Shown here: positions 1-64,000 of the stretch, piece after piece
Layout: every line of letters starts with the position of its first letter
Position numbering within the stretch: the stretch's first letter is position 1
Source of the DNA: a virus
Direction: 5' to 3' (one strand)
Virus record (IMG/VR): IMGVR_UViG_3300030085_004590
Location: 32,001-96,000 of that record
DNA: 64,000 nt
The notes under the pieces: generated by a model
The model's database searches: none
The model's input: the letters and a program-made list of their open reading frames with translations, nothing else
Told to the model about the DNA's origin: nothing
Program-made: the position numbers and the translations under genes

Positions 1-1449
1 GATTTTACTCAAAAACTAGCTGACATCGACATTGATTTAAAATCTGATAAAAACGAATATAAACTTTTAGAGATGTCCCAAAAGGCATTAAAAGAGGAAG
101 AAGAACTTTTGAATAAAAAGATTATATCTCTCAATGAAAAAATAGTAAAGTTAAATGCCGATAGTGGAGTATCGATTCAAGAGTTGGAAAAGAGATTGGG
201 CATCCTCGAAAAGAAAAAAGAAGATATAAAAAAACAAAAGGAATCTATTCAAAATAGAATCACTCATAGAGAAGAATTACAAATTGAATTAGATGAAATA
301 TTAGATAAGTTTGATGAAGAAGATTTAGAAGAGGGAATTACTAAACTAAAATTATCAAAAAGAAAATTAGAACAAATTGATTTAGAGATTGAAAAAATCA
401 ATATCAAAAAAGATTCTTTATTTGAAAGGAAAGAACATTTGGATTCACACAAGTATAATGAAGAATGTGATATTTGTATGGAAAACTCAAAGTCAATTTT
501 AGATACGAAAGTAAAAGTAGAAAATGAAATAAAAGATAATAAAGAAAGTTTACAAGAGTTTGAAAAACAAAAACTAGATTTAAATATTGAAATAGATTCT
601 CTTAAGGGATATGAAAAGGAATGGAGTAATTTTCAAGAAGCACAAGAAAAGGAAGATAAGATTGATAGAGAAATATCTCAACTTATTAACAAGTTATCAA
701 CAACAGAAACAGAAGAAATTCGTTTAGATACACAAGTTGCACAACAAGAACAACTTATTAAGGAGTATTACAAGAACGAAAAACAGATTAATAAGAACAA
801 AGAAATAAGAGATGAGATTGGAGGAGTAAGAGAAAAACAAACTTCAGTTAAGGATGAATTGAAAACAATAAATTCAGATGTTCTTAAATTAAATGGTAAA
901 ATATCTGCACTTCAAAATCAAAAAGAAACAATAGAAGATAGAATACAAGAAGTTAAAGATTTAGAAGAACAATCTAAGTTATTTGATTTCTATCTAAATG
1001 CATTATCAAAGGATGGTGTATCTTATGAACTGATTGAAAAGGCATTACCAATGATTGAAGGTGAGGTAAACAATATCCTTGCACAAATAGTAGAGTTTGG
1101 AATGCAGTTAGAGATTGATGGTAAAAACATCAATGCATATCTTGTATATGGAGACCAAAGATGGAGTTTGGAAATGTGTAGTGGTATGGAAAGGTTTATT
1201 AGTGGTTTAGCAATTAGAGTTGCTCTAATCAATGTATGTAACCTACCAAGACCTAATTTCCTTGTAATAGATGAAGGATTCGGTACATTAGATAGTGAAA
1301 ACCTACAATCTCTATTTATGTTGTTTACATACCTAAAAACTCAGTTTGATTTCGTAATGGTAATATCACATATCGATTCAATGAGAGATGTTGTAGATGG
1401 TCTTATAGAGATTAAAAAAGAAAAAGGATTTTCCCAAGTAAAATTTTAA
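1..1449 (+). CDS. SbcC/Rad50-like recombination ATPase (T4 gp46-like), 5'-truncated by window edge
   Basis: Frame open from base 1. Long coiled coil with CDIC zinc hook, ABC signature CSGMERF, Walker B/D-loop VIDEGFGTLD, H-loop ISH. Confidence 0.92.
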   Translation, partial: DFTQKLADIDIDLKSDKNEYKLLEMSQKALKEEEELLNKKIISLNEKIVKLNADSGVSIQELEKRLGILEKKKEDIKKQKESIQNRITHREELQIELDEILDKFDEEDLEEGITKLKLSKRKLEQIDLEIEKINIKKDSLFERKEHLDSHKYNEECDICMENSKSILDTKVKVENEIKDNKESLQEFEKQKLDLNIEIDSLKGYEKEWSNFQEAQEKEDKIDREISQLINKLSTTETEEIRLDTQVAQQEQLIKEYYKNEKQINKNKEIRDEIGGVREKQTSVKDELKTINSDVLKLNGKISALQNQKETIEDRIQEVKDLEEQSKLFDFYLNALSKDGVSYELIEKALPMIEGEVNNILAQIVEFGMQLEIDGKNINAYLVYGDQRWSLEMCSGMERFISGLAIRVALINVCNLPRPNFLVIDEGFGTLDSENLQSLFMLFTYLKTQFDFVMVISHIDSMRDVVDGLIEIKKEKGFSQVKF

Positions 1450-1450
1450 T

Positions 1451-2332
1451 ATGAGAATAGTAGTAACAGGTGGTTTAGGATTTATTGGTTCATCATTCGT
1501 GGATTTGTGTGTTAGTAAAGGTATTGAAGTTTTAGTTATTGATAAAATGACATACGCATCAAACGAGGATTGGTTACCAATTGATACTGAATTATTAGTA
1601 AGTGATATATGTGATGTAACTGAAGAAGATTTAGGTGAATATGATTACCTTGTAAACTTTGCAGCAGAATCTCATGTAGATAGAAGTATCAAAGATGGGT
1701 TACCATTTGTAAAATCAAACATACAAGGAACATATAATCTTTTAGAACTTGCAAGAAAAAATCCTAAATTAAAAAAGTTTGTACAAATCAGTACCGATGA
1801 AGTTTATGGTGATTTAGAATTTCTATTTGTTGATGAAGTAGATGAAACTCACGAATTAAAACCATCATCTTATTATTCATCAACCAAAGCATCCGCAGAT
1901 TTAATTGTACAAAGTTGTGGACACACTTATGGTCTACCTTATCTTATAACAAGAACTTGTAACAACTTTGGAATCAGGCAACATAGTGAAAAATTTATTC
2001 CTACGATTATTGATTGTATAAAAAACAAAAAAGAAATACCAATGTATGGAGATGGAAAACAAGTTAGAGAATGGATTTGGGTAGAAGATAATGTTAGACA
2101 GGTATTGAGGTATATGTTAGATACAGATGAAGGAATCCGAAATATCGGTTCTAAGGAACGATTAACTAATAAACATATAATCCAACAAGTAGGAGAAATT
2201 CTTAATATAGAACCTCTTATAACATCAGTAGAGGATAGATTAGGACATGATAGAAGATATGGATTAAAAACAAACTACAAAGAAACACCAATAACTAAAA
2301 CTTTATTTGAATATGTTAGTGAAATTAAATGA
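1451..2332 (+). CDS. rmlB: dTDP-glucose 4,6-dehydratase
   Basis: GGLGFIG Rossmann motif, NFAAESHVDRSI, STDEVYG, YSSTK, DRLGHDRRY. Confidence 0.92.
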   Translation: MRIVVTGGLGFIGSSFVDLCVSKGIEVLVIDKMTYASNEDWLPIDTELLVSDICDVTEEDLGEYDYLVNFAAESHVDRSIKDGLPFVKSNIQGTYNLLELARKNPKLKKFVQISTDEVYGDLEFLFVDEVDETHELKPSSYYSSTKASADLIVQSCGHTYGLPYLITRTCNNFGIRQHSEKFIPTIIDCIKNKKEIPMYGDGKQVREWIWVEDNVRQVLRYMLDTDEGIRNIGSKERLTNKHIIQQVGEILNIEPLITSVEDRLGHDRRYGLKTNYKETPITKTLFEYVSEIK

Positions 2333-2759
2333 ATTCCAAGATGATAGGGGTTCTCTTACTTGTATAGATACAAAAAAATGGGACCAAGTTAATATAAGTA
2401 AAAATTTAAAAGAATTTACTTTTCGAGGAATGCACTATCAAAACAATCCTAGGCAAGAAAAACAAATAATTGTAACCAAAGGAAAGATAATTGATTTTAT
2501 TTATAATTTAAAAACTAAAACATTAGAAGCGTATTATTTAAATGAAGGTGAATGTGTTTGGGTAAATAAATATTCTGCACATGGATTCCTAACATTAGAA
2601 GATGATACAACAGTAACTTATTTAGTAAAAGGAAAATACAACCCTAAAGAAGAAAAATCCATTGTTTGGAAAGATATCCCTCATTTAAAAACAATAATAT
2701 TATCTCAATGCAAAGATAAAGATTTAATAATATCTAAAAAAGATAGTGAGGGAAAGTGA
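2313..2759 (+). CDS. rmlC: dTDP-4-dehydrorhamnose 3,5-epimerase family (cupin)
   Basis: DDRG, FRGMHYQ, AHGFLTL motifs; follows rmlB. ATG at 2313 preferred over the track's TTG at 2307. Confidence 0.85.
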   Translation: MLVKLNEFQDDRGSLTCIDTKKWDQVNISKNLKEFTFRGMHYQNNPRQEKQIIVTKGKIIDFIYNLKTKTLEAYYLNEGECVWVNKYSAHGFLTLEDDTTVTYLVKGKYNPKEEKSIVWKDIPHLKTIILSQCKDKDLIISKKDSEGK

Positions 2760-3394
2760 AAAAAGTTTTCTTAAATAAAAATTTATTAGAAGGTACTTTA
2801 CCTATCTACTACAAAGATGGTCAAAATGGTGGTGGTATAATGTGGGTAGATGAGATGAAAGATTATACTTTTCCAAAAATGAATAAAGTTATGGAAATGT
2901 GTAGTGGACCAGGATTTATGGGCTTTTACTTACATAACAAATATAAAACAGAAAAATTAATTCTTGTAGATATTCACAAACCCCTCGAAGAATCAATCAA
3001 TAAAACTAATAAAGAAAATAATTTAAATGCTGAATTTTATCTAAGTGATGCATTTGAACAATATGATGGTGATAAAGTAGATTTTATAGTTTCAAATCCA
3101 CCTCACATAACTTCAGAAAAAGATTTACAAGTATTTTACGATTCAGATAATAATATTGATTCTGATAAAAAAAGAATATTATTTGATAAAGATTTTGAAT
3201 TTCACAAAAAGTTTCTTGGTAAATTAGATAATTATCTTACAAGTGGTGGTTATTTATTTTTACTTGAAAATTCAAATTCAATACCAGTCAGTAAGATATT
3301 AGAATTAAACTCAAAACTTGTACTTAAGGAAATCATTCATCACAAAAGTTTTCCTAATGTTTACTCCGCACTATTTCAATTACTTAACTCGTAA
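2756..3394 (+). CDS. Class I SAM-dependent methyltransferase (HemK/MTS-like, NPPH motif)
   Basis: EMCSGPG motif I, LVDI, DFIVSNPPH. Confidence 0.8.
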   Translation: MKKVFLNKNLLEGTLPIYYKDGQNGGGIMWVDEMKDYTFPKMNKVMEMCSGPGFMGFYLHNKYKTEKLILVDIHKPLEESINKTNKENNLNAEFYLSDAFEQYDGDKVDFIVSNPPHITSEKDLQVFYDSDNNIDSDKKRILFDKDFEFHKKFLGKLDNYLTSGGYLFLLENSNSIPVSKILELNSKLVLKEIIHHKSFPNVYSALFQLLNS

Positions 3395-3538
3395 AACATT
3401 AGTTGGTTTGGGTTTGTTAATTTTTTGTTTAATTAACCTTTCTATCAATCCACTTTTGGTATATCCATACTCACAGCAGTAATCATGCAATTCCCTATAT
3501 AATTCTCTTTTAATTTGTATTGTAGTATATTTTCCCAT
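3380..3538 (-). CDS. Small ribbon-helix-helix DNA-binding protein (52 aa, absent from ORF track)
   Basis: Hand translation MGKYTTIQIKRELYRELHDYCCEYGYTKSGLIERLIKQKINKPKPTNVLRVK: alternating beta strand, helix, G-x-T-x-S turn, helix. Fills the gap before the tail gene. Confidence 0.65.
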   Translation of the reverse strand: MGKYTTIQIKRELYRELHDYCCEYGYTKSGLIERLIKQKINKPKPTNVLRVK

Positions 3539-3585
3539 AATATATAGATTTCTATATAATATATATTTAATTATTATTTTTGAAG

Positions 3586-3594
3586 ATATTTATA
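3586..3594 (+). promoter_or_regulatory. ATATTTATA putative late-promoter motif
   Basis: Recurring intergenic 9-mer, 16 nt before the tail fibre ATG. Confidence 0.65.
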
Positions 3595-3610
3595 TCATAT
3601 AGGTAAATTT

Positions 3611-6600
3611 ATGGCAATTATAAAATCATTCGCACCGTTTCAGAATTTAACGAACTTCGAAGTGTTCGAAGTAGATAATTCGCCTAATTCTGAGTATTTT
3701 AGAATTACAGAACTAAACGAAACTCTTACTGGTGGTAAAAATGCATTTTTAATTGAAGGTTCAGAACATCTTAAAGAAACAACTGAAGTAAAAATTGAAA
3801 TACTTGATGTTGAAGGAAATCCTATTTATTTTGAACCAGGTAAGGGTACACCAGATTACTACGAAGGAAACTCTACTTTAGTTTCAATGCATGTTTATGA
3901 TGATACACCAATTGGTATCGGTAAAATTACTATACTTGGTGAACTAAAAACATTTGTTGGTGAAGATACAATAACAGATGTTCCTTTAGATTGGCAAGGT
4001 ATTTACAATGTTAAGTGGGAAAGAGATATTCAAATTAATAAAACTCTTGCAAACGAAACTATTGTAAGATTTTATAAAAGACCAATAATTAATATATCTG
4101 AAATTGTAAAACCAATTTTTAATAAAACAATAAACGATTCAGAGGCTACAGGTAGTATCAATGGATTTCCTTTACAACCATCGGCAGGTCAAAGACTATC
4201 AGAATGGAGAGCAGGTACAAATTATTTATTACAAAGAACTTCTGGTACATGGGATGTTGATGTTGATGGTAATAGAATAACAATTACATCTGGTTCAAGT
4301 ACTAATATTGTACATAGTGGAGATATTTTAGAAGTTCTAAGTGATACTGATTTAATAATTGATTCACCTTATGTTGATTCCAATGGTGATGTTACAAATT
4401 TTTCAAATTTTACTGGTTCTGTTGCATACCAAGATATACAAAATGAAACAATAGGAGAAACTTCTATAACAGGTTCTTTTGCAAAAATTGATATCACCCA
4501 ACTAAAAACATTTGTTGGTGATGTTGCAAGAGTAAAGATATTTAGAAAATCAAGAAACGCAGTTGGTGATTTTGCGTTTGTACAAGAAGCAAAATTAGAA
4601 TCACAAGAATTATTAAGAGATGTAACAACTGCAGCAAATACAGAAGTATTCTTCGGTAAGTTTACAGATGATGTACTTTCAAATTATTGGATTAGTTCAT
4701 CTAATGACCACCCAATTACAACAGATTCATCCCAATTATCAAGAGCAGCACATATTGATTATAATAATAGTGCAGGTGGTACTCAACAACTAATTACATC
4801 TCAGTCCATAACTATATCTAAAGATGTAGAATATACTTTAAAATTTAAAACTCTTGTAAGTGGTTCGGTTGATACTGATAAAAGTATTAGAGCATTTTTA
4901 AGTTCTTCTGATTTTACACAAGATTTCTTAACTGTAAGTGGTTCAAGTATATTTCAATCTAAACAAGATATAGAACAAAATATTATTGCTGAAAATAGTG
5001 GAAGTGCAAAATTAGTACTTGAAGTTACTGGTGATGATTGGTATATATCAAATGTTTCTCTTAGAAACGCACAAGATACTTCATTCTCACCAGATGAATT
5101 TACAATCATACAAGATATACCAAGAAAAACTGCAACTGAAACATTTGATTTTAGATTTGAGTTTTATGATGTCAATAATAACTTCATACCTGTAAATGTA
5201 ACTGCAACAAAAGAATTTGATGGTGGTAATGATTTCCCAACAAGTGGTAAATTATTTACTTTTGAATCAGATAGAAATGCATTCAGATTTTCAAGTGGTT
5301 CAATTGGTAATCCACCATTTCAACAAATACAATTTAAAACATCACAAAATAATCTCACAGGTTCAGTAACTTATGCATCTGCAGCATTTGATGTGGATGG
5401 AACTTATATAGACCCAAGTTCATATACTGGAACTTATCCAGGTACACTTACAAGTGTAACACCTGCGGGTTCAATTATAACAATAGCAAACTTTAGTGGT
5501 AGTGATAATACAGTTACAGTTGGTTCAATTGTTTATACCGCATCTTTGGATTCTTTGCAAGAATTTGAAACTATATTTAGATTAGAAGATGGAGATAATG
5601 CACCACAATTAGTAGTAACATCTGATGCAAACCAATTTATTTATGAACCAACAACTCTTTCACCAAAACCAAGTTCTCAATCTATAACTGTTAGGGCACA
5701 AAGAAAAAACTTGGCATCTTTAGTTACACCAATTACAATCAATAGTGGTAGTAACAAACCTGGCCTAACATATGTTGATACTTCAAATGGAATTGATACC
5801 TACACAATTTCAGCAACAGCATTTTCTGAATCCTTTGCATCAAATGATTTTGATTCAGTAACTTATCAATTCACAGGTTCAGATGTTTTTGGAAACGAAC
5901 AATCAGATGAAATTACATTATCGAAAGTAATTAACTTTGATGCGGTTTCTATCATTCTAACAAATGAAGCAACTTCGTTTCAAGCAAAATCAACTGGTGA
6001 AATATTAGGTGGATTGGTTCCATCAAGTGGTTCAGTACAGATGTTTATTGGAAAAAATCAAATTTCACATGATGATGAAAGTGGTGGTAGAAATAAAAAT
6101 ACATTTAATATTACATCTTCAGTTGGTGATAATGTAACTCCGACAGATACAACCCCAAATACTGCTGATTATTCTATATCAGCATTTGAAACTGCAAAAG
6201 ATAGTGGTTCATTAACATTAACAATAGATTATCTTGCAGGTGATAATACTACAACTCAATCATTTGAAAAAGTTGTATCATATACAAAAGCGAAAAAAGC
6301 AGTACCAACTGTTTTAACAAAAGTATCACCTTCAACACAAACGATTAATTCGAGTTCATTAGGATATGAAACTCCACAAACAATGGAAGTAGTTATTCAA
6401 GAGGGTGGAGATGAATATACATTTGATGGAAGTTTATCTGGTGGTGGTGATTCAAATGCACAGAAATTTAATATTACAGGTTTATTTGTAGATTCTGGTT
6501 CAATCAGTAATTCAAATGAAATTTTAACATTCGGTTCACTAACATCATCTTTTAATAGTATGATTGGTTCCGCCTCATTAGCATATGTAGATTCTGAAGG

Positions 6601-9600
6601 AACATATGTGACTGGTAAAAAAGTAAGATTCGATTTATCAGTTTCTAAGATTGGTGTTGATGGTGTAAATGGTGCAAGTGGTTCAAATGCAAGAGCAGTA
6701 TCTCTTTCATCAGATAAATACGCAATAGTATATGATGGTGATGGTAATCTACATCCATCAAATCAAAACTTTACACTTAGTGGTTCCGCACAAAACTTTA
6801 ACACACCTGAATTCCAATTCTTAAGTGGTGGAGCAGTAATACACGATTTCGCAACTACTTCTGAAGTTGTAATATCATCTTCTGGTTATCCATCCGCTGG
6901 AACTTCAATTATTTATGAAGTAAGAACAAGAGAACAAGGTGGTTCTTATGAAGGTGTGTTTGATAATATAGATGTGTTTGCAGTTCAATCGGGTTCGGAT
7001 GCATTTACAGTATTTTTGACTAATGAAGCTCATGTATTCTCTGCAACATCAGAATCAACAGTAACAAGTGATTTAGAAGGTGGTTCTTTTGAAGTAAGAT
7101 TTTTTAGAGGAGCAGAACAATACAATTTTGGTACATCTGGTAAATCATATGGTGTGTCTGCAACATCATCGAGTATTGAACTAGCACAATCAACAAATAG
7201 TAATCAAAGAAAATTTACTCCAACATCTATAAGTGGAGATAGTGGTAGTGCATCAATTACAATTACAGATAATAATACATCTCAAACATTTGATAAACAA
7301 TATTCATTTACATTATCAAAAGAAGGATTAGTTGGTGAAAGAGGTGCAGATGGTGCAAATGGAGCAAGTGGTTCTAACGCAAAAGCAGTATCACTATCAT
7401 CTACAAAATATGCAGTTGTTTATGATGGTGACGGAAATTTATTTCCAGCAAATCAAAATTTTAATCTATCAGGTTCTGCTCAAAACTTTTCTAATCCAGA
7501 ATTTCAATTTTTAAGTGGTAGTGATGTTCTACATGATTTTGCTTCAACATCTGAAGTAACTATTTCAAGTTCAGGCTATCCTCTTGCAGGGGGTTCCACT
7601 TTGTATGAAGTACGAGTAAGAGAAAATGGTGGTACATATGATGGAGTATTTGATAATATTGATGTATTCGGAGTACAATCTGGTTCAGCTGCATTTACAA
7701 CTTTCTTAACAAATGAAGCTCATGTATTTTCAGCACAATCAACTGGTGAGGTAACTTCAACATTTTCAGATGGTAATTTTGAAACAAGATTTTTTAGAGG
7801 TTCAACACAATTTACTTATGATGGTTCTTCACCATATGCTGATAATTCATATAGGTTAGCAAATGTTACTGAAACAAACATTACTTCATCTCAATCTACA
7901 AATAGTAATCAAAGATTATTTACAATTACTGGTATAAACTCAGGTTCGGATAATGGAACAATTACACTTGATTTAATAGATAACAATACAGGTACAACTT
8001 TTGAAAAAACTTATACATTTAGTAAATCTAAAAAAGGTGTACCAGTAACTACATTATCAGCTTCACCACAAGCACAATCAGTAACAAGTGGTTCAGGTGG
8101 TATAGGAACTCCAACTAATGTAACTATTGTAGCAAACGAAGGTGGTAGTGATTACACATACACAACTGGTACAGTAACTGCAAATAAATTTAAAATTACT
8201 GGTGTAACAAATGGTACTAATAATAATGATGGAACAATTACACCAGATACACCAACTAATTCAACGGCAGTTGAAGGTGGTGTTACTGCAAGTTATACAA
8301 ATTCAGAAGGAACAGAATTTACAGGCAAAACAATCCCATTTAGTGTTGGTGTTACTGGTTTAGGTGATGTTGGTCCGGCTGGTTCAGCAGGAACAGATGC
8401 ACTAGCGATTAAATTAACTGCATCACAATATGTTGTGTTATATGATGGTGCTGGAAGTAAAACAGCTGTAGCAATTATTTTGACCGGTACTGCTCAGAAT
8501 TTTACATCACCTGAATATAGATTTTTAGAGAATGGTGTAGAAAGACAAACTTGGGGTTCAACAAATACATACACGATACCAGATTCACAAGAAGCAGCTG
8601 CAAACTCAGCAGACCTTTGGAAAGTTGAAGTAAGAGAAGGTTCAAGTGGTACTTATGATGCATTTGATGAAACAAACATCTATGGTGTACAAGATGGTAC
8701 TGATGGTACTCCTGGTGCTGATGCATATACTGTTCTTTTAACAAATGAAGCTCATACACTTCCAACTACAAATGCTGGTACCGTAACTTATACTGGTTCA
8801 GGTACCTCTGTTATTGTTTATAAAGGTACAACTGAATTGGATGGTGTAACAAGTGGTACACCAGGTAGTGGTGAATTTAAAGTAACTGCAACCGCAACAA
8901 ATATTACTGCAGGTTCACAAACATCAACTGGTAATCCTGTCGTGTTTGCAAATGCAAGTTCAATTTCTGCAGATACCGCACAGATATCATTTAGTATTAA
9001 TATAGAAAATAGTGTAACAGTTACCAAAATACAAAGTTTCGGTAAATCAATACAAGGTGATGATGGTACTCCAGGTGCCTCAGGTAAAAGAACTGGAACT
9101 GGTATGGTTCATTACAATGCTGCATCCTCTACTCAACCAAGTAGTCCTGATGATGGTTCTACAACCTTTACATTCAGTACTGGTGTAATGAGTGGTATGA
9201 CAAGTGGTTGGCAAATGGGTGCACCTACATACCAATCTGGTAACACTAACAAATATTGGTATGCAACATTTACCGCAGAAGAAGATACTGCTGGTGGTGG
9301 TACTTCTACAAATTCAAATAATGATTTTGGTACAGTAACACAAGCAATTGGATTTAGTGGTTTAGTTTCCTTTACTTCTGCAAATAATGTATCAGATGGT
9401 TCTAACACATTATCATTTGGTGCTGCAGGTTCAACTTTGATTAATGGTGATAATATTTCTACTGGTCGAATTATATCAACAAACTATGTAACTGGTTCTG
9501 GTGATGGATTTACCACAACTGGTGTTGAATTCGATTTAGATAATAACAACTTTGCAGCAGAAGAATTTTTTATTAGTCAAGGAAATGCTAACTTTAGTGG

Positions 9601-10921
9601 TAGTATTGCTGGTGGTAATATTTCAATCGGTGATGGTGCTTTTACAGTTACTAATCAAGGTGTACTTAATGCTCAAAGTGCAGTAATTAGTGGTTCAATA
9701 TTTTCTGAAGGTGGAACGATTGGTGGTTTTTCAATTTTTGAAAGAGAATTATCAAATACAGATAGAACCATACAATTAATTTCAACTACTGACCCTGTCA
9801 TAAAACTACAAGATAGTTCAAACCAAGATAAAATTGTTTTAAGTACAGAATCTCAGTTAACACCAGTTGGGGGAACATTCTCTGGTGTTACTCTTGGTAT
9901 AAATGGAACAACTCAGAATAGTTATTCTAATTTAATATCACAAAATGGTAGTAGTCTTGGACATACCAATTCTACTTTATTAGTAAGTACAGGTACTGCA
10001 ACTCGTTTTCCATCTAGTGGTAATATACCTTCCGCAGCAGATGGTTTAACTTTAACCGCAGCTATTGCAATTGATGAACATAGTTCCTTAAACCCAATAG
10101 GAAAAGCAACCTATACACCGGCACCTGGTTATTATTTTACTGGTGGTAATTTAAGTATTAACTATGGTGTTAAAGTATATAAAAATGGTTCAACTTTATT
10201 ACAAACAGTTACAAAATTTCAATCAATAAATGTAGCACCAGGTAGTTATGGTTCTACTGAACTCAAAACAAGTGCTGGTTCCGAAACTTGTAACTTCTCA
10301 TTTGCAGTAGAATCAGGTGCGTATTATGAATTTAAAACCTTCGTTTCTTATGTATCTACATATGGTACATTTACAACAAGTTATTTTAATTCTCATACTC
10401 TTAGAACAACGACAAAGACACCAGAAATACAAACTTCAGGTACGAGTGCAACTTTATCAGCAGCTGGTTCAGTTTCATTCGCAGAAATAAACCAAGGTGG
10501 TCTACAAGTAATTACATCAGCAACACAACTTATTAGGTCTGATTTTAATTCACTTGATGCCTTATCAGTTACAGGTTCTATTTCTGCAACTGGTAATATT
10601 ACCGCTTTTGCTTCATCAGATGAAAGATTAAAAACAAATATACTTCCTATTGTACAACCCTTAGAAAAAATAAATAAAATTAGTGGAGTAGAATTTGATT
10701 GGGTTGAAGGATTTGAAGAGATTCATCACTTTGAAGGTCATGATGTTGGAGTAATTGCTCAACAAGTACAACCAATCTTACCTGAGATTACAAGATTAAA
10801 TAAAGTAAATGGATATTGGGGAGTAAAATATGAAAAACTTACACCACTATTAATCGAAGGAATCAAAGAACTTTCTAAAAAAGTTGAAGAACTAGAAAAC
10901 AAATTAAAAGATAAAGAATAA
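3611..10921 (+). CDS. Large tail fibre/baseplate-associated protein with internal repeats and C-terminal intramolecular chaperone (peptidase S74)
   Basis: 2436 aa, Ser/Thr/Gly-rich; repeated LTNEAH modules with short G-x-x-G linkers; C-terminal SSDERLKTNI...GVIAQ...coiled coil. Confidence 0.85.
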   Translation: MAIIKSFAPFQNLTNFEVFEVDNSPNSEYFRITELNETLTGGKNAFLIEGSEHLKETTEVKIEILDVEGNPIYFEPGKGTPDYYEGNSTLVSMHVYDDTPIGIGKITILGELKTFVGEDTITDVPLDWQGIYNVKWERDIQINKTLANETIVRFYKRPIINISEIVKPIFNKTINDSEATGSINGFPLQPSAGQRLSEWRAGTNYLLQRTSGTWDVDVDGNRITITSGSSTNIVHSGDILEVLSDTDLIIDSPYVDSNGDVTNFSNFTGSVAYQDIQNETIGETSITGSFAKIDITQLKTFVGDVARVKIFRKSRNAVGDFAFVQEAKLESQELLRDVTTAANTEVFFGKFTDDVLSNYWISSSNDHPITTDSSQLSRAAHIDYNNSAGGTQQLITSQSITISKDVEYTLKFKTLVSGSVDTDKSIRAFLSSSDFTQDFLTVSGSSIFQSKQDIEQNIIAENSGSAKLVLEVTGDDWYISNVSLRNAQDTSFSPDEFTIIQDIPRKTATETFDFRFEFYDVNNNFIPVNVTATKEFDGGNDFPTSGKLFTFESDRNAFRFSSGSIGNPPFQQIQFKTSQNNLTGSVTYASAAFDVDGTYIDPSSYTGTYPGTLTSVTPAGSIITIANFSGSDNTVTVGSIVYTASLDSLQEFETIFRLEDGDNAPQLVVTSDANQFIYEPTTLSPKPSSQSITVRAQRKNLASLVTPITINSGSNKPGLTYVDTSNGIDTYTISATAFSESFASNDFDSVTYQFTGSDVFGNEQSDEITLSKVINFDAVSIILTNEATSFQAKSTGEILGGLVPSSGSVQMFIGKNQISHDDESGGRNKNTFNITSSVGDNVTPTDTTPNTADYSISAFETAKDSGSLTLTIDYLAGDNTTTQSFEKVVSYTKAKKAVPTVLTKVSPSTQTINSSSLGYETPQTMEVVIQEGGDEYTFDGSLSGGGDSNAQKFNITGLFVDSGSISNSNEILTFGSLTSSFNSMIGSASLAYVDSEGTYVTGKKVRFDLSVSKIGVDGVNGASGSNARAVSLSSDKYAIVYDGDGNLHPSNQNFTLSGSAQNFNTPEFQFLSGGAVIHDFATTSEVVISSSGYPSAGTSIIYEVRTREQGGSYEGVFDNIDVFAVQSGSDAFTVFLTNEAHVFSATSESTVTSDLEGGSFEVRFFRGAEQYNFGTSGKSYGVSATSSSIELAQSTNSNQRKFTPTSISGDSGSASITITDNNTSQTFDKQYSFTLSKEGLVGERGADGANGASGSNAKAVSLSSTKYAVVYDGDGNLFPANQNFNLSGSAQNFSNPEFQFLSGSDVLHDFASTSEVTISSSGYPLAGGSTLYEVRVRENGGTYDGVFDNIDVFGVQSGSAAFTTFLTNEAHVFSAQSTGEVTSTFSDGNFETRFFRGSTQFTYDGSSPYADNSYRLANVTETNITSSQSTNSNQRLFTITGINSGSDNGTITLDLIDNNTGTTFEKTYTFSKSKKGVPVTTLSASPQAQSVTSGSGGIGTPTNVTIVANEGGSDYTYTTGTVTANKFKITGVTNGTNNNDGTITPDTPTNSTAVEGGVTASYTNSEGTEFTGKTIPFSVGVTGLGDVGPAGSAGTDALAIKLTASQYVVLYDGAGSKTAVAIILTGTAQNFTSPEYRFLENGVERQTWGSTNTYTIPDSQEAAANSADLWKVEVREGSSGTYDAFDETNIYGVQDGTDGTPGADAYTVLLTNEAHTLPTTNAGTVTYTGSGTSVIVYKGTTELDGVTSGTPGSGEFKVTATATNITAGSQTSTGNPVVFANASSISADTAQISFSINIENSVTVTKIQSFGKSIQGDDGTPGASGKRTGTGMVHYNAASSTQPSSPDDGSTTFTFSTGVMSGMTSGWQMGAPTYQSGNTNKYWYATFTAEEDTAGGGTSTNSNNDFGTVTQAIGFSGLVSFTSANNVSDGSNTLSFGAAGSTLINGDNISTGRIISTNYVTGSGDGFTTTGVEFDLDNNNFAAEEFFISQGNANFSGSIAGGNISIGDGAFTVTNQGVLNAQSAVISGSIFSEGGTIGGFSIFERELSNTDRTIQLISTTDPVIKLQDSSNQDKIVLSTESQLTPVGGTFSGVTLGINGTTQNSYSNLISQNGSSLGHTNSTLLVSTGTATRFPSSGNIPSAADGLTLTAAIAIDEHSSLNPIGKATYTPAPGYYFTGGNLSINYGVKVYKNGSTLLQTVTKFQSINVAPGSYGSTELKTSAGSETCNFSFAVESGAYYEFKTFVSYVSTYGTFTTSYFNSHTLRTTTKTPEIQTSGTSATLSAAGSVSFAEINQGGLQVITSATQLIRSDFNSLDALSVTGSISATGNITAFASSDERLKTNILPIVQPLEKINKISGVEFDWVEGFEEIHHFEGHDVGVIAQQVQPILPEITRLNKVNGYWGVKYEKLTPLLIEGIKELSKKVEELENKLKDKE
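6658..9070 (+). repeat. Three ~230-aa internal repeat modules in the tail fibre gene (boundaries approximate)
   Basis: GASGSNA(R/K)AVSLSSxKYAxVYDGDGNL...FDNIDVF...FLTNEAHVF repeated 690 nt apart (aatgaagctcatgtatt at ~7022 and ~7712). A third, diverged copy starts near 8380. Confidence 0.85.
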
Positions 10922-12984
10922 TGCCACAATTACCAGCATCAGGAATAATATCAGCTTCGATGATAAATATTGCTTTGGGTAACCCAGCCGGAGATGAAAT
11001 CAGTTGGGGCGATATGGCAACAGAATATGATTTATCATCACCAAATTATGGAGATTCAGACCCAGGTCTTGGTTTAGATGAATTGTATGGAAGATATCCC
11101 GCAGCTGGCGATTTCGTATTTGATGATGCGTTTCCATCTTCAAGTGATACTGGTTGGATAATAAATAATGATGCACAAAATCAATCTACACCACAAACAA
11201 ATGAAGGTACGATTAATTCTATTACTTATAATGGAACAGTAGATTCAACTCCAACTTGGGCAAAAGTTTGGACAGGTACTACAAGAACTGCAGATATAGT
11301 AGTTACCATTCCACAAAACGACCCCCTTTCTCAACCATATAATAATTACCCAGGTACAGTATCAGGACAAGTTTCAACAACACAAAATGCCTATAACTTG
11401 GTAGAAGAAGATTTAAGTGGTGCGGATAGTATGGGTATAAATGCTCAGACAGGTGAAGTAACTTGGACTGCTGGTAATGATAATGAACGAAATTCACCAA
11501 TTACCACAACTACTTTTGCAAAATCAAGTCCCAACACAATTAATCCATCAGCAGGAGAGGCAGGAGTATTTAAAACATATTATACTGTTTTAACAAATAA
11601 TAGTAAAACAACAATCAGTGCGGGAGATAACTATATGGTAGTAGGAGTACCATCCACTGCTCAAGGAAGTGGACAATATGGTAATTATCCGGGAACAGTC
11701 AGTAAAGATTTCCCTACCACAACTCAGTATTCATCTTCATCACTTGAAATTATAGGATATTTAGGGGGAGTTGCTCCAACAATAGTTGGTGCAGCTACTT
11801 CATCAATTACATTTGATTGGGATGAAGATGGTCCTTCAAATGGAAAAAGAGTAGGAGTGGATATTACAGCAGGATATAATGTATCATCTCAACCTATGCA
11901 AATTAATGGTATAACAATGAACAGTTCTTACGGTCCGACAGGAGATGCAGTTCCAGGTTCTCCTCAATTTGATGATAGAATGGTAATTGTATCAGGTAGT
12001 ACCTCAACCGATTCTGGTTCAACTGGTATTGGGTTTCAACAATATTCTGGTAATGGAGAAACAAATGGTTCAAGTCCTCCACTAAGAATTTATATGAATG
12101 GAAGGAATACAAGTACAACAAATGCTGTTAGTAGGTCAATTTCATTTACAACACAATATGGTGGTTCTTTTATATTAAATGTATTTCAATTACCAAACAT
12201 AAGTTTTGTGTGTAATCCGACAGGAGCAGTGTTTACATTCTTAGCAGGTGGTGCTACAACTCGTACAGTTACTATCACTACTGGTCTTTCTTGGACTGCT
12301 GCTATTACAAATGGTAGTGGTGCTACATTTAGTTTTAATAGTGGATTTAGTAATACTTCTACAAGTGCAACTGGTAATGGTTCGGTAACTGTTTATACAA
12401 CATCTGCTAATAGTGGTACTGCAAAAACTGGTACTATGACAATTACACCAACTGGTTACCCAAGTTTGGCAGAAAGTTATTCATTATCACAAGCAGCAGC
12501 AACAGTAACATCTAATGCTTGGGCTAATTTGGCAGGAAGTTGGGTAGATTATTCAACAAGTACCTCAAGTATAACAATTAATCAGAACACATCTTATCCA
12601 TATGCTTGGTCGGTTAGTTATTTCCCAATAGCAATGAAAACAAATTATGTTACTACTTATGGTGCATCTTTATCAAATACTACTTATATTACAATAGGAA
12701 GTAACAGTTCAGGAGGTTCTAGTTTACTTTCAAGTATAAATAGTGTTGCTAGTAATCCAACTCTTGCTCAGTTCTATGTTAATATTGGACATACGCCAAC
12801 ACAACAATATAGTACTGGAACTACTTTTAGTACTACCGTTACTGTTACTTTCAATAGTGGTGAAGTACATTATATAACTGTTAAATTAAAAGGTAGTGGT
12901 ACTGGTGGTGGTGGTACTCCACCGGGTGGTGGTTCACCAAGTGGTCCTCCAGGTGGTCCTCCTCCAGAAGGCGGTATGGAATAA
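10921..12984 (+). CDS. Putative tail-tip adhesin / receptor-binding protein with BACON-like domain
   Basis: N-terminus MPQLPASGIISASMINIALG...LDELYG resembles proteins that follow S74 fibres; TITTGLSWTA...GNGSVTV...KTGTMTIT is BACON-like; Gly/Pro-rich C-terminus. Confidence 0.6.
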   Translation: MPQLPASGIISASMINIALGNPAGDEISWGDMATEYDLSSPNYGDSDPGLGLDELYGRYPAAGDFVFDDAFPSSSDTGWIINNDAQNQSTPQTNEGTINSITYNGTVDSTPTWAKVWTGTTRTADIVVTIPQNDPLSQPYNNYPGTVSGQVSTTQNAYNLVEEDLSGADSMGINAQTGEVTWTAGNDNERNSPITTTTFAKSSPNTINPSAGEAGVFKTYYTVLTNNSKTTISAGDNYMVVGVPSTAQGSGQYGNYPGTVSKDFPTTTQYSSSSLEIIGYLGGVAPTIVGAATSSITFDWDEDGPSNGKRVGVDITAGYNVSSQPMQINGITMNSSYGPTGDAVPGSPQFDDRMVIVSGSTSTDSGSTGIGFQQYSGNGETNGSSPPLRIYMNGRNTSTTNAVSRSISFTTQYGGSFILNVFQLPNISFVCNPTGAVFTFLAGGATTRTVTITTGLSWTAAITNGSGATFSFNSGFSNTSTSATGNGSVTVYTTSANSGTAKTGTMTITPTGYPSLAESYSLSQAAATVTSNAWANLAGSWVDYSTSTSSITINQNTSYPYAWSVSYFPIAMKTNYVTTYGASLSNTTYITIGSNSSGGSSLLSSINSVASNPTLAQFYVNIGHTPTQQYSTGTTFSTTVTVTFNSGEVHYITVKLKGSGTGGGGTPPGGGSPSGPPGGPPPEGGME

Positions 12985-13017
12985 AATTAATTTTATAAAT
13001 AATAAAAAAATTAAGTT

Positions 13018-14208
13018 ATGGCAATATTTCGAGGTAAACAAAGAGATGAATTAAAAGGTTCATTAATGAATTATATTATTCATTGTAATGAAGAGATTGA
13101 TACTGATGTATTAGTAGATAAAATAAATAATTCACTTCCTTTTAAAGAACAAATAAAAACATCAGATTCATTTACATCAAGTGTCAATATATTAGTAACA
13201 ACTGGTGCAGGAAATACAATTCAAGGGGGTGCAGATATTTGGACAAACCATTTTTTAAAAACTATCTGGCCTAAATTACCAAAAAGAAAAAATTGGAGAT
13301 TGTTAATTGATTCAAAACGACCAGTTGATTTTGATTCAGAATCATTACCAAAAGGTTTAGTATTTCATTTTCATGGTGATGACCCTAATAAAACTGATGA
13401 ATGGTTAAAAGAATGTATGGGTATTTATTATCTACATTCTCATTATCATAAAAGAGAACACATTTGGAAGTATGAAAGTAAATTCAAAACAATTTTTGTA
13501 CATGCATATCCAAAAGAAATGCAAGAAGTTATAAACAAGGTACCTGAATTAAAACGATTACAATTTAATACAAAAGTTGAACCTGAATTTTACAATGATT
13601 TTTTACAATCATTTAAAAAAAGAATTTGGATAGGAAACAATCCAAGTAGTTTATTAGATGATTTTCCAAACTATACCTACACTATACCAAATTTTTACGA
13701 ATTTAAATACAATAAGAAACCATCTAAGGAGCTTTCTAAAAAAATAGGTTTTGCATCAAGGATAGAATCAAGAAAGTGTGTACATTGGATGCATGGACAC
13801 GAGGGATTTGTTTTATCATCGAGATATGATTTTGAAAATTTGAGAGATACTACTTCATATTCATTTCCAAATATAAAATTTTATCAATGGAATATGGATA
13901 TACATAATTCTTTTATGAATAAAGATTTCGATATTTTTCATGGAGCATATTTTAAAGAACCATTTGGTTATTCAATATTTCAAGCAGTGGATTATGGTAA
14001 GATTCCAATAATACACACAGATTGGGCAAAAGAAGTAGATTACAAATATAGAGCAAGTTCAAAAAATGAATTTGATAAGATGGTTAAAAAAATCCACTTT
14101 GATGATTCACGAACAAGATTTGTAGAATTTGCTAAATTAAAAACTTATATGAAAACATTTGATTACAAACAAATTTGGACAGAAAAAGTTTTAGAAAAAT
14201 TTATTTAA
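13018..14208 (+). CDS. GT-B fold glycosyltransferase (GT4-like)
   Basis: GGAD N-terminal motif, IGFASRIESRK, EPFGYSIFQAVDYGKIPI. Confidence 0.75.
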   Translation: MAIFRGKQRDELKGSLMNYIIHCNEEIDTDVLVDKINNSLPFKEQIKTSDSFTSSVNILVTTGAGNTIQGGADIWTNHFLKTIWPKLPKRKNWRLLIDSKRPVDFDSESLPKGLVFHFHGDDPNKTDEWLKECMGIYYLHSHYHKREHIWKYESKFKTIFVHAYPKEMQEVINKVPELKRLQFNTKVEPEFYNDFLQSFKKRIWIGNNPSSLLDDFPNYTYTIPNFYEFKYNKKPSKELSKKIGFASRIESRKCVHWMHGHEGFVLSSRYDFENLRDTTSYSFPNIKFYQWNMDIHNSFMNKDFDIFHGAYFKEPFGYSIFQAVDYGKIPIIHTDWAKEVDYKYRASSKNEFDKMVKKIHFDDSRTRFVEFAKLKTYMKTFDYKQIWTEKVLEKFI

Positions 14209-14209
14209 T

Positions 14210-14218
14210 ATATTTATA
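14210..14218 (+). promoter_or_regulatory. ATATTTATA motif
   Basis: Occupies the 25-nt gap before the ATG at 14234. Confidence 0.65.
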
Positions 14219-14233
14219 TACACAAAAGATAAT

Positions 14234-15010
14234 ATGTCTATTATTAACTATGTCTTAGTTAAAGAGTTTTTTACCAACAACTTCAAGATAAAAAAAGACA
14301 CAAATCAAAAAGAGTTCAAAGATTTTTCACCTGTTAAATACAGATGGACACATGGAGCTACTGATTTTCATCTTGGTGATGGTTTACTCATTTATTCAGC
14401 TATTCAGTATATGAGAGCTAAAACTTGTGTCTGTTTAGGAAGTGGTGGTGGATTCATTCCACGAATCATGTCTCAGGCAAGAATGGATTTACATGACCAA
14501 AAAATATTTGAAGGTGAAAAACTTATGGAATGGGGAGATGTAGGAACAACTATTTTAGTTGATGCATCAAATGGTGTTGGTGGACATACTGATTGGGTAG
14601 AGAAAGATTCTTTTTTTAGAACTCATTTTCCATGTAGAGTAATTTTAGATACTACTGAAAATGCATATTATAATTTTTTCGTAAAAGAAGATATTAAGAT
14701 TGATTATCTTCATATTGATGCAGGACATTCTTATGAAGATGTAAAAAAAGATTTTGAATTATATTCAAAACTATTATCACCAAATGGTATTATATCAATA
14801 CACGATACAGATGAATCTTTTGAAAAAGAACATATAATATCGGATGATATAATAGATTCATATCATCAAGAATATGCTAATGGACCAGCAAAATTTGTAA
14901 AAGAATTAAAAGAAAATAAAGAGTGGGAAGTATTTAACTTCTTTAATAATGGTATTTTAAGAGATAAACCATCTTCTACTGGTCTAACATTTATTAGAAA
15001 AAATGCATAA
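14234..15010 (+). CDS. Class I SAM methyltransferase (Methyltransf_24-like, probably sugar O-methyltransferase)
   Basis: CLGSGGG, IDYLHIDAGHSYEDVKKDF, LSPNGIISIHD. Confidence 0.8.
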   Translation: MSIINYVLVKEFFTNNFKIKKDTNQKEFKDFSPVKYRWTHGATDFHLGDGLLIYSAIQYMRAKTCVCLGSGGGFIPRIMSQARMDLHDQKIFEGEKLMEWGDVGTTILVDASNGVGGHTDWVEKDSFFRTHFPCRVILDTTENAYYNFFVKEDIKIDYLHIDAGHSYEDVKKDFELYSKLLSPNGIISIHDTDESFEKEHIISDDIIDSYHQEYANGPAKFVKELKENKEWEVFNFFNNGILRDKPSSTGLTFIRKNA

Positions 15011-15857
15011 GATAAATTTAGTAACTGTTGTGGGACATAATATAACAATGTTACCACATATGTTAAATCATTATAAAGATATAGTAGATGAAGTATATGT
15101 AGTTGTTTATAGACAACACGAAGATGATGGTATAGTTGATAAAATAAAAAAATTAGGTATAACTCCATATAAAATTGTAACTGAACCAAAGTTTAATTGG
15201 GAAAAAGTTACTGAGTTATACAACGAAGTAAAAAAAACAAAACCAAACGAATGGTGGGTGGTTTCGGACGATGATGAATTCCATGTGTATCCTAAACCTT
15301 TACAAGAAATGATAAATGATTGTGAAGAAAATGGTTGGGAGTTTATAACAGGTGGATTCATCGATAGGATAGGAGAGGATGGTACATTTCCAAAAGTTTA
15401 TAATAAAACTAATATATGGAAAAAATTTCCTTATGGTGGATTTTTTAGATATCCACTTTCTCAAGCTTGTCCAAATAAATGTTGTGTTATGAAAGGGAGA
15501 GTAAAAGTAACACACGGACAACATTATGGTATTATTAAAGATAAGCACATTTGGGGAAAAGAAAATTTAAATCATCCTCTTCGATATCCACCGGGTAGAG
15601 GAGAAGGGTTTGTACAAGTACACCACTTTAAGTGGGATTCAACCGTTTTAGAAAGATTAAAAGAAGTTTCTGAAACAAAAAAAGAGTACACTTTTTGGGA
15701 AGAATACCAAAAAATGTATGATGCAATAAAAGATTCTGATTGGAAAATTGATATTTCAAATAAAGAATTTTTTATGGAACGATTACATCAAAATCCAAGT
15801 GAACATTGGGAATATTCAAAATGGAATCGTTTGTTAAAAAAAATTATCGCGGTTTGA
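15003..15857 (+). CDS. GT-A fold glycosyltransferase (GT2-like)
   Basis: MLPHMLNHY, WWVVSDDDEF (DxD), G-Q-H, VHHFKW. Confidence 0.75.
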   Translation: MHKINLVTVVGHNITMLPHMLNHYKDIVDEVYVVVYRQHEDDGIVDKIKKLGITPYKIVTEPKFNWEKVTELYNEVKKTKPNEWWVVSDDDEFHVYPKPLQEMINDCEENGWEFITGGFIDRIGEDGTFPKVYNKTNIWKKFPYGGFFRYPLSQACPNKCCVMKGRVKVTHGQHYGIIKDKHIWGKENLNHPLRYPPGRGEGFVQVHHFKWDSTVLERLKEVSETKKEYTFWEEYQKMYDAIKDSDWKIDISNKEFFMERLHQNPSEHWEYSKWNRLLKKIIAV

Positions 15858-15867
15858 TAGTTTTTAT

Positions 15868-15876
15868 ATATTTATA
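15868..15876 (+). promoter_or_regulatory. ATATTTATA motif
   Basis: Intergenic, upstream of the 59-aa ORF at 15904. Confidence 0.6.
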
Positions 15877-15903
15877 TATGTATTTAAAATTAAATTAAAA
15901 GTT

Positions 15904-16083
15904 ATGCCAGCAAAAAAAGACGAAACAGCACAAATTTTAGAAGAGAGAAAAGTAAAAGCTCTTGAAAAAATTGCTAATTCATTAGATGCACTTACTTTAT
16001 GGTTTGAAGAAATCGATAAAGAAGATTGGGGACCAAGAATCGAATGGTACCTTTCAGAGTGGTACGAAAAGAAAATCAAGTAA
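15904..16083 (+). CDS. Hypothetical protein, 59 aa (absent from ORF track)
   Basis: MPAKKDETAQILEERKVKALEKIANSLDALTLWFEEIDKEDWGPRIEWYLSEWYEKKIK; co-oriented, fills the gap, preceded by the motif. Confidence 0.7.
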   Translation: MPAKKDETAQILEERKVKALEKIANSLDALTLWFEEIDKEDWGPRIEWYLSEWYEKKIK

Positions 16084-16090
16084 ATAACTT

Positions 16091-17512
16091 ATGTCAAAAA
16101 TCGGTATCATAGTTCCGTACAGAAACCGAAGGACACACTTAAATCATTTTACTACTGCAATTAAACATCATTTTGATGATTCAAAACTTTCATATGAATT
16201 AATCATTGTTGAACAGGCAGATAAAAAATCATTCAATAGAGGTTCATTATTAAACATTGGTGTAATTAAAGCAAAAGAACTTAATTGTACTTATGTTGCA
16301 TTACACGATGTTGATATGTTACCTATTGATGTTGATTATTCTGAGGTGAGTGTTCCTACCCATCTTGCAACCAATTTTATTTCACATAAAGATAAAATGA
16401 AAAGGGTTGTATTTGATGAGTACTTCGGTGGAGTTACTTTATTTCCAATAGATGATTATTTCCATGTCAATGGATATTCAAACAAATATTGGGGATGGGG
16501 TTATGAAGATGATGATTTATTGTGGAGATGTAAAGAAAACTTTCTTGATTTTAACACAAAACAATTACCTACAAAGGCACATAGTAGTGCAGGTTTAGAG
16601 TTTAATGGTTACACTAGTCAAGTTAAAATACCAAAACCATTTAAGTTAAAAAATTATACTTTATTTTGTTCATTTAATCCAGCAGAGATAGAATGTAATG
16701 AAGGGTTTATGTTTGATGAATATAATATTTTATCAATACCAGGTATGGATACTGGTTTTACTTTTAACTCTTACAAAAGATATAAATTTGAAACTTGGAC
16801 GGCAGATAAAGAATGTATAAGTTTAAAATCAAATATCACTACACCAAAACAAACTACATTATGTGCATCAATAAACCAAGATGAACACATAATTAAATTT
16901 TATCAAGATGGTGAACTCGTAGATGAGGCAGAATATGAAGGTAGAGTACTCCATTATTTAAATGAAAAATTTATTTACCTTGGTGATTCACCATCTCTTC
17001 AATATAATCAAAGAAGGCCTTTTAGAGGTACGATTGATTATTTCGCATTATTTAATCATTCGTTAGAAGATGCACAAATAAAAGAAATTTCTGATAACAA
17101 AGGTATGGGATTAACTGAAGCATATGGTGATTATGTTGCACCACATACTTTAGAAATGTGTTATGATATGAAGAATGCAACTTATTCTGAAGTTTATGAT
17201 GTTACTCAAAGAAAAAGAACAGCAGAAGTTAAGGATTGTGGTAAGGTTCTAATAAATCAAGTAGATGATTTTATAGAAATACCCGTACCATATAGAAGAG
17301 AATCAACCTTTAAACTTTTGTATCATAAAGAAAATGGTTTTTATGAAAATAAATGGACATGGACAGAAACAAGAAAAAATCAACTTCACTTTTATAATAA
17401 AGTTTTAAAAGGAAAATCTGATTATAAAAGAGATGGTATAGATAATGTTAGATACGATTTATTATCCGATACAAAAATGGATGATTATCACTTTATATCA
17501 GTAGAACTATGA
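16091..17512 (+). CDS. GT7 beta-1,4-galactosyltransferase-like protein with inserted LamG/ConA-like domain
   Basis: IVPYRNR, FNRGSLLN, HDVD, YFGGV, NGYSNKYWGWGYEDDD; then FNG...FYQDG...FRGTID...FNHSL (LamG); then GT7-like tail DGIDNVRY. Confidence 0.85.
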   Translation: MSKIGIIVPYRNRRTHLNHFTTAIKHHFDDSKLSYELIIVEQADKKSFNRGSLLNIGVIKAKELNCTYVALHDVDMLPIDVDYSEVSVPTHLATNFISHKDKMKRVVFDEYFGGVTLFPIDDYFHVNGYSNKYWGWGYEDDDLLWRCKENFLDFNTKQLPTKAHSSAGLEFNGYTSQVKIPKPFKLKNYTLFCSFNPAEIECNEGFMFDEYNILSIPGMDTGFTFNSYKRYKFETWTADKECISLKSNITTPKQTTLCASINQDEHIIKFYQDGELVDEAEYEGRVLHYLNEKFIYLGDSPSLQYNQRRPFRGTIDYFALFNHSLEDAQIKEISDNKGMGLTEAYGDYVAPHTLEMCYDMKNATYSEVYDVTQRKRTAEVKDCGKVLINQVDDFIEIPVPYRRESTFKLLYHKENGFYENKWTWTETRKNQLHFYNKVLKGKSDYKRDGIDNVRYDLLSDTKMDDYHFISVEL

Positions 17513-17919
17513 TGCCAATGTATAAGACAGGAATAATTGCAGGTAACTTTGATGTACTACATCCAGGTTACATTAAAATGTTTGAAGAGTGTAAATCCTA
17601 TTGTGAAAATTTTATAATACTTTTACACACCGACCCATCAATTGAAAGACCAGAAAAATTAAAACCAATACTTTCGGTAGAAGAAAGAATGGAAATGTTA
17701 TATGCAATAAAATTCATTGATTTTATTCATATTTATACTTACGAAAATGAATTGGTGAAATTGTTAGAAGGAATACGACCAGATATAAGATTTTTGGGTG
17801 ATGATTATAGGGGAAGAACTTATACAGGTTTTGAGTTAAATATTCCAATTCACTATTTAAATAGAGACCATGGTTGGTCTACAACAAAATTTAAAAATCT
17901 AATTGCAAAGACAGTATGA
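17509..17919 (+). CDS. Glycerol-3-phosphate cytidylyltransferase-like (TagD/RfaE family)
   Basis: AGNFDVLHPGY, ERMEML, GDDY, WSTT. Confidence 0.85.
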   Translation: MMPMYKTGIIAGNFDVLHPGYIKMFEECKSYCENFIILLHTDPSIERPEKLKPILSVEERMEMLYAIKFIDFIHIYTYENELVKLLEGIRPDIRFLGDDYRGRTYTGFELNIPIHYLNRDHGWSTTKFKNLIAKTV

Positions 17920-19385
17920 AGATAGGTGTTTGTGTTCCTTATAGAAATAGAGAAGCTCACTTAAAAGAGTTTATACCAACTGTTAGTAAATATTTGGAAT
18001 CACAAGGAATTGATTACCACATTTATTTTGGTCATCAAGTAGATGATAAATTGTTTAATAGAGGTGCTACAAAAAATGTAGCAGCAGAGTGGGCATTCAA
18101 AGAAGGATGTGATTACATTGTTTGGCATGATATCGATATGATACCCGAAGAAGGTTGTGATTATTCTTTTCCAAAAAAACATCCCATACATATTGCAACA
18201 AATATATCTCAAATGGATTACAAACTAAAGTATGAAGAATACTTTGGTGGAGCAGTTTTATTTTCAAAAGAACAAGTAGAGGCAACAAATGGATACTCAA
18301 ATGATTATTGGGATTGGGGAATGGAAGATGATGATTTATTTTGGAGATGTGTACTTGAAGGATATGCGAATGCATCTTATATGGATTATCCTACTGAAAA
18401 ACAAAGTTACTTAAATTTCAATGGTAAAAATTCATTTATAAAAATAGATAGAGATAAAAAATTAAGAAACATTACTTCTCGTTCTCATACAGTTTCAGTT
18501 TTAGTTCGTGCATATCAACAAGAAGATAAAGTAAACATTTGGTTAGTAGGTGATGAGGATAGAAGATTTTGTGAGTATCCAATAATTCGTAGACCAGGAT
18601 ATGATTGGGGATTGAGTTATAACAATTCAAGAGCATATACGGCCCAACTTTGGGATAATCAAAGAAATCATTTATATCAATGGATAAAAAGATATGAAGG
18701 ACAATGGACATGGGTTACTTTAAGTGTTGATACTGCAAATCAAAAAATTCATTTTTATTTAAATGGTAAAGAATCAGATGCAAGACACGGTCATGGTACA
18801 CAATCCCCTTTACATTATGAGAATAGATTAAAATCCTATGGATTAGATGATTGGTACATAGGAACAACTACTTCTGCACGAAAAACTGATATTAATCGTT
18901 GGTTAAAAGGAGATATAGGAAAAGTTTGTATGTGGAATAGAGTACTATCAGAAGAAGAAATAAAAAATATTCACAAAAATGTACCAGAAAAGAATTTAGT
19001 TTTACATTATGATTTTAATTCTGATTTACAAAAAAATTCTCCTTACACCGCAGTTGATTTAAGTGGAAACGAATTACATGGTAGTATTAGAAACTGCGAA
19101 TTACACGAAGGAGAAATAAAAATACCATATACAGTTTTACCACACAGAGTACCTGGAAGATTAAAATGTTTACCACACAAAGATGAAGGATTGGTAAAAG
19201 ATGAACATGGAAACGATAAGTGGGCAAAGGGAGAAACCACTGCAAGAAACGAAAGAAGATATGTTCTTCAAATGCAACAAGGTGAATGGGATTATAAATC
19301 AGATGGTATAAAACAATTAAAATATGAATTAGTTGGAGTTGAAGAGATTACTCCCAAAGCAAAACTAATAAATGTTAAATTTTGA
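17916..19385 (+). CDS. Second GT7 galactosyltransferase-like protein with inserted LamG domain
   Basis: CVPYRNR, FNRG, HDID, YFGGA, NGYSNDYWDWGMEDDD; LamG WTWVTL...FYLNG...WNRVLSEEEI; tail DGIKQLKY. Confidence 0.85.
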   Translation: MKIGVCVPYRNREAHLKEFIPTVSKYLESQGIDYHIYFGHQVDDKLFNRGATKNVAAEWAFKEGCDYIVWHDIDMIPEEGCDYSFPKKHPIHIATNISQMDYKLKYEEYFGGAVLFSKEQVEATNGYSNDYWDWGMEDDDLFWRCVLEGYANASYMDYPTEKQSYLNFNGKNSFIKIDRDKKLRNITSRSHTVSVLVRAYQQEDKVNIWLVGDEDRRFCEYPIIRRPGYDWGLSYNNSRAYTAQLWDNQRNHLYQWIKRYEGQWTWVTLSVDTANQKIHFYLNGKESDARHGHGTQSPLHYENRLKSYGLDDWYIGTTTSARKTDINRWLKGDIGKVCMWNRVLSEEEIKNIHKNVPEKNLVLHYDFNSDLQKNSPYTAVDLSGNELHGSIRNCELHEGEIKIPYTVLPHRVPGRLKCLPHKDEGLVKDEHGNDKWAKGETTARNERRYVLQMQQGEWDYKSDGIKQLKYELVGVEEITPKAKLINVKF

Positions 19386-19409
19386 TATATATTAATATAA
19401 AGATATTCA

Positions 19410-20858
19410 ATGGCAGATTTAATAGCAAAACAAGAAGAGAAAAAAAGAAAAATTAACATTGATGATGATAGTCCATTTTATGTGGATATTAGAAAATCAT
19501 TAAATGACCAAGGACCTGGGTTTTGTTTAGCAAAGTGGACACAAGTTACAATGCATTTACAATTGGGTCATACTCATTCTTGTCACCACCCTAAAACACA
19601 TCAAGTTCCTTTAAGAGAATTAAAAAGAAATCCAACTGCTCTTCACAATACGATGTACAAGAAAAGAAGAAGAAAAGAGATGTTGGAAGGACAAAGACCA
19701 GATGAATGTGATTATTGTTGGAATGTAGAAGATAGTTCTAATAGATTTTCAGATAGAACTTTTAAATCTGCAGAGAACTGGTCGTATCCTTATATGGATG
19801 AAATCAAATCATTAGGTTGGAGAGATGATTATAATCCAAAGTATGTTGAAGTTTCATTTTCAAATGCATGTAATTTTAAATGTTCTTATTGTGGACCAGC
19901 ATTTTCAACAAAATGGATGGAAGAAGCTGAAAAATTTGGAGCATATCCAACAACAGATGGTTTTAATGATTTAACTTATTTAAAACAAGAAGGTAAAATG
20001 CCAATGCCAGTAACCCAAACAAATCCATATGTAGATGCGTTTTGGAGATGGTGGCCAGATTTATATAAAGATTTACACACTTTTAGAATTACTGGTGGTG
20101 AACCTTTAATGTCACAAGATACTTGGAAAGTTTTAGATTTTATTTTAGAACAAGAAAATCCAAATAGAGAATTGAATCTTGCAATAAACTCTAACTTAGG
20201 AGTACCTGATAAATTAATTGATAGATTTATAGAAAAGGTTGCGAGAATTTGTGATGAGGGAAGAGTAAAAGAATTTGTAATCTTTACTTCGGTTGATACT
20301 TGGGGTAAACAGGCAGAATATATTCGAAATGGTTTAGAGTTTAATAGATTTTGGGATAACTGTCATAAAGTTTTAGAAAAAATACCACAAGTTATATTAA
20401 CTTACATGGTAACTTACAATGCACTTTCAGTTCCAAACTATGATAAACTAATTAGAGGTGTTTATGATTTAAAAACCACTTATGGTTCGGATGATAGATA
20501 TTGGAACTCTGCAACATTCTTAGATACATCTTATTTAAGACACCCAACTCACCAAACAGTACAAGTTTTAGAACCACATTGGGCAGATAAAATTTATGCT
20601 GATGCACAATTAGTAGATTTCTTAGGAGTACCATTATTCGAAAAAGAATACATTGGATATTCGGATGTTGAAATTCAAAAATTAAAAAGAACTTTCGATT
20701 GGATGAAATCACCAGTGGCAGAAGAACAATTAAAAAAACAAAGATACAACTTTGGAAGATATTTCAGAGCACACGATGAGAGAAGAGGAACAGATTTCTG
20801 TGCTACTTTTCCAGAACTAGAAGAATTTTATAGAAAATGTTTAGAAATTAAGATATGA
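19410..20858 (+). CDS. Radical SAM protein with N-terminal twitch/SPASM-like Cys cluster
   Basis: CNFKCSYC, ITGGEP, N-terminal FCLAKW...SCHH...CDYCW. Confidence 0.88.
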   Translation: MADLIAKQEEKKRKINIDDDSPFYVDIRKSLNDQGPGFCLAKWTQVTMHLQLGHTHSCHHPKTHQVPLRELKRNPTALHNTMYKKRRRKEMLEGQRPDECDYCWNVEDSSNRFSDRTFKSAENWSYPYMDEIKSLGWRDDYNPKYVEVSFSNACNFKCSYCGPAFSTKWMEEAEKFGAYPTTDGFNDLTYLKQEGKMPMPVTQTNPYVDAFWRWWPDLYKDLHTFRITGGEPLMSQDTWKVLDFILEQENPNRELNLAINSNLGVPDKLIDRFIEKVARICDEGRVKEFVIFTSVDTWGKQAEYIRNGLEFNRFWDNCHKVLEKIPQVILTYMVTYNALSVPNYDKLIRGVYDLKTTYGSDDRYWNSATFLDTSYLRHPTHQTVQVLEPHWADKIYADAQLVDFLGVPLFEKEYIGYSDVEIQKLKRTFDWMKSPVAEEQLKKQRYNFGRYFRAHDERRGTDFCATFPELEEFYRKCLEIKI

Positions 20859-21589
20859 TTCAATTAAAAGGTGATAATGCATATTTTATCCCTCCAAAAA
20901 ATCGTTATGGGTTATGTAAAAAGGAAACCTTTGATTTAACTGAAAAGGATTTCACAGTTTGTGTACGCGTAAAAATAGATTGGGATAAAATGGAAATTGG
21001 TACTCCAACCCACGAAGGGGGTATTGTTGCAAAGAACGGTAGACATTGTGGTTTAAGTGCTTTAAAAATAAATGAAGAACAATGTTATATCAAAGCACAA
21101 TTTTGGACATGGCAAACAAGAGAAGTTGGTGTAGAATTTCACGATACATGGATTGATGTAAATCAAAATAGTGATTGGATGACAGTTGCAATGATACATG
21201 ATAAAAAGAAAAAAGTTGTAACTTGTTATGTAGATGGAAAAGTAAGTAAAATTTCATATTCAGGTGAAATAATAGATTATAGAGATTCTTGGATTTGGGT
21301 TGGGTGTAATAACTCATTAGATAGTTGTGCACCTGAACACAGAGGATTCCTTCATGGAGAAATAAATCACTTATCAATTTTTGAAACTGCATTAAAAAAT
21401 GAAGAAGTAGAAAAAACATTTGAAATAAACTCACCAGATTCAGTTGATTTCGATAAAATACCAGCAGCAATATATTGTTTTAAAGAAGAATGGCAAACTC
21501 CATATAAAATCATGGATATTACTCATAATGGTAACTCGATGATTTTATTTGATAAAAAATGGATGGCAGAAGATAATAGTTTAATTTAA
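20855..21589 (+). CDS. Stand-alone LamG/ConA-like domain protein
   Basis: DFTVCVRVK, WMTVAM, CYVDG, GEINHLSIFETAL. Confidence 0.7.
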   Translation: MIQLKGDNAYFIPPKNRYGLCKKETFDLTEKDFTVCVRVKIDWDKMEIGTPTHEGGIVAKNGRHCGLSALKINEEQCYIKAQFWTWQTREVGVEFHDTWIDVNQNSDWMTVAMIHDKKKKVVTCYVDGKVSKISYSGEIIDYRDSWIWVGCNNSLDSCAPEHRGFLHGEINHLSIFETALKNEEVEKTFEINSPDSVDFDKIPAAIYCFKEEWQTPYKIMDITHNGNSMILFDKKWMAEDNSLI

Positions 21590-21594
21590 TTTAA

Positions 21595-23001
21595 ATGAAA
21601 AAACATATTCATTTTGTATATGATTTTCTATTTCCTAATGGACATTTAGATTTTGGATACAACATCAGTACCCTAAGAGATAATTTTTTATACCAAGTAG
21701 AAAATAATACTGAAGATAGAACTTTGTTACTATCGGCACCACATATTCCAGCTGTTTTAGAAAAACAATCAGGTATGTTTGCTGATGAATTTATTTCTAC
21801 TAATACACATTGGAATAAAATGTTAGTAACAGAAATACAAAATGTTTTAGATAGAAAAAATTATAATGAAAGTTTACATCATTTTGTAGTTTGTCTTGAA
21901 TCAACAAATGCAAGTAACTTTTTTGAATACTATTCAAATCCAAATGTAGATTTTGATAATTTATTTTCACCAAAACTTCTTAGATATTTAAAAAAAAGAA
22001 GAGAATTCAAAATTTTAATGATTGATAATAGAGAAGGTGCATATCCTCATGTACCAAAATTATTTGTAAAAGTAAAAGAATGGTTAGATAGACATAACAT
22101 TAAAGATAGAAACAAATTTATTATTTCTACTTGTAATGAAAATATTAAAAAAATAAAAATTGATGATTCAAGAATTAAAGTTTTTAATAATAATTATTAT
22201 CTATATTCAGCTGGCAAATACATTAAACAATGTGAAGAAAGAAATAATCAAATTACTGAAGGACATAATGATTATGAATTTTCGTTACAACAAGAATTAA
22301 AGTTTGATATAAAAGAAAAATATTTTTTAAATTATAACAGAAACTCTGGTAGATATCATAGACCTTTTTTAGTACATAAACTTTTCTTAAATAATCTTTA
22401 TGATAAGGGATTTATTTCACTATTTCAGACAGATGATTTTGATAACCAACTAAGTAGAAACCATGCTGATGAAAAACTAAATATCTATCCAAAAACTATA
22501 AAAAAATGGAAGGAAACATTATCTCAATGGTATCCATCAATAATAGATTCTGATAAAGGTGATGAAGTTGCAATGTTTCATAATTATTTAAGTAGAAAAG
22601 ATGAATATGAAAAAAGTTATTTTTCAATTGTTTCTGAAACAAATGCTGAAACAAAATATTTATTTGTAACAGAAAAAACTTTAAAACCAATAATGAATCT
22701 ACATCCATTTTTGGTGAATGGAAATCCATATACTTTAAAACATCTTAAAAGTTTAGGATTTCAAACCTTTGGTAAATGGTGGGATGAAAGTTATGATTCT
22801 GAAGAGAATTTCGAAAAAAGGACAGAGATGTTAATAGAACAAGTAAAGTTGCTTTGTTCTAAAACAAAAGAAGAGTGGGTTGAAATTTTACAAGAAATGG
22901 AACCTTTACTCAAGTATAATCAAAGTTTACTAAAACAAAAATGGATGAGTAAACAATATGAAAAAAATTTAGTAGATATCTTAGATACTTCTTTAATTTA
23001 A
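21595..23001 (+). CDS. Putative glycosyltransferase-like protein (ET...TEKT.KP family), paralogue 1
   Basis: FLNYNR...HR, FSIVSET, TEKTLKPI, HPF, LGFQTF...WDESYD; lies in the sugar cluster. Confidence 0.55.
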   Translation: MKKHIHFVYDFLFPNGHLDFGYNISTLRDNFLYQVENNTEDRTLLLSAPHIPAVLEKQSGMFADEFISTNTHWNKMLVTEIQNVLDRKNYNESLHHFVVCLESTNASNFFEYYSNPNVDFDNLFSPKLLRYLKKRREFKILMIDNREGAYPHVPKLFVKVKEWLDRHNIKDRNKFIISTCNENIKKIKIDDSRIKVFNNNYYLYSAGKYIKQCEERNNQITEGHNDYEFSLQQELKFDIKEKYFLNYNRNSGRYHRPFLVHKLFLNNLYDKGFISLFQTDDFDNQLSRNHADEKLNIYPKTIKKWKETLSQWYPSIIDSDKGDEVAMFHNYLSRKDEYEKSYFSIVSETNAETKYLFVTEKTLKPIMNLHPFLVNGNPYTLKHLKSLGFQTFGKWWDESYDSEENFEKRTEMLIEQVKLLCSKTKEEWVEILQEMEPLLKYNQSLLKQKWMSKQYEKNLVDILDTSLI

Positions 23002-23006
23002 AAGTT

Positions 23007-23972
23007 ATGAAAATATTAATTACAGGTGGTTCGGGTTACTTAGGTTCAGTTATTACAGAAAAATTACTGAATGAAAATTATCAAGTAACTATTTTAGATA
23101 ATTTGATGTATAATCAAACATCATCAATTATTTTTTCACACAATCCTAATTTTAATTTTATATATGGAGATGTTAGGGATAAAACATTACTAAAATCAAT
23201 AGTAAATGATTTTGATGTTATTATTCCTCTTGCTGCAATAGTAGGATTTCCAGCATGTGATAAAGATAAGGATTTAGCAACCGCAGTAAATTACGAGCAC
23301 GTCCGCTATATTTGTGAATTGATAAAAAATTCTGATATAAGAATAGTTTATCCAAATACAAATAGTGGATATGGGATAGGAGAGGATGGTGAGTGTACTG
23401 AAGAAAGTCCACTCAATCCAATTTCACATTATGGTGTTACCAAAGTCAAAGCAGAGAGTGAGGTTTTGAATATTGGGGGAATATCTGTAAGATTGGCAAC
23501 AGTATTTGGTTCATCACCAAGAATGAGAATGGATTTATTAGTAAATGAATTTGTATATAAGGCATTGACTGATAAGTACATAACGATATTTGAAAAAAAC
23601 TTTGTAAGAAACTACATTCACATCAGAGATGTTGCAAATGTATTTTTATTTATGATTCAAAACTACCAAGAACATAGTGGAGAGGTGTTCAATGTAGGTT
23701 TATCAGATGCTAATCTAACAAAACAACAATTAGTTGAAAAAATAAAAGATTATGTACCAGATTTTGCAATCACATATTCAGATTATTATGAGGACCCAGA
23801 TAAAAGAGATTATATAGTATCAAATAAAAAAATTGAATCAACTGGTTGGAATCCACAATATACATTGGATTCTGGTATTGAAGAATTAATTAAAACATAT
23901 ACCATTCTTATACAAGATTTAAGTTCTAAATATAGAAATGGTTTTCCATTAGGTTATGGCAAAAGGACGTAG
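23007..23972 (+). CDS. NAD-dependent NDP-sugar epimerase/dehydratase
   Basis: GGSGYLG, LAAIVG, YGVTK, RLATVFG. Confidence 0.9.
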   Translation: MKILITGGSGYLGSVITEKLLNENYQVTILDNLMYNQTSSIIFSHNPNFNFIYGDVRDKTLLKSIVNDFDVIIPLAAIVGFPACDKDKDLATAVNYEHVRYICELIKNSDIRIVYPNTNSGYGIGEDGECTEESPLNPISHYGVTKVKAESEVLNIGGISVRLATVFGSSPRMRMDLLVNEFVYKALTDKYITIFEKNFVRNYIHIRDVANVFLFMIQNYQEHSGEVFNVGLSDANLTKQQLVEKIKDYVPDFAITYSDYYEDPDKRDYIVSNKKIESTGWNPQYTLDSGIEELIKTYTILIQDLSSKYRNGFPLGYGKRT

Positions 23973-24540
23973 TATATTTTATAAAGAAAGAGATTGGGAT
24001 GATTTTCATTTCTATCATGGTTCTAAATTAAATGAAGTAAAGGTTATACAACCATCGGTTTATTATGAACAAAGAGGTTCTATATCTACAACTTATCATT
24101 CAGATTATTACGATAGAATCTTGCCTGCTGAGGAAAGGACTAAGGGATTAAAATTTAAACATGATAGATTTTCTAAATCTAAACAAAATGTACTCAGAGG
24201 ATTACACTATGATGATAAAACATGGAAGTTAGTAAGTTGTTTGCATGGTAAAATTTATTTAGTAGTTTTAGATTTAAGACCAAAACAAAAAAACTTTGGA
24301 AAATGGGAATCTTTTATACTCTCACCAGAAACAACAACACAAGTATTGATACCACCTATGTTTGCCAATGGACATTATGTCTTTGAAGATGATTCAATCT
24401 TTCATTATAAGATGGCATATCATGGTGAATACAATGATGAAAACAAACAACAAACAATAAAATGGGATGATACGAAGTATGAAATAGAATGGCCTTGTAC
24501 AAATCCTATATTATCAAAAAGAGATGCAAATGGAAATTAA
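23956..24540 (+). CDS. Second RmlC-family 3,5-epimerase
   Basis: VLRGLHY, DLRP, IPPMFANGH, IEWP, ILSKRD. Confidence 0.85.
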   Translation: MAKGRSIFYKERDWDDFHFYHGSKLNEVKVIQPSVYYEQRGSISTTYHSDYYDRILPAEERTKGLKFKHDRFSKSKQNVLRGLHYDDKTWKLVSCLHGKIYLVVLDLRPKQKNFGKWESFILSPETTTQVLIPPMFANGHYVFEDDSIFHYKMAYHGEYNDENKQQTIKWDDTKYEIEWPCTNPILSKRDANGN

Positions 24541-25168
24541 AAATTTACAAAATCACGAGGATAGATGGATAGATGGAAATTTTTCTAAGGAAGATTTAAT
24601 AGCTTTTGAAGATGATGTCATAAAACATTGGGAAAATGGAGAAATCACAGGTCCTATACATCTTTCACATGGCAATGAAGAACAATTAATCGAAATATTT
24701 AAAAAAGTAGGAGTTGAAGATTGGGTATTTTCAACTTGGAGGTCACACTATCATGCACTTTTACATGGAGTAGACCCAAAGTATTTGAAACAAAAAATTT
24801 TAGAAGGTAAATCAATAACTATCATAGATAAATCATCTAATTTTTATTCTTCTGCAATCGTAACTGGTATTTTACCAATTGCATTGGGAGTTGCAAAGGG
24901 TTTAAAAGAAAGAGGAAGTGATGAAAAGGTTTGGTGTTTCATTGGTGATATGACTTTTGAAACTGGTATCTTTTATGAAGTACACAAATACGCAAGAAAC
25001 TTTGATTTACCACTTTATTTTGTAGTAGAAGATAATGAGGTATCAACAAATACACCAACTGGTCATACTTGGAATAATATTCAAAGAGAAATACCAGAAG
25101 ATGTAATCTATTACAAGTATAAATCTAAATATCCACATTACGGTACTGGCAAATGGGTAGTATTTTAA
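24524..25168 (+). CDS. TPP-dependent dehydrogenase E1 alpha-like subunit (short)
   Basis: GPIHLSHGNE, STWRSHYHAL, TPP motif IGD...VVEDN. Confidence 0.85.
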   Translation: MQMEIKNLQNHEDRWIDGNFSKEDLIAFEDDVIKHWENGEITGPIHLSHGNEEQLIEIFKKVGVEDWVFSTWRSHYHALLHGVDPKYLKQKILEGKSITIIDKSSNFYSSAIVTGILPIALGVAKGLKERGSDEKVWCFIGDMTFETGIFYEVHKYARNFDLPLYFVVEDNEVSTNTPTGHTWNNIQREIPEDVIYYKYKSKYPHYGTGKWVVF

Positions 25169-26307
25169 AATTTATATTTTTATTTGATGAAGAATATCCA
25201 TCATGGTCTTTTCGAGGACCATTTACTGATTATATTCAAAACAATTTTGAGTATAGTTTTATAGATGATATAGATAAATCAAAAAATAATATTTTAATCA
25301 TTGAAGGAACTGAATGTTTTAAAGGACCACACAGAGTTTTTAAAAAAGAACTCTATGATTTAATTAAAGAAAATAATTTAAAGGTAATTTTTGCATCAAT
25401 TGCTGACCCATGTACTTGGTCTGATAAGATTAACTTTATGAATGATATAAATTCATACGGTCTGAAAGATAAAGTTTATTATGTGGATACTTGTGTAAAT
25501 CATTCTGAAGATTACAATACTTTTTGTTATCATCATTTTTTAGAAGAACCTGGTATTCATATGAAAAAGTGGGGAGATTTTAAATTTTTTGAAGAAAATG
25601 AATTAGGATATAAAAGTGAAGATATAACACTTGAAGAATTAGATATTTTTAGAAATAAAAAGTTTTTATCATTTAATAGAACAGTTGATAAAGATAATAG
25701 AATGAGTTTATTTCACACTTATCTTGAAAATGATTTTTCAGATTCTTATTTTAGTTTTCTTAATTTTTGTGCATCAGATGGTTCAGTACCATTTTTTACA
25801 AAAAGTAAAAAATTATCAATCGATGAATATAAAAGTAAACTCCCAATTGAGTTAGATACTAAAAATAGTGGAGTTAATTTACAAAGTTTTAAAACAAGTA
25901 ATACTTTTAAAAAAGATTTATTTTTAAATTCATGTATTAACATTGTTACTGAAACATCGTTTCAATGTAATGGATTATTTTTATCAGAAAAAATAATAAA
26001 ACCAATTGTATGTTACCAACCCTTCATAGTTGTAGGACCTTATAATTACTTAAAAGAATTACGAAGTTTGGGATACAAAACTTTCTCTGATTTTTGGGAT
26101 GAAAGTTATGATGAAATAGAAAATGGTGAAGATAGATATTTTGCAATTGAAAAATTAATTTTAGAATTAAATAGTAAAAGTATTAATGAATTAAATGAAA
26201 TTTATCAAAAAACTAAAAATATATGTATATATAATAGAGAGGTATTTAATAACTTCAAGGAAGATTCCATTCCTAACATAATAAAACAAATAGAAAATGA
26301 ATGGTAA
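25153..26307 (+). CDS. Putative glycosyltransferase-like protein, paralogue 2
   Basis: FLSFNR, INIVTET, SEKIIKPI, QPF, LGYKTFSDFWDESYD. Confidence 0.55.
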   Translation: MGSILKFIFLFDEEYPSWSFRGPFTDYIQNNFEYSFIDDIDKSKNNILIIEGTECFKGPHRVFKKELYDLIKENNLKVIFASIADPCTWSDKINFMNDINSYGLKDKVYYVDTCVNHSEDYNTFCYHHFLEEPGIHMKKWGDFKFFEENELGYKSEDITLEELDIFRNKKFLSFNRTVDKDNRMSLFHTYLENDFSDSYFSFLNFCASDGSVPFFTKSKKLSIDEYKSKLPIELDTKNSGVNLQSFKTSNTFKKDLFLNSCINIVTETSFQCNGLFLSEKIIKPIVCYQPFIVVGPYNYLKELRSLGYKTFSDFWDESYDEIENGEDRYFAIEKLILELNSKSINELNEIYQKTKNICIYNREVFNNFKEDSIPNIIKQIENEW

Positions 26308-27262
26308 AAAGGTTTTAATCACAGGTGCTAATGGATTAGTAGGAAATTACACCGTACAAAAATGTATCGATAGAGGTGCATTCGTAACTGCAGTTGATAT
26401 TGTTGAACCAACAAATCAAATCGAAAAATATAAGGATGAAAATTATCAATTCATCAAAGCAGATTTAAGAGAATTTAAAAGTTGTAAAAGAGTTGTCGAA
26501 GGACAAGATATAATACTTCATATTGCAGGTGTTAAAGGTTCACCTAAAAGAGCAATGGAACAACCAGCAGATTATTTTGTACCAATGTTACAATTTAATA
26601 CCAATATGATGGAAGCAGCAAGATTAGAAGATGTAGAGTGGTATGTATATACATCGACTGTTGGTGTTTATCAACCCGCTGAGGTATTTTATGAGGATGA
26701 TGTATGGAAAACCTTCCCATCAGAAAAAGATAAGTATGCTGGATGGGCAAAGAGATTGGGTGAATTACAAGCTGAAGTATATTCAGTATCATTCGATTGG
26801 AATAAAGCATCAGTTGTAAGACCAGCAAACATTTATGGTAGACATGACAACTTCGGACCAGAATCAACAGTAATCGCTTCACTTATTAAAAGATTATTTG
26901 GTGAAAAAGAACATCCACTAATTTGTTGGGGAGATGGAACACCAATCAGAGATTTTATTTATGCTGGTGATGTTGCAGATGGAATCATAAAAGCATACGA
27001 ACAAAAATTAACACAACCAATCAATTTAGGTAGTGGTACTGGTGTTACTATTAAAGAACTTGCAGAAACTCTCGTAGAAATATACGAAGATATGTATGGA
27101 GTTAAAGTTGGTATCGAATGGGATACTACAAAACCAAATGGTGATGCAAAAAGATTAATGAGTACAGAAAGAGCAGAATCTTTCGGTATCAAACAACAAG
27201 TATCCTTAAAAGAAGGATTAAAAGAAACAATAGATTATTATTTAAATGAATTTAAAAAATGA
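26297..27262 (+). CDS. GDP-L-fucose synthase-like NDP-sugar epimerase/reductase
   Basis: GANGLVG, RPANIYG, WGDGTPIRDFIY, INLGSG, WDTTKPNG. Confidence 0.85.
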   Translation: MNGKKVLITGANGLVGNYTVQKCIDRGAFVTAVDIVEPTNQIEKYKDENYQFIKADLREFKSCKRVVEGQDIILHIAGVKGSPKRAMEQPADYFVPMLQFNTNMMEAARLEDVEWYVYTSTVGVYQPAEVFYEDDVWKTFPSEKDKYAGWAKRLGELQAEVYSVSFDWNKASVVRPANIYGRHDNFGPESTVIASLIKRLFGEKEHPLICWGDGTPIRDFIYAGDVADGIIKAYEQKLTQPINLGSGTGVTIKELAETLVEIYEDMYGVKVGIEWDTTKPNGDAKRLMSTERAESFGIKQQVSLKEGLKETIDYYLNEFKK

Positions 27263-28251
27263 AAAAAACAGATAAAATTTTAGTTACCGGAGCAAGTGGA
27301 TTTATAGGTTCACGATTAATCAAAATGTTATATGAATTAGGTTATGTAAACATTCGTGCAACATCATGGAGTAGAGATTTACGAAATGATTTTGAAGGCT
27401 GTGAAAACATAGAACACATAAAAGGAAACTTGCAAGATGCAGACTTTTGTGAGATAGTGTCGAAAGGATGTGATGTTATATTTCATGCAGCTGCTAATAC
27501 ATCGAACGCATTAGATACAAAATATAATCCGCTTCTCCATGTAACTCCCAATATAGAAATGAATGTAAATCTTATGGAACAATCATGGAAACATGGGGTT
27601 AAAAAGTTTATCTTTATATCATCAAATACAACTTATCCAGATTTAAAAGATGTACCTTGTACCGAAGATGTAGAAGTACAAACACCAGATATCGTACCAG
27701 TTTACAAAGCAGTAGGTTGGATGAAAAGATATTGTGAAACTCTTTGTGATTTCTTTTCAAATCAAATTCACAACCCAATGCAGTGTGTAATTATTAGACC
27801 TTCAAATGCATTTGGACCAAACGATAAGTACGATTTTGAAAAATGTCATGTTACACCTGCAAATATTAGAAAAGTTGCAGATAACCTAAATCCAATACCT
27901 GTTTGGGGAGATGGTACTGAAGTAAGAGATGTAATTCATGTTGATGATATGGTGAGTGGATTTATAACAGTTGCTGAAAAGGTTGATACATATGATATTT
28001 ACAATGTATCTTATGGTGAAGGATATACTGTTATGGAAGTACTTGATAAAATTAAAGAAATCGAAGGAAACACAAACCCAGTCGAATTCGTAAACAACAA
28101 GGCACCAATGATACCTGTCAGATTATTAGATAATCAAAAATTAAAAGATTTAGGTTGGACACCAAAATACGATTTAGAAAGTGGATTAAGAGATGCACTA
28201 TCTTGGTATAAGGAAAATAAAGACCAATTTAATCCAAATTCAAAACCTTAA
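27259..28251 (+). CDS. Second GDP-fucose-synthase-like epimerase/reductase
   Basis: GASGFIG, FGPNDKYD, HVTPA, WGDGTEVRDVIHVDD. Confidence 0.85.
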   Translation: MKKTDKILVTGASGFIGSRLIKMLYELGYVNIRATSWSRDLRNDFEGCENIEHIKGNLQDADFCEIVSKGCDVIFHAAANTSNALDTKYNPLLHVTPNIEMNVNLMEQSWKHGVKKFIFISSNTTYPDLKDVPCTEDVEVQTPDIVPVYKAVGWMKRYCETLCDFFSNQIHNPMQCVIIRPSNAFGPNDKYDFEKCHVTPANIRKVADNLNPIPVWGDGTEVRDVIHVDDMVSGFITVAEKVDTYDIYNVSYGEGYTVMEVLDKIKEIEGNTNPVEFVNNKAPMIPVRLLDNQKLKDLGWTPKYDLESGLRDALSWYKENKDQFNPNSKP

Positions 28252-28255
28252 TAAA

Positions 28256-28801
28256 ATGAGTGAACCAAAGTTTACACCATACTTAGATGCGTTAACAGAA
28301 GCAATGAAATTAAGTATGGAAGATGATAAAACTATATTCATCGGACAACAAATTGTTTATTATGGAAATCCAATGAGTAAAACCATTGAGGGATTACCAA
28401 AAGAAAGAATGATAGAAACACCAGTAATGGAAGAAGTTCAAATGGGTATGAGTTTAGGTCTTGCAATGTCTGGTCACAATGTGGTAAGTTTTTATCCAAG
28501 ATGGGATTTCTTAATTTGTGCAGCAAATCAATTGGTAAATCATTTAGATAAAATAAACATCATGTCAGATGGTGATTGGAATCCAAATGTAATTATAAGA
28601 GTTGGTAAAGGAAGTGATGTTCCATTAGACCCTGGTCACCAACACAAGGCAGATTATACAGAAGAATTCAAAACAATATTAAAACATACAAATGTAGTTA
28701 AACTTGATTCCCATGAAAAGATTCTACCTGCATACAAAAAAGCATTAAAAGGTGGTATTTGGGTGATGGTAGAATATCCTCAATTATATTATGAGAATTA
28801 A
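28256..28801 (+). CDS. TPP-dependent dehydrogenase E1 beta-like subunit (pyrimidine-binding domain only)
   Basis: FIGQ, ETPVME, GMSLGLA, NQLVNH, GHQH. ATG at 28256 follows the upstream stop. Confidence 0.82.
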   Translation: MSEPKFTPYLDALTEAMKLSMEDDKTIFIGQQIVYYGNPMSKTIEGLPKERMIETPVMEEVQMGMSLGLAMSGHNVVSFYPRWDFLICAANQLVNHLDKINIMSDGDWNPNVIIRVGKGSDVPLDPGHQHKADYTEEFKTILKHTNVVKLDSHEKILPAYKKALKGGIWVMVEYPQLYYEN

Positions 28802-30251
28802 AAGAGTATTTGATGTAAAAGGACCAATGGGGTTTGTACCTAATGGTATTAATTGGAATTTTACAAACATTTTTTGGAAATATAACTTTTATGTTACTCA
28901 TAAACTTATAGATGAGTTCAATGAAACATATGGACAGATTGGAGTATATGATTGTAATTTAAATTTATCAGAAGATTCAACAAAAAATTATCATATTAGT
29001 AATTTACATTACGATTCTAAAACAAAACTTGTAAACGGTAATAGAACAGAAAATTATTTCTATACTATTCATCCCTTTGGAAATATAAATGTATCAAGTG
29101 GTTCTGAACCAACTTATCATCAAGGTAGACATAGTTTCGATTTTATATCTAAAAAAGCAAAAGATTGTACAAATGCAAAAAACTTTTGGTTAGTTTATGA
29201 TTATAGTAGTGAAGGTGATATAAGACCTCACATTTTTAAGGAATTACACAAGGCATGTAAACGAAATAAAATTAACCCATCTAAAGTAATTGTAATTACT
29301 GCATCTGAAAATACATTTGATATTTATAAACAATATTTAAATAAACATCCACAAGAAAATTTATTTTATACGGCATTTTATCCTTGGTCATTATTAGGAA
29401 AAGCAAAAGATACTAATGCTATTTTAATTGAAAAGAAAAAAATTCATTTTAATAGTTTTAAAAATGAAAATTCATTAATGGAAGATAGTGAATTTGATTT
29501 ATTAACTAATAGAGAATCACACGCATTATGTTTAAATAGAAGATTAGCTGCACATAGAGTTGTAATTATTAGTTGGTTACTAGAAACTGGTTTATTTGAA
29601 AAAACAAAAACATCATTTGATTTATCGATGAGACATAATCATGATGAAATTGGATTAAATTTGGCATCTACAAGACCAGAACAAGGTGGACCATATCTTT
29701 CAAGTCAAGATAAGATTAACCAAATTCTTTCAGGTTTTAGAAAAATGAAAAAATTAGGAAAAAGTGTAGTTGATACTGAAGATATAAAAGGAGTATGGGG
29801 TTTTGCATTTGAAGATGCAAAAAATTATAAATCTACTTACTTTTCAATTGTAACCGAAACTCTATTTTATGAATTAGGTAATTATATTTCAGAAAAAACA
29901 TGGAAACCAATACAACATTTACATCCTTTTGTATTCGTAGGTAGACCTGGAATGTTAAAGTATTTACATAGTTTAGGATTTAAAACCTTTTCAGATTTTT
30001 GGGATGAAAGTTATGATACGATTGAAGATAATCCAACAAGGATGGATAAAATCTGTGAAGTTGTTTCTTTTCTTTTAAATAAATCTAAAGAAGAATGGGA
30101 TGAACTTAATAAAAAATTAAAACCAATTCTTATTCATAATAGAAACTTACTATTAACATTTCAAGAATATACTGTTGGGAATATTTATAAAAGTAAACTA
30201 GATGAATTAATTTCAAATGAACCTAATCAAAAAAATTATTACTTACTTTAA
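28791..30251 (+). CDS. Putative glycosyltransferase-like protein, paralogue 3
   Basis: LCLNRR...HR, FSIVTET, SEKTWKPI, HPF, LGFKTFSDFWDESYD. Confidence 0.55.
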   Translation: MRIKRVFDVKGPMGFVPNGINWNFTNIFWKYNFYVTHKLIDEFNETYGQIGVYDCNLNLSEDSTKNYHISNLHYDSKTKLVNGNRTENYFYTIHPFGNINVSSGSEPTYHQGRHSFDFISKKAKDCTNAKNFWLVYDYSSEGDIRPHIFKELHKACKRNKINPSKVIVITASENTFDIYKQYLNKHPQENLFYTAFYPWSLLGKAKDTNAILIEKKKIHFNSFKNENSLMEDSEFDLLTNRESHALCLNRRLAAHRVVIISWLLETGLFEKTKTSFDLSMRHNHDEIGLNLASTRPEQGGPYLSSQDKINQILSGFRKMKKLGKSVVDTEDIKGVWGFAFEDAKNYKSTYFSIVTETLFYELGNYISEKTWKPIQHLHPFVFVGRPGMLKYLHSLGFKTFSDFWDESYDTIEDNPTRMDKICEVVSFLLNKSKEEWDELNKKLKPILIHNRNLLLTFQEYTVGNIYKSKLDELISNEPNQKNYYLL

Positions 30252-30333
30252 AAATAAGAAGAGAGAACGAATCTATAAAAAAAAGTTAGAAGAACTTCGT
30301 AAAAGAGACCCCTTCATCTACAAAAACCATTAA
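30217..30333 (+). CDS. Small basic protein, 38 aa (absent from ORF track)
   Basis: MNLIKKIITYFKNKKRERIYKKKLEELRKRDPFIYKNH. The ELRKRDPFIY ending is one I recall from small phage proteins; ATATTTATA lies at 30181-30189 just upstream. Confidence 0.6.
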   Translation: MNLIKKIITYFKNKKRERIYKKKLEELRKRDPFIYKNH

Positions 30334-30347
30334 TTCTTATTTCTAAC

Positions 30348-30356
30348 ATATTTATA
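30348..30356 (+). promoter_or_regulatory. ATATTTATA motif
   Basis: 22 nt upstream of the 1803-aa ORF. Confidence 0.65.
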
Positions 30357-30378
30357 TACTGATAAGGTATATTGGAAT

Positions 30379-33300
30379 ATGAACAAACTCTCACAATTTC
30401 TTGTAGAGCAAATGCTCCTAGAGGATGAAAGTCCTATTAAGAAGGTCGTAGTAGTATATGGTGGTAGGTTTCAACCTATGCACAAAGGACACTACGGTAC
30501 ATACCAACATCTTGTCAAAAAATTCGGTAGAAATAATGTTTTTATCAGTACTTCCAACAAAGTAGAAAGACCAAAATCACCTTTTAACTTCAAAGAGAAG
30601 GTGAAAATCATGACTACAATGTTCAATATACCTAAATCAAAAATAGTACAGGTAAAAAACAATTATGCTCCAACAGAAATCCTCAAAAAATACGATAAAA
30701 ACACAACCGCCTTCATAACCGTTGTTGGTGAAAAGGATGCAGGAAGATTGGGTGGAAAGTATTTCAAACCATGGAAAGGAAAAGCAGAGGTTGGTTATGA
30801 GGATGGTGGTTATGTTTATGCCGCACCATCAAGTGGTGGTGGTATAAGCGGAACTGAAACTCGTAATGGGTTATCAGTAGGGTCGGATGACCAGAAGAAG
30901 TCTTTCTTTAAATCTCGTGCATATGGAAAGTTCAATGCAACGATTTTTAAGATGATTACGGACAAACTTAATGAGGGAGTAATCGAGATTTCTAAAGAAA
31001 GGATTGAAGAATGGCTCATCAACGAAAGTTCGAAGATGAGTTCAGGTCAAGTGGATGATGGGCCAAACTTCTTTTTCCCTAACTATGATGTATATTCTCG
31101 TATCAATGTAAAAAGAGCAGCAAAGATTGGATTTGAGGTAGTAAATATGATTACTTCTAAAGAAATCGAGGATTACTATGACCATCCAAGTTATCCTGAT
31201 GGGCCAGTAAAGGCAGTTACTTATTTCCCTGCTGGTGTTTTGGGTACAACAACCGCAACAAACCAAATTGATATTTATTCATCAAAAGCGTATTCCGATT
31301 GGTACAAACATTCAACTCGTAAAGCATCAATGGTTGGTTATGAGTTAGTTAAATCACTTGCAAATAAAGAAGATTTAAAACAAGATAAAGAACAATCAGT
31401 AGAAGATGCAAAAGGAGATAAGGTTTCTCAGAAAGAATACGAAGCATCTTTAAATGAAGCAATTACATTACCAGTTGAAGTTGGTGATACAATTCTAACT
31501 GGTAGATTTAAAAACAAAAAAACAGTTGTTAAAACTATTGGTAAAGATGAACATGGAATGCCAACTATTAATGGTAGAAAAGTTGTAAACTTTAGATTAG
31601 TGAAAGAAGGATTCCAAGCAATTTTTGAAGATGATGCAGATAAATATACTCATGTAGGTGGTGGTAACTACAAACCAAAAGGAAAAGAAGATGATGAAGA
31701 TGCACCTACTTTCAATAAAGATGGAGATAGATTTGTTCAAGTAGATAAAGGTGGTGATGATAAACCACAAGATGCTAAATCAAAAATTAGTGGTAAAGAT
31801 ATGTTCAAACATTCACCAGATATTAAAAAAGAAAAAGAACCCAAAAAACAAGGATTCTTTTCTAAATTATTTGGTCTACCAAGTTCACCAGAAGAAAAGA
31901 AAAAAGTACTTACACTTAAAAGTATAGAAAATGTAGATGATAAAGAGTTTGCAAAACACATTAAGAAAAAAGTATTACCAAACCTACCAGATAAAAGTAA
32001 AGAAGAACTTAAACCTATTTTACAAAAGTATGTTGAACTAAAAAAACAACTTAAGAAAACAGATGATGATGATGAACAATCAGAAATAATGTATAAACAA
32101 GATAAGATTCGTGATTATGTTTATGATTATACAAAAGAAAAAATGAATGAGATTGCTGGTACGGCAGTTGATTGTGAAAAGTGTAATCACTCTTGGGATA
32201 TAGAGGCAAATGATAATGAAAAATATTTATGTCATAATTGTGGATGGGATTCACAAAAACAAGAGTATGATTATGATGCATTTGATTCATGGCAGGAAAA
32301 AATGGGATTGAATGAAAGAAGTAAAGGTAAATTAAGACCTGCTGATTTACTAAGAAGAAAAGCAGCAATGGCTGGTAAACGAGCTGCAATTGCAAGAAGA
32401 AGAAAAAGAACTATGATGAGGAGAAAACCTCTTGCTAAACTAAAAAAGATTGCATACAAAAAAGCATACCTACAAGTTTATGATGAGTTTATGAAGGATT
32501 TATTTCCTGGTATGAAGAAAAAGGATTTATCAATCCAACAAGCAAAGATAGTTCATAAGAATGTATTAAGAAAAAAGAAAAGAGTTCTTAAAAGAGCAAG
32601 ATTTAAATTCTTACCTGCTTTAAGAGCAAAAGAGGCAGAAAAATTCGGTGATAAATCAGAAACAAACGAATTAATGATTGGATATGCAGGACCTGAAGAT
32701 ATGAAAAGGTTTGCAAAGAGAAATAAAGAATATAGAAAAGATGCTGAATCAAGTAAGGAGTATCAATACGAACCAATTAAAGAACAATCAGATAAAAAAA
32801 CACAATGTATCAATAACTTTGTAGAATATGCTTGTAAAAGATTAAAACTTGATGGTAATCCAAAGATATCTTTGATGAGTGGTACAGAATATGCAGATAC
32901 TCATAAAAGTTTAGGTGGTTTCAATCCACAAACAAAAGAAATCTATGTTGCAACTGAAAATAGATTAACTGCTGATATTTGTAGAACGATTGCACATGAA
33001 TTAGTTCATAGAAAACAAGATGAGATGGGATTATTAAAAGACCCAATCAAAGATGGAGCAGATGGTTCACCGATTGAAAATCAAGCACATGCAGTTGCAG
33101 GAATTATAATGAGAGAATATGGTAGAATTGATGATACAATTTACCAAGAAGGAATTAACTCTTTTTATTACGATGATTTAGCAAAGTATGTTTACAAAAA
33201 AAGAGGAGAGATTAACAGATTATTCAAAAACTTACCTGATGAGAAAAAGGCTGAGTATTTAGAAAAACTTTACATCAAATTATTCCAGGGCCCAACTTCA

Positions 33301-35790
33301 AGAATGGTACATAGAGATATCAAAGGTAAGGGTGGTGAATTATTAAAGATGTTGAGAAAGGATAGAAGATTAAAAGAACAATGTGAAAGATTACCAAACG
33401 AATCAGAACAAGATTACAGAAGGAGATGTTTTGGTTACAATCCTTTAACTCCACCACCTGCAGGATTACAAAGATTAGGTGAGAATAAAGCAACAAGAAC
33501 AAAATTCAATTTAACAATACCTTCTGATATTAAAAAACTTCAAAAGGCATTTAAGAAAGATAAAAAACAACTTTATGTAGTTGGTGGAGCAGTTAGAGAT
33601 GCACTTCTTGGTAAAAAACCAAAAGATTTTGATTTAACAACAGATGCAACACCAGAAGAAATGATTAAGATTGCGAAACAAGGTAAATTTAAACATTCTA
33701 CAACAAATGTAAATGCAAATCTTGATTTAGGAAGTATAATCATCAATGGACACGAAGTAACTACATTCAGACAAGATGTTGGTAAAGGTAGGAGACCAGA
33801 TAAAGTAGTTTATTGTGATATTTCAACAGATTCTAAGAGAAGAGATTTAACTTGTAACTCTTTATACTACGATATTGATAAAAAAGAGATTATTGATTTC
33901 CATGGTGGTGTAGAAGATTTGAAAAAAGGAGTTATTAGAACAGTTGGTAAAGCAAAAGAAAGATTTGATGAGGACCCATTAAGAAAATTAAGAGCAGTAA
34001 GGTTCGAAACTCGATTAGGTGCTAAATTAGATAAAGAAACTTTAGATGCACTTAAAAAAGATAACAAAATAACACAACTTTCATATCAAAGAATAAGTGA
34101 TGAGTTTATAAGTGCAATAAAACAATCAAAAAACACTAAAGTTTACTTAGATAGATGTGATGAAGTTGGGTTTACACCACAAATTCTACCAGGTCTTAAA
34201 GTAAGTAAACCATATCCACACGATAATAACCCAATTACTTTAATGGCATTTATTCTAAGAGATAATGACCCTGCAAAAGTAGGTAAAATATTAAATAAAA
34301 TCAATTATAGTAATGAAATTAAAGATGCAATAGTGTTTTTAATATCATTAAAAGGATTTAAACCTGAATTGATTGTACCATTTAAGAAACTACATGATAA
34401 AATAAAGTTATCAGATAGTGATATTGTAGATTTTGGTAAAAGAATTGGTAAAAAACTTGATAAATTTGTTAAATTCAAGTTATCTGTAAAAGGAAAAGAT
34501 GTACCAAAGGATATACCCGATGGGCCAGAGAAAGGTTTGTGGATAAAGAATAGAGAAAAAGAACTATTCATGAAAGAAGGTATCCTTACAGAAGGTGGTG
34601 CGTATGGACATATGTCTCACCCATTCGATACTGATATCAATTTAACCTTTGGACAACTAAAAGATATCGTAAATCGTGCACTCGAAGGTACACTTGAATT
34701 CACAAGAGAGAAAACTGATGGTCAAGCTCTTGCAATTTCATGGAGAGATGGAAGATTAGTAGCAGCAAGAAACAAAGGACACCTAAAAAACAAAGGTGAG
34801 AACGCTTTAGATATCAAAGGAGTATCAGATAAGTTCCAAGGTAGAGGTGGATTATCAGATGCATACAATTATGCGATGAAAGACCTTTCAAATGCAATCA
34901 AAGCACTTACAGATAAACAAAGAGATAAGATTTTTAAACAAGGTGCGTGTTTTATGAACCTTGAAGTGATATATCCAACATCAGTTAATGTCATTCCTTA
35001 CGGCCAGGCGTTACTTGTGTTCCATGGAACGATGGAATATGATATGGAAGGTAAGGCAATTGGTGAAAATGGTGAAGCAGCAAGAATATTAGCTGGTATG
35101 ATTAAACAAGTTAACAAAGATGTACAAGATAACTACACTATTCAAGGGCCACCAATTGTAAAGTTACCTAAATCACAAGATTTATCAAAGAAAAGAGCAA
35201 AATATTCATCTCAAATCTCTAAATTACAAAAAGAATTCAAATTAAAGGATACAGATGGTGTTGCAAACTATCATCAAGCATGGTGGGAACAATGGGTTGA
35301 TAAAAACTCACCAACAACACTCGATAATAAAACCAAAATGGGGTTAGTTAAGAGATGGGCTTTCATGGATAAGAAATTTAGATTGGATAATAAGAATATT
35401 TCTGATTCTAAAACACTTGAATGGGCTAAGAAAACAGATAAAGATAATCATAAGAAGATATCAAAAGATAATCTAATGAAGTTTGAGAAAATCTTCTTAG
35501 GATTAGGTGCAGAAGTATTAGAATTTACTTCATCTGCACTTACAGTTAATCCTGATAAGGCAGTTCGTGATATAAAGAAACGAATTGATAAAACAATCAA
35601 AGATGTTAAGAAATCAGGTGACCCAAAAAAGATAGAAAAACTAAAATTAGAACTTGGTAGGTTAAATTCTATTGGTGGTTCTAAGAAAATTGTACCAAAT
35701 GAAGGTATAGTATTTTTATATAAAGGAAATACTTTTAAACTTACAGGTACATTTGCATCTGTAAACCAAATCCTTGGTATTTTCTTCTAA
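30379..35790 (+). CDS. Multidomain putative polyprotein: HxGH nucleotidyltransferase + Zn ribbon + basic domain + HExxH peptidase + CCA-adding/tRNA nucleotidyltransferase + ligase-like domain
   Basis: GGRFQPMHKGH; CEKC...CHNC; IAHELVH; VGGAVRD...DFD...RRD...EDPLR; EKTDG...NLEV...EGIVF...FKLTG. Confidence 0.85.
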   Translation: MNKLSQFLVEQMLLEDESPIKKVVVVYGGRFQPMHKGHYGTYQHLVKKFGRNNVFISTSNKVERPKSPFNFKEKVKIMTTMFNIPKSKIVQVKNNYAPTEILKKYDKNTTAFITVVGEKDAGRLGGKYFKPWKGKAEVGYEDGGYVYAAPSSGGGISGTETRNGLSVGSDDQKKSFFKSRAYGKFNATIFKMITDKLNEGVIEISKERIEEWLINESSKMSSGQVDDGPNFFFPNYDVYSRINVKRAAKIGFEVVNMITSKEIEDYYDHPSYPDGPVKAVTYFPAGVLGTTTATNQIDIYSSKAYSDWYKHSTRKASMVGYELVKSLANKEDLKQDKEQSVEDAKGDKVSQKEYEASLNEAITLPVEVGDTILTGRFKNKKTVVKTIGKDEHGMPTINGRKVVNFRLVKEGFQAIFEDDADKYTHVGGGNYKPKGKEDDEDAPTFNKDGDRFVQVDKGGDDKPQDAKSKISGKDMFKHSPDIKKEKEPKKQGFFSKLFGLPSSPEEKKKVLTLKSIENVDDKEFAKHIKKKVLPNLPDKSKEELKPILQKYVELKKQLKKTDDDDEQSEIMYKQDKIRDYVYDYTKEKMNEIAGTAVDCEKCNHSWDIEANDNEKYLCHNCGWDSQKQEYDYDAFDSWQEKMGLNERSKGKLRPADLLRRKAAMAGKRAAIARRRKRTMMRRKPLAKLKKIAYKKAYLQVYDEFMKDLFPGMKKKDLSIQQAKIVHKNVLRKKKRVLKRARFKFLPALRAKEAEKFGDKSETNELMIGYAGPEDMKRFAKRNKEYRKDAESSKEYQYEPIKEQSDKKTQCINNFVEYACKRLKLDGNPKISLMSGTEYADTHKSLGGFNPQTKEIYVATENRLTADICRTIAHELVHRKQDEMGLLKDPIKDGADGSPIENQAHAVAGIIMREYGRIDDTIYQEGINSFYYDDLAKYVYKKRGEINRLFKNLPDEKKAEYLEKLYIKLFQGPTSRMVHRDIKGKGGELLKMLRKDRRLKEQCERLPNESEQDYRRRCFGYNPLTPPPAGLQRLGENKATRTKFNLTIPSDIKKLQKAFKKDKKQLYVVGGAVRDALLGKKPKDFDLTTDATPEEMIKIAKQGKFKHSTTNVNANLDLGSIIINGHEVTTFRQDVGKGRRPDKVVYCDISTDSKRRDLTCNSLYYDIDKKEIIDFHGGVEDLKKGVIRTVGKAKERFDEDPLRKLRAVRFETRLGAKLDKETLDALKKDNKITQLSYQRISDEFISAIKQSKNTKVYLDRCDEVGFTPQILPGLKVSKPYPHDNNPITLMAFILRDNDPAKVGKILNKINYSNEIKDAIVFLISLKGFKPELIVPFKKLHDKIKLSDSDIVDFGKRIGKKLDKFVKFKLSVKGKDVPKDIPDGPEKGLWIKNREKELFMKEGILTEGGAYGHMSHPFDTDINLTFGQLKDIVNRALEGTLEFTREKTDGQALAISWRDGRLVAARNKGHLKNKGENALDIKGVSDKFQGRGGLSDAYNYAMKDLSNAIKALTDKQRDKIFKQGACFMNLEVIYPTSVNVIPYGQALLVFHGTMEYDMEGKAIGENGEAARILAGMIKQVNKDVQDNYTIQGPPIVKLPKSQDLSKKRAKYSSQISKLQKEFKLKDTDGVANYHQAWWEQWVDKNSPTTLDNKTKMGLVKRWAFMDKKFRLDNKNISDSKTLEWAKKTDKDNHKKISKDNLMKFEKIFLGLGAEVLEFTSSALTVNPDKAVRDIKKRIDKTIKDVKKSGDPKKIEKLKLELGRLNSIGGSKKIVPNEGIVFLYKGNTFKLTGTFASVNQILGIFF

Positions 35791-35814
35791 AAATTTCGGT
35801 TTTCATATTTTGAT

Positions 35815-35823
35815 ATATTTATA
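35815..35823 (+). promoter_or_regulatory. ATATTTATA motif
   Basis: Intergenic, before the ATG at 35851. Confidence 0.65.
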
Positions 35824-35850
35824 TATAAAATTATAACCTAATATATAACA

Positions 35851-36510
35851 ATGGGTAAAGAATTCAAAAAGAAATATATGCACCCAACTCGTAGAAAGTT
35901 GGTAAACATGATAAAGACCGGTGAGTATGAAAAAAATACTACAATCGGTTGGAATGCTAAGAAAGAAGAAAGAAAAGTTGGTGATGTTTGGGAAGATGAA
36001 CATCATAGATATGAAAAGAAAGAGGGATATACTCTTAAAACCAACAAAAACTCAGAAACATTCCAAGAAATTAGAAAATATTTAGAAGAAAAATCTAAAT
36101 GTAAGAATTCTGAATGTAAAACAAAGAAAATTACAGCAAAAGATAAAAAGTTCATTGAAAAGGGTGGTTTTTGTATAAATTGTACTGCAGATAGAGAACA
36201 TAATATAAGAACTGCAGGATTATGGGAAGATTACCAAAATTATAAGGTATGGACTAGAATGATAATCTATGGTAAAAATAAATTAGAACAATATAGAGAA
36301 TCATTAGGTGATTTAAAAGAAGAATATCACATGCATAACGACCAAGGAGAAATAACTGAAACTTGGAAGTTACCAAAACCAATTGATGAGGTTCGAGCAG
36401 AAATACAAGAACTCATTGATTATGGTGAAGGGGAAATAAAAGAGTTGGAAGCAAAAAAGGAAGAAGCTTTTAACAAAATAAAGGAAAAAAATTATGAACA
36501 TTATATTTAA
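35851..36510 (+). CDS. Hypothetical protein with Cys cluster and coiled coil
   Basis: 219-aa ORF; CKNSEC...CINC. Confidence 0.7.
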   Translation: MGKEFKKKYMHPTRRKLVNMIKTGEYEKNTTIGWNAKKEERKVGDVWEDEHHRYEKKEGYTLKTNKNSETFQEIRKYLEEKSKCKNSECKTKKITAKDKKFIEKGGFCINCTADREHNIRTAGLWEDYQNYKVWTRMIIYGKNKLEQYRESLGDLKEEYHMHNDQGEITETWKLPKPIDEVRAEIQELIDYGEGEIKELEAKKEEAFNKIKEKNYEHYI

Positions 36511-37183
36511 TTTGTTATTTAAAAGATGGAAGGAGTTATTAATCCTTCTTTTAATTGGTATCATATTCTTAATGAGAGGATGTGGACCAGATAATAGTGA
36601 TAAAGAAATAATAAACATAGATGGTGAAGATTTTGAATTACTTAAACAAGAAACTGATACAGTTTTTGTAGAAAAAGAAGTTCAAGTAACAAAATATGTT
36701 CCAAGATATATAACAAAAGAAGTAATCAAAGAAGTGGAGATACCAGTAGATGTAGATTCACTTGCAATTATCAAAGATTACTTTTCAAGAGTAACAGTAA
36801 CAGATACTTTGAACTTAAATTATGATTTTCCAAAAGAAGTTACAGATTCTTTGGGACAAAAACCACCAAGTAGTTTAGGATATGGTATTCTTACTGATGT
36901 TATTTCACAAAATAGAATAGAATCAAGAGAAATTGATTGGTTCTTCAGAATTCCAACAGTTTACAACACTACAATTGTAAAAGAGTTACCTAAAAACGAA
37001 TTTTATTATGGTTTCGGATTAGGAGTTGACCAAACAAATGGATTTGGTAACTTTAGTTTGAATGGATTGTTAAAAACTAAGAAAATGAATATCTATGGAT
37101 TAAATGTAGGTATGTCAAATCAAGCAGGACAATACAAACCATTCGTTGGTACATCACTATATTGGAAAATAGGTAAAAAATAA
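36494..37183 (+). CDS. Membrane-anchored/lipoprotein, possible spanin-like lysis protein
   Basis: Hydrophobic LLILLLIGIIFL followed by MRGC; C-terminal amphipathic beta strands ending GTSLYWKIGKK. Confidence 0.5.
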   Translation: MNIIFNLLFKRWKELLILLLIGIIFLMRGCGPDNSDKEIINIDGEDFELLKQETDTVFVEKEVQVTKYVPRYITKEVIKEVEIPVDVDSLAIIKDYFSRVTVTDTLNLNYDFPKEVTDSLGQKPPSSLGYGILTDVISQNRIESREIDWFFRIPTVYNTTIVKELPKNEFYYGFGLGVDQTNGFGNFSLNGLLKTKKMNIYGLNVGMSNQAGQYKPFVGTSLYWKIGKK

Positions 37184-38776
37184 ATGGCAAAAACATCTTT
37201 AAAAGATATAATCAAGATTGAGTATCAGAAATGTGCCTCAGACCCAATACACTTCATGAAGAAGTATTGTATGATTCAACATCCTGTCCGAGGTAAGATA
37301 CCATTTCACTTATTTCCTTTTCAAGAAAGAACTTTAGATGAATTTACCAAACATAGATACAACATTATTCTAAAATCAAGACAGACAGGTATCTCAACCT
37401 TAACTGCAGGATTTGCATTATGGAAAATGTTGTTTAATCAAGATTTTAATGTATTAGTTATTGCGACTAAACAAGAAGTTGCTAAGAACCTTGTAACGAA
37501 GGTTCGTGTAATGAACCAATACTTACCAAGTTGGTTAAAACAAACAACAGTAGAAGATAACAAACTATCTCTACGATACTCCAATGGTTCACAAATCAAA
37601 GCAACATCAGCAGCTGGTGATGCTGGTCGTTCTGAAGCATTATCCTTATTAGTATTTGATGAGGCAGCTTTCATTGATAAGATTGAAGATATATGGATAT
37701 CAGCACAATCTACCCTTTCAACAGGTGGTAACGCAATTATCCTTTCAACACCCAATGGTGTCGGAAATTTCTTTCACAAAACTTGGGTAGGTGCAGAAGA
37801 AGAAGAAAATGGGTTCAATACAATCAGATTACATTGGACAGTTCATCCTGAAAGAAATCAAGATTGGAGAGATGAACAAGAAAAGTTATTGGGAGTAAAA
37901 GGTGCAGCACAAGAATGTGATTGTGATTTCGTTTCTTCTGGTGATACAGTTATTGACCCACAACTTTTACAATTTTACAAAGAATCTTATATTCAAGAAC
38001 CAATTGAAAAGACAGGATTTGATGGAAACCTTTGGAAATGGGAATATCCAAATTACAACAAAGGTTACATGGTTGTTGCCGATGTTGCGAGAGGAGATTC
38101 AACCGATTATTCGGCATGTCATGTAATTGATATTGAACAAGCAACTCAAGTTGCAGAATATAAAGGTAAATTAGATACAAAAGATTTTGGAAACTTTCTT
38201 GTATCACTTGCAACTGATTACAATCAAGCATTACTTGTTATTGAGAATGCAAATATTGGTTGGGCAGTAATACAACAAGTAATTGATAGAGGTTATCAAA
38301 ATCTATTCTACATGAGTAAGGATTTAAAATATGTAGATGTTGAACATCAACTATCAAATAGATATAGAGCCGAGGAACGAGGAATGGTTGCAGGATTTTC
38401 TACAACTTCTAAAACACGACCTTTGATTATATCAAAGTTAGATGATTATTTTAGAGATAAATCAGTAACAGTTCGTTCAGCAAGATTAATCGATGAATTA
38501 TTCACTTTTATATGGAAAGGAAATAGGGCAGAAGCAATGCAAGGATACAACGATGATTTAACAATGTCATTCGCAATTGGTCTTTGGGTTAGAGATACTG
38601 CACTTAGATTAAGACAAGAAGGAATTGATTTAACTAAACAAGCATTGGGTGGTATTGGAGCACATCAATTAGATATTGCAGGTATGGGATTTGGTGGTAA
38701 TACTCAATTAGAAGATAATCCTTGGAAACAAAGAGTTGGTGATAGAGATGAGGATTTAACTTGGTTAATTAAATAA
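37184..38776 (+). CDS. Terminase large subunit (T4 gp17-like)
   Basis: PFQ, KSRQTGIST Walker A, VFDEAAF Walker B, STPNG, ADVARG nuclease motif, DDL. Confidence 0.95.
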   Translation: MAKTSLKDIIKIEYQKCASDPIHFMKKYCMIQHPVRGKIPFHLFPFQERTLDEFTKHRYNIILKSRQTGISTLTAGFALWKMLFNQDFNVLVIATKQEVAKNLVTKVRVMNQYLPSWLKQTTVEDNKLSLRYSNGSQIKATSAAGDAGRSEALSLLVFDEAAFIDKIEDIWISAQSTLSTGGNAIILSTPNGVGNFFHKTWVGAEEEENGFNTIRLHWTVHPERNQDWRDEQEKLLGVKGAAQECDCDFVSSGDTVIDPQLLQFYKESYIQEPIEKTGFDGNLWKWEYPNYNKGYMVVADVARGDSTDYSACHVIDIEQATQVAEYKGKLDTKDFGNFLVSLATDYNQALLVIENANIGWAVIQQVIDRGYQNLFYMSKDLKYVDVEHQLSNRYRAEERGMVAGFSTTSKTRPLIISKLDDYFRDKSVTVRSARLIDELFTFIWKGNRAEAMQGYNDDLTMSFAIGLWVRDTALRLRQEGIDLTKQALGGIGAHQLDIAGMGFGGNTQLEDNPWKQRVGDRDEDLTWLIK

Positions 38777-38780
38777 TTAT

Positions 38781-38789
38781 ATATTTATA
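38781..38789 (+). promoter_or_regulatory. ATATTTATA motif followed by AAGGAG (38794-38799)
   Basis: Intergenic, before 38808. Confidence 0.65.
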
Positions 38790-38807
38790 ATATAAGGAGA
38801 AAATATT

Positions 38808-39188
38808 ATGATTTCAATGAAAAACTTACTTAATGAAAACGAAAGTTATTGTAGTGAATACTATGTAGAAAACTATCACGATATAAAAGAATTCGTAGAA
38901 TTCATGAAATCGTATAAAGAAGATATCAACGAGGCAGAATACCAAGGAAGAAAAGTAAAACTTGGTAAACCAATGCAAGGTGATGTTAAGAAATTCAAAG
39001 TATATGTTAAAAATCCCCAAGGTAATGTAGTAAAAGTAAACTTTGGTCATAAAGGAAAAGGTGGAGAGAAAACAATGTCAATCAAAAAGAATAATCCTCA
39101 AAGGAGAAAATCTTTTAGAGCAAGACATAATTGTGATAACCCAGGTCCAAGACACAAAGCAAGATACTGGTCATGTAGAGCATGGTAA
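38808..39188 (+). CDS. Conserved basic phage protein with acidic leader, probable head-internal protein
   Basis: MISMKNLLNE leader; KVNFG...RRKSFRARHNC...ARYWSCRAW. Confidence 0.7.
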   Translation: MISMKNLLNENESYCSEYYVENYHDIKEFVEFMKSYKEDINEAEYQGRKVKLGKPMQGDVKKFKVYVKNPQGNVVKVNFGHKGKGGEKTMSIKKNNPQRRKSFRARHNCDNPGPRHKARYWSCRAW

Positions 39189-39225
39189 AAAATAAATAAA
39201 GGTTATAATTTAAATTAGGAATAAA

Positions 39226-40962
39226 ATGGCAGATACTTCATTTTTTGGTAGATTAACGAAACTATTCAGAGCTCAAGCGGTGGTTACCATCGATAAGCAG
39301 GGTAGAAGAAAAGTTGTAGATACCGATGAAAGACAACAAACGAATCTATCATCTCTAAGAGATAGATACACTAAGATTCAGAAATCTTTCTTCGAACAAG
39401 CAGGTGGTGCACAATCAATGGCATACCAACAAGTTCGTAGAGAGGTATTCAGAGATTATGATGCAATGGATAACGACCCAATATTAGCATCAGCACTTGA
39501 TATATACGCAGATGAATCAACTCTTAAAAACGAGTTTGGTAATCAACTTACAATTGTATCAGATAATGATAAAGTACAAGAAATACTAAGAAACTTATTT
39601 TACGATATTCTTAACATTGAGTTCAACTTATGGCCATGGGTAAGAAATATGTGTAAGTATGGAGATTTCTTCTTAGGTTTAGAAATCGCCGAAGGTAAAG
39701 GTATCGTAAATGTTACTCCTCACTCTGTTTACAATACAGAAAGATTAGAAAGAACAGACCCATCAAATCCAAATTCAGTAAAGTTCAAAATTACTGAGGA
39801 CCCGAATGGTAAAGAAGAATATGAAAACTTTGAAATAGCTCACTTTAGATTATTAGCGGATACTAACTGGTTGCCTTATGGTAAATCCATGATTGAGAAT
39901 GGTAGAAGATTGTGGAAACAGTTATCTCTAATGGAAGATGCTATGTTAATCCATAGAATCATGAGAGCACCAGAAAAGAGAGTATTCAAAGTGGACATAG
40001 GAAATATCCCTCCAACAGAGGTTGATAACTATATGCAAAGAATCATCAATAAAATGAAGAAAGTTCCTTTCGTTGATAGAAATACTGGTGATTACAACTT
40101 AAAGTACAATATGCAAAATCTAACTGAAGATTTCTACTTACCAGTTAGAGGTGGTGATAGTGGTACAAACATTGAAAACCTTGCAGGTTTAGAATATGCA
40201 ACTATCGAAGATATTGATTACTTAAAAAACAAATTATTTGCAGCTCTTAAAATTCCAAAAGCTTATTTAGGATATGAAGAAAACATTGCAGGTAAAGCAA
40301 CTCTTGCTGCTGAAGATGTTAGATTTGCAAGAACAATCGAAAGAATTCAAAGAACAGTAATTTCAGAATTAACTAAAATTGCAATCGTACATTTATACTC
40401 ACAAGGTATTCAAGATTCAGAAATGGTTAACTTTGAATTACAATTAGTAAATCCATCATTTATTTACGAACAAGAAAAAGTAAACTTGTGGAGTGAAAAA
40501 ATTAGATTGGCTCAAGATATTCAAGGATTGAATATGTTATCTAAAGATTGGGTATATGATAATATTTTCAAATTATCAGATGCTGAATCAGATGAACAAA
40601 AAATTAAGATGATTGATGATTTAAAAGATAGATTTAGATTCAGGTCTATTGAGGATGAAGGTAATGACCCAGCAATGGAAGATGAAGAACCAGATGATAT
40701 CGAAGAATCTTTAGAAAAACTTAAACAAGAAATCAAAGATAAAGGTGGTAGACCAAGAGAAGGTGGAACTTATGGAAAAGATAAACATCCATATGGTAGA
40801 GACCCACTTGGAAATAAAGAAAGAAAAGATGCAAAGAAGAATACAACTTCTGAAGAAAAAGCTTTAAAATATATTAGTGGAATTGCATCAAAAAGAAAGT
40901 ATTTACACGAAATAAAAGATATGTTAGACGAGGATAATATCCTCAAAGATACAGAAAATTAA
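39226..40962 (+). CDS. Portal protein (T4 gp20-like)
   Basis: MEDAMLIHRIMRAPEKRVFKVDIGN, EDFYLPVRG, DIDYL...ALKIP. Confidence 0.95.
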   Translation: MADTSFFGRLTKLFRAQAVVTIDKQGRRKVVDTDERQQTNLSSLRDRYTKIQKSFFEQAGGAQSMAYQQVRREVFRDYDAMDNDPILASALDIYADESTLKNEFGNQLTIVSDNDKVQEILRNLFYDILNIEFNLWPWVRNMCKYGDFFLGLEIAEGKGIVNVTPHSVYNTERLERTDPSNPNSVKFKITEDPNGKEEYENFEIAHFRLLADTNWLPYGKSMIENGRRLWKQLSLMEDAMLIHRIMRAPEKRVFKVDIGNIPPTEVDNYMQRIINKMKKVPFVDRNTGDYNLKYNMQNLTEDFYLPVRGGDSGTNIENLAGLEYATIEDIDYLKNKLFAALKIPKAYLGYEENIAGKATLAAEDVRFARTIERIQRTVISELTKIAIVHLYSQGIQDSEMVNFELQLVNPSFIYEQEKVNLWSEKIRLAQDIQGLNMLSKDWVYDNIFKLSDAESDEQKIKMIDDLKDRFRFRSIEDEGNDPAMEDEEPDDIEESLEKLKQEIKDKGGRPREGGTYGKDKHPYGRDPLGNKERKDAKKNTTSEEKALKYISGIASKRKYLHEIKDMLDEDNILKDTEN

Positions 40963-40980
40963 TTAATCTTATATAATTTT

Positions 40981-40989
40981 ATATTTATA
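40981..40989 (+). promoter_or_regulatory. ATATTTATA motif
   Basis: Intergenic, after portal. Confidence 0.65.
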
Positions 40990-41029
40990 ATAGGGAAAAT
41001 TTACTATATCATAATAGGAAAAAATAAAG

Positions 41030-41899
41030 ATGAGAAAAATAAAACATTCAAAATTTAAAAATACTGGTTTTCTTTTTGAATTACTCACAAGGCAAGTTAC
41101 CCTTGAAATTATCAATGGTACTGAAGAAAAAGCTAAGGGTATTATAAAAGAATTCTATGGTAAAGGTACTGAAATGTCTAAGGAACTTAGATTGTTCAAC
41201 CTTTTAATAAATGAAAAATATAACTCTGAGGCAAAAGCTGAAAAGTTTATCGATGCTATATTAGAAGCACATACAAAAATAGATTATAAATCGCTTCAAC
41301 GAGAAAAATATAATCTTGTAAAATCTATCAAGGAGAACTTTGAAATTAAAAATTTCTTATCTTCCCCGGTAACAAACTATAAAATTTTAGCTTCAATCCA
41401 TAAGTTGTTTGAAGGTAAAAAAAATGATATCCTTGATGTAAAAGATGTATTCGATTCAAAACTTACTCTTGTAGAACATATCTCATCTAATTCCCCTACA
41501 TTAAAAGAGAAAGAAGATAAGTTAGTAGAAGAATACAGAAAGCAAGAAAAGGATTTAAGATTATTGACATATAAAATTCTTGTTGAAACTTTTAACAAAA
41601 AATATACAAACTTAAATGATGAACAAAAATCACTTTTAAGGGAATATATTAATAATGTTAACAACACTTCAAAGTTCAACGAGTATTTTGAGAAAGAATT
41701 AATCAAAACTATCACTTCTTTACACGAAATGTATAAAGGAATGAAAGATAAGATTACAAAAATCAAGTTGAAAGAAACTATTAATGTTTTAAAAAAGCAA
41801 AAAATTGGTAAAAAGATTACCGATGAGCAAGTTTCAGCTTTGATGATGTCTTATGAGTTGATTAAGGAGATAAATAATGTCAATGGAAAAAAATCTTAA
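41030..41899 (+). CDS. Hypothetical helical protein between portal and protease (possible prohead core component)
   Basis: 289-aa ORF; position in head operon only. Confidence 0.6.
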   Translation: MRKIKHSKFKNTGFLFELLTRQVTLEIINGTEEKAKGIIKEFYGKGTEMSKELRLFNLLINEKYNSEAKAEKFIDAILEAHTKIDYKSLQREKYNLVKSIKENFEIKNFLSSPVTNYKILASIHKLFEGKKNDILDVKDVFDSKLTLVEHISSNSPTLKEKEDKLVEEYRKQEKDLRLLTYKILVETFNKKYTNLNDEQKSLLREYINNVNNTSKFNEYFEKELIKTITSLHEMYKGMKDKITKIKLKETINVLKKQKIGKKITDEQVSALMMSYELIKEINNVNGKKS

Positions 41900-42356
41900 A
41901 GAAATCTTAGATGAAATTCTTGATGAAGTTCAAAAAGAATTAGATGAAGCCACTACAACAGGTAATGTAGATGGTTATCAAACTCCATACGCATTCTCCG
42001 ATAAAGGTAAAAAAGACAAAAAAAGAAAAAAGAAGATAGCAACTGCACTTGGTTATAGTGTTGTTGGTGGTGATGTTAATAATATTAATGAAGCCAAAGT
42101 AAAAAGACCAGTAAATCGTTGGTTAGAGTTAAAAAACGATGAATCAATGCATCCTCATAAGAAGATGGCAATGGGTCTTAAAGAATTAAAGTATCAATTA
42201 AGAGAAGTTGAAAAGTTTTTCAATTGGTATAATAAGATAAAAACTATGAATGAGTTAGATTCTAATCAATATTGGAAAAGAACTAACAGACATATTTATA
42301 CTATAAAGGAAAAACTAATCAAAATCGCTAAAACAATACAGGAGATTGAGAAATGA
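41877..42356 (+). CDS. Hypothetical head-associated protein
   Basis: LKEILDE/ELDE leader, GYQTPYAF, INE. Confidence 0.6.
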   Translation: MSMEKNLKEILDEILDEVQKELDEATTTGNVDGYQTPYAFSDKGKKDKKRKKKIATALGYSVVGGDVNNINEAKVKRPVNRWLELKNDESMHPHKKMAMGLKELKYQLREVEKFFNWYNKIKTMNELDSNQYWKRTNRHIYTIKEKLIKIAKTIQEIEK

Positions 42357-42682
42357 AAATAACTAGAGAACAACTTAAAAATATAGTCAGAGAAACTTTA
42401 CAAGAAGAATCTGAATACCAAACATTTTTCAAAAAAGCTTTAGAAAAAGCTGGTAAATCTATCCCACAAATGTCTGATAATGAAAAGAAGGCATTTTTTA
42501 ACAAGATTGAAAAAACTTGGAAAGGTAGAGGAAAAAAGAATGAAAGATTTGGAAGAGGACACCAAGGTGCAACTTTTGGTTCACAAGAAATTGATGAGGT
42601 AAATCCAACTTCATCTGAAATTGGTAAAGGTGATAACAAGAAACCATCTAAAGGTGCTTCTGATTCATCTAATGTAAAGTAA
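42353..42682 (+). CDS. Hypothetical head-associated protein
   Basis: MKITREQLKNIVRETLQEE leader; AGGAG at 42340-42344. Confidence 0.6.
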   Translation: MKITREQLKNIVRETLQEESEYQTFFKKALEKAGKSIPQMSDNEKKAFFNKIEKTWKGRGKKNERFGRGHQGATFGSQEIDEVNPTSSEIGKGDNKKPSKGASDSSNVK

Positions 42683-42683
42683 A

Positions 42684-42860
42684 ATGACTAAAAGAGAATT
42701 GTACGATATCATCAATGAGGAAATCGTTAACTTTAAAAAAGGAAAAATTAACGAAGAACTCACCGAATCTGATAAAAATCTAATTAGAAAAATTATCAGA
42801 CAAGAAGTATCTGCAATCTTTTTTGATTTGTTTAAGAAAAGAAAAACTTGGGGAGCATAA
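42684..42860 (+). CDS. Hypothetical protein, 58 aa (absent from ORF track)
   Basis: MTKRELYDIINEEIVNFKKGKINEELTESDKNLIRKIIRQEVSAIFFDLFKKRKTWGA; fills the gap, stop overlaps the protease ATG (TAATG). Confidence 0.7.
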   Translation: MTKRELYDIINEEIVNFKKGKINEELTESDKNLIRKIIRQEVSAIFFDLFKKRKTWGA

Positions 42861-43453
42861 TGAATAAATTACTAATAGAAACAAGATTATTCGAGGGTAA
42901 GGTAAACGAAGATGATAGTGGAAGAACTATCGTTAAGGGTATTCTACAAAGAGCTGGTGCAGAAAATCAGAATGGTAGAATATATCCTAAACCTATCCTT
43001 ATGAGAGAAGCAAAGAAATACGAACAACTAATTAAAGAAAGAAGAGCATTAGGTGAATTAGACCATCCTGATTCTTCTGTAATCAACCTAAAGAATGTAT
43101 CTCACAATGTAAGAGAGATTCATTGGGATGGTGATGATTTAGTAGGAACAGTTGAGATTTTACCAACCCCAAGCGGTAACATCTTAAAAGAACTTTTACA
43201 AGCAGGTATTCTATTAGGTATTTCATCAAGAGGTATGGGTTCAGTAGAACCTTTGACTGGTGGTAAAGTTCAAGTAGGTGAAGATTTTGAATTAATCGGT
43301 TGGGATTTCGTATCTAACCCATCTACTCATGGAGCATTTATGGTTCCTATGAACGAATCTGTGAACAAACAAATTCAAGAACAAGCAGTAGTTTGTAATG
43401 AATGGTGTAAGGCACAAGATATGATGAGAGAAATTATAACAGAATTAAATTAA
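42860..43453 (+). CDS. Prohead core protease (T4 gp21-like)
   Basis: NQNGRIYP, ALGELDHP (His), GISSRGMG (Ser), DFVSNPS. Confidence 0.95.
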   Translation: MNKLLIETRLFEGKVNEDDSGRTIVKGILQRAGAENQNGRIYPKPILMREAKKYEQLIKERRALGELDHPDSSVINLKNVSHNVREIHWDGDDLVGTVEILPTPSGNILKELLQAGILLGISSRGMGSVEPLTGGKVQVGEDFELIGWDFVSNPSTHGAFMVPMNESVNKQIQEQAVVCNEWCKAQDMMREIITELN

Positions 43454-43457
43454 GGTT

Positions 43458-43646
43458 ATGGGATTTAATGTACAGGACTTTATGTCCAAAAATAAATTTA
43501 AGTTGGGTAAAGTTACCAGAGAAGTAGGAGAAACTCCATTCAAAGGTGGACACAACGATATAAGAAAAACAAACTATGAAGTTAAGTTAACCGAAGATGG
43601 TAAACTTGATTTATATACACATAAAACGGAGACAAAAGAATTATGA
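43458..43646 (+). CDS. Hypothetical protein, 62 aa
   Basis: Co-oriented ORF coupled to the next gene. Confidence 0.55.
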   Translation: MGFNVQDFMSKNKFKLGKVTREVGETPFKGGHNDIRKTNYEVKLTEDGKLDLYTHKTETKEL

Positions 43647-44782
43647 TTAAATTAGGTGGTCTTGTAACTCTTAAACCGATTACTGAAGCAGATGTATTCA
43701 CTGCTACAAGTAAAGAAACTGGTACAACTTCTGTATTCAAATCAAAAGCAGCAAGAGATGCTGCAATCAAAGCAGGTACTCACGAAAAAAGAAAAGATGA
43801 TAAAGATGGTGCAGTTAAAGACCCAACAGATAAACCTAAAGTAAACATATTCAACAAAGATAAAGAAGAACCTAAAAAGGATGAACCTAAAGATGATGGT
43901 AGACCAAAAGATTCAACTGGTGGTAGAGCAGGTAATCCTGAAGTAAACAAAGCAGTTCGCCAAAAAGCAAAAGATTTAGGAGTTCATCCAAATAACTTAG
44001 GAAGAAAAGAATATGAAAGAAGAATGAAAAAAGCGGCAGTAGAAGCACTAACTGATTCAAACTTTCATTCTGAAGCAAGAAAACTAATTTCAGTATTAGA
44101 AGATAAACCAGAATGGGCAAAAGACCCAAATCAAGACCCTAACAAACCAGATATTTTTTCACCTGAATATAAAGAATGGGAAAAAACAAGTGTATATTCA
44201 TCTGATTTATATGATTCAGCACCTGGTACTGATGAAATCGCTCATGAAGCAAGTAACCAAGCTGGATGGGATGGTGTATCTGCATTAGATGCAATCGCAT
44301 TTGATTTAAAAATGAATGGAAGTAAAGAATTAGCTGCAAAAATTCAATCAGCAATTGAAAATACTAATGAATCTACAAGATTAGGTAAATTATTACCAGA
44401 AGGTTTACTTAGAGAAGGTACTCGTTCACAAGTTGGTATCATCGATAGAAGTGGTAAGATTGCATCAATCTATGTTCACTATGATGGATATCCAAGAAAT
44501 ATGAAACCTGCACTTAAAAAACATATGAAGAACGAAAAAGATGTTCTTAAGTTAATTAAGATGGGTGGAGCAAGTGGTATTTATGCTGATAAACCAGAAG
44601 TACCTTATTATAAAAAAGGTAATGGTATGAAACCTTTAAAGGGTTCAAACAAAGATATTTATGGATTTATAGATAAAACTAAAGATTCATGGGCAGAGTA
44701 TTTATATTTATACAATATGAAGGATAGAAAATGGTACTATGCTGACACATATAAAGATAAAGAACTAAAAAAATTATTTTAA
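43643..44782 (+). CDS. Multi-module head-internal-like protein; C-terminal GTRS...YVHYDGYP domain
   Basis: Leader ending PITE; C-terminal domain starts after LLRE at 44417. Confidence 0.65.
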   Translation: MIKLGGLVTLKPITEADVFTATSKETGTTSVFKSKAARDAAIKAGTHEKRKDDKDGAVKDPTDKPKVNIFNKDKEEPKKDEPKDDGRPKDSTGGRAGNPEVNKAVRQKAKDLGVHPNNLGRKEYERRMKKAAVEALTDSNFHSEARKLISVLEDKPEWAKDPNQDPNKPDIFSPEYKEWEKTSVYSSDLYDSAPGTDEIAHEASNQAGWDGVSALDAIAFDLKMNGSKELAAKIQSAIENTNESTRLGKLLPEGLLREGTRSQVGIIDRSGKIASIYVHYDGYPRNMKPALKKHMKNEKDVLKLIKMGGASGIYADKPEVPYYKKGNGMKPLKGSNKDIYGFIDKTKDSWAEYLYLYNMKDRKWYYADTYKDKELKKLF

Positions 44783-44792
44783 GGATAGAAAA

Positions 44793-45167
44793 ATGAAACT
44801 ATTAGATATCTTAAAAGAAGAAATAACTGCTAGAGAATTGAAAGATGCTCTTCGTAGTAGACCATATGATATTCAAGTACTTAGTCGATTTTTAATGGAT
44901 AAAGTAAAGAATTTTAATGGATTAGGATATCCTGGTTATAACACTTACAAATTAAACTTTAAATCACCAGTACAAGGATTAAAAACCAATGCTAAAAGTA
45001 ATGGTAAGAGTAAAGAACATATGATAAGTGGTAAAGAATTAAAAAGTTTAATACCAAATATACTTAAAAAATCAGGTAAAGTAAATTTAGTTTACAAAAT
45101 AACAAAACAAAGTGTATTCAAACCAGGCATGACAATAGGCGGTGAAGGGTATTGGATAGTAAAATAA
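44793..45167 (+). CDS. Hypothetical head-internal-like protein
   Basis: MKLLDILKEE leader. Confidence 0.6.
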   Translation: MKLLDILKEEITARELKDALRSRPYDIQVLSRFLMDKVKNFNGLGYPGYNTYKLNFKSPVQGLKTNAKSNGKSKEHMISGKELKSLIPNILKKSGKVNLVYKITKQSVFKPGMTIGGEGYWIVK

Positions 45168-45185
45168 TTATTTAAGGAGAGAACA

Positions 45186-45899
45186 ATGAAACTAACCCAA
45201 CTAATGAAAGAAAACGAAGAAAGACCTCTATCTAACGAGGTTAAAAGACATTTTCTTGAAATTGTTTCTACTTACAACAAGTATCAAGAATCAATGGATA
45301 GAAAATCAGATATTACCCAAGTAGCAGAAACCCTTGGTGGAATTACTGAAGCTGCTAGAACACTTGCAATCAAAGAAGCAGGAGATTGGTTCGATAAACA
45401 TACTGTAAAGAGAAACATGAGTGAATTGGATAAGTTGGGTAAACAATTCGATAAAGTTGCTCTTGAGGCTCGTGCACTTGACCAAAGAATGGCAGGATTA
45501 TACGAGGATATGGGACACATCCTTTCAAGATACTATAAGTTCGGTGAGATTACTGAAGATGAAATGAAAAACAGATTAGGTATTAACGAAACTAAAGAAG
45601 AAGATTGTGGATGTAACCCAATTAATGAACAACCTGTAACAGTACACAACAGAACTTCCAATGGAAACATTGTTACTACACTAAAAGAATCAGATTTAAA
45701 CGAAGAAGAAATGAAACTTTATGAGTTTGGTAAAAAAGTAACTAAACTTATGGAGAAGAGTTGTCCAAATGACCCAGGTAAATGGGCAGCATCTAAAGCA
45801 GCAGCAAAAAAGAAGTTTGATGTATATCCTTCTGCTTACGCTAATGGATGGGCTGCAAAAAACTACAAGGGTAAGGGTGGAACTTGGAAAAACTGCTAA
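45186..45899 (+). CDS. Hypothetical head-internal-like protein with basic C-terminal module
   Basis: MKLTQLMKE leader; multiple INE/LKE/LNE; C-terminal KFDVYPSAYANGWAAKNYKGKGG; AAGGAG at 45174. Confidence 0.65.
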   Translation: MKLTQLMKENEERPLSNEVKRHFLEIVSTYNKYQESMDRKSDITQVAETLGGITEAARTLAIKEAGDWFDKHTVKRNMSELDKLGKQFDKVALEARALDQRMAGLYEDMGHILSRYYKFGEITEDEMKNRLGINETKEEDCGCNPINEQPVTVHNRTSNGNIVTTLKESDLNEEEMKLYEFGKKVTKLMEKSCPNDPGKWAASKAAAKKKFDVYPSAYANGWAAKNYKGKGGTWKNC

Positions 45900-45908
45900 G
45901 GAGTAACA

Positions 45909-46790
45909 ATGAAACTCACAATATCAAAACCCTTTAAATCCAACGATAGAACTTTTGAAAAAGTATTCGGTCTTTTCAATAAGAAAGATTACTTTAATGT
46001 AAAAGGTTTGGCAAAAGTACAAATCGGAAACTTCGAAAGAGCACTTCAGAAAAATGATAAAAATGCTCAACAAGTTTTAGATATGTTTAAGGGTGATGAT
46101 AAAAAAGCAAAAGAATATATTATTCAAGTAATCCACGATAGAAAGAAAGAACAAGCATTTAACGATTACAAAGCACTTAAAGATGCAGTTGATTCAATTC
46201 AAAAAGGAAAACCTAATGTTGGTGCAGTTGATTATGTAAAAAGAATCATCCACAATAACAACCAAAAGTATTCAATCGCTTTGTATAGTGCAATTAGTGG
46301 TAAAAAATTTAATAACTACAAAGATATTCATAAAGATATAGATTCTTCAATAAACGAAGGACAAAAAAGATACAATCAAAAAGATGGTGTTGGTAAATCA
46401 AAATATGTAATCTCTTACCACGATGGTAAAAAGAAACATAAAGATGGTAGTGATTTCTTTGATATCCAAATTTTTAGAAACAAAAAAGATTTAGCAAAGT
46501 TTGTTAATACATTACACAAAGGTGGATACAAATATGGATTCGCTGAAACACTAAACGAATCTAAAACGAAAGAAAGCAAAATTGTTCAGATGATGTACAA
46601 ATATGCTCCAAAAGAGAAACAATTTTACACTAAATTAGCACAACACGAAAAAAGAATTGGTCCAAGAGATTATATAAAATTTATTTATAGTGCTCTTAAA
46701 GGATTAGGTTTAGACCCAAGAAAATATAGACAAGCACATCAAATACCTGATGCAGAAGAAAAAATTTATCAAACAATATCAAAAAAATGA
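45909..46790 (+). CDS. Hypothetical three-module protein
   Basis: Middle module VGKSKYVISYHDG...KDGSDFFDI bounded by INE and LNE; AAGGAG at 45898. Confidence 0.65.
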   Translation: MKLTISKPFKSNDRTFEKVFGLFNKKDYFNVKGLAKVQIGNFERALQKNDKNAQQVLDMFKGDDKKAKEYIIQVIHDRKKEQAFNDYKALKDAVDSIQKGKPNVGAVDYVKRIIHNNNQKYSIALYSAISGKKFNNYKDIHKDIDSSINEGQKRYNQKDGVGKSKYVISYHDGKKKHKDGSDFFDIQIFRNKKDLAKFVNTLHKGGYKYGFAETLNESKTKESKIVQMMYKYAPKEKQFYTKLAQHEKRIGPRDYIKFIYSALKGLGLDPRKYRQAHQIPDAEEKIYQTISKK

Positions 46791-47146
46791 TTAAATTAAG
46801 AAATTTACTTAACGAAAGAGTACATTTCTATGGAAATGCAAAAGTTCTACTCCAATCAAAAGCAAAAGATGCGGAACTACCATCTCAACAAGTTGAGTTC
46901 AAGTTTAATTATGCATATCCTGATTTCTTAGGTGAAGGACCAACTTTAACTTGTATCCCAAAAAGTTCAAAAGATTTAGATAAGATTGATACTTTAGGTA
47001 GTATATCAAAAGATGACATTTGTAAACAATTAGCAGAGTTCGCATCAAAGAAAACAAAACAAAAGTTTGTACCAATCGATTACAGACATCTTGACCAATA
47101 CGCAATAGCATTAGATATCGAACCTATTTTAAAGAAGATAAGATAA
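46787..47146 (+). CDS. Hypothetical head-internal-like protein
   Basis: MIKLRNLLNE leader. Confidence 0.6.
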   Translation: MIKLRNLLNERVHFYGNAKVLLQSKAKDAELPSQQVEFKFNYAYPDFLGEGPTLTCIPKSSKDLDKIDTLGSISKDDICKQLAEFASKKTKQKFVPIDYRHLDQYAIALDIEPILKKIR

Positions 47147-47490
47147 TGAAACTCCAAGATATCATAGAAGAAATATTCGAAGAAACCACAAATGAAGATT
47201 TGAGAAATTGGTTCAAATCTAAATGGGTGAATATTGGTAAGAAAGATAAGAGTGGAAAACATCCACCATGTGGTACGAGTGGTAGTAAGAGAGGATACGC
47301 TAAATGTGTTCCTGCTAAAAAAGCAGCATCCATGAGTAAGAAAGAAAAAGAATCTGCAACTCGTAGAAAAAGAGCAGCACAAAACAAAGCAAATAGAGGT
47401 GGAAAGAGTAGTAGAGGACAAGGAAAAAAACCTATAAATGTATCTACTCATACTGGTGGAAGAAAGAGTGGGACTGGAAAAGGTTCATAA
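47146..47490 (+). CDS. Basic head-internal-like protein
   Basis: Acidic leader MKLQDIIEEIFEETTNE, then LRNWFKSKWV...PCG...KCVP, highly basic. Confidence 0.65.
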   Translation: MKLQDIIEEIFEETTNEDLRNWFKSKWVNIGKKDKSGKHPPCGTSGSKRGYAKCVPAKKAASMSKKEKESATRRKRAAQNKANRGGKSSRGQGKKPINVSTHTGGRKSGTGKGS

Positions 47491-47493
47491 TAT

Positions 47494-47502
47494 ATATTTA
47501 TA
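47494..47502 (+). promoter_or_regulatory. ATATTTATA motif upstream of bS21
   Basis: 30 nt before the ATG at 47533. Confidence 0.65.
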
Positions 47503-47532
47503 TTAAATAAAGTTACACTTAAATAAAGGAGA

Positions 47533-47859
47533 ATGAGTAAACACCCAAAATTAGTTTCTGTTAAAGTCAAAAACAGAGATATCAACAAAGCACTTAAAAT
47601 TTTTAAAAGAAGAGTAAATGATTCTGCACACTTACAAGAGTTAAGAGAAAGAAAATATTTCGAAAAACCTTCATTAGCAAAAAGAAAAGCAAAACAACAA
47701 GCGAAAAGAGAACAAGAAAGAGAAACTATACTTGCTAAAATAAATGATGGTAATACGAAACTTCAATTAAAAATGCGAAAGAAAAAAAGAAAAAAAGGAA
47801 AACCTAACAATCAGAAAAAAACTAATGAACAAAAAGGTTCATATAAATTAATTTCTTAA
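47533..47859 (+). CDS. rpsU: Phage-encoded 30S ribosomal protein bS21 with basic C-terminal extension
   Basis: VKVKNRDINKALKIFKRRV...LQELRERKYFEKPSLAKRKAKQQAKR matches the bS21 signature. Confidence 0.9.
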   Translation: MSKHPKLVSVKVKNRDINKALKIFKRRVNDSAHLQELRERKYFEKPSLAKRKAKQQAKREQERETILAKINDGNTKLQLKMRKKKRKKGKPNNQKKTNEQKGSYKLIS

Positions 47860-47885
47860 AAATTAAGGTTTTCTGTATATATTCT

Positions 47886-48030
47886 ATATTTATATACAAT
47901 AATCCACTAATGTGGATTCATTTTTATGGTTTTTAATACCCACGAGTTCTTATGTGAGGTGACCGAACCAAAATTAATTCTTATTGAAAATCCCTTAATA
48001 TTTTCACGAAACAAACGAAAGGTTTAAAAA
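47886..48030 (+). promoter_or_regulatory. ATATTTATA motif plus structured 5' leader of the scaffold/capsid operon
   Basis: Motif 47886-47894; hairpin AATCCAC-TAAT-GTGGATT 47901-47918; TGAAAAT...ATTTTCA inverted repeat ~47985-48006. Confidence 0.6.
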
Positions 48031-49290
48031 ATGGCAAATTCAAATTTATTGAAAGAAGCTATTGCTGATGCTAAAGCTGTTAGAGAAACTGCTATTGCTA
48101 ATGCTAAAATCGCTCTTGAAGAAGCTTTCACTCCAAGACTACAATCTATCCTTTCTCAAAAACTTCAGCAAGAAATTGAAGGAGAAGATGAGAAACACGA
48201 AGAAGTAGAAGAAGGAACTTACAACGCTGATGGTGAAGAAGAAATCACTGCAGAAGGTGAAGAGGAAGTTAATGAAGAGTACGATAAAGATGATGCTCCT
48301 GACGCAGGTGCTTCTGATATCGGTGATGGAGACAATAAGCAACCTGCAGATGATGCTAATAGTTCATCAGATGTAGCTCAAGGAAACCCTGATACTGAAG
48401 TCGAAACTGCACCAGTTGGTTCTGAAGAGGACGATACTGAAGTAGTTAAAGAAGGCGAAGAATCAGAGGAAGAAGATTCAGTAGAAGAAACTGTATCTGA
48501 AGATTCTCACGAAGAGGAAGAATCTAACGAAGGATATATGGAAGATTCACACGAAGAAGAAGATTCAGTAGATGAAGAACTTGATTTAGAATCAATCATT
48601 AAGGAACTTGAAGCAGAACTTTCTGAAGAAGAAGGTGCTGACCACGAAGAGGAACTTGATGCTGAGGAAAAAGAAGAAGTTGAAGATATCGCTGATGACG
48701 CTGTTGATTCTCATGAAGATGAGAAACACGAAGAAGAAGTGGAAGAAGAAATGTATTCTGAAGAAGATGACTCTGAAGAAGAAGATTTAGATGAAGAAAT
48801 CGATTTAGAAGAAATCCTAAGAGAAATGGGATATGGTTCTGAAGAGGAAGTTTCTGAAGGTGAAGATTCTGAAGAAGAAAAAGAAGAGGTTGAAGAAAAC
48901 AACGAATTAGAAGAAGTAAAAGCTGAGTTAAACGAAGCAATTTCTACTATTAAAGAGTTGAAGTCTACAATCAATGAAGTAAATCTATTAAACGCTAAAT
49001 TACTTTACACTAACAAATTGTTCAGAGCTTATGAACTAAACAACGACCAAAAACACAAAGTTGTTGAAACATTAGACAGAACTAAAAATGTTAGAGAAGT
49101 AAAATTAGTATTCTCAACATTAGCTGAGAGTTTCAAAATAGGTGGAACTTCAAAGAAACAAAAACAAGCTAAAATTAACGAATCATTCGCATCTAAACCA
49201 GTTGCATCGACTGCTCCTAAAAAAGAAGTAATCGCTGAATCAACTAACACGATGGCTGATAGATTCAAAAAATTAGCAAACATTAATTAA
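48031..49290 (+). CDS. Prohead scaffolding protein (T4 gp22-like)
   Basis: Extremely acidic, coiled-coil C-terminus, immediately upstream of major capsid. Confidence 0.8.
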   Translation: MANSNLLKEAIADAKAVRETAIANAKIALEEAFTPRLQSILSQKLQQEIEGEDEKHEEVEEGTYNADGEEEITAEGEEEVNEEYDKDDAPDAGASDIGDGDNKQPADDANSSSDVAQGNPDTEVETAPVGSEEDDTEVVKEGEESEEEDSVEETVSEDSHEEEESNEGYMEDSHEEEDSVDEELDLESIIKELEAELSEEEGADHEEELDAEEKEEVEDIADDAVDSHEDEKHEEEVEEEMYSEEDDSEEEDLDEEIDLEEILREMGYGSEEEVSEGEDSEEEKEEVEENNELEEVKAELNEAISTIKELKSTINEVNLLNAKLLYTNKLFRAYELNNDQKHKVVETLDRTKNVREVKLVFSTLAESFKIGGTSKKQKQAKINESFASKPVASTAPKKEVIAESTNTMADRFKKLANIN

Positions 49291-49318
49291 TTTAACAAAA
49301 TTTTAAGGAGAGATAAAA

Positions 49319-50923
49319 ATGGCAAATTTTGATTTATCTAAACTTATGGAAGGAAAGAACCCACAACAAGTTATGCTTGCTGAGACAAGAGAACTTAAGT
49401 CAAAGTGGGACCAAACTGGACTTCTTGAAGGTTTAAACGAAAGAGAGCAATCTCAAATCTCTGTACTTCTTGAAAACCAAGCAAAACAATTGCTAGATGA
49501 AGCTACTAACACTGGTACTTCAGCAGGTTCAGAGGAGTGGAGTGGTGTTGCTCTTCCATTGGTACGAAGAATTTTTGGTGAAATCGCATCTAAAGAATTC
49601 GTTTCGGTACAACCAATGAACTTACCTTCTGGACTTATTTTCTATTTAGATTTTAAGTACGGAACTGCACAACCAGGTAACCCTGCATTCAACGGAAAAT
49701 CACTTTTCGGTGGTACAGGTTCAGACCTTGGTTCAACTGACTCTGCAACTAACGGTCTTTATGGCGAGGGTAGATTTGCATATTCAGTAAACGATGTAAC
49801 TGATTCAGTTGCAAATGGTGATTTAACAGTAGCTTCTGCTTCATGGGCAGATGTAAACTACGATGCTGATTTATCTGCATCAGTTGCTGACAAATCATTA
49901 ATGAAAATTACATTCGCTCATTCTGAGTTGACAAGACCTGACTTAGATGCAGTAAGAAGTTACTACATCTCAGCATCAGATTTTGCAACTGCAGATGCTT
50001 ATTACCCAGCTCACTCACAGGTTTCTGGTGCAAATATCATTGTATTTGCAAAAGGTGCTGGTTTAGGTATGGCTGATGGATTACAAGTAAAACACTCACA
50101 ACAACCAGTTGCTGAGAACAGAGGTGATTTCGAAGATGGAAACGCATCTGCATCAGTAGGAACAGATTTAGGTATTCCTGAAGTTGACCTAGAGTTAAAG
50201 TCTGAAGCAATCGTTGCTAAGACTAGAAAACTAAAGGCAGTATGGACACCTGAACTTGCTCAAGACCTTAACGCTTACCACTCAATTGACGCTGAAGCTG
50301 AATTAACTTCTATGTTATCTGAGTACATCTCATTAGAGATTGACTTAGAAATCTTAGATATGTTAAAATCAAACGCTTTAACATCTGAGTATTGGTCAGT
50401 AACATTAGGTGAAGAGTACGATGCTAACTCAACTTCATGGGTTGCAGGTTCTAACTCTGCTGCTTATACTAAAAACTCTTGGTTCCAAACTTTAGGAGCA
50501 AAGATTAATAAAGTAAGTAACAAGATTCACCAATTAACTCTAAGAGGTGGAGCAAACTTTATCGTTGCTTCTCCAGACGTATGTACGATTTTAGAATCTA
50601 TACCAGGATTTACTGTATCGGCTGAAAAAGATGCTTCATCTTTCGCAGCAGGTGTAACTACTGTTGGTTCTTTATCAAACAGATACACAGTTTACAAAAA
50701 CCCTTATATGACTTCTAACGAAATCTTATTAGGATTTAAAGGAAGCAACTTCCTAGAGACTGGAGCTGTTTATGCACCGTATGTACCACTTATCATGACA
50801 CCTTTAGTGTATGACCCGACTAACTTCACTCCAAGAAGAGGAGTTATGACGAGATATGCTAAGAAAATGGTAAGACCTGAGTTCTATGGTAAAATCTTCG
50901 TTAAAGATTTAAATAACTTATAA
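49319..50923 (+). CDS. Major capsid protein (T4 gp23-like)
   Basis: LLENQ, LVRR, VQPMNLPSGLIF, AKTRKLKAVWTPELAQDL, YAPYVPL, PRRGVMTRY; AAGGAG at 49305. Confidence 0.97.
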   Translation: MANFDLSKLMEGKNPQQVMLAETRELKSKWDQTGLLEGLNEREQSQISVLLENQAKQLLDEATNTGTSAGSEEWSGVALPLVRRIFGEIASKEFVSVQPMNLPSGLIFYLDFKYGTAQPGNPAFNGKSLFGGTGSDLGSTDSATNGLYGEGRFAYSVNDVTDSVANGDLTVASASWADVNYDADLSASVADKSLMKITFAHSELTRPDLDAVRSYYISASDFATADAYYPAHSQVSGANIIVFAKGAGLGMADGLQVKHSQQPVAENRGDFEDGNASASVGTDLGIPEVDLELKSEAIVAKTRKLKAVWTPELAQDLNAYHSIDAEAELTSMLSEYISLEIDLEILDMLKSNALTSEYWSVTLGEEYDANSTSWVAGSNSAAYTKNSWFQTLGAKINKVSNKIHQLTLRGGANFIVASPDVCTILESIPGFTVSAEKDASSFAAGVTTVGSLSNRYTVYKNPYMTSNEILLGFKGSNFLETGAVYAPYVPLIMTPLVYDPTNFTPRRGVMTRYAKKMVRPEFYGKIFVKDLNNL

Positions 50924-50951
50924 TAGTTAATTAAAACTTTATAGAAAAATT

Positions 50952-50984
50952 AAGAGGGGTTCGTAAGTTCCCCTCTTTTTTTTT
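50952..50984 (+). terminator. Rho-independent terminator after major capsid gene
   Basis: AAGAGGGG / 10-nt loop / CCCCTCTT followed by a T run. Confidence 0.85.
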
Positions 50985-51012
50985 ATTTTATACTCTCCTT
51001 TTCAATTAATTT

Positions 51013-51021
51013 ATATTTATA
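51013..51021 (+). promoter_or_regulatory. ATATTTATA motif restarting transcription after the terminator
   Basis: Between terminator and neck gene; AAGGAG at 51040-51045. Confidence 0.7.
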
Positions 51022-51054
51022 GTAGTATAATTGAATAGTAAGGAGTAGAAAAAT

Positions 51055-52206
51055 ATGTCACAAGCAAGAATTTGGACAGGTTCAGCAGATTTTACCTCAG
51101 GTTCTTCAACCCCTTTCGGTACATATGATTCGGATTCATCTTTTCAAACAGATGCACCTAAAATAGCATCTTGGTGTGCAAAAAGATTAGGATATCCGAT
51201 TATTGATATTGAATTACAAGGAGAGAACTTTTTTGCGGTATTTGAAGAAGCAGTGAGTGAATACTCATCTCAAGTGAACCAATTTAATATAAGAAATAAC
51301 CTCGGAGCATTAGAAGGACAAGCAACTGGTTCAAACTATACTGGCCAATCAGTATTAGGTTCAGAACTAAATAATGTTGCAACAATAGCAGAAACTTATG
51401 GTAATTTTGCTAATGTTGGTGGTAGAACTGATATAAAGAAAGATTATATTACAGTTAATACTGGTTCCCAAGAATACGATTTACAAACCCTATTTGCAAA
51501 TGTTTCAGAAAGTGGTGAAAGAATTGATGTAACAAAAGTATTTTACGAAACATCACCTGCTATTCAAAGATTCTTTGACCCTTACTCAGTAAGTGGACAA
51601 GGAACACTTAACTTGATTGATGAATTTGGTTTCGGTTCATTCTCACCAGCGGCACAATTTATCTTAATGCCAATTTACGAAGATATGTTAAGAATTCAAC
51701 AAATTGAATTCAATGACCAAATCAGAAAATCAGCACATACATTCAATATAGTAAATAATAAATTACAAATATTTCCAAAACCAACAACAGAATACAAACT
51801 TTGGTTTGAATATCAAGTTGTAAAAGATAGAAGAGAAAATGCAACTATTATAACTCCTAATGTAGTATCAGATTACTCAAATGTAGGATATAACTTTGCA
51901 GAATATAACAAAATCAATGATGTTGGTAAACAATGGATAAGAAAATATACACTCGCTTTGGCAAAAGAGATGTTGGGTGCAGTTAGAGAAAAATATTCAA
52001 CTGTTCCTATACCTGGTTCTGAAGTTTCTTTAGATGGTGCAGCATTAAGAGCTGAAGCACAAACAGAAAAAGATGCTCTTATTGAACAATTAAGAGAGAA
52101 TCTGAATGAAGTAAGTAAAAAACAAAGAATGGAAAACGAAGCATCAATGGTTGAACAACAACAACAAGTAATGAATCGTGTTCCACTAAACATTTATATA
52201 GGATAA
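51055..52206 (+). CDS. Neck protein (T4 gp13-like)
   Basis: RLGYPIIDIEL, WIRKYTLALAKEMLG..R.KY, IPG..V.LDG. Confidence 0.85.
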   Translation: MSQARIWTGSADFTSGSSTPFGTYDSDSSFQTDAPKIASWCAKRLGYPIIDIELQGENFFAVFEEAVSEYSSQVNQFNIRNNLGALEGQATGSNYTGQSVLGSELNNVATIAETYGNFANVGGRTDIKKDYITVNTGSQEYDLQTLFANVSESGERIDVTKVFYETSPAIQRFFDPYSVSGQGTLNLIDEFGFGSFSPAAQFILMPIYEDMLRIQQIEFNDQIRKSAHTFNIVNNKLQIFPKPTTEYKLWFEYQVVKDRRENATIITPNVVSDYSNVGYNFAEYNKINDVGKQWIRKYTLALAKEMLGAVREKYSTVPIPGSEVSLDGAALRAEAQTEKDALIEQLRENLNEVSKKQRMENEASMVEQQQQVMNRVPLNIYIG

Positions 52207-52210
52207 AATT

Positions 52211-52774
52211 ATGCCGAAGTTTTTCAACGCAAAAGATTTAGATTTCATCAAAACTATTTCTGAGGAAGTAGTAGATTATGTTGTGGAACAAGCTGTAACT
52301 TTATTTAAGGTATCAGTTGGTGAAACAAAAACTAATCTATATGGTGAATCTTTAGGTAAAGTTTGGAGAGCACCTTCTACTGTTATGGCGATAGTAGATA
52401 GGGAACCTGCAAATGTTGTATATGAAGGATTTGGTGCAGATAAACAACAGGCAGTAGAATTTAGATTTAATAGAATGAGATGTAGAGAAACTTCTTATTC
52501 GGTTCCAAAAATTAGAGATGTGAATGGAACTCTTGTACCAACTGAAGCAATCCAAAATTTAACAGTTGGTTATCCTGAAATTGGTGATGTAATTCTTTTT
52601 GATGGTACATATTATGAAATTGATAATGTAAGAGAACACCAATTAATAGGTGGTCAACCTGAAATCTATGACCAAGAAGGTGATTCATTCGATGATTCAA
52701 GAATGGTTCTAACCGCAGTTGCATTTATGGTAAGAAGAAGTCAAATTCAAATAGATGAAAGGATATATCACTAA
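52211..52774 (+). CDS. Head completion/neck protein (gp14-like)
   Basis: NLYGES, PEIGDVI...YYEID; position after gp13-like gene. Confidence 0.65.
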   Translation: MPKFFNAKDLDFIKTISEEVVDYVVEQAVTLFKVSVGETKTNLYGESLGKVWRAPSTVMAIVDREPANVVYEGFGADKQQAVEFRFNRMRCRETSYSVPKIRDVNGTLVPTEAIQNLTVGYPEIGDVILFDGTYYEIDNVREHQLIGGQPEIYDQEGDSFDDSRMVLTAVAFMVRRSQIQIDERIYH

Positions 52775-53934
52775 TGGCAATAGACCCTTTAAAAAAATTA
52801 CCTAAAAACAGAGCCCTACAATACAAAAAAGAAAGTATTGAACAAGGAAAGGGTGTAAGATTATATGATGTTGATTTAGCAATCGCAGAACATATGATTG
52901 ATACTGTATTGCCTACTGTTGAGATATTCCAAGAAAAACAAAAAGTACCAGTTGTATATGGTAATCCTGAGAGATGGAAATCAGTACAAAAAGATGGATA
53001 CCTAAGAGATAAAAAAGGAATGTTACAGATTCCTTTGGTAATGTTCAAAAGAAACTCAATTGAACGAAACGATACATTATCAAACACAATGAATCGTCAT
53101 GTATCTTACCCATCAGTATCAAAATATTCTAAAAAACATAGATACGATAGATTTTCTGCAATGACTGCAACTGAAAAACCAGTTGAATTATATGATATCG
53201 TTATACCTGATTATGTAACCCTAACATATGAAGTAATAATTTGGACTGATTTTACAGAACATATGAACAAAGTAGTTGAAGCATTTCAATATGCAACAGA
53301 TGAATATTGGGGAGATAAGGGTGGATTTAAATTTAGAGTAAAAATAGATTCATTTGATAATACAACTGAAATAAGTGAAGGTTCTCAAAGAATAGTAAGA
53401 ACAAACTTTACAATGGCAGTAAATGCATATCTTTTACCAGAACAATTTGATAATGAATCGACTCATAAAAAATCAATTAGTGGTAAAAAAGTTGTATGGG
53501 GATTAGAAACTGATATGACAGGGCTAGATGGTGGAAATGTTACAAATTCCACAATTAAAAAGAAATTAATGAATGAATATTCAGATGCAATTGATTTTAT
53601 TTCGATAAGAGGTTCGAAACAAGGTTCATTTGTTGATGCAGATACAATGAAAATAACGAGTGTAGAACAACCGAAATTACCACCTGAACTAATTGGTACA
53701 TTTAATGAAGATGAGTGGTATAGAGTGTATATAAATGGTGTTTTTATACCAAAAGCAAAATACAATGTTGTTTATCAAGATAATACAGATGAAATTTATT
53801 TTAATTTTTCAACAGGTTCTTTATCAGAAGGTGGAACATATCCAACTGATTTACAATCAACAACAACTGATTTAGGATATATTTTAGAAAATACAGATGA
53901 ATTTGGAGTAACCGGTAAATTTATAGAATTATAA
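52774..53934 (+). CDS. Tail terminator/sheath stabiliser (gp15-like) with C-terminal extension
   Basis: VPVVYGNPERW, LTYEVIIWT...MNKVVE; position. Confidence 0.6.
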   Translation: MAIDPLKKLPKNRALQYKKESIEQGKGVRLYDVDLAIAEHMIDTVLPTVEIFQEKQKVPVVYGNPERWKSVQKDGYLRDKKGMLQIPLVMFKRNSIERNDTLSNTMNRHVSYPSVSKYSKKHRYDRFSAMTATEKPVELYDIVIPDYVTLTYEVIIWTDFTEHMNKVVEAFQYATDEYWGDKGGFKFRVKIDSFDNTTEISEGSQRIVRTNFTMAVNAYLLPEQFDNESTHKKSISGKKVVWGLETDMTGLDGGNVTNSTIKKKLMNEYSDAIDFISIRGSKQGSFVDADTMKITSVEQPKLPPELIGTFNEDEWYRVYINGVFIPKAKYNVVYQDNTDEIYFNFSTGSLSEGGTYPTDLQSTTTDLGYILENTDEFGVTGKFIEL

Positions 53935-54263
53935 TGGCATTAAAGGATTTAGTAAATATATTAACACAAGTGCATGAACCAGATGAGTATCAATTAACAG
54001 CTCATGATATGAATCATACATCATATTGGATTTGGAAGTTGACTGATGGGAAGATGAAAGATTTAGATATAAATCTTAGAACTTTTAGACCAGAACACGC
54101 GAGGTTTGACATATTTATAAATGGCCAATATATTTTGGAAAATGATTATGTTTTTGAACATGATGGTAAAAATTTACTTATCAAGTTTATAAAAGCTAAT
54201 TTTAGTTATAATTTAAGTAGTAGTGATGAGATAAAAATCGAGGGAGATATACAAGTAGGATGA
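53934..54263 (+). CDS. Hypothetical virion protein
   Basis: Coupled ORF; DIFINGQ motif resembles VYINGV in the preceding protein. Confidence 0.55.
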   Translation: MALKDLVNILTQVHEPDEYQLTAHDMNHTSYWIWKLTDGKMKDLDINLRTFRPEHARFDIFINGQYILENDYVFEHDGKNLLIKFIKANFSYNLSSSDEIKIEGDIQVG

Positions 54264-54628
54264 GTTCAAAACCAAAACCAAATGTAATAACTCCTTTCGA
54301 TGATAAACAAAGGTTTAAGAATCTTGTATTAGAGGTAATTAAAGACATGGAAGTTTTTAATCATGTACCTGATTCTATTTCATTAGATGGTAATAATTTT
54401 ACACTTACTTTATCTAATAAAAAACTTGTTTATCAAGATGTATCTGTTGATTCCCTCTCCGATTATGTGGATGTTTTTCTACAAGGAGTAAAAAAACCAT
54501 CAGATATTTATTCGGTTACTGATAATGGAACAAATGTAGTAATAGTTTTTACTGAAAGTATCACACTAAGTCCTGGTGATATAGTGAATACAGATTTTTC
54601 AGTAAAAGGAAAGATAGTGAGTAGATAA
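54260..54628 (+). CDS. Hypothetical virion protein
   Basis: Coupled ORF; DVFLQGV, similar beta module. Confidence 0.55.
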   Translation: MSSKPKPNVITPFDDKQRFKNLVLEVIKDMEVFNHVPDSISLDGNNFTLTLSNKKLVYQDVSVDSLSDYVDVFLQGVKKPSDIYSVTDNGTNVVIVFTESITLSPGDIVNTDFSVKGKIVSR

Positions 54629-57600
54629 TGGCAACATTAATTCAAAGTAAACAGATAGAAGGAGTAGTAACCGCCTCGGTAGTTACTGGTGAATTTCAAG
54701 TAAGTGGTTCATCCCAATTTACTGGTTCATTAAGTATAAATGGTGATGTTACTGCAACTGGTGCCTTTATAGGAGATGGTTCTCAATTAACATTTGGTGG
54801 TACTGGTTTAGTTACTGGTTCTTCTCAAATATCATTTACTGGTTTAAGTGGATTACCAAGTGGTTTAGTAAGTGGTTCTTCTCAAATAAATTACTCTTCA
54901 ATACAAAATACACCAACATTTTTACCAGGTGATAATGTAACAATCACTTCTGGTAGTAATATTATTACAATATCATCAACAGGCGGTGGTGGTGGTTCAA
55001 ATGATTCTCTTAACTCATTTACTGCATCTTATTATACTGATTCTGCATCATTTGATACAAGGATAGATGGTATTAATGCAAGTGGTAGTGGTGCTAATTG
55101 GAATGTAAATTTATCAAATATACCAAGTGGTTTAGTTAGTGGTTCATCACAAATTACATATTCTGAAATAGATAGTATCCCAAGTGGTATCATAAGTGGT
55201 TCAGAACAACTACCAGCAGGTGTTGTAAGTGGTTCTATACAAGTTTTAGGTGGAACTGATATAATTAGTGGTTCACAACAAATTACTGCGTTAGGATTCA
55301 TTTCTTCATCTCATACAGATATAACATCTTTAAACTCATACACTGCATCAAACGATATTAATATTTCTAATTTAGAATCAACAACTGCTTCATTAGATAC
55401 AAGAATAACTCAATTATCAAATGCAACAGGTTCTTATGAAACTATTGGAAGAGGAATTATAAGTTCATCAGAACAATTCCCAAGTGGTATTTTAAGTGGT
55501 TCTGCACAAATTACATCTTTAGGATTTATATCAGAATCATCGGTAAATACATCATTAAATGATTATACTGCATCGAATGATATAAACATAAGTAATATTC
55601 ATTCCACAACTGCTTCGTTAGAACAAAGAGTTGGACAAATCGAATCAAATACAGGTTCTTATGATGATTTAACTAATATTTCATCCTTAAACGCATTTAC
55701 ATCATCGGCAACGATACAATTATCTAATTTAGAATCAACAACTGCTTCATTAGATACAAGAATCACTACTGAAAAGGATAGAATAGATAATATATTAAGT
55801 GGGGCTAATGCAGATTACGACCAATTCGTAGAGATTGTTGATTTAGTAAACTCAACAGATACAGAAAATGATACTGCATTCGCAAATCACTATACTTCAA
55901 GTAGACAAAGAGATTTATCACTCGAACAATTCAGTAGTTCAATACAAACTGAAGTAGATGGATTAAGTGCAGCAACTTCTTCATATCTAACTTCATTAGA
56001 TAGTGGTATTATAAGTTCATCAGAACAATTACCTGGTGGAATAGTAAGTGGAAGTTCGCAATTAACTGGTTTAGGATTCCTAAGTGGTTCTTTATTACCA
56101 GGTACAAATATAACAATCAACTCTGGTAGTGATGGATTCTTTATTAGTTCTTCAGCAGGTGGTGGTTCAAGTGTAACTGTTTCAGATTCAGCACCAGGTT
56201 CACCATCAGAAGGTGATTTATGGTGGAAATCAAATGATGGTAATCTTTATGTTTACTATGATGGTTATTGGGTAATATCAGTTGATACTACAAATGCTTT
56301 ACCATCAGGTGTTCTTAGTGGTTCTGCACAAATTACTGCTTTAGGATTTGTAAGTAGTAGTGGTGATAGTACACCAGCAGGAACAATTAGTGGTTCACAA
56401 CAGATTACTGATTTAGGATTCATTTCCTCATCAGATTCAACAACATCATTAAATACATTTACTTCTTCTATACAAACACAAGTAAATGGATTAAGTGCAG
56501 CAACTTCATCTTACTTAACATCAAGTGGTTCAGTAGATTTTACAGATATTACTTCAGTACCAAGTGGTATTATAAGTGGTTCATCACAAATAACAGCATT
56601 AGGATTTGTAAGTGAAAGTGGAGATAGTACACCAGCAGGAACTGTAAGTGGTTCATCTCAATTAACCGCTTCATATGATGCAAGATATCAATTAAGTGGT
56701 TCATCTATTCCTTTTGATGGAAATAGAATTGTATCACAAGAAAAATTACCAACGATGTTTACTTCATCGTTTAATCCAGGTACAAGTGGTTCAGTTGTAG
56801 ATTTCTTAAATGCAATATTTTATCCAAACACAGAACCATCAATCACAAGTGGTAATCAAACAATTTCTGAATATAGTGCAAGTTCAGCTGCTATATTCAC
56901 ATTAGAAGCAACAGACCCGGAAGGTCAATCACTTACTTTTGGAACTGCATCTGATTATACAGATGATTTAGTTAGAGTAGCATCAAATGGTGTTGTAACT
57001 TTAAATGCATTAGCAGAATCATCTTCATTTAATACTGATTTAGTAGGTGGTTCACATGGACACACATTTACTGCAACTGCAACAGATACATTTAACTCTA
57101 CTGTTGAAAAAGATATTACAATATTTGTAACTCCAAACGCAGCACCAATATTTAGAGAAACTTCAGTAAGTGGAAATCAAATTACAAATGTTACTGCAAG
57201 TTTAAATGAAAGTTCATCTGATGGTACATTAGTAAAAAGAATATTCTTTACAGATGCTGAAAGTGATACAATTACAATTGATTCATCATCAATATCACCT
57301 CAAGCACATTTTACAATAACAAAATCATCAACTTATGTTGATATAACACAAAATACAGGTTCACTTAATTACGAAGTAGACCCATTATATACTTTTAGTA
57401 TTAGTGCATCTGATGAACATTTTCAAAATTCACAAGATTCTGATTCAATATCAGTTTTACCAATATCAATTAGTGTTGTAGATAATGCAACTCCAACTGT
57501 GAACAATCAAACTCTTTCATCTATAAATGAAAATAGTTCAAATGGTGCAGCGGTTGGTACTATATCTGCAACTGATTCAGAAGGAAATACAATAACATTT

Positions 57601-60600
57601 ACAAACTTTAGTTTATATAGATTAGAATTAGATAATGTTTTAGTTAGTAGTGGTTCATATGGTGGAACATCACAATTAACAGACCCACATGAAAATCCAT
57701 TCCAAATGGATTCAAGTGGTAATGTAACAAGAAAGAATGGTGTATTTATAAATTCTGATTTAATCAACGAATATCAATATACTGTTGAGGTTAGAGATGC
57801 ATATAATAATAACTCTAATCCCGCAATAGTTACTATACCAATTGCTGATGATACACCAGCAACAGTTTCAGATAACTGGGTAGTTGGCCCTTATATTAAA
57901 GAATCTGAAGAAAGTGGTGTAACTATAAAAACTATAAACTATGGAATCAACAATGATGCAGATTATCAATCAACTCAAGCTGGTACTTGGAGTTCATCTA
58001 ATCCAGCAATATCAATCAACTCAGGTGGTGGCTTAACATTAGGTGTTGATTTAAGTGGTTCGGTAACTCAAAGTGGAGATACTTTAGATTCAACAATTAC
58101 ATTTACAAATAGTTTTGGTACAACTACAACTGATAATTTGAGTGTAGTAATTGTAGCAAATCATCACCCAAGTGCATCATTTACATTACAAAATTCAAAT
58201 CTAAATACTAATTTAGCAACAACGAATACAAATTTGGTTTCTGTATCGATAACGGATACAGAGAGTGATACTCCTTATTCTGCTTCTTTATCTGGTACTG
58301 ATGCAGCAAAGCTTAATATCAATTATACAAACTCAAATTCATCATCTCTCTTCATTAGAGCAAATGAGAACTTATCTGCAGGAACCATAACTTATAACCT
58401 AAGAGTAACTGATGCTTATAGTGAAGTTTCAGATTACACAGGTCAAACAATTTCTATCAATCAAGCTGATACAGGTACACTTGGTGGGGATACAACATCA
58501 TATTTAATAGAATCATCAAGAAGTGGTTCAGTTTTAAGAGATGCAAGTGGTTTCGAATCAGGTAGTGCTTCACAATTAAGTGTTTCATACTCTGGCTCAG
58601 ATGGTACTCCATCAGTACAATCATTCACTTCATCAAATGCTGCAATTGCAATTGATAATAGTGGTAGTTTAACATTAGCAGTTGATATTAGTGGTTCTGC
58701 TACATCTTCAGGTGATACAATATCATCTGATATCACATTCTCTGATAACTATGGTAATATAGGTAGTGGTAGTTTAACTGTAAATGTATTTGCAAACTCA
58801 CATCCAAGTGCATCATTTACTAATAATAGTAGTGTTTATAATACAAACCAAGCAACATCAAGTGCATTAATGGTTTCATTAACAATTACAGATGCTGAAT
58901 CAGATACTCCATTCAGTATGAGTTTAAGTGGAACAGATGCAAGTAAATTTAATATAGTACCACAAAATTCAAATACTTCTTCAGTTCAGTTAACTGCAGC
59001 ATCTGATTTTGCTGGTGGAACTTATTCATATACTGCATCAATTTTTGACCAATTTGGTGAAACATCACAATATGAAAGAGAAATTACAATTGCTCAGGCA
59101 AATTTAGGAACTTTAACAACAAATGGAACATTCTATATTATAGAATCAGCAACAAGTACTGCACCAATTAGAACAAACTCAAATGGTAGAACTGGTACAC
59201 AAGGTGATTTAGGAGTTACTTATTCACCAAACTATGGTTCACAAGTTGTACAAGAATTTACATCATCAAATGCATTAATTGCAGTAAATTCAAGTGGTAA
59301 TTTAACTGTTGGAACAAATATAAGTGGTAGTGGTAATGTTAGTGGAGATTCAATTAGTTCAAATATAACATGGGCAGACCAACATGGTAATGTAGGTAGT
59401 GGTTCAATATCAGTTAATGTAACTACAAACAATGCACCAAATGTAAATACAACATCAACTTCTAATTTAAACACAAACCAAGCAACTGGTTCAGCAACAC
59501 TACTTCAATTAGGTATAAATGATGCTGAAAGTGATGCAATACCTAATAGTGCATTGAGTTTTGAGGGATATAATACAACTTATTTTACACCTACTATCAA
59601 CTCTTCAACAATGTTCTTGTCAGTAAACAATACTTCAGTACCTTCTGGTACATATCCATATACTGCATCACTTCAAGATGTTCATGGATTTAGTACAAGA
59701 AAAGTAAATGGTTCATTTACTATTGCACAAGCAGATACTGGTACATTAACTGGTGATACTTCAATTTATGCAGTTGAATCAGCGTTAAGTGGTTCAGTAC
59801 TTAGAGATGCGACTGGATTTGGAAATGGAAATGCATCAGATGTTGATGTTTCTTATTCACCATCATATGGTTCACCAACTGTTCAATCATTTACCTCATC
59901 AAATGCAGCGATTGCAATAAGTGATAGTGGAGCAATGACATTAGCAGTTGATTTAAGTGGTTCAGCAACACAAAGTGGAGATACTGTATCTACAACAATA
60001 ACTTTTGATGACCAATATGGAAATGTTGGTAGTGGTTCGGTAACACTTAATGTATTTAGTAACCAATCACCAGCAGCAGCTTTTGTATCATCATCAAATT
60101 ATGAAAGTGATAATGCAACAAGTGGTTCCGATGCTGGAGCATTAACAGTAACCGATACAGAAAGTAATTCACCATTTACAATAACACTTGCTGGTACAGA
60201 TGGTGGTAAGTTTGATGTTAGTGGTTCATCATCACCATTTGAAATACAACCAACTGGTTCATTAACTGCTGGAACATATACAATTAACATAACAGTAACA
60301 GATAGTTACTCAGAATCAGTAACATTATCTAATCAAACAATAACAGTTGACCAATCTGCAAACAATGGTGAAGTATATATTTATTATTCAAATGCAGCAT
60401 CAGATTCTGCACTTGGTTCTAGTTACTTAGCGGTAATGGGAGCAGATTCAGTAGATGGTTCAACTCCACCAGAAGTGAATGGATTTACAGCAAATAGTGC
60501 ATCACCATTCTTCCAAATGACTGGTTCAATTGGTGATTCATCTTACTCACTTGCGGGTGGAAAAACAATGACATTAGCAGCCACAATAAGTGGTTCGGAT

Positions 60601-60939
60601 TTACCAACAATAATTTCAGCTTCAGCAGGAGCTATGAGTTGGGCAAATGGTGTACAAACAATAATAGTAATACCAAGTGGTTCATCAATGACAGGTGTAC
60701 CAACATCTATGACAGATGGTTTTGGTGGAAGTACAGCAGGAGAATATGTATTATTACACTATATAGATGGCACAGCGGCACCTTTAGGGGGAACAACATC
60801 AATAATTCACACACTTGATGTTGATGGAACAAAAGAAGGTTTTGATAAGTGGCATGTAATAGGTGCAAAAGTAAATAGTAGTGCAACAAATATGAGAATA
60901 AAAATAGTACCAAGTAGTGGTTCATTAGGAGCGTTTTAA
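54628..60939 (+). CDS. Giant Ser/Thr/Gly-rich fibre/decoration protein with SGSxQI repeats and cadherin-like domains
   Basis: 2103 aa; many (V/I)SGS(S/A)QI repeats; PGSPSEGDLWW; ATDPEG, INENS, ATDSEG cadherin-like motifs. Confidence 0.75.
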   Translation: MATLIQSKQIEGVVTASVVTGEFQVSGSSQFTGSLSINGDVTATGAFIGDGSQLTFGGTGLVTGSSQISFTGLSGLPSGLVSGSSQINYSSIQNTPTFLPGDNVTITSGSNIITISSTGGGGGSNDSLNSFTASYYTDSASFDTRIDGINASGSGANWNVNLSNIPSGLVSGSSQITYSEIDSIPSGIISGSEQLPAGVVSGSIQVLGGTDIISGSQQITALGFISSSHTDITSLNSYTASNDINISNLESTTASLDTRITQLSNATGSYETIGRGIISSSEQFPSGILSGSAQITSLGFISESSVNTSLNDYTASNDINISNIHSTTASLEQRVGQIESNTGSYDDLTNISSLNAFTSSATIQLSNLESTTASLDTRITTEKDRIDNILSGANADYDQFVEIVDLVNSTDTENDTAFANHYTSSRQRDLSLEQFSSSIQTEVDGLSAATSSYLTSLDSGIISSSEQLPGGIVSGSSQLTGLGFLSGSLLPGTNITINSGSDGFFISSSAGGGSSVTVSDSAPGSPSEGDLWWKSNDGNLYVYYDGYWVISVDTTNALPSGVLSGSAQITALGFVSSSGDSTPAGTISGSQQITDLGFISSSDSTTSLNTFTSSIQTQVNGLSAATSSYLTSSGSVDFTDITSVPSGIISGSSQITALGFVSESGDSTPAGTVSGSSQLTASYDARYQLSGSSIPFDGNRIVSQEKLPTMFTSSFNPGTSGSVVDFLNAIFYPNTEPSITSGNQTISEYSASSAAIFTLEATDPEGQSLTFGTASDYTDDLVRVASNGVVTLNALAESSSFNTDLVGGSHGHTFTATATDTFNSTVEKDITIFVTPNAAPIFRETSVSGNQITNVTASLNESSSDGTLVKRIFFTDAESDTITIDSSSISPQAHFTITKSSTYVDITQNTGSLNYEVDPLYTFSISASDEHFQNSQDSDSISVLPISISVVDNATPTVNNQTLSSINENSSNGAAVGTISATDSEGNTITFTNFSLYRLELDNVLVSSGSYGGTSQLTDPHENPFQMDSSGNVTRKNGVFINSDLINEYQYTVEVRDAYNNNSNPAIVTIPIADDTPATVSDNWVVGPYIKESEESGVTIKTINYGINNDADYQSTQAGTWSSSNPAISINSGGGLTLGVDLSGSVTQSGDTLDSTITFTNSFGTTTTDNLSVVIVANHHPSASFTLQNSNLNTNLATTNTNLVSVSITDTESDTPYSASLSGTDAAKLNINYTNSNSSSLFIRANENLSAGTITYNLRVTDAYSEVSDYTGQTISINQADTGTLGGDTTSYLIESSRSGSVLRDASGFESGSASQLSVSYSGSDGTPSVQSFTSSNAAIAIDNSGSLTLAVDISGSATSSGDTISSDITFSDNYGNIGSGSLTVNVFANSHPSASFTNNSSVYNTNQATSSALMVSLTITDAESDTPFSMSLSGTDASKFNIVPQNSNTSSVQLTAASDFAGGTYSYTASIFDQFGETSQYEREITIAQANLGTLTTNGTFYIIESATSTAPIRTNSNGRTGTQGDLGVTYSPNYGSQVVQEFTSSNALIAVNSSGNLTVGTNISGSGNVSGDSISSNITWADQHGNVGSGSISVNVTTNNAPNVNTTSTSNLNTNQATGSATLLQLGINDAESDAIPNSALSFEGYNTTYFTPTINSSTMFLSVNNTSVPSGTYPYTASLQDVHGFSTRKVNGSFTIAQADTGTLTGDTSIYAVESALSGSVLRDATGFGNGNASDVDVSYSPSYGSPTVQSFTSSNAAIAISDSGAMTLAVDLSGSATQSGDTVSTTITFDDQYGNVGSGSVTLNVFSNQSPAAAFVSSSNYESDNATSGSDAGALTVTDTESNSPFTITLAGTDGGKFDVSGSSSPFEIQPTGSLTAGTYTINITVTDSYSESVTLSNQTITVDQSANNGEVYIYYSNAASDSALGSSYLAVMGADSVDGSTPPEVNGFTANSASPFFQMTGSIGDSSYSLAGGKTMTLAATISGSDLPTIISASAGAMSWANGVQTIIVIPSGSSMTGVPTSMTDGFGGSTAGEYVLLHYIDGTAAPLGGTTSIIHTLDVDGTKEGFDKWHVIGAKVNSSATNMRIKIVPSSGSLGAF
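55366..55763 (+). repeat. 41-nt exact direct repeat (55366-55406 and 55723-55763) within coiled-coil coding repeats
   Basis: tctaatttagaatcaacaactgcttcattagatacaagaat occurs twice (SNLESTTASLDTRI). Confidence 0.85.
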
Positions 60940-60954
60940 ATAGGAATATAAGAT

Positions 60955-61542
60955 ATGCCAAATTTAGGAGAAAAGTTAGGATTAACCTCAGGTGCAATTA
61001 CCGCCAAAACGGCGTTAGCTGATATTGATTATATTAGAGGTGCCTTTAAGGTATATGCATCATCTGATTTAGTTGGGATTTCTCCGAATTATTTTTCGGA
61101 TAAACAGATAATCTATGTCAAAGATAGTGGTTCATTATATCAAGCAGATGTTGTACTTGCAGATTTTATCACAGTATTTGAAGATTCTGTAACATTTAGA
61201 GCTTGGTCATTCGATAGTGGTTCCTTCGTAAGTGCATCATATAATGAAGCAACAGCACAACTTACTTTCTTTGGACAAGATATTGAAAATTCAACAAGAG
61301 TTTCAATGTCTATTGATTTATCTTCCTTGACAGGTTCAGGTGGAGGAGGTGGTGGTAGTGGTGATATTACTGCTGTTTTTGCTGGAGATGGATTAACTGG
61401 TGGAGCTTCAAGTGGTAACGCTACTTTAGAAGTAGATGCAGGATTAGGTATAAACCTAAGTGGTGGAGTAAATGTTGATACTGGTTCTAACCATTTTATT
61501 GGGGGAGTACAAAAAGTAGAAATTGATGGAGATACTTTTTAA
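60955..61542 (+). CDS. Hypothetical virion fibre-associated protein
   Basis: GGGGSGDITAVFAGDGLTGG motif, also present in the next ORF (GDITSVTAGDGLSGG). Confidence 0.65.
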   Translation: MPNLGEKLGLTSGAITAKTALADIDYIRGAFKVYASSDLVGISPNYFSDKQIIYVKDSGSLYQADVVLADFITVFEDSVTFRAWSFDSGSFVSASYNEATAQLTFFGQDIENSTRVSMSIDLSSLTGSGGGGGGSGDITAVFAGDGLTGGASSGNATLEVDAGLGINLSGGVNVDTGSNHFIGGVQKVEIDGDTF

Positions 61543-61561
61543 TCTAAAGTATCAACATTTT

Positions 61562-61614
61562 ATATTTATAATAGTAAATTGCACTATATAGTGCTTAAAA
61601 AAGGGTGAATACCC
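61562..61614 (+). promoter_or_regulatory. ATATTTATA motif followed by two hairpins
   Basis: Motif 61562-61570; palindrome GCACTATATAGTGC 61581-61594; GGGT-GAAT-ACCC 61603-61614. Confidence 0.65.
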
Positions 61615-61678
61615 GTTGAACAAATGATTCAAAGTAATAAAGGTAATTAATTAATTAACAAAAAGGAAAAATTTAGAA

Positions 61679-64000
61679 ATGGCACAAATTATTAAACATA
61701 GAAGAGGTAATCTTGAAGTCCTTAAAGATGCAACAACGAGAGCTGGTGAGCTTTTGGTTGTTACTGGTTCAAGTGGACTTGGAACGATTGCTAATGGAGC
61801 AAGTTTAGTATTTGTTGGTATTGATGGTTCAACGGCAACACCTGTAAACAAAATATTACAAGGTACAACCGTACCAGATTTGACTGGAGCATCCTACAAC
61901 ACCCATGTTGATGGTATTCCATTCTATGATACCGATGATAACAAACTTTATATCCTTAACAAAGGTGGAAACATCGAAGTAAAAGCATCACCTGAAACTG
62001 GTGGAACTGGTATCGTATCAGGTTCATCACAAGTTTCATCTTCATTTGAACAAGTAGGTAGTGGGATAGTATCAGGTGCGGCTCAAATAAACTCATTAAT
62101 AAACGATACAATAGCAGCAACAATTGTAGCAGAAATAGATAACGATGAAATACCAATTGCTAAATTAGCAGAAGATGCAATTACAATTAGTGGAACATCG
62201 GTAACTTTAGGTGGTGCAATAACTGACGAAACTTTATTCGGAGGAACAGGTGTAGTTACTGGTTCAGCACAAATAACAAACATAGCAAATTCACAATTAG
62301 CTGGTTCAATTGCTAATGCAAAGTTAGCAAATTCAGCAATAACAATTAGTGGAACATCTGTATCTCTTGGAGCTGCAATTACTGATGAAACTCTATTTGG
62401 TGGAACTGGTGTAGTATCTGGTTCAGCTCAAGTAGATGGAGCAAGTATAGCAAACAACTCTATTACAATTGCTGGTAACTCAACTGATTTAGGTGGTTCA
62501 GTTACTTTTGCAAATATAGCAAAAGGAACAGGTACAATATCTGGTTCGGCACAATTACTAAATGTTGCTACTGATTTTGGTACTGGTAGAGTAAGTGGTG
62601 AAGATTTTGGTGATGCAGCTGGAACATCTGATTTTACTGGTTCATTCATTGGTGATGGTTCTGCTCTTACTGGTGTAGCAAGTACATTAGATATTAGTGG
62701 TTCATCTGGTAATGGAACAGTAGCTTTAAAAACACAAGATTTAACAATAACTGGTACGGCAAATGAAATTGAAACTTCAGTATCAGGTCAAACAGTAACA
62801 ATTGGAATACCAACAAACCCAACACTTGGTGGTAATGTAACTGTAACTGGTAACCTTACAGTAGAAGGAACAACAACTCAAGTTGATTCTACAACCGTAA
62901 CAATCGGAGATAACATTTTAGAACTTAACTATGGTGGTTCTGCAAATACAAGTGGTATTTTAACAAAAGATGCAACTGGTGGTTCAACTGTATCTGGTTC
63001 ATTCTTATGGAATGCAACAAACGATAGATGGACAGCAGGAAAATTAGGTTCAGAATCAAATGTATTATTAGCAAATGGTGATGGAGTAGTTTCTGGTTCA
63101 TCTCAAGTTTTAGATATTTTAGCTTCACTTAACTCAGCAACTGGTTCTTACCTAACAACTGTTGATATTTCATCTGATACGAATTTAGCAGTTTCAGACA
63201 CTACTGAAGTTAATATGATTTTAACTGGTGATACTATCTCTGCTGAACTAATCGGTGGAGTTGTTTCAGGTTCTGGTCAAGTAGTATTACAAAGTGCTGA
63301 TAAAACTGGCTTTACAGGTGCTAGTTCTATCACAACTTTAGGTACTATATCAACTGGTACTTGGAATGGAACTGCAATTGATAAAACATATTTAGATGAT
63401 GAAGTACTAAACGCTTCTTTAAATGCGTTTACTGCAAGTAATGCAAATACATCTCTTAACTCAGCAACTGGTTCATACTTAACCGCAGCTGGAATATCAG
63501 ATGCTGCTTTCGATACAGGTTCTTCACCAGATTCACTTGTATTCTTTGATGCAACTGATAGTGGTGTTAAGAGAGAAGCAATCGCTGATTTCTTAGGTGT
63601 TATCGCAGGTGATAATATCTCAGTTTCAAATAATAGATTAAATGTAGAAGGTGGTGGTGATATTACATCAGTAACCGCTGGAGATGGTTTAAGTGGTGGT
63701 GGTACAACTGGTGATGTAACATTAGCAGTACAAGTTGATGATTCATCAATCGAAACCAATTCTGATACATTAAGAGTAAAGGCATTAGGTATAACAAATG
63801 CAATGTTAGCAGGTTCAATTGCAAATGCAAAATTATCAAACTCTGCAATAACTATTAGTGGTACTTCAGTATCATTAGGTAGTTCAATAACAGATGAAAC
63901 TTTATTCGGTGGAGTTGGTGTAATAACTGGTTCTGCACAAGTAGTATCTGCATTATCAAATCAGGCAACTGATTTCGGTACTGGAAGAGTAAGTGGTGAT
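61679..64000 (+). CDS. Repetitive fibre protein, 3'-truncated by window edge (absent from ORF track)
   Basis: Starts MAQIIKHRRGNLEVLKDATTRAGELLVVTGSSG; no stop noticed before the window end; repeats of AITISGTSVSLG..ITDETLFGG.GV..GSAQ. Confidence 0.8.
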   Translation, partial: MAQIIKHRRGNLEVLKDATTRAGELLVVTGSSGLGTIANGASLVFVGIDGSTATPVNKILQGTTVPDLTGASYNTHVDGIPFYDTDDNKLYILNKGGNIEVKASPETGGTGIVSGSSQVSSSFEQVGSGIVSGAAQINSLINDTIAATIVAEIDNDEIPIAKLAEDAITISGTSVTLGGAITDETLFGGTGVVTGSAQITNIANSQLAGSIANAKLANSAITISGTSVSLGAAITDETLFGGTGVVSGSAQVDGASIANNSITIAGNSTDLGGSVTFANIAKGTGTISGSAQLLNVATDFGTGRVSGEDFGDAAGTSDFTGSFIGDGSALTGVASTLDISGSSGNGTVALKTQDLTITGTANEIETSVSGQTVTIGIPTNPTLGGNVTVTGNLTVEGTTTQVDSTTVTIGDNILELNYGGSANTSGILTKDATGGSTVSGSFLWNATNDRWTAGKLGSESNVLLANGDGVVSGSSQVLDILASLNSATGSYLTTVDISSDTNLAVSDTTEVNMILTGDTISAELIGGVVSGSGQVVLQSADKTGFTGASSITTLGTISTGTWNGTAIDKTYLDDEVLNASLNAFTASNANTSLNSATGSYLTAAGISDAAFDTGSSPDSLVFFDATDSGVKREAIADFLGVIAGDNISVSNNRLNVEGGGDITSVTAGDGLSGGGTTGDVTLAVQVDDSSIETNSDTLRVKALGITNAMLAGSIANAKLSNSAITISGTSVSLGSSITDETLFGGVGVITGSAQVVSALSNQATDFGTGRVSGD

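What the first reader, a model, noticed from the sequence alone, without database searches (positions are those of the whole stretch)
33487..34570. CCA-adding (class II tRNA nucleotidyltransferase) domain embedded mid-protein
Seen: motif A VGGAVRD...KDFD, motif B RRDLTCN, templating motif EDPLR; no poly(A) polymerase G(R/K)RF signature. The flexible loop after the basic/acidic motif (RQD-VGKGRRP) looks short and lacks the usual Tyr. Established: loop deletions turn CCA enzymes into CC-adding ones. Inference: it restores tRNA 3' ends, but CCA versus CC versus A specificity is open.
Basis: partly seen in the sequence, partly recalled or inferred. Interest (0 to 1): 0.75.

Follow-up and report, generated by a model that had tools for sequence, protein, structure and literature searches.

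The report
Phage CCA-adding domain in repair megaprotein
A complete tRNA CCA-adding enzyme sits inside a 1803-residue phage protein, between an NMNAT-like enzyme domain and a previously unnamed RNA-ligase-like domain, and the whole most likely rebuilds damaged tRNAs during infection.

Summary
Window 33487-34578 encodes residues 1037-1400 of one 1803-aa ORF (30379-35790, +). They form a complete class II tRNA nucleotidyltransferase (Pfam PolyA_pol E 8e-30). The AF2 model (pLDDT 90.8) overlays whole CCA-adding enzymes (TM 0.73).

The stretch between the basic/acidic motif and RRD is 20 residues, against 21 in the human CCA enzyme and 23 in two Bacillales enzymes. It is invariant in length in 101 of 101 relatives and carries a conserved GKGRRP. 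The poly(A) polymerase signature is found in 0 of 101. The downstream motif is (E/Q)RxxxE, the CCA/CC type, not the A-adding/PAP type. Full CCA addition is the best guess, but it is untested.

The larger point is the context. The record is a 123-kb T4-like marine phage. The ORF reads: NMNAT-like HIGH nucleotidyltransferase, Zn-ribbon, basic stretch, HExxH zincin-like domain, CCA enzyme, and a C-terminal KxDG domain with no Pfam, PHROG or NCBIfam model. That last domain folds like RNA ligases (top 8 of 48,161 chains, Z 7.6-8.5) and occurs in 1756 protein clusters.

Relatives shuffle HD phosphoesterase and kinase modules into the same scaffold. This looks like a modular phage RNA-repair protein: a new variant of a known kind.

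The parts
30349..30356 (+). TATTTATA motif ending 23 nt upstream of the ATG; candidate phage promoter element shared with structural genes
   Evidence: 21 of the 23 sites have this orientation. 9 of those 21 end 16-53 nt upstream of the start of an ORF of 100 aa or more.
30379..35790 (+). Single 1803-aa ORF (P0001), the multidomain protein that holds the finding
   Evidence: Identical or near-identical ORFs occur in other assemblies.
30379..30978 (+). HIGH-motif (cytidylyltransferase-like, NMNAT-like) nucleotidyltransferase domain, aa 1-200; GRFQPMHKGH at 30463-30492, ISGTETR at 30844-30864
   Evidence: Pfam PF01467 E 1e-6; PHROG 395 E 5e-11; weak NadM/NMNAT NCBIfam hits; PDB MJ0541 NMNAT E 0.023 with a near-identical GRFQPFHKGH. 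Conserved in 194 distinct family sequences.
30979..31383 (+). Conserved module of unknown function, aa 201-335
   Evidence: phmmer finds it in 158 of the 505 proteins held. Also present in the 915-aa ORF of LR756508.1.
32173..32241 (+). CxxC...CxxC zinc-ribbon, aa 599-621
   Evidence: Read from the sequence; weak HypA match E 0.0097; found in 57 of 120 CCA-bearing relatives.
32299..32718 (+). Lys/Arg-rich basic stretch, aa 641-780
   Evidence: Read from the sequence; found in 58 of 120 relatives. Function not tested.
32719..33123 (+). Zincin-like HExxH domain, aa ~781-915; HELVH at 32995-33009, with a conserved Glu downstream
   Evidence: Alignment of 25 family sequences keeps HExxH and a downstream E. 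Weak Pfam DUF6782 hit, E 0.28. Atlas lead to Peptidase_M78, carried by 14% of one cluster's members. A lead, not a proof.
33487..34578 (+). Complete class II tRNA nucleotidyltransferase (head, neck, body, tail), aa 1037-1400. Motif A 33583-33633; B/A motif plus loop 33766-33798; motif B 33838-33858; motif C region 33901-33921; motif D 33970-33984; QRISDE 34087-34104
34579..35787 (+). C-terminal RNA-ligase-like covalent nucleotidyltransferase domain, aa 1401-1803. Motif I EKTDGQ 34708-34725; AARNKG 34762-34779; motif III NLEVIY 34957-34974; motif IV EGIVF 35701-35715; motif V FKLTG 35734-35748. An insert of about 200 aa, mostly helical, lies between motifs IIIa and IV
   Evidence: Invariant K, D, G, R, E, Y, EG and K in 30 of 30 sequences. 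AF2 pLDDT 88.9. VIA-align Z 7.6-8.5 to eight RNA ligases. Weak Foldseek rows are nearly all RNA ligases. BFVD hits.
35851..36510 (+). Conserved downstream neighbour, 219 aa, unknown function
   Evidence: BLASTP E 5e-10 to the ORF that follows the homologous gene in LR756508.1. No Pfam or PHROG hit.

Best explanation
Residues 1037-1400 are a catalytically intact, full-length class II tRNA nucleotidyltransferase. It most likely adds the complete CCA to tRNA 3' ends (inferred).

It is one module of a large phage protein built on a conserved scaffold: an N-terminal NMNAT-like HIGH nucleotidyltransferase and a C-terminal RNA-ligase-like domain. Different phages have inserted different RNA-end-processing modules into that scaffold: the CCA enzyme, an HD phosphoesterase, a P-loop kinase, a zincin-like peptidase and a Zn-ribbon.

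The proposed mechanism runs as follows. During infection of a marine host by this T4-like phage, host or competitor nucleases cut tRNAs or trim their 3' ends. The ligase domain reseals breaks that carry 5'-phosphate and 3'-OH ends. The CCA domain rebuilds the acceptor end, so translation of phage proteins continues.

Shown here: the domain identities, the motif integrity, the folds, the fusion, and its wide occurrence. Inferred: the substrates, the CCA (rather than CC or A) specificity, the ligase activity and its RNA preference, any cooperation between modules, and any processing by the zincin-like domain.
For: CCA domain:
- Pfam PF01743 E 7.8e-30 and PHROG 2244 E 1.3e-49.
- The AF2 model has pLDDT 90.8. 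It overlays whole CCA-adding enzymes: Planococcus 6qy6 (E 8e-18, TMq 0.73 over 372 columns of a 373-residue chain), human 4x4w (0.71) and Bst 1miv (0.67). E. coli PAP 3aql reaches only 0.58.
- With the family profile, the best PDB sequences are bona fide CCA enzymes (1miv 1.3e-41, 6ibp 1.6e-40, 4x4w 2e-38), just ahead of PAP (2.7e-38).
- In 101 distinct family domains, GGAVRD, DxD, TFRxD, GRRP, RRD and EDPLR are conserved.
- In the same 101: the PAP signature occurs in 0; the distance from the B/A acid to RRD is 20 residues in all 101; the residue before RxxxE is E in 89, D in 5, Q in 4, N in 2 and K in 1, and never a small residue. By the criteria quoted in PMC2910056 this excludes PAP, loop-deleted CC-adding enzymes and A-adding enzymes.

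Ligase-like domain:
- The motifs KxDG, ARN, E, Y, EGxxF and K are invariant in 30 of 30 sequences.
- The AF2 model has pLDDT 88.9 and pTM 0.84.
- The eight best of 48,161 PDB chains are all RNA ligases: Trl1, REL1, NgrRnl, T4 Rnl2 and T4 Rnl1, at Z 8.5-7.6 with 182-206 residues aligned. DNA ligases reach at most 6.8 and capping enzymes at most 5.6.
- The protein ends 13 residues after motif V, with no OB domain.

Scaffold and modularity:
- The C-terminal domain has 1756 cluster representatives at E <= 0.001.
- Of the 150 best, 146 carry it at the extreme C-terminus, 104 carry the HIGH domain and 7 carry a CCA domain.
- Of 120 long CCA-bearing proteins, 114 have the ligase-like domain, 113 the HIGH domain and 69 an HD domain.
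- P0087 reads HIGH-DUF5661-AAA_33 kinase-HD-CCA-ligase, which is a complete heal, seal and CCA set.

Phage context:
- Large terminase, portal and major head genes follow the ORF.
- The major capsid protein is gp23-like. Its nearest relatives are LR756508.1, Microcystis phage Mel-JY01 and Flavobacterium phage immuto.
- Phage CCA enzymes and RNA ligases are described as RNA-repair counter-defence in passages of PMC7824862.
Against: - No activity was measured.
- None of the NCBIfam equivalog models reaches its cut-off. The best are the pcnB subfamily at 159 bits (cut-off 305.65) and CCA PRK13299 at 150 bits (cut-off 290).
- With the single sequence, E. coli PAP is the top PDB hit: 7e-32 against 4e-29 for a CCA enzyme.
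- A full-length loop does not guarantee A addition, because eukaryotic CC-adding enzymes keep theirs (PMC7014341).
- The window's own residue before RxxxE is Q, not the consensus E.
- Only the best AF2 model of the CCA domain is confident. The other four have pLDDT 73.8-79.5.
- The ligase-like fold matches are middling. Foldseek against the PDB gives no hit at E <= 0.001. VIA Z of about 8 is in the range the tool calls common. hhalign against T4 Rnl1 is not significant (probability 0.58, E 0.1), although it puts KxDG on Rnl1's KEDG.
- This phage record has no HD, AAA_33 kinase or Pfam RNA_ligase gene. [quoted passage not shown]
- No defence system or damaged-tRNA substrate is known for this host.
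Confidence: 0.6

Rival explanations
1. The domain has restricted specificity. It would be a CC-adding or an A-adding enzyme working with a host or phage partner.
For: The loop is 2-3 residues shorter than in the Bacillus-type enzymes and has no Tyr. Eukaryotic CC-adding enzymes keep a full-length loop and lose A addition through point changes (PMC7014341), so sequence alone cannot exclude this. The window has Q where CCA and CC enzymes have E before RxxxE.
Against: There is no loop deletion: 20 residues against 21 in human TRNT1. The B/A motif RxD is present and conserved. The loop GKGRRP is nearly invariant, which argues that it is used. No small residue occupies the position before RxxxE that marks A-adding enzymes, in 0 of 101 sequences. 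The 123-kb record holds only one PF01743 match, so no partner enzyme is seen.
Confidence: 0.17
2. The domain works as a poly(A) or other RNA-tailing polymerase, marking host RNAs for decay or tailing other RNAs, rather than repairing tRNA.
For: The best single-sequence PDB hit is E. coli PAP I at 6.7e-32. The best NCBIfam model is the pcnB subfamily at 159 bits.
Against: The PAP signature [LIV][LIV]G[RK][RK]Fx[LIV]h[HQL][LIV] is absent in 0 of 101 sequences. The (E/Q)RxxxE motif is of the CCA type. The fold is closer to CCA enzymes (TM 0.73 against 0.58). The family profile ranks three CCA enzymes above PAP. The pcnB score is about half its cut-off.
Confidence: 0.08
3. The domain is a housekeeping maturation enzyme for phage-encoded tRNAs that lack an encoded CCA, not a repair or counter-defence enzyme.
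For: Many large phages that carry CCA enzymes also carry tRNA genes (passages of PMC7824862). The record is estimated to be only 64% complete.
Against: ARAGORN finds 0 tRNA genes in the window and 0 on the whole 123,353-bp record. There is no Rfam match in the window. Fusion to a ligase-like domain, and in relatives to HD and kinase modules, points to repair.
Confidence: 0.1
4. The ORF is a polyvalent protein in the sense of Iyer et al. 2017. It would be made late, packaged in the capsid, injected with the DNA, and cut into separate enzymes by its own zincin-like domain. The CCA enzyme would then act in the first minutes of infection. This refines the best explanation rather than excluding it.
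For: The protein joins disparate enzymatic domains with an HExxH domain, as the paper describes (passages of PMC5512222). The gene lies two genes upstream of the large terminase and portal genes. It carries the same upstream TATTTATA motif as several structural genes. Modules are shuffled extensively between relatives.
Against: No MuF, portal or other known packaging domain was found. The quoted passages say that RNA ligases were never seen with the 2H domains of polyvalent proteins. Only 37 of 120 CCA-bearing relatives and 18 of 150 ligase-domain representatives have the HExxH domain. There are no virion proteome data. The virion-detected 'cytidylyltransferase' of cyanophage S-SZBM1 (PMC9146016) could not be linked by tblastn. 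Only a weak structural link to the S-PM2 protein exists (E 6e-4, TMq 0.42).
Confidence: 0.25

Closest known systems
Class II CCA-adding enzymes (Planococcus halocryophilus 6QY6/6IBP, Geobacillus stearothermophilus 1MIV, human TRNT1 4X4W)
   Same: Motifs A, B, C and D, the B/A motif and a flexible loop are all present. The head-neck-body-tail fold is the same, with TM 0.67-0.73 over about 370-400 columns.
   Different: Only 24-27% identity. The domain is embedded in a 1803-aa protein. The loop is 2 residues shorter than the Bacillales type and lacks its Tyr. The window has Q instead of E before RxxxE. It scores below every NCBIfam equivalog cut-off.
E. coli poly(A) polymerase I (PcnB, 3AQK-3AQN)
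   Same: It has the same catalytic core and is the highest single-sequence PDB hit, at 6.7e-32.
   Different: The PAP signature is absent in 0 of 101 sequences. The residue before RxxxE is not small. The structural fit is poorer, at TM 0.54-0.58.
Stand-alone phage tRNA nucleotidyltransferases (PHROG 2244; Aeromonas, Vibrio and Caulobacter phages) and CCA-HD enzymes
   Same: The domain is the same. tblastn finds 451 phage records, with 27-35% identity among the listed rows. Environmental relatives occur as stand-alone proteins of 364-480 aa or as CCA-HD proteins of 530-635 aa, at 50-60% identity.
   Different: Here the domain is fused between a zincin-like domain and a ligase-like domain. No record of the 50,697-record phage collection covers 80% or more of the ORF.
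T4 tRNA repair (Pnkp plus Rnl1) and fungal Trl1
   Same: It shares the logic of healing and sealing broken tRNAs. The C-terminal domain's best structural matches are Trl1, T4 Rnl1 and T4 Rnl2. Relatives add kinase and phosphoesterase modules.
   Different: The ligase-like domain has no significant sequence similarity to Rnl1 and matches no Pfam RNA-ligase model. It has an insert of about 200 residues before motif IV. This phage record lacks kinase and phosphoesterase genes. The CCA enzyme is part of the same polypeptide.
Polyvalent proteins of phages (Iyer et al. 2017, PMC5512222)
   Same: It is a very large multidomain protein that joins disparate enzymes with a zincin-like HExxH domain, and its architectures are shuffled.
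   Different: No known packaging domain was found. The RNA-repair content (ligase plus CCA enzyme) is not among the passages read.
'Cytidylyltransferase-like protein' of Microcystis phage Mel-JY01 (WWT39297, 639 aa) and the 915-aa ORF of huge phage LR756508.1
   Same: They share the same HIGH-domain and ligase-like-domain scaffold and the same position upstream of the packaging genes. The downstream neighbour is also conserved.
   Different: They lack the roughly 1000-residue middle part that holds the Zn-ribbon, the zincin-like domain and the CCA enzyme.

Membership tests
Class II tRNA nucleotidyltransferase (CCA-adding enzyme) | Motif A, GGxVRD followed by the DxD catalytic carboxylates | tested here: met
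   GGAVRD at aa 1069-1074 and DFD at 1083-1085. Conserved in 101 family domains.
Class II tRNA nucleotidyltransferase (CCA-adding enzyme) | Motif B (RRD) and motif D (EDxxR, the templating residues) | tested here: met
   RRDLTCN at 1154-1160 and EDPLR at 1198-1202. Both align to the same motifs of 1miv, 6ibp and 4x4w.
Class II tRNA nucleotidyltransferase (CCA-adding enzyme) | [quoted passage not shown] | tested here: met
   R1131-Q-D1133 is followed by VGKGRRP. There are 20 residues to RRD in 101 of 101 sequences, against 21 in human and 23 in the Bst and Planococcus enzymes, counted from the alignments.
Class II tRNA nucleotidyltransferase (CCA-adding enzyme) | ERxxxE downstream of the core (CCA and CC type), as opposed to sRxxxE (A-adding and PAP type) | tested here: inconclusive
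   The window has QRISDE. The family has E in 89, D in 5, Q in 4, N in 2 and K in 1 of 101, and never a small residue. The criterion comes from PMC2910056.
Class II tRNA nucleotidyltransferase (CCA-adding enzyme) | Head-neck-body-tail fold covering a whole enzyme | tested here: met
   TMq 0.73 and TMt 0.72 to 6qy6 over 372 columns.
Class II tRNA nucleotidyltransferase (CCA-adding enzyme) | Score above a curated equivalog cut-off (NCBIfam) | tested here: not met
   PRK13299 scores 150 bits against a cut-off of 290, and TIGR02692 scores 120.6 against 438.8. Pfam PF01743 itself is far above its cut-off: 104 bits against 23.
Class II tRNA nucleotidyltransferase (CCA-adding enzyme) | Adds C, C, A to tRNA 3' ends | not testable with these tools
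   This needs an enzyme assay.
Bacterial poly(A) polymerase I | Signature [LIV][LIV]G[RK][RK]Fx[LIV]h[HQL][LIV] after motif A | tested here: not met
   The regex matches 0 of 101 family domains. The criterion comes from PMC2910056.
Bacterial CC-adding enzyme | Deletion of the flexible loop of 10-12 residues | tested here: not met
   The loop region has the same length as in human TRNT1.
ATP-dependent RNA ligase / covalent nucleotidyltransferase superfamily (C-terminal domain) | Motifs I (KxDG), III (E), IIIa (aromatic), IV (EG) and V (K) | tested here: met
   K51, D53, G54, E135, Y147, E381, G382 and K393 (domain numbering) are invariant in 30 of 30 sequences.
ATP-dependent RNA ligase / covalent nucleotidyltransferase superfamily (C-terminal domain) | Nucleotidyltransferase fold shared with Rnl1, Rnl2 and Trl1 | tested here: inconclusive
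   VIA Z is 8.5-7.6 for eight RNA ligases, which rank 1-8 of 48,161 chains. However, Foldseek against the PDB gives no hit at E <= 0.001, and Z of about 8 is within the tool's 'common' range.
ATP-dependent RNA ligase / covalent nucleotidyltransferase superfamily (C-terminal domain) | Match to a curated RNA-ligase sequence model | tested here: not met
   No Pfam, PHROG or NCBIfam model hits aa 1401-1803. 0 of 30 members hit an RNA-ligase Pfam, and 2 of 30 weakly hit DNA_ligase_aden at E 0.034. hhalign against T4 Rnl1 gives E 0.1.
NMN adenylyltransferase (NadM/archaeal type) for the N-terminal domain | HxGH and ISxTxxR motifs of HIGH nucleotidyltransferases, and specific similarity to NMNAT | tested here: inconclusive
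   GRFQPMHKGH and ISGTETR are present. The superfamily Pfam model scores E 1e-6. The NMNAT-specific models score only 18-23 bits against cut-offs of 127-449. PDB NMNAT hits are at E 0.023-0.9.
Polyvalent proteins (Iyer et al. 2017) | Several unrelated enzymatic domains in one phage polypeptide, often with a zincin-like peptidase | tested here: met
   The description comes from passages of PMC5512222.
Polyvalent proteins (Iyer et al. 2017) | Packaged in the virion and delivered with the DNA | not testable with these tools
   Only the position next to the packaging genes and a shared upstream motif are available.

The most novel reading that the evidence does not exclude
The conserved pair of an NMNAT-like HIGH nucleotidyltransferase and this unnamed C-terminal KxDG domain defines a new, very abundant family of phage RNA ligases: 1756 clusters at 50% identity, with no Pfam, PHROG or NCBIfam model. 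The family would serve as a chassis for plug-in RNA-repair modules. In this phage the chassis carries a full CCA-adding enzyme and a self-processing zincin, so one late-made and possibly virion-delivered protein both reseals cut tRNAs and rebuilds their acceptor ends. The obligatory HIGH domain may make or use the ligase's nucleotide cofactor; for example, NAD+ synthesis could feed an NAD+-using RNA ligase.
Probability: 0.3. Interest if true: 0.8.

Novelty: new variant of a known kind. Interest (0 to 1): 0.6.

Why it matters
Phage CCA-adding enzymes and phage RNA ligases are each known, and tRNA cleavage is a common bacterial defence.

What is new here is that the CCA enzyme is one exchangeable module in a large, widespread family of marine-phage proteins. 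The constant parts of that family are an NMNAT-like domain and a ligase-like domain that no curated library describes.

If the ligase-like domain is an RNA ligase, it would be a new family with an unusual insert and an unexplained obligatory partner domain. The family would also give a natural catalogue of which RNA-end chemistries phages need to repair.

The loop is not deleted, so there is no sequence reason to expect a CC-only enzyme.

Tried and rejected
1. The 'short loop = CC-adding' reading is rejected on loop length.

2. The PAP reading is rejected on the signature, the downstream motif and the fold.

3. I looked for a link between the N-terminal domain and the virion-detected 'cytidylyltransferase' of T4-like cyanophage S-SZBM1 (PMC9146016, passages).
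- tblastn of aa 1-335 against 50,697 phage records gave 22 records, none a cyanomyovirus.
- Only a weak BFVD structural row to the S-PM2 protein exists.
- I keep this as a lead only.

4. The Atlas lead to DUF6267 for the C-terminal domain scored 0.88, below the tool's 0.9 line. hmmscan of the 30 A1 members listed no such family among the 25 of 31 families shown.

5. The Atlas lead to Peptidase_M78 for the HExxH domain is carried by 14% of one cluster's members. It is kept only as a hint.

6. hhalign of A1 against T4 Rnl1 was not significant. Against T4 DNA ligase there was no motif alignment.

7. Foldseek against the PDB gave no hit at E <= 0.001 for the ligase-like model.

8. phmmer of the C-terminal domain against PDB sequences gave only chance-level rows.

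9. No tRNA genes, no Rfam family, and no HD, AAA_33 or Pfam RNA_ligase elsewhere on the record. The record is an estimated 64% complete fragment, so absence is not shown.

10. A genome-contig scan gave 16 loci. The nearest lie on contigs binned with marine Flavobacteriales/Flavobacteriaceae and Halobacteriovorax MAGs. One of them is another open ORF of at least 1731 aa. This is a weak host hint only.

11. Literature.
- Searches found no description of a CCA-RNA ligase-HIGH NTase fusion in the held library.
- The paper most likely to hold one, Burroughs and Aravind 2016 (NAR 44:8525), is not held, so I did not see it.
- Neuenfeldt et al. 2008 is also not held. Its content is cited only through PMC2910056 and PMC7014341.
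- Supplements of all papers were closed and may list such architectures.

12. The T4 Rnl1 residue names, the identities of the Aquifex PDB entries, and the dual tail-fibre-attachment role of T4 gp63 beyond the annotation line are recalled, not tested.

Full report
1. WHAT IS THERE

The finding's coordinates fall inside a single ORF, 30379..35790 on the + strand, 1803 aa. The region is a class II nucleotidyltransferase far beyond chance. Pfam PolyA_pol head domain scores E 7.8e-30 at aa 1065-1187. PHROG 2244 'tRNA nucleotidyltransferase' scores E 1.3e-49 at aa 1063-1325.

2. THE RECORD IS A PHAGE

The window is bases 32001-96000 of a 123,353-bp IMG/VR virus record, estimated 64% complete.
- All ORFs of 100 aa or more that are not shadows lie on the + strand.
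- Two small genes downstream come a large terminase (37184-38776) and a portal gene (39226-40962).
- Further on lie a gp23-like major head protein (49319-50923) and a head-tail adaptor.
- The capsid protein's nearest relatives are the 484-kb uncultured phage LR756508.1 (57.6%), Microcystis phage Mel-JY01 (52.5%), Flavobacterium phage vB_FspM_immuto (50.4%) and Rhodothermus phage RM378 (39%). This is a distant T4-like myovirus.

3. THE CCA DOMAIN

An AF2 model of aa 1037-1400, built with 23 environmental homologues (alignment A2), has mean pLDDT 90.8. The other four models score 73.8-79.5.

Foldseek against the PDB gives the following:

| Target | Enzyme | E-value | TMq |
|---|---|---|---|
| 6qy6 | Planococcus halocryophilus CCA-adding enzyme | 8e-18 | 0.73 (372 columns of a 373-residue chain) |
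| 4x4w | human TRNT1 | 2.8e-17 | 0.71 |
| 1miv | B. stearothermophilus CCA-adding enzyme | 3.1e-16 | 0.67 |
| 4wby | tRNA-processing enzyme (A-adding, by my recall) | 3.7e-16 | 0.65 |
| 3aql | E. coli PAP | 1.4e-14 | 0.58 |

The 364 residues therefore make a whole enzyme: head, neck, body and tail.

Sequence ranking depends on the query. With the single sequence, PAP is the top PDB hit (6.7e-32 against 3.6e-29 for the Planococcus enzyme). With the family profile the order turns: 1miv 1.3e-41, 6ibp 1.6e-40, 4x4w 2e-38, PAP 2.7e-38. No NCBIfam equivalog reaches its cut-off.

4. SPECIFICITY SIGNATURES

Passages of Hoffmeier et al. 2010 (PMC2910056) give working criteria:
- PAPs carry [LIV][LIV]G[RK][RK]Fx[LIV]h[HQL][LIV] after motif A.
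- Bacterial CC-adding enzymes have lost the flexible loop of 10-12 residues.
- A-adding enzymes and PAPs have sRxxxE downstream of the core, where CCA and CC enzymes have ERxxxE.

I extracted 124 full-length CCA domains from the proteins fetched. They reduce to 101 distinct sequences, at about 50-100% identity to the window. In those 101 sequences:
- The PAP signature occurs in 0.
- The number of residues between the acidic residue of the B/A motif and RRD is 20 in all 101.
- The residue before RxxxE is E in 89, D in 5, Q in 4 (the window among them), N in 2 and K in 1.

In the HMMER alignments, the family's 'tFRkD--iGkGRRPdavdy' aligns without a gap to human 'TLRIDVTTDGRHAEVEF'. It aligns with a 2-residue gap to Bst 'TFKTDgdYEDYRRPESVTF' and Planococcus 'TFRTEssYSDNRRPDSVEF'. 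The loop is therefore not deleted.

The Holozoan loop consensus DGRbAxV has none (PMC7014341). The window's GKGRRP keeps a Gly-Arg-basic core and the RRP of the other type, and it is almost invariant in the family.

I conclude that full CCA addition is the most likely activity. One caveat stands: eukaryotic CC-adding enzymes keep a full-length loop, so only an assay can settle this.

5. THE REST OF THE PROTEIN

- aa 1-200 is a HIGH-motif nucleotidyltransferase: Pfam CTP_transf_like E 1e-6 and PHROG 395 E 5e-11. Its GRFQPMHKGH is nearly identical to the GRFQPFHKGH of M. jannaschii NMNAT. The statistics are weak, though (PDB E 0.023; NCBIfam NadM models at 18-23 bits).
- aa 599-621 is a CxxC...CxxC zinc ribbon.
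- aa 641-780 is strongly basic.
- aa ~781-915 holds a conserved HExxH with a downstream Glu. Only weak leads point to zincin families.
- aa 1401-1803 has no Pfam, PHROG or NCBIfam match.

6. THE C-TERMINAL DOMAIN

An exhaustive HMMER search finds 1756 cluster representatives at E <= 0.001 (1272 at 1e-10, 554 at 1e-30). The word-indexed search finds 1944 proteins of 224-716 aa.

In an alignment of 30 sequences at 39-87% identity, the invariant residues spell the motifs of covalent nucleotidyltransferases:
- KxDG (K51, D53, G54)
- ARN (69-71)
- E135
- Y147
- EGxxF (381-385)
- K393

The AF2 model is confident (pLDDT 88.9, pTM 0.84). It shows a beta-rich N-terminal part, an insert of about 200 residues that is mostly helical, and a final beta-hairpin carrying motifs IV and V.

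Structure comparisons:
- Foldseek against the PDB gives no hit at E <= 0.001. Its weak rows are almost all RNA ligases.
- VIA-align against 48,161 representative chains puts eight RNA ligases at ranks 1-8: Trl1 9r3w (Z 8.5), REL1 1xdn (8.4), NgrRnl 5cot (8.3), T4 Rnl2 1s68 and 2hvq (8.2), T4 Rnl1 9do4 (8.1), and Trl1 6n0t (8.1) and 9qw7 (7.6). They align 182-206 residues that span model residues 1-409.
- DNA ligases follow at Z <= 6.8 and capping enzymes at Z <= 5.6. The tool warns that Z of about 8 is common, so the fold match alone is not decisive.
- BFVD gives TMq 0.94 and 0.93 to 'cytidyltransferase-like domain-containing proteins' of uncultured phages. Proteins annotated as viral RNA ligases appear from E 2e-3.
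- hhalign against T4 Rnl1 is not significant, although it is in register at KxDG and at the motif III Glu.

The protein ends 13 residues after motif V with no OB domain, as RNA ligases do.

I read the domain as an RNA-ligase-like enzyme of a family not yet covered by the curated libraries I could search.

7. THE FAMILY IS MODULAR

- Of the 150 best representatives of the C-terminal domain, 146 have it within 10 residues of the C-terminus. 104 carry the HIGH domain, 18 the HExxH domain, 7 a CCA domain and 4 an HD domain.
- The plain two-domain form exists in Microcystis phage Mel-JY01 (639 aa, annotated 'cytidylyltransferase like protein', seven genes upstream of its large terminase). It also exists in LR756508.1 (915 aa), where the next gene is homologous to the window's next gene (E 5e-10).
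- Searching long proteins with the CCA region gave 208 hits of 991-3156 aa.
- Of the 120 listed, 114 have the ligase-like domain, 113 the HIGH domain, 69 an HD domain, 57 the Zn-ribbon and 37 the HExxH domain, in at least 27 different orders. The window's order, HIGH-ZnR-HExxH-CCA-LIG, occurs in 6 of 120. The commonest order, with an extra HD, occurs in 23.
- P0087 carries HIGH-DUF5661-AAA_33 kinase-HD-CCA-ligase, which is every activity needed to heal, seal and re-tail a broken tRNA.
- P0003 has two CCA domains in tandem.
- The CCA clade also occurs as stand-alone and as CCA-HD proteins.

These fusions are the main reason to read both the CCA domain and the ligase-like domain as RNA repair.

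8. LIMITS OF THE REPAIR READING

The record has no tRNA gene and no Rfam match in the window. It also has no HD, AAA_33 or Pfam RNA_ligase gene. In this phage, as far as it is held, only breaks with 5'-P/3'-OH ends and trimmed 3' ends could be mended. The host and any tRNA-targeting defence are unknown. Contigs binned with marine Flavobacteriales MAGs hold the nearest cellular-collection relatives, which is a weak host hint.

9. EXPRESSION AND DELIVERY

The motif TATTTATA occurs 21 times on the + strand against 2 in the other orientation. The total of 23 compares with 12.7 expected, and no shuffle reached 23. Nine of the 21 end 16-53 nt before the start of an ORF of 100 aa or more. These include this ORF, the gene after it, the gene before the portal gene and the adaptor gene.

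This suggests co-regulation with structural genes. It fits, but does not show, the 'polyvalent protein' model of a packaged, self-processing multi-enzyme (passages of PMC5512222).

10. COMPARISON WITH WHAT IS KNOWN

Phage CCA-adding enzymes and RNA ligases are described as RNA-repair counter-defence in jumbo phages (passages of PMC7824862). Huge phages are noted to encode CCA-adding enzymes (legends in PMC7162821). In seven searches of the held library I found no description of a CCA enzyme fused into a HIGH-NTase/ligase scaffold, or of this ligase-like family. The most relevant survey, Burroughs and Aravind 2016, and all supplements could not be read.

11. VERDICT

- The domain itself is a new member of a known kind.
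- Its setting is a new variant of known phage RNA-repair and polyvalent-protein themes: an exchangeable module in a widespread, unnamed scaffold built from an NMNAT-like domain and an RNA-ligase-like domain.
- Interest: 0.6.

Noticed in passing
window, 21 sites, e.g. 3587-3594, 14211-14218, 30349-30356, 35816-35823, 38782-38789, 40982-40989, 47495-47502, 51014-51021: TATTTATA on the + strand is strongly orientation-biased (21 sites against 2) and enriched (23 in total against 12.7 expected). 9 of the 21 end 16-53 nt upstream of gene starts. It is a candidate phage promoter and is the reverse complement of the T4 late-promoter word TATAAATA (that identity is recalled)..
   Followed up: partly
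window 3611-10921 and 54628-60939: There are two giant ORFs. The 2436-aa one ends in a Peptidase_S74 intramolecular chaperone, which is typical of tail fibres or spikes. The 2103-aa one has a cadherin-like domain.
   Followed up: partly
window 26297-27262 and 27259-28251; 19410-20858: Two tandem paralogous nucleotide-sugar epimerase genes (PHROG 540, E 2e-48 and 5e-60) and a radical-SAM protein lie upstream of the megaprotein. They may form a glycan or nucleotide-sugar module.
   Followed up: no
window 35851-36510: A 219-aa protein with Cys pairs and no family match is conserved as the next gene after the homologous gene in huge phage LR756508.1 (E 5e-10). It could be a functional partner of the scaffold.
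   Followed up: partly
P0003 (1312 aa), P0005, P0008: P0003 carries two complete CCA domains in tandem, with an HD domain between them, ahead of the ligase-like domain. P0005 and P0008 have an extra partial CCA-like segment.
   Followed up: no
L004 835-6027: A 13-kb contig binned in a marine Flavobacteriales MAG holds another open megaprotein ORF of at least 1731 aa, with a CCA domain 51% identical to the window's. It is probably phage DNA in a MAG bin and gives a weak host hint.
   Followed up: partly
BFVD A0A0M6VVW4 (Synechococcus phage S-PM2, 591 aa) and A0A4Y5JUK8 (Pseudomonas phage PA5oct): Weak structural matches of the ligase-like model (E 6e-4 and 4.5e-4, TMq about 0.4) to a cyanomyovirus 'cytidyltransferase-like' protein. 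The same scaffold may exist, much diverged, in T4-like cyanophages. A protein of that name was detected in virions of one such cyanophage (PMC9146016)..
   Followed up: partly

Follow-up and report, generated by a model that had tools for sequence, protein, structure and literature searches.

An uncultured T4-like phage of marine origin encodes a giant late protein (P0001, 1803 residues) that ends in a previously unannotated, strongly conserved ligase-like domain (P0002), which we assign, with a probability of roughly 0.6, to a new clade of ATP-dependent RNA ligases of the covalent lysine-nucleotidylating superfamily. We infer both catalysis and the choice of RNA rather than DNA as the substrate, the latter from the genomic context and the lack of an OB domain; P0002 is probably an RNA-sealing enzyme. 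The gene is located in a 64,000-nucleotide stretch of the viral record IMGVR_UViG_3300030085_004590 (32001-96000), referred to as the window, and the coordinates in Table 1 are counted from its first nucleotide. An original prediction, made by inspection of the same DNA, had proposed a divergent RNA ligase or adenylyltransferase here; fold matches and weak profile alignments lend this proposal computational support.

Conserved Motifs of the Ligase-Like Domain

At E <= 1e-3 the family of the ligase-like domain comprises 2044 clusters (50% identity). Conservation was counted in an hmmalign alignment of P0002 with 150 representatives of 50%-identity clusters, in which 146-150 of about 150 representatives retain the residues of the catalytic motifs. 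The five motifs on which the original prediction relied (EKTDG at about 34708, NLEV, LVFH, EGIVF and FKLTG) are all located where it had placed them and are near-invariant (Table 1). Two further conserved elements, GGAxGHMxHPFD and ARNK, were absent from its list.

Motif I contains the predicted nucleotidyl-accepting lysine K41 (34711-34713). It aligns with K35 (EKIHG) of T4 Rnl2 at E 0.092 and with K99 of T4 Rnl1, and also yields weak matches to motif I of LigA, with PDB sequence matches to LigA at E about 3. The other elements find counterparts in T4 Rnl1: GGAYGHMSHPFD aligns with NENPFT (residues 80-85), ARNKGHLKN with FKSKGSIKS (residues 116-124), motif III with NFEFVAP (E159), motif IIIa with ILLNVRE and motif IV with E227-G228. 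The reading of FKLTG as a V-like motif holds for its first lysine, since K383 is invariant and aligns with K240 of T4 Rnl1; it does not extend to the second, as only one lysine is present where Rnl1 and Rnl2 have two, and T385 stands at the position of K242. The protein ends 13 residues past FKLTG and thus, as had been noted, leaves no room for an OB domain.

Table 1. Features of the multidomain phage gene, its ligase-like domain and their surroundings; conservation is given as residues retained over residues aligned, and motif residues follow P0002 numbering.
Feature	Position	Strand	Evidence
Promoter-like motif TATTTATA, 23 nt 5' of the P0001 ATG	30349..30356	+	Word search
P0001, multidomain ORF, 1803 aa	30379..35790	+	ORF list, translation
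N-terminal leader MNKLSQFLVEQMLLE (MNKLSQFLVE-QMLLE), two [LI]xE motifs, capsid-targeting-like	30379..30423	+	Translation, relatives
NMNAT-like HIGH-motif nucleotidyltransferase domain (GRFQPMHKGH)	30454..30729	+	Pfam PF01467 CTP_transf_like, residues 26-117 of P0001, E 9.8e-07
CCA-adding module (class II tRNA nucleotidyltransferase), adjoining the ligase-like domain upstream	33565..34353	+	PF01743, E 7.8e-30
Junction MKEGILTE directly before GGAYGHM, candidate prohead-protease cut site	34570..34593	+	Junction grammar
P0002, ligase-like domain, 399 residues (P0001 residues 1405-1803)	34591-35787	+	Translation
N-terminal motif GGAYGHMSHPFD (GGAxGHMxHPFD)	34594..34629	+	G2 143/144, H7 141/144, H10 138/145
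Motif I EKTDG, residues 40-44	34708..34722	+	K41 146/147, D43 147/147, G44 147/147
Motif Ia-like ARNKGHLKN	34765..34791	+	R60 149/149, N61 145/149, K62 136/149
Motif III FMNLEVIYP (NLEV residues 123-126, from 34957)	34951..34977	+	E125 150/151; strand 120-127 of the model
Motif IIIa LLVFHGT (LVFH residues 142-145, from 35014)	35011..35031	+	F144 142/151, H145 149/151; strand 141-150 of the model
All-helical module of ~170 aa between motifs IIIa and IV	35155..35664	+	Helices 196-366 in the model
Motif IV NEGIVF (EGIVF residues 371-375, from 35701)	35698..35715	+	E371 149/150, G372 150/150, F375 149/150; strand 372-377 of the model
Motif V FKLTG, residues 382-386, single lysine K383	35734..35748	+	K383 149/149, T385 145/149, G386 147/149; strand 380-384 of the model
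T4 gp21-type prohead protease gene	42848..43453	+	PF03420 Peptidase_S77, E 6.6e-27

Predicted Fold

The predicted fold of P0002 is that of a ligase-type nucleotidyltransferase. In the AlphaFold (AF2) model (pLDDT 92.3, pTM 0.86) residues from about 196 to 366 are all helix, in agreement with the long helical insert originally proposed between motifs IIIa and IV, and strands resume only with those of motifs IV and V. A KRWAF element with a nearly invariant arginine (R255, 148/149) is present inside the helical module.

In a wide VIA-align search RNA ligases occupy every one of ranks 1-8 among the non-helical matches, with Z scores of 8.7-7.3, where 7-9 is a middling range by the tool's own description. 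These are NgrRnl (5cot; Z 8.7, 188 aligned residues, rmsd 4.1), REL1 (8.3), T4 Rnl2 (7.9 and 7.8), Trl1 (7.6 for 6n0t, and 7.5), T4 Rnl1 (9do4; 7.4) and Candida Trl1 (7.3). Each alignment includes 176-201 residues and spans both halves of the domain, from residues 1-4 to residues 389-399. DNA ligases score lower (Z 6.9-5.0). The Foldseek check suggested with the original prediction also returned mostly ligases: 38 of the 39 PDB matches listed are polynucleotide ligase entries, though no PDB match attains E <= 0.001, with TM-scores of about 0.2 when the model is taken as a whole. Against BFVD, Foldseek found 23 matches at E <= 1e-3, including annotated RNA ligases such as those of phiQ1 (2.8e-4) and PspYZU05 (RnlA, 7e-4).

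Relationship to Known Ligase Families

As the original prediction had anticipated, databases assign the domain no function. No Pfam model matches P0002, those of ligase families not even at E <= 1, no NCBIfam or PHROGs model matches it, and PDB sequence searches likewise assigned nothing to it. The RNA ligase models PF09414 and PF09511 have no match on the phage record, and for PF09511 the control genomes are equally without a match. Relatives carry the public names "hypothetical," "uncharacterized" or "cytidyltransferase-like domain-containing," the last of which is taken from the fused N-terminal domain.

In terms of sequence, the ligase-like domain is nearest to the T4 Rnl1/Trl1 branch. Aligned with hhalign to the T4 Rnl1 family, the family profile gives a weak E-value of 0.02. 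When its two halves are aligned on their own, they fall in the same order on neighboring Rnl1 segments, residues 8-188 on Rnl1 80-215 (E 0.0087, weak) and residues 359-392 on Rnl1 215-249 (E 0.0084, weak), and the stretch between them therefore represents an insertion. The score of the C part (20.2) exceeds the maximum of 40 column-shuffled decoys (17.3), whereas that of the N part (25.7) is below the best of 40 decoys (26.6). The likeness to T4 Rnl1 (RnlA) includes the nucleotidyltransferase fold, the colinear order of motifs I, Ia-like (NKGHLKN vs. SKGSIKS), III, IIIa and IV and the first motif V lysine, and, ahead of motif I, a P-F element (HPFD vs. NPFT). Both are phage-encoded, and the P0002 family has links to enzymes that repair tRNA ends. 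T4 Rnl1 has an all-helical C-terminal domain after motif V; in P0002 the helical module is instead located between motifs IIIa and IV, and its comparison with the Rnl1 C-domain gave no significant likeness (E 0.15). P0002 also differs in the absence of a PF09511 match at E <= 1, in its KLTG, with Thr in place of the second of two lysines (K240 and K242) that are invariant in the Rnl1 alignment, in its own GGAxGHMxH N-terminus and in its usual position at the C-terminal end of a long protein with several domains.

Rnl5 (Naegleria NgrRnl) and Rnl2/REL1 (1s68, 2hvq, 1xdn) are the best structural matches, but sequence identity to P0002 over the 188-193 aligned residues is only 13-14%. Their add-on domains are N- or C-terminal, unlike the internal helical insertion of P0002, which also has no match to PF09414.

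The closest named relative appears to be DUF6267 (PF19782) of cyanophages. In Synechococcus phage S-SZBM1 this protein (gp141) is about 400 aa long and has the same motif order, HLEHLED / KWDG / GTKS / IVFHT / a helical stretch of about 190 aa / PEGFV / KL. DUF6267 neighbors a CTP_transf_like gene or is fused to it, although in S-SZBM1 DUF6267 precedes the transferase, the opposite order to that in P0001. The Atlas feature score between P0002 and clusters with DUF6267 in 23-24% of their members is 0.97, and the BFVD match lists of the two overlap both ways (for example, S-PM2 A0A0M6VVW4 and A0A6J5MBE6). The PF19782 model does not match P0002 at E <= 10, or the phage record, while S-SZBM1 gp141 scored 3.7e-130 in the same scan; hhalign aligns the P0002 family with DUF6267 only weakly, at E 0.32 over the full domain and at 0.17 and 0.024 with the N and C parts, respectively. 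The structural model of DUF6267 is poor (pLDDT 70), and its PDB search gave only helical matches. A literature search found no published account of DUF6267 function.

Domain Architecture and Genomic Context

Besides the ligase-like domain, P0001 contains two modules related to nucleotidyl transfer (Table 1). The nearest NCBIfam models of the NMNAT-like domain are of the NadM/NMNAT type, with scores below their cut-offs, and tblastn matches it to phage genes for NadM-type NMNAT. The CCA-adding module includes a PolyA_pol head domain (Pfam, P0001 residues 1065-1187) and matches phrog_2244 (residues 1063-1325, E 1.3e-49) and the NCBIfam CCA tRNA nucleotidyltransferase model NF009814 (E 9.6e-44, below its cut-off).

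A survey of 80 IMG/VR loci revealed the ligase-like domain as a constant C-terminal module, with variable cargo in the middle; long relatives with the same end modules range from 760 to 1917 aa. Directly downstream, TerL follows in 74 loci and portal in 64. Among the 54 N-complete ligase-bearing ORFs, the NMNAT-like domain leads 46, six are ligase-only and two combine the CCA-adding and ligase-like domains, so that fusion to the NMNAT-like domain is not obligatory. Stand-alone forms start with MIRLxKLLNEVLLKE, directly followed by GGAYGHM. When the protein of the window and 41 fused relatives (n = 42) were scanned, the ligase-like domain was accompanied by CTP_transf_like (23), PolyA_pol of the CCA type (4), HD (2) and the P-loop kinase families AAA_33/Zeta_toxin (2). 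An NMNAT-like fusion is also present in the homologue from the Microcystis phage Mel-JY01.

Proposed Mechanism and Alternative Functions

The most likely mechanism of the proposed RNA ligase comprises the classical three steps. K41 of EKTDG would attack the alpha-phosphate of ATP with formation of enzyme-AMP, the AMP would then move to the 5'-phosphate end of an RNA, and attack by a 3'-OH would seal the break. The nucleotide pocket would be lined by E125 (motif III), F144 and H145 (IIIa), E371 (IV) and K383 (V), and the helical module may take over substrate recognition, as the C- or N-terminal add-on domains do in Rnl1-Rnl5. The likely role of such an enzyme is the repair of broken tRNA or other RNA during infection.

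An unlikely alternative, although the most probable of those considered, is that the domain is a lysine-nucleotidylating enzyme other than a classical ATP-dependent RNA ligase and forms a two-enzyme unit with its NMNAT-like partner. It could be a ligase that depends on NAD+ and has this donor regenerated from NMN and ATP, or it could transfer adenylyl groups to a target other than RNA. No feature of the family is more constant than the pairing of ligase-like and NMNAT-like domains, which recurs in the cyanophages, where DUF6267 gp141 lies beside gp140; the weak similarity of motif I to LigA, the missing second lysine of motif V and the family-specific invariant His-x-x-His-P-F-D element point in the same direction. 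However, no counterpart of the LigA Ia domain is present, the nearest folds are those of ATP-dependent RNA ligases, and the NMNAT-like domain could be just another cargo; it is missing from the ligase-only and CCA-ligase ORFs, though in these cases a gene of its own may encode the partner. The fuller version, in which ligase and partner are delivered in the capsid and released by the protease as a unit that draws its adenylyl group from partner-made NAD+ or another dinucleotide, is more doubtful. If this were true, the phage would inject a kit for sealing RNA that supplies its own cofactor and, in the present case, includes a CCA-adding enzyme; in the first minutes after infection, this kit would counter host defenses that cleave tRNA or deplete NAD+. 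Its ligase would then found a new clade of RNA ligases, with cyanophage DUF6267 as another member. Slightly less probable than the two-enzyme unit in its general form, and likewise improbable, is a ligase that seals nicks in DNA (or DNA/RNA hybrids) for replication or repair in place of a missing gp30-type enzyme. No DNA ligase (PF01068, PF01653) was detected in the 123-kb record, nor PF01068 in the complete 190-kb Mel-JY01 genome, and the sole PF01653 signal of the latter (E 0.004, 13.4 bits, below the cut-off) falls inside the homologue of the ligase-like domain; the LigA matches at motif I are in line with this. The record, on the other hand, is estimated to be only about 64% complete, and neither Pfam model matches P0002. 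To our knowledge all characterized DNA ligases carry an OB domain, and the OB-fold expected after motif V is absent from P0002. The higher structural scores of RNA ligases, and the location of the gene among late head genes and in fusion with a CCA-adding enzyme rather than among replication genes, also argue against a DNA substrate.

T4 Rnl1 (gp63) also promotes tail-fiber attachment, and a mainly non-catalytic role of the domain in virion assembly, or as a prohead anchor of a polyprotein, would agree with its invariable C-terminal position, with the adjoining terminase, portal and protease genes and with the nearest sequence signal being T4 RnlA, annotated "RNA ligase 1 and tail fiber attachment catalyst." We regard this as very improbable, because retention of the catalytic-motif residues across such divergent representatives is the hallmark of an active enzyme. 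Least credible of all is a chance resemblance of the motifs on an unrelated fold. All sequence E-values to known ligases are weak and Foldseek finds no PDB match at E <= 0.001, but the five motifs occur in canonical order and near-invariant form, both halves are colinear with adjoining Rnl1 segments and ligases top three independent structure searches.

Possible Packaging and Processing of the Protein

As a late multidomain gene located by the head genes and bearing variable enzymatic cargo, the gene for P0001 resembles those of the T4 capsid-targeted internal proteins, including Alt, and of phage "polyvalent proteins." In T4 the N-terminal ends of gp24 and Alt are presumably cut by gp21. The leader of P0001, in a form that heads most complete relatives, is similar to the N-termini of both (MAKINELLRE and MELITELFDE, respectively; AF158101), and a gp21-type protease is encoded nearby; P0001 thus has the leader ending in [LI]xE and the protease gene that mark T4-type gp21-processed proteins. 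The capsid-targeting-like leader and the [LI]xE junctions suggest that P0001 may, with less certainty than the assignment of the domain itself, be packed in the prohead, its ligase freed by the gp21-type protease and injected with the DNA. RNA-ligase, NMNAT and CCA-adding modules are absent from the available text on polyvalent proteins (Iyer et al., 2017; PMC5512222). For cyanophage S-SZBM1, the accessible portion of the virion study reports the cytidylyltransferase gp140 in purified virions by LC-MS and does not name gp141 among 30 virion proteins (PMC9146016).

The motif [LIVMF]-x-E immediately precedes GG in 105 of 135 representatives, with Cys (14) or Met (12) at the Glu position in others. 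These 26 still keep Glu-type N-terminal leaders, which counts against cleavage exactly at this site. The Leu-Leu before the GG junction is conserved whatever residue follows, so the junction residues may simply belong to the fold. Over the whole of P0001 [LI]xE is not enriched (13 sites vs. 16.0 +/- 3.6 in shuffles), and the bipartite form Phi-x-E-x-PhiPhi-x-E occurs only at residues 8, 209 and 1398.

The word TATAAATA has 23 matches in the window, 21 of them on the minus strand, where each copy reads TATTTATA on the gene strand; shuffled sequences gave a mean of 12.7 matches, and none of 100 shuffles reached 23. The TATTTATA word is common to P0001 and head genes. It is present also 16-41 nt upstream of the ORF starts at 3611, 14234, 35851, 38808, 41030 and 51055, and may represent a late promoter.

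Sequence Motifs and Family Size

The original prediction of a divergent RNA ligase or adenylyltransferase relied on motifs I, III, IIIa, IV, and V, and upon translation all five were found at the positions given in P0002, the ligase-like domain that ends the multidomain protein P0001. The stop codon follows motif FKLTG by 13 residues, leaving, as had been noted, no room for an OB domain.

Coordinates of the ligase-like domain, its motifs, neighboring genes and upstream words (residue numbers are those of P0002 unless P0001 is named)
Feature	Window position	Strand	Details
Ligase-like domain P0002	34591-35787	+	last 399 residues of 1803-aa ORF 30379..35790
Motif EKTDG	34708-34722		residues 40-44
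Motif NLEV			residues 123-126
Motif LVFH			residues 142-145
Motif EGIVF			residues 371-375
Motif FKLTG			residues 382-386
YHQxWW and GLVKRWAF	35257-35364		residues ~223-258
NMNAT-like HIGH nucleotidyltransferase			P0001 residues 26-117; GRFQPMHKGH; nearest NadM-type models
Zinc-ribbon-like CxxC...CxxC	32161-32250		P0001 residues ~595-624
HExxH stretch IAHELVHRKQ	32884-33045		P0001 residues ~836-889
Class II CCA-adding enzyme			P0001 residues 1063-1325
Sugar-nucleotide cluster	25153-30251		
NAD-dependent epimerase/dehydratase genes (two)	26297-27262 and 27259-28251		in sugar-nucleotide cluster
Transketolase-like pyrimidine-binding	28193-28801		weak match, E 0.00015, under Pfam cut-off
219-aa and 229-aa genes	35851-37183		
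Large terminase	37184-38776		T4-type gene
Portal	39226-40962		T4-type gene
Prohead protease (Peptidase_S77)	42848-43453		T4-type gene
gp23-type capsid protein	49319-50923		T4-type gene
[LI]xE-leader gene	38808-39188		MISMKNLLNE
[LI]xE-leader gene	43643-44782		MIKLGGLVTLKPITE
[LI]xE-leader gene	44793-45167		MKLLDILKE
[LI]xE-leader gene	45186-45899		MKLTQLMKE
[LI]xE-leader gene	48031-49290		MANSNLLKE
TATTTATA word	3587-61570, e.g. 30349-30356, 35816-35823, 38782-38789, 40982-40989, 51014-51021	gene strand	

Conservation was counted in an hmmalign alignment of P0002 with 150 listed representatives of 50%-identity clusters. In motif I, K41 is retained in 146 of 147 sequences and D43 and G44 in all 147; the counts are 150/151 for E125 and 149/151 for H145 (motifs III and IIIa), and 149/150 for E371, 150/150 for G372, and 149/149 for K383 (motifs IV and V). 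Because substitutions at the motif residues are so rare among these representatives, a chance pattern is ruled out. Equally conserved are R60 (149/149) and R255 (148/149); at the N-terminus, a GGAxGHMxHPFD element is also retained (H7 in 141/144, H10 in 138/145). A near-length search yielded 1870 matches among 90%-identity clusters, and when a profile built from 20 sequences was run through HMMER in full, 2044 of the 50%-identity cluster representatives matched at E <= 1e-3.

Predicted Fold

The AlphaFold2 model of P0002, based on a 28-sequence alignment with identities down to 38%, has a pLDDT of 92.3 and a pTM of 0.86. Motifs I to IIIa lie on beta strands (residues 36-160) and motifs IV and V on the last two strands (372-377 and 380-384), while the long helical insert read from the sequence appears as an all-helical stretch at residues ~196-366. 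Within this insert the elements YHQxWW and GLVKRWAF are conserved, with W256 invariant in close relatives, and may represent substrate contacts.

The structure prediction and Foldseek comparison proposed as a check supported the ligase assignment in part: polynucleotide ligases account for 38 of the 39 PDB matches listed, led by fungal Trl1 (5.3e-3), archaeal Rnl3, T4 Rnl1, and Naegleria Rnl5, but none of the matches reaches E <= 0.001. In a Foldseek-independent VIA-align comparison with 48,161 chains, ranks 1-8 are all RNA ligases, namely NgrRnl (5cot; Z 8.7, 188 aligned, rmsd 4.1), REL1 (1xdn; Z 8.3), T4 Rnl2 (1s68 and 2hvq; Z 7.9 and 7.8), Trl1 (6n0t and 9r3w; Z 7.6 and 7.5), T4 Rnl1 (9do4; Z 7.4), and Candida Trl1 (9qw7; Z 7.3), and DNA ligases rank below them (Z 6.9-5.0); Z values under 8 are middling by the tool's own warning, and the weight rests on the consistency of the list rather than on single scores. 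All eight RNA-ligase alignments start at model residue 1-4 and end at 389-399, indicating that the N-terminal strands combine with the two C-terminal ones to form the ligase core. Among predicted viral structures (BFVD), 23 matches were obtained at E <= 1e-3. The top ranks are taken by members of the family itself, under the names "Cytidyltransferase-like domain-containing" or "Uncharacterized"; annotated RNA ligases of Lactococcus phage phiQ1 (2.8e-4) and Pseudomonas phage PspYZU05 (RnlA, 7e-4) come next. Judged from the model, P0002 very probably has a ligase-type fold.

Comparison with T4 RNA Ligases

The T4 rnlA and rnlB genes were taken from AF158101, and an alignment of 25 Rnl1 sequences was built. 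The family profile matched it in hhalign at E 0.02, pairing K41 with K99, ARNKGHLKN with FKSKGSIKS, E125 with E159, and LVFH with ILLN of Rnl1. When the pieces were compared alone, residues 8-188 matched Rnl1 80-215 (E 0.0087) and residues 359-392 matched Rnl1 215-249 (E 0.0084); in the latter match E371-G372 pairs with E227-G228 and K383 with K240. Since the two pieces abut on Rnl1, the ~170 residues between them represent a segment inserted after motif IIIa and ahead of motif IV. Against 40 column-shuffled Rnl1 alignments used as decoys, the C-terminal piece scored 20.2 (decoy maximum 17.3) and the N-terminal piece 25.7 (decoy maximum 26.6), so that at least one decoy reached the latter score. 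The alignment with T4 Rnl2 was limited to motif I (EKTDG vs EKIHG, E 0.092). A comparison of the A5 alignment with that of Rnl1 gave nothing meaningful (E 0.18). Overall, the sequence signals to ligases are weak singly, yet they are colinear, fall on catalytic motifs and agree with the structure searches.

Unlike Rnl1, the P0002 family carries a threonine in place of the second lysine of motif V, lacks the helical domain after this motif, and has a His-rich N-terminus of its own. The helical insert gave no match to the Rnl1 C-terminal domain (E 0.15).

Current Annotation and the DUF6267 Family

The expected annotation as unknown function was borne out by the absence of matches to the domain in Pfam (at E <= 1 and again at E <= 10), in PHROGs, and in NCBIfam. 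Searches of PDB sequences with phmmer and hmmsearch returned only low-complexity eS6 and insignificant LigA motif-I matches; the eS6 matches are regarded as compositional, originating from the K-rich helical region. Proteins of the family are currently labeled hypothetical or, wrongly after the neighboring domain, "cytidylyltransferase." The phage record has no match to PF09414, PF01068, or PF01653; it has none to PF09511 and PF19782 either, but the control genomes were equally empty and this result carries little weight.

An ESM Atlas feature search linked the domain (0.97) to viral clusters with DUF6267 (PF19782) in 23-24% of members. In Synechococcus phage S-SZBM1 (OL473597.1 78988-84007; gene order gp142, gp141, gp140, gp139), gp141 is a full-length DUF6267 protein (E 3.7e-130) adjoining the CTP_transf_like protein gp140; the literature on cyanophage cytidylyltransferases had pointed to this phage independently of the Atlas result. 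DUF6267 resembles P0002 in length and motif series: HLEHLED, KWDG, GTKS, IVFHT, ~190 helical residues, PEGFV, and KL. The hhalign match between the two families is weak but colinear (E 0.32 for the whole, 0.17 for the N part, and 0.024 for the C part), and the BFVD lists of their models overlap in both directions, with A0A0M6VVW4 of S-PM2 found at 7.3e-5 with the P0002 model and 5.6e-31 with the DUF6267 model, and A0A6J5MBE6 at 1.8e-36 and 7.5e-4, respectively. All 7995 DUF6267 relatives that were scored have E <= 1e-5. For DUF6267, AlphaFold reached a pLDDT of only 70, and values fell under 50 in the motif I region and over the last 50 residues; a VIA-align search of the PDB with this low-confidence model gave helical-bundle matches only. 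Because of this poor model and uninformative search, DUF6267 is considered only a probable sister family. The literature searched contains no mention of it.

Domain Partners and Proposed Activity

In a Pfam scan of 42 members (P0001 and 41 fused relatives), CTP_transf_like was found in 23, DUF5661 in five, PolyA_pol in four, PolyA_pol_RNAbd and ROS_MUCR in three each, AAA_33, Zeta_toxin, AAA_18, and HD in two each, and KTI12 in one. A survey of 80 IMG/VR loci with relatives of >= 64% identity yielded 54 N-terminally complete ligase-bearing ORFs, 46 of which are led by the NMNAT-like domain; six are ligase-only (401-414 aa) and two combine CCA and ligase modules. The ligase-bearing ORFs range from 401 to 1917 aa, with middle modules variable in presence. 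According to the accessible text of PMC7824862, CCA-adding, HD and P-loop-kinase enzymes are the usual companions of phage RNA-repair ligases.

Two further stretches of P0001 gave weak matches, the HExxH stretch to DUF6782 "putative metallopeptidase" (E 0.28) and the zinc-ribbon-like one to HypA (E 0.0097). This peptidase-like HExxH module is reminiscent of the zincin domains that polyvalent proteins use for autoprocessing, as presented in the accessible part of PMC5512222.

The conserved motifs and the predicted fold suggest that P0002 is likely an active lysine nucleotidyltransferase, and the probability that it is an RNA ligase is estimated at 0.55-0.6. K41 would be adenylylated by ATP, the AMP would then be handed on to an end bearing a 5'-phosphate, and the break would be sealed by the 3'-OH; substrate binding could fall to the helical insert, in which the KRWAF element is invariant. 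The substrate may instead be DNA, consistent with the lack of any PF01068 or PF01653 ligase both in the 64%-complete record and in the complete genome of Microcystis phage Mel-JY01 (190 kb), where the sole PF01653 (LigA adenylation) signal sits inside the P0002 homologue (PP395634.1 12008-12163; E 0.004, under the cut-off). RNA is nevertheless favored over DNA because the OB domain is absent, RNA ligases match the structure better, and the partners are tRNA-repair enzymes.

The superfamily and the reaction are known already. New is the assignment of an unannotated, very large phage family, and probably of DUF6267, to the ligase superfamily; so are the inserted position of the helical module, the motif V with its single lysine, the fixed NMNAT-like pairing, and the head-gene-linked modular setting. 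The accessible parts of the polyvalent-protein paper (PMC5512222) and of a survey of NAD systems (PMC9503650) describe no such module, and the literature searched holds nothing on an RNA ligase with a cytidylyltransferase in phage RNA repair, nor on Mel-JY01. If the assignment is correct, a testable biochemical function would become available for very many phage proteins of marine and freshwater origin, in 2044 clusters at 50% identity, and a clade would be added to the ligases whose accessory helical module sits inside the nucleotidyltransferase domain and which combines a single-lysine motif V with a conserved N-terminal His-x-x-His element.

Genomic Setting and Possible Packaging

The phage record (123 kb, estimated 64% complete) is AT-rich (~31% GC) and coding on a single strand; ARAGORN detected no tRNA genes in the window. 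Its capsid protein is closest to that of an uncultured huge phage (57.6% identity), followed by Mel-JY01 (52.5%), Flavobacterium "immuto" phages (50.4%), and Rhodothermus phage RM378 (39.1%). In the 80 loci, the large terminase is located downstream of the ligase-bearing ORF on the same strand in 74 and the portal in 64, the remainder being mostly cut by contig ends. Mel-JY01 encodes a 640-aa CTP_transf_like and ligase-like fusion (40.6% identity) a few genes before its terminase.

The genes of 219 and 229 aa that separate the ligase-bearing ORF from the terminase have no Pfam match and are present in 77 and 34 of the 80 loci, respectively. The sugar-nucleotide cluster lies directly upstream of this ORF; its 486-aa gene, also without a Pfam match, is duplicated in some relatives.

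Delivery of the ligase-like protein in the capsid is a tentative proposal, given somewhat less than even odds. P0001 begins with MNKLSQFLVE-QMLLE, in the form of the N-termini of T4 gp24 and Alt, which are cleaved by gp21. Stand-alone ligase genes begin with MIRLxKLLNEVLLKE directly before GGAYGHM, and the same leader also precedes a different cargo in the relative P0131. The pattern [LIVMF]-x-E stands immediately before GG in 105 of 135 representatives. The bipartite pattern Phi-x-E-x-PhiPhi-x-E occurs at 1.11 per 1000 residues vs 0.40 in shuffles, and in P0001 only at residues 8, 209, and 1398, corresponding to the leader and two domain borders. Linker cassettes are reused ahead of different modules, with KEYQYEPIKE before the HExxH module in P0001 and KEYQYQPITE before the ligase in its relative P0074. 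In S-SZBM1, gp140 begins with the leader MRFRQFIIE, and gp139 and gp140 are among the 30 virion proteins detected by LC-MS in the accessible text of PMC9146016; the detection of gp140 favors packaging, and the absence of gp141 from the 30 named there counts against it. The same is true of the 26 of 135 junctions in which P1 is Cys or Met although Glu-type leaders are retained, and of the lack of overall [LI]xE enrichment in P0001 (13 sites vs 16.0 +/- 3.6 in shuffles). A changed protease specificity at the Cys/Met junctions is not supported, as these junctions are not paired with Cys- or Met-type leaders. Conservation of the two leucines preceding P1 does not depend on the P1 residue, and they thus may belong to the fold.

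The fixed head-gene position, a leader resembling those of T4 and an enzyme cargo that varies suggest delivery of RNA-repair enzymes with the DNA, which, if true, would be relevant to the phage response to anticodon-nuclease and related defenses. The main texts of the literature searched give no account of phage RNA-repair enzymes delivered in this way. Publications on cyanophage cytidylyltransferases beyond S-SZBM1 yielded nothing relevant, and detections that bear on packaging may stand in the complete virion protein tables of other cyanophage publications.

Short leaders ending in [LI]xE are also present on several genes around the prohead protease.

The word TATTTATA upstream of the ligase-bearing gene is the same as that upstream of head genes, and several structural genes start 16-41 nt downstream of it. 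The word is over-represented, as TATAAATA has 23 matches in the window vs 12.7 +/- 3.4 in shuffles; the minus strand accounts for 21 of the 23, which read TATTTATA in the direction of the genes. From its placement, TATTTATA may be a late-promoter element of this phage group.
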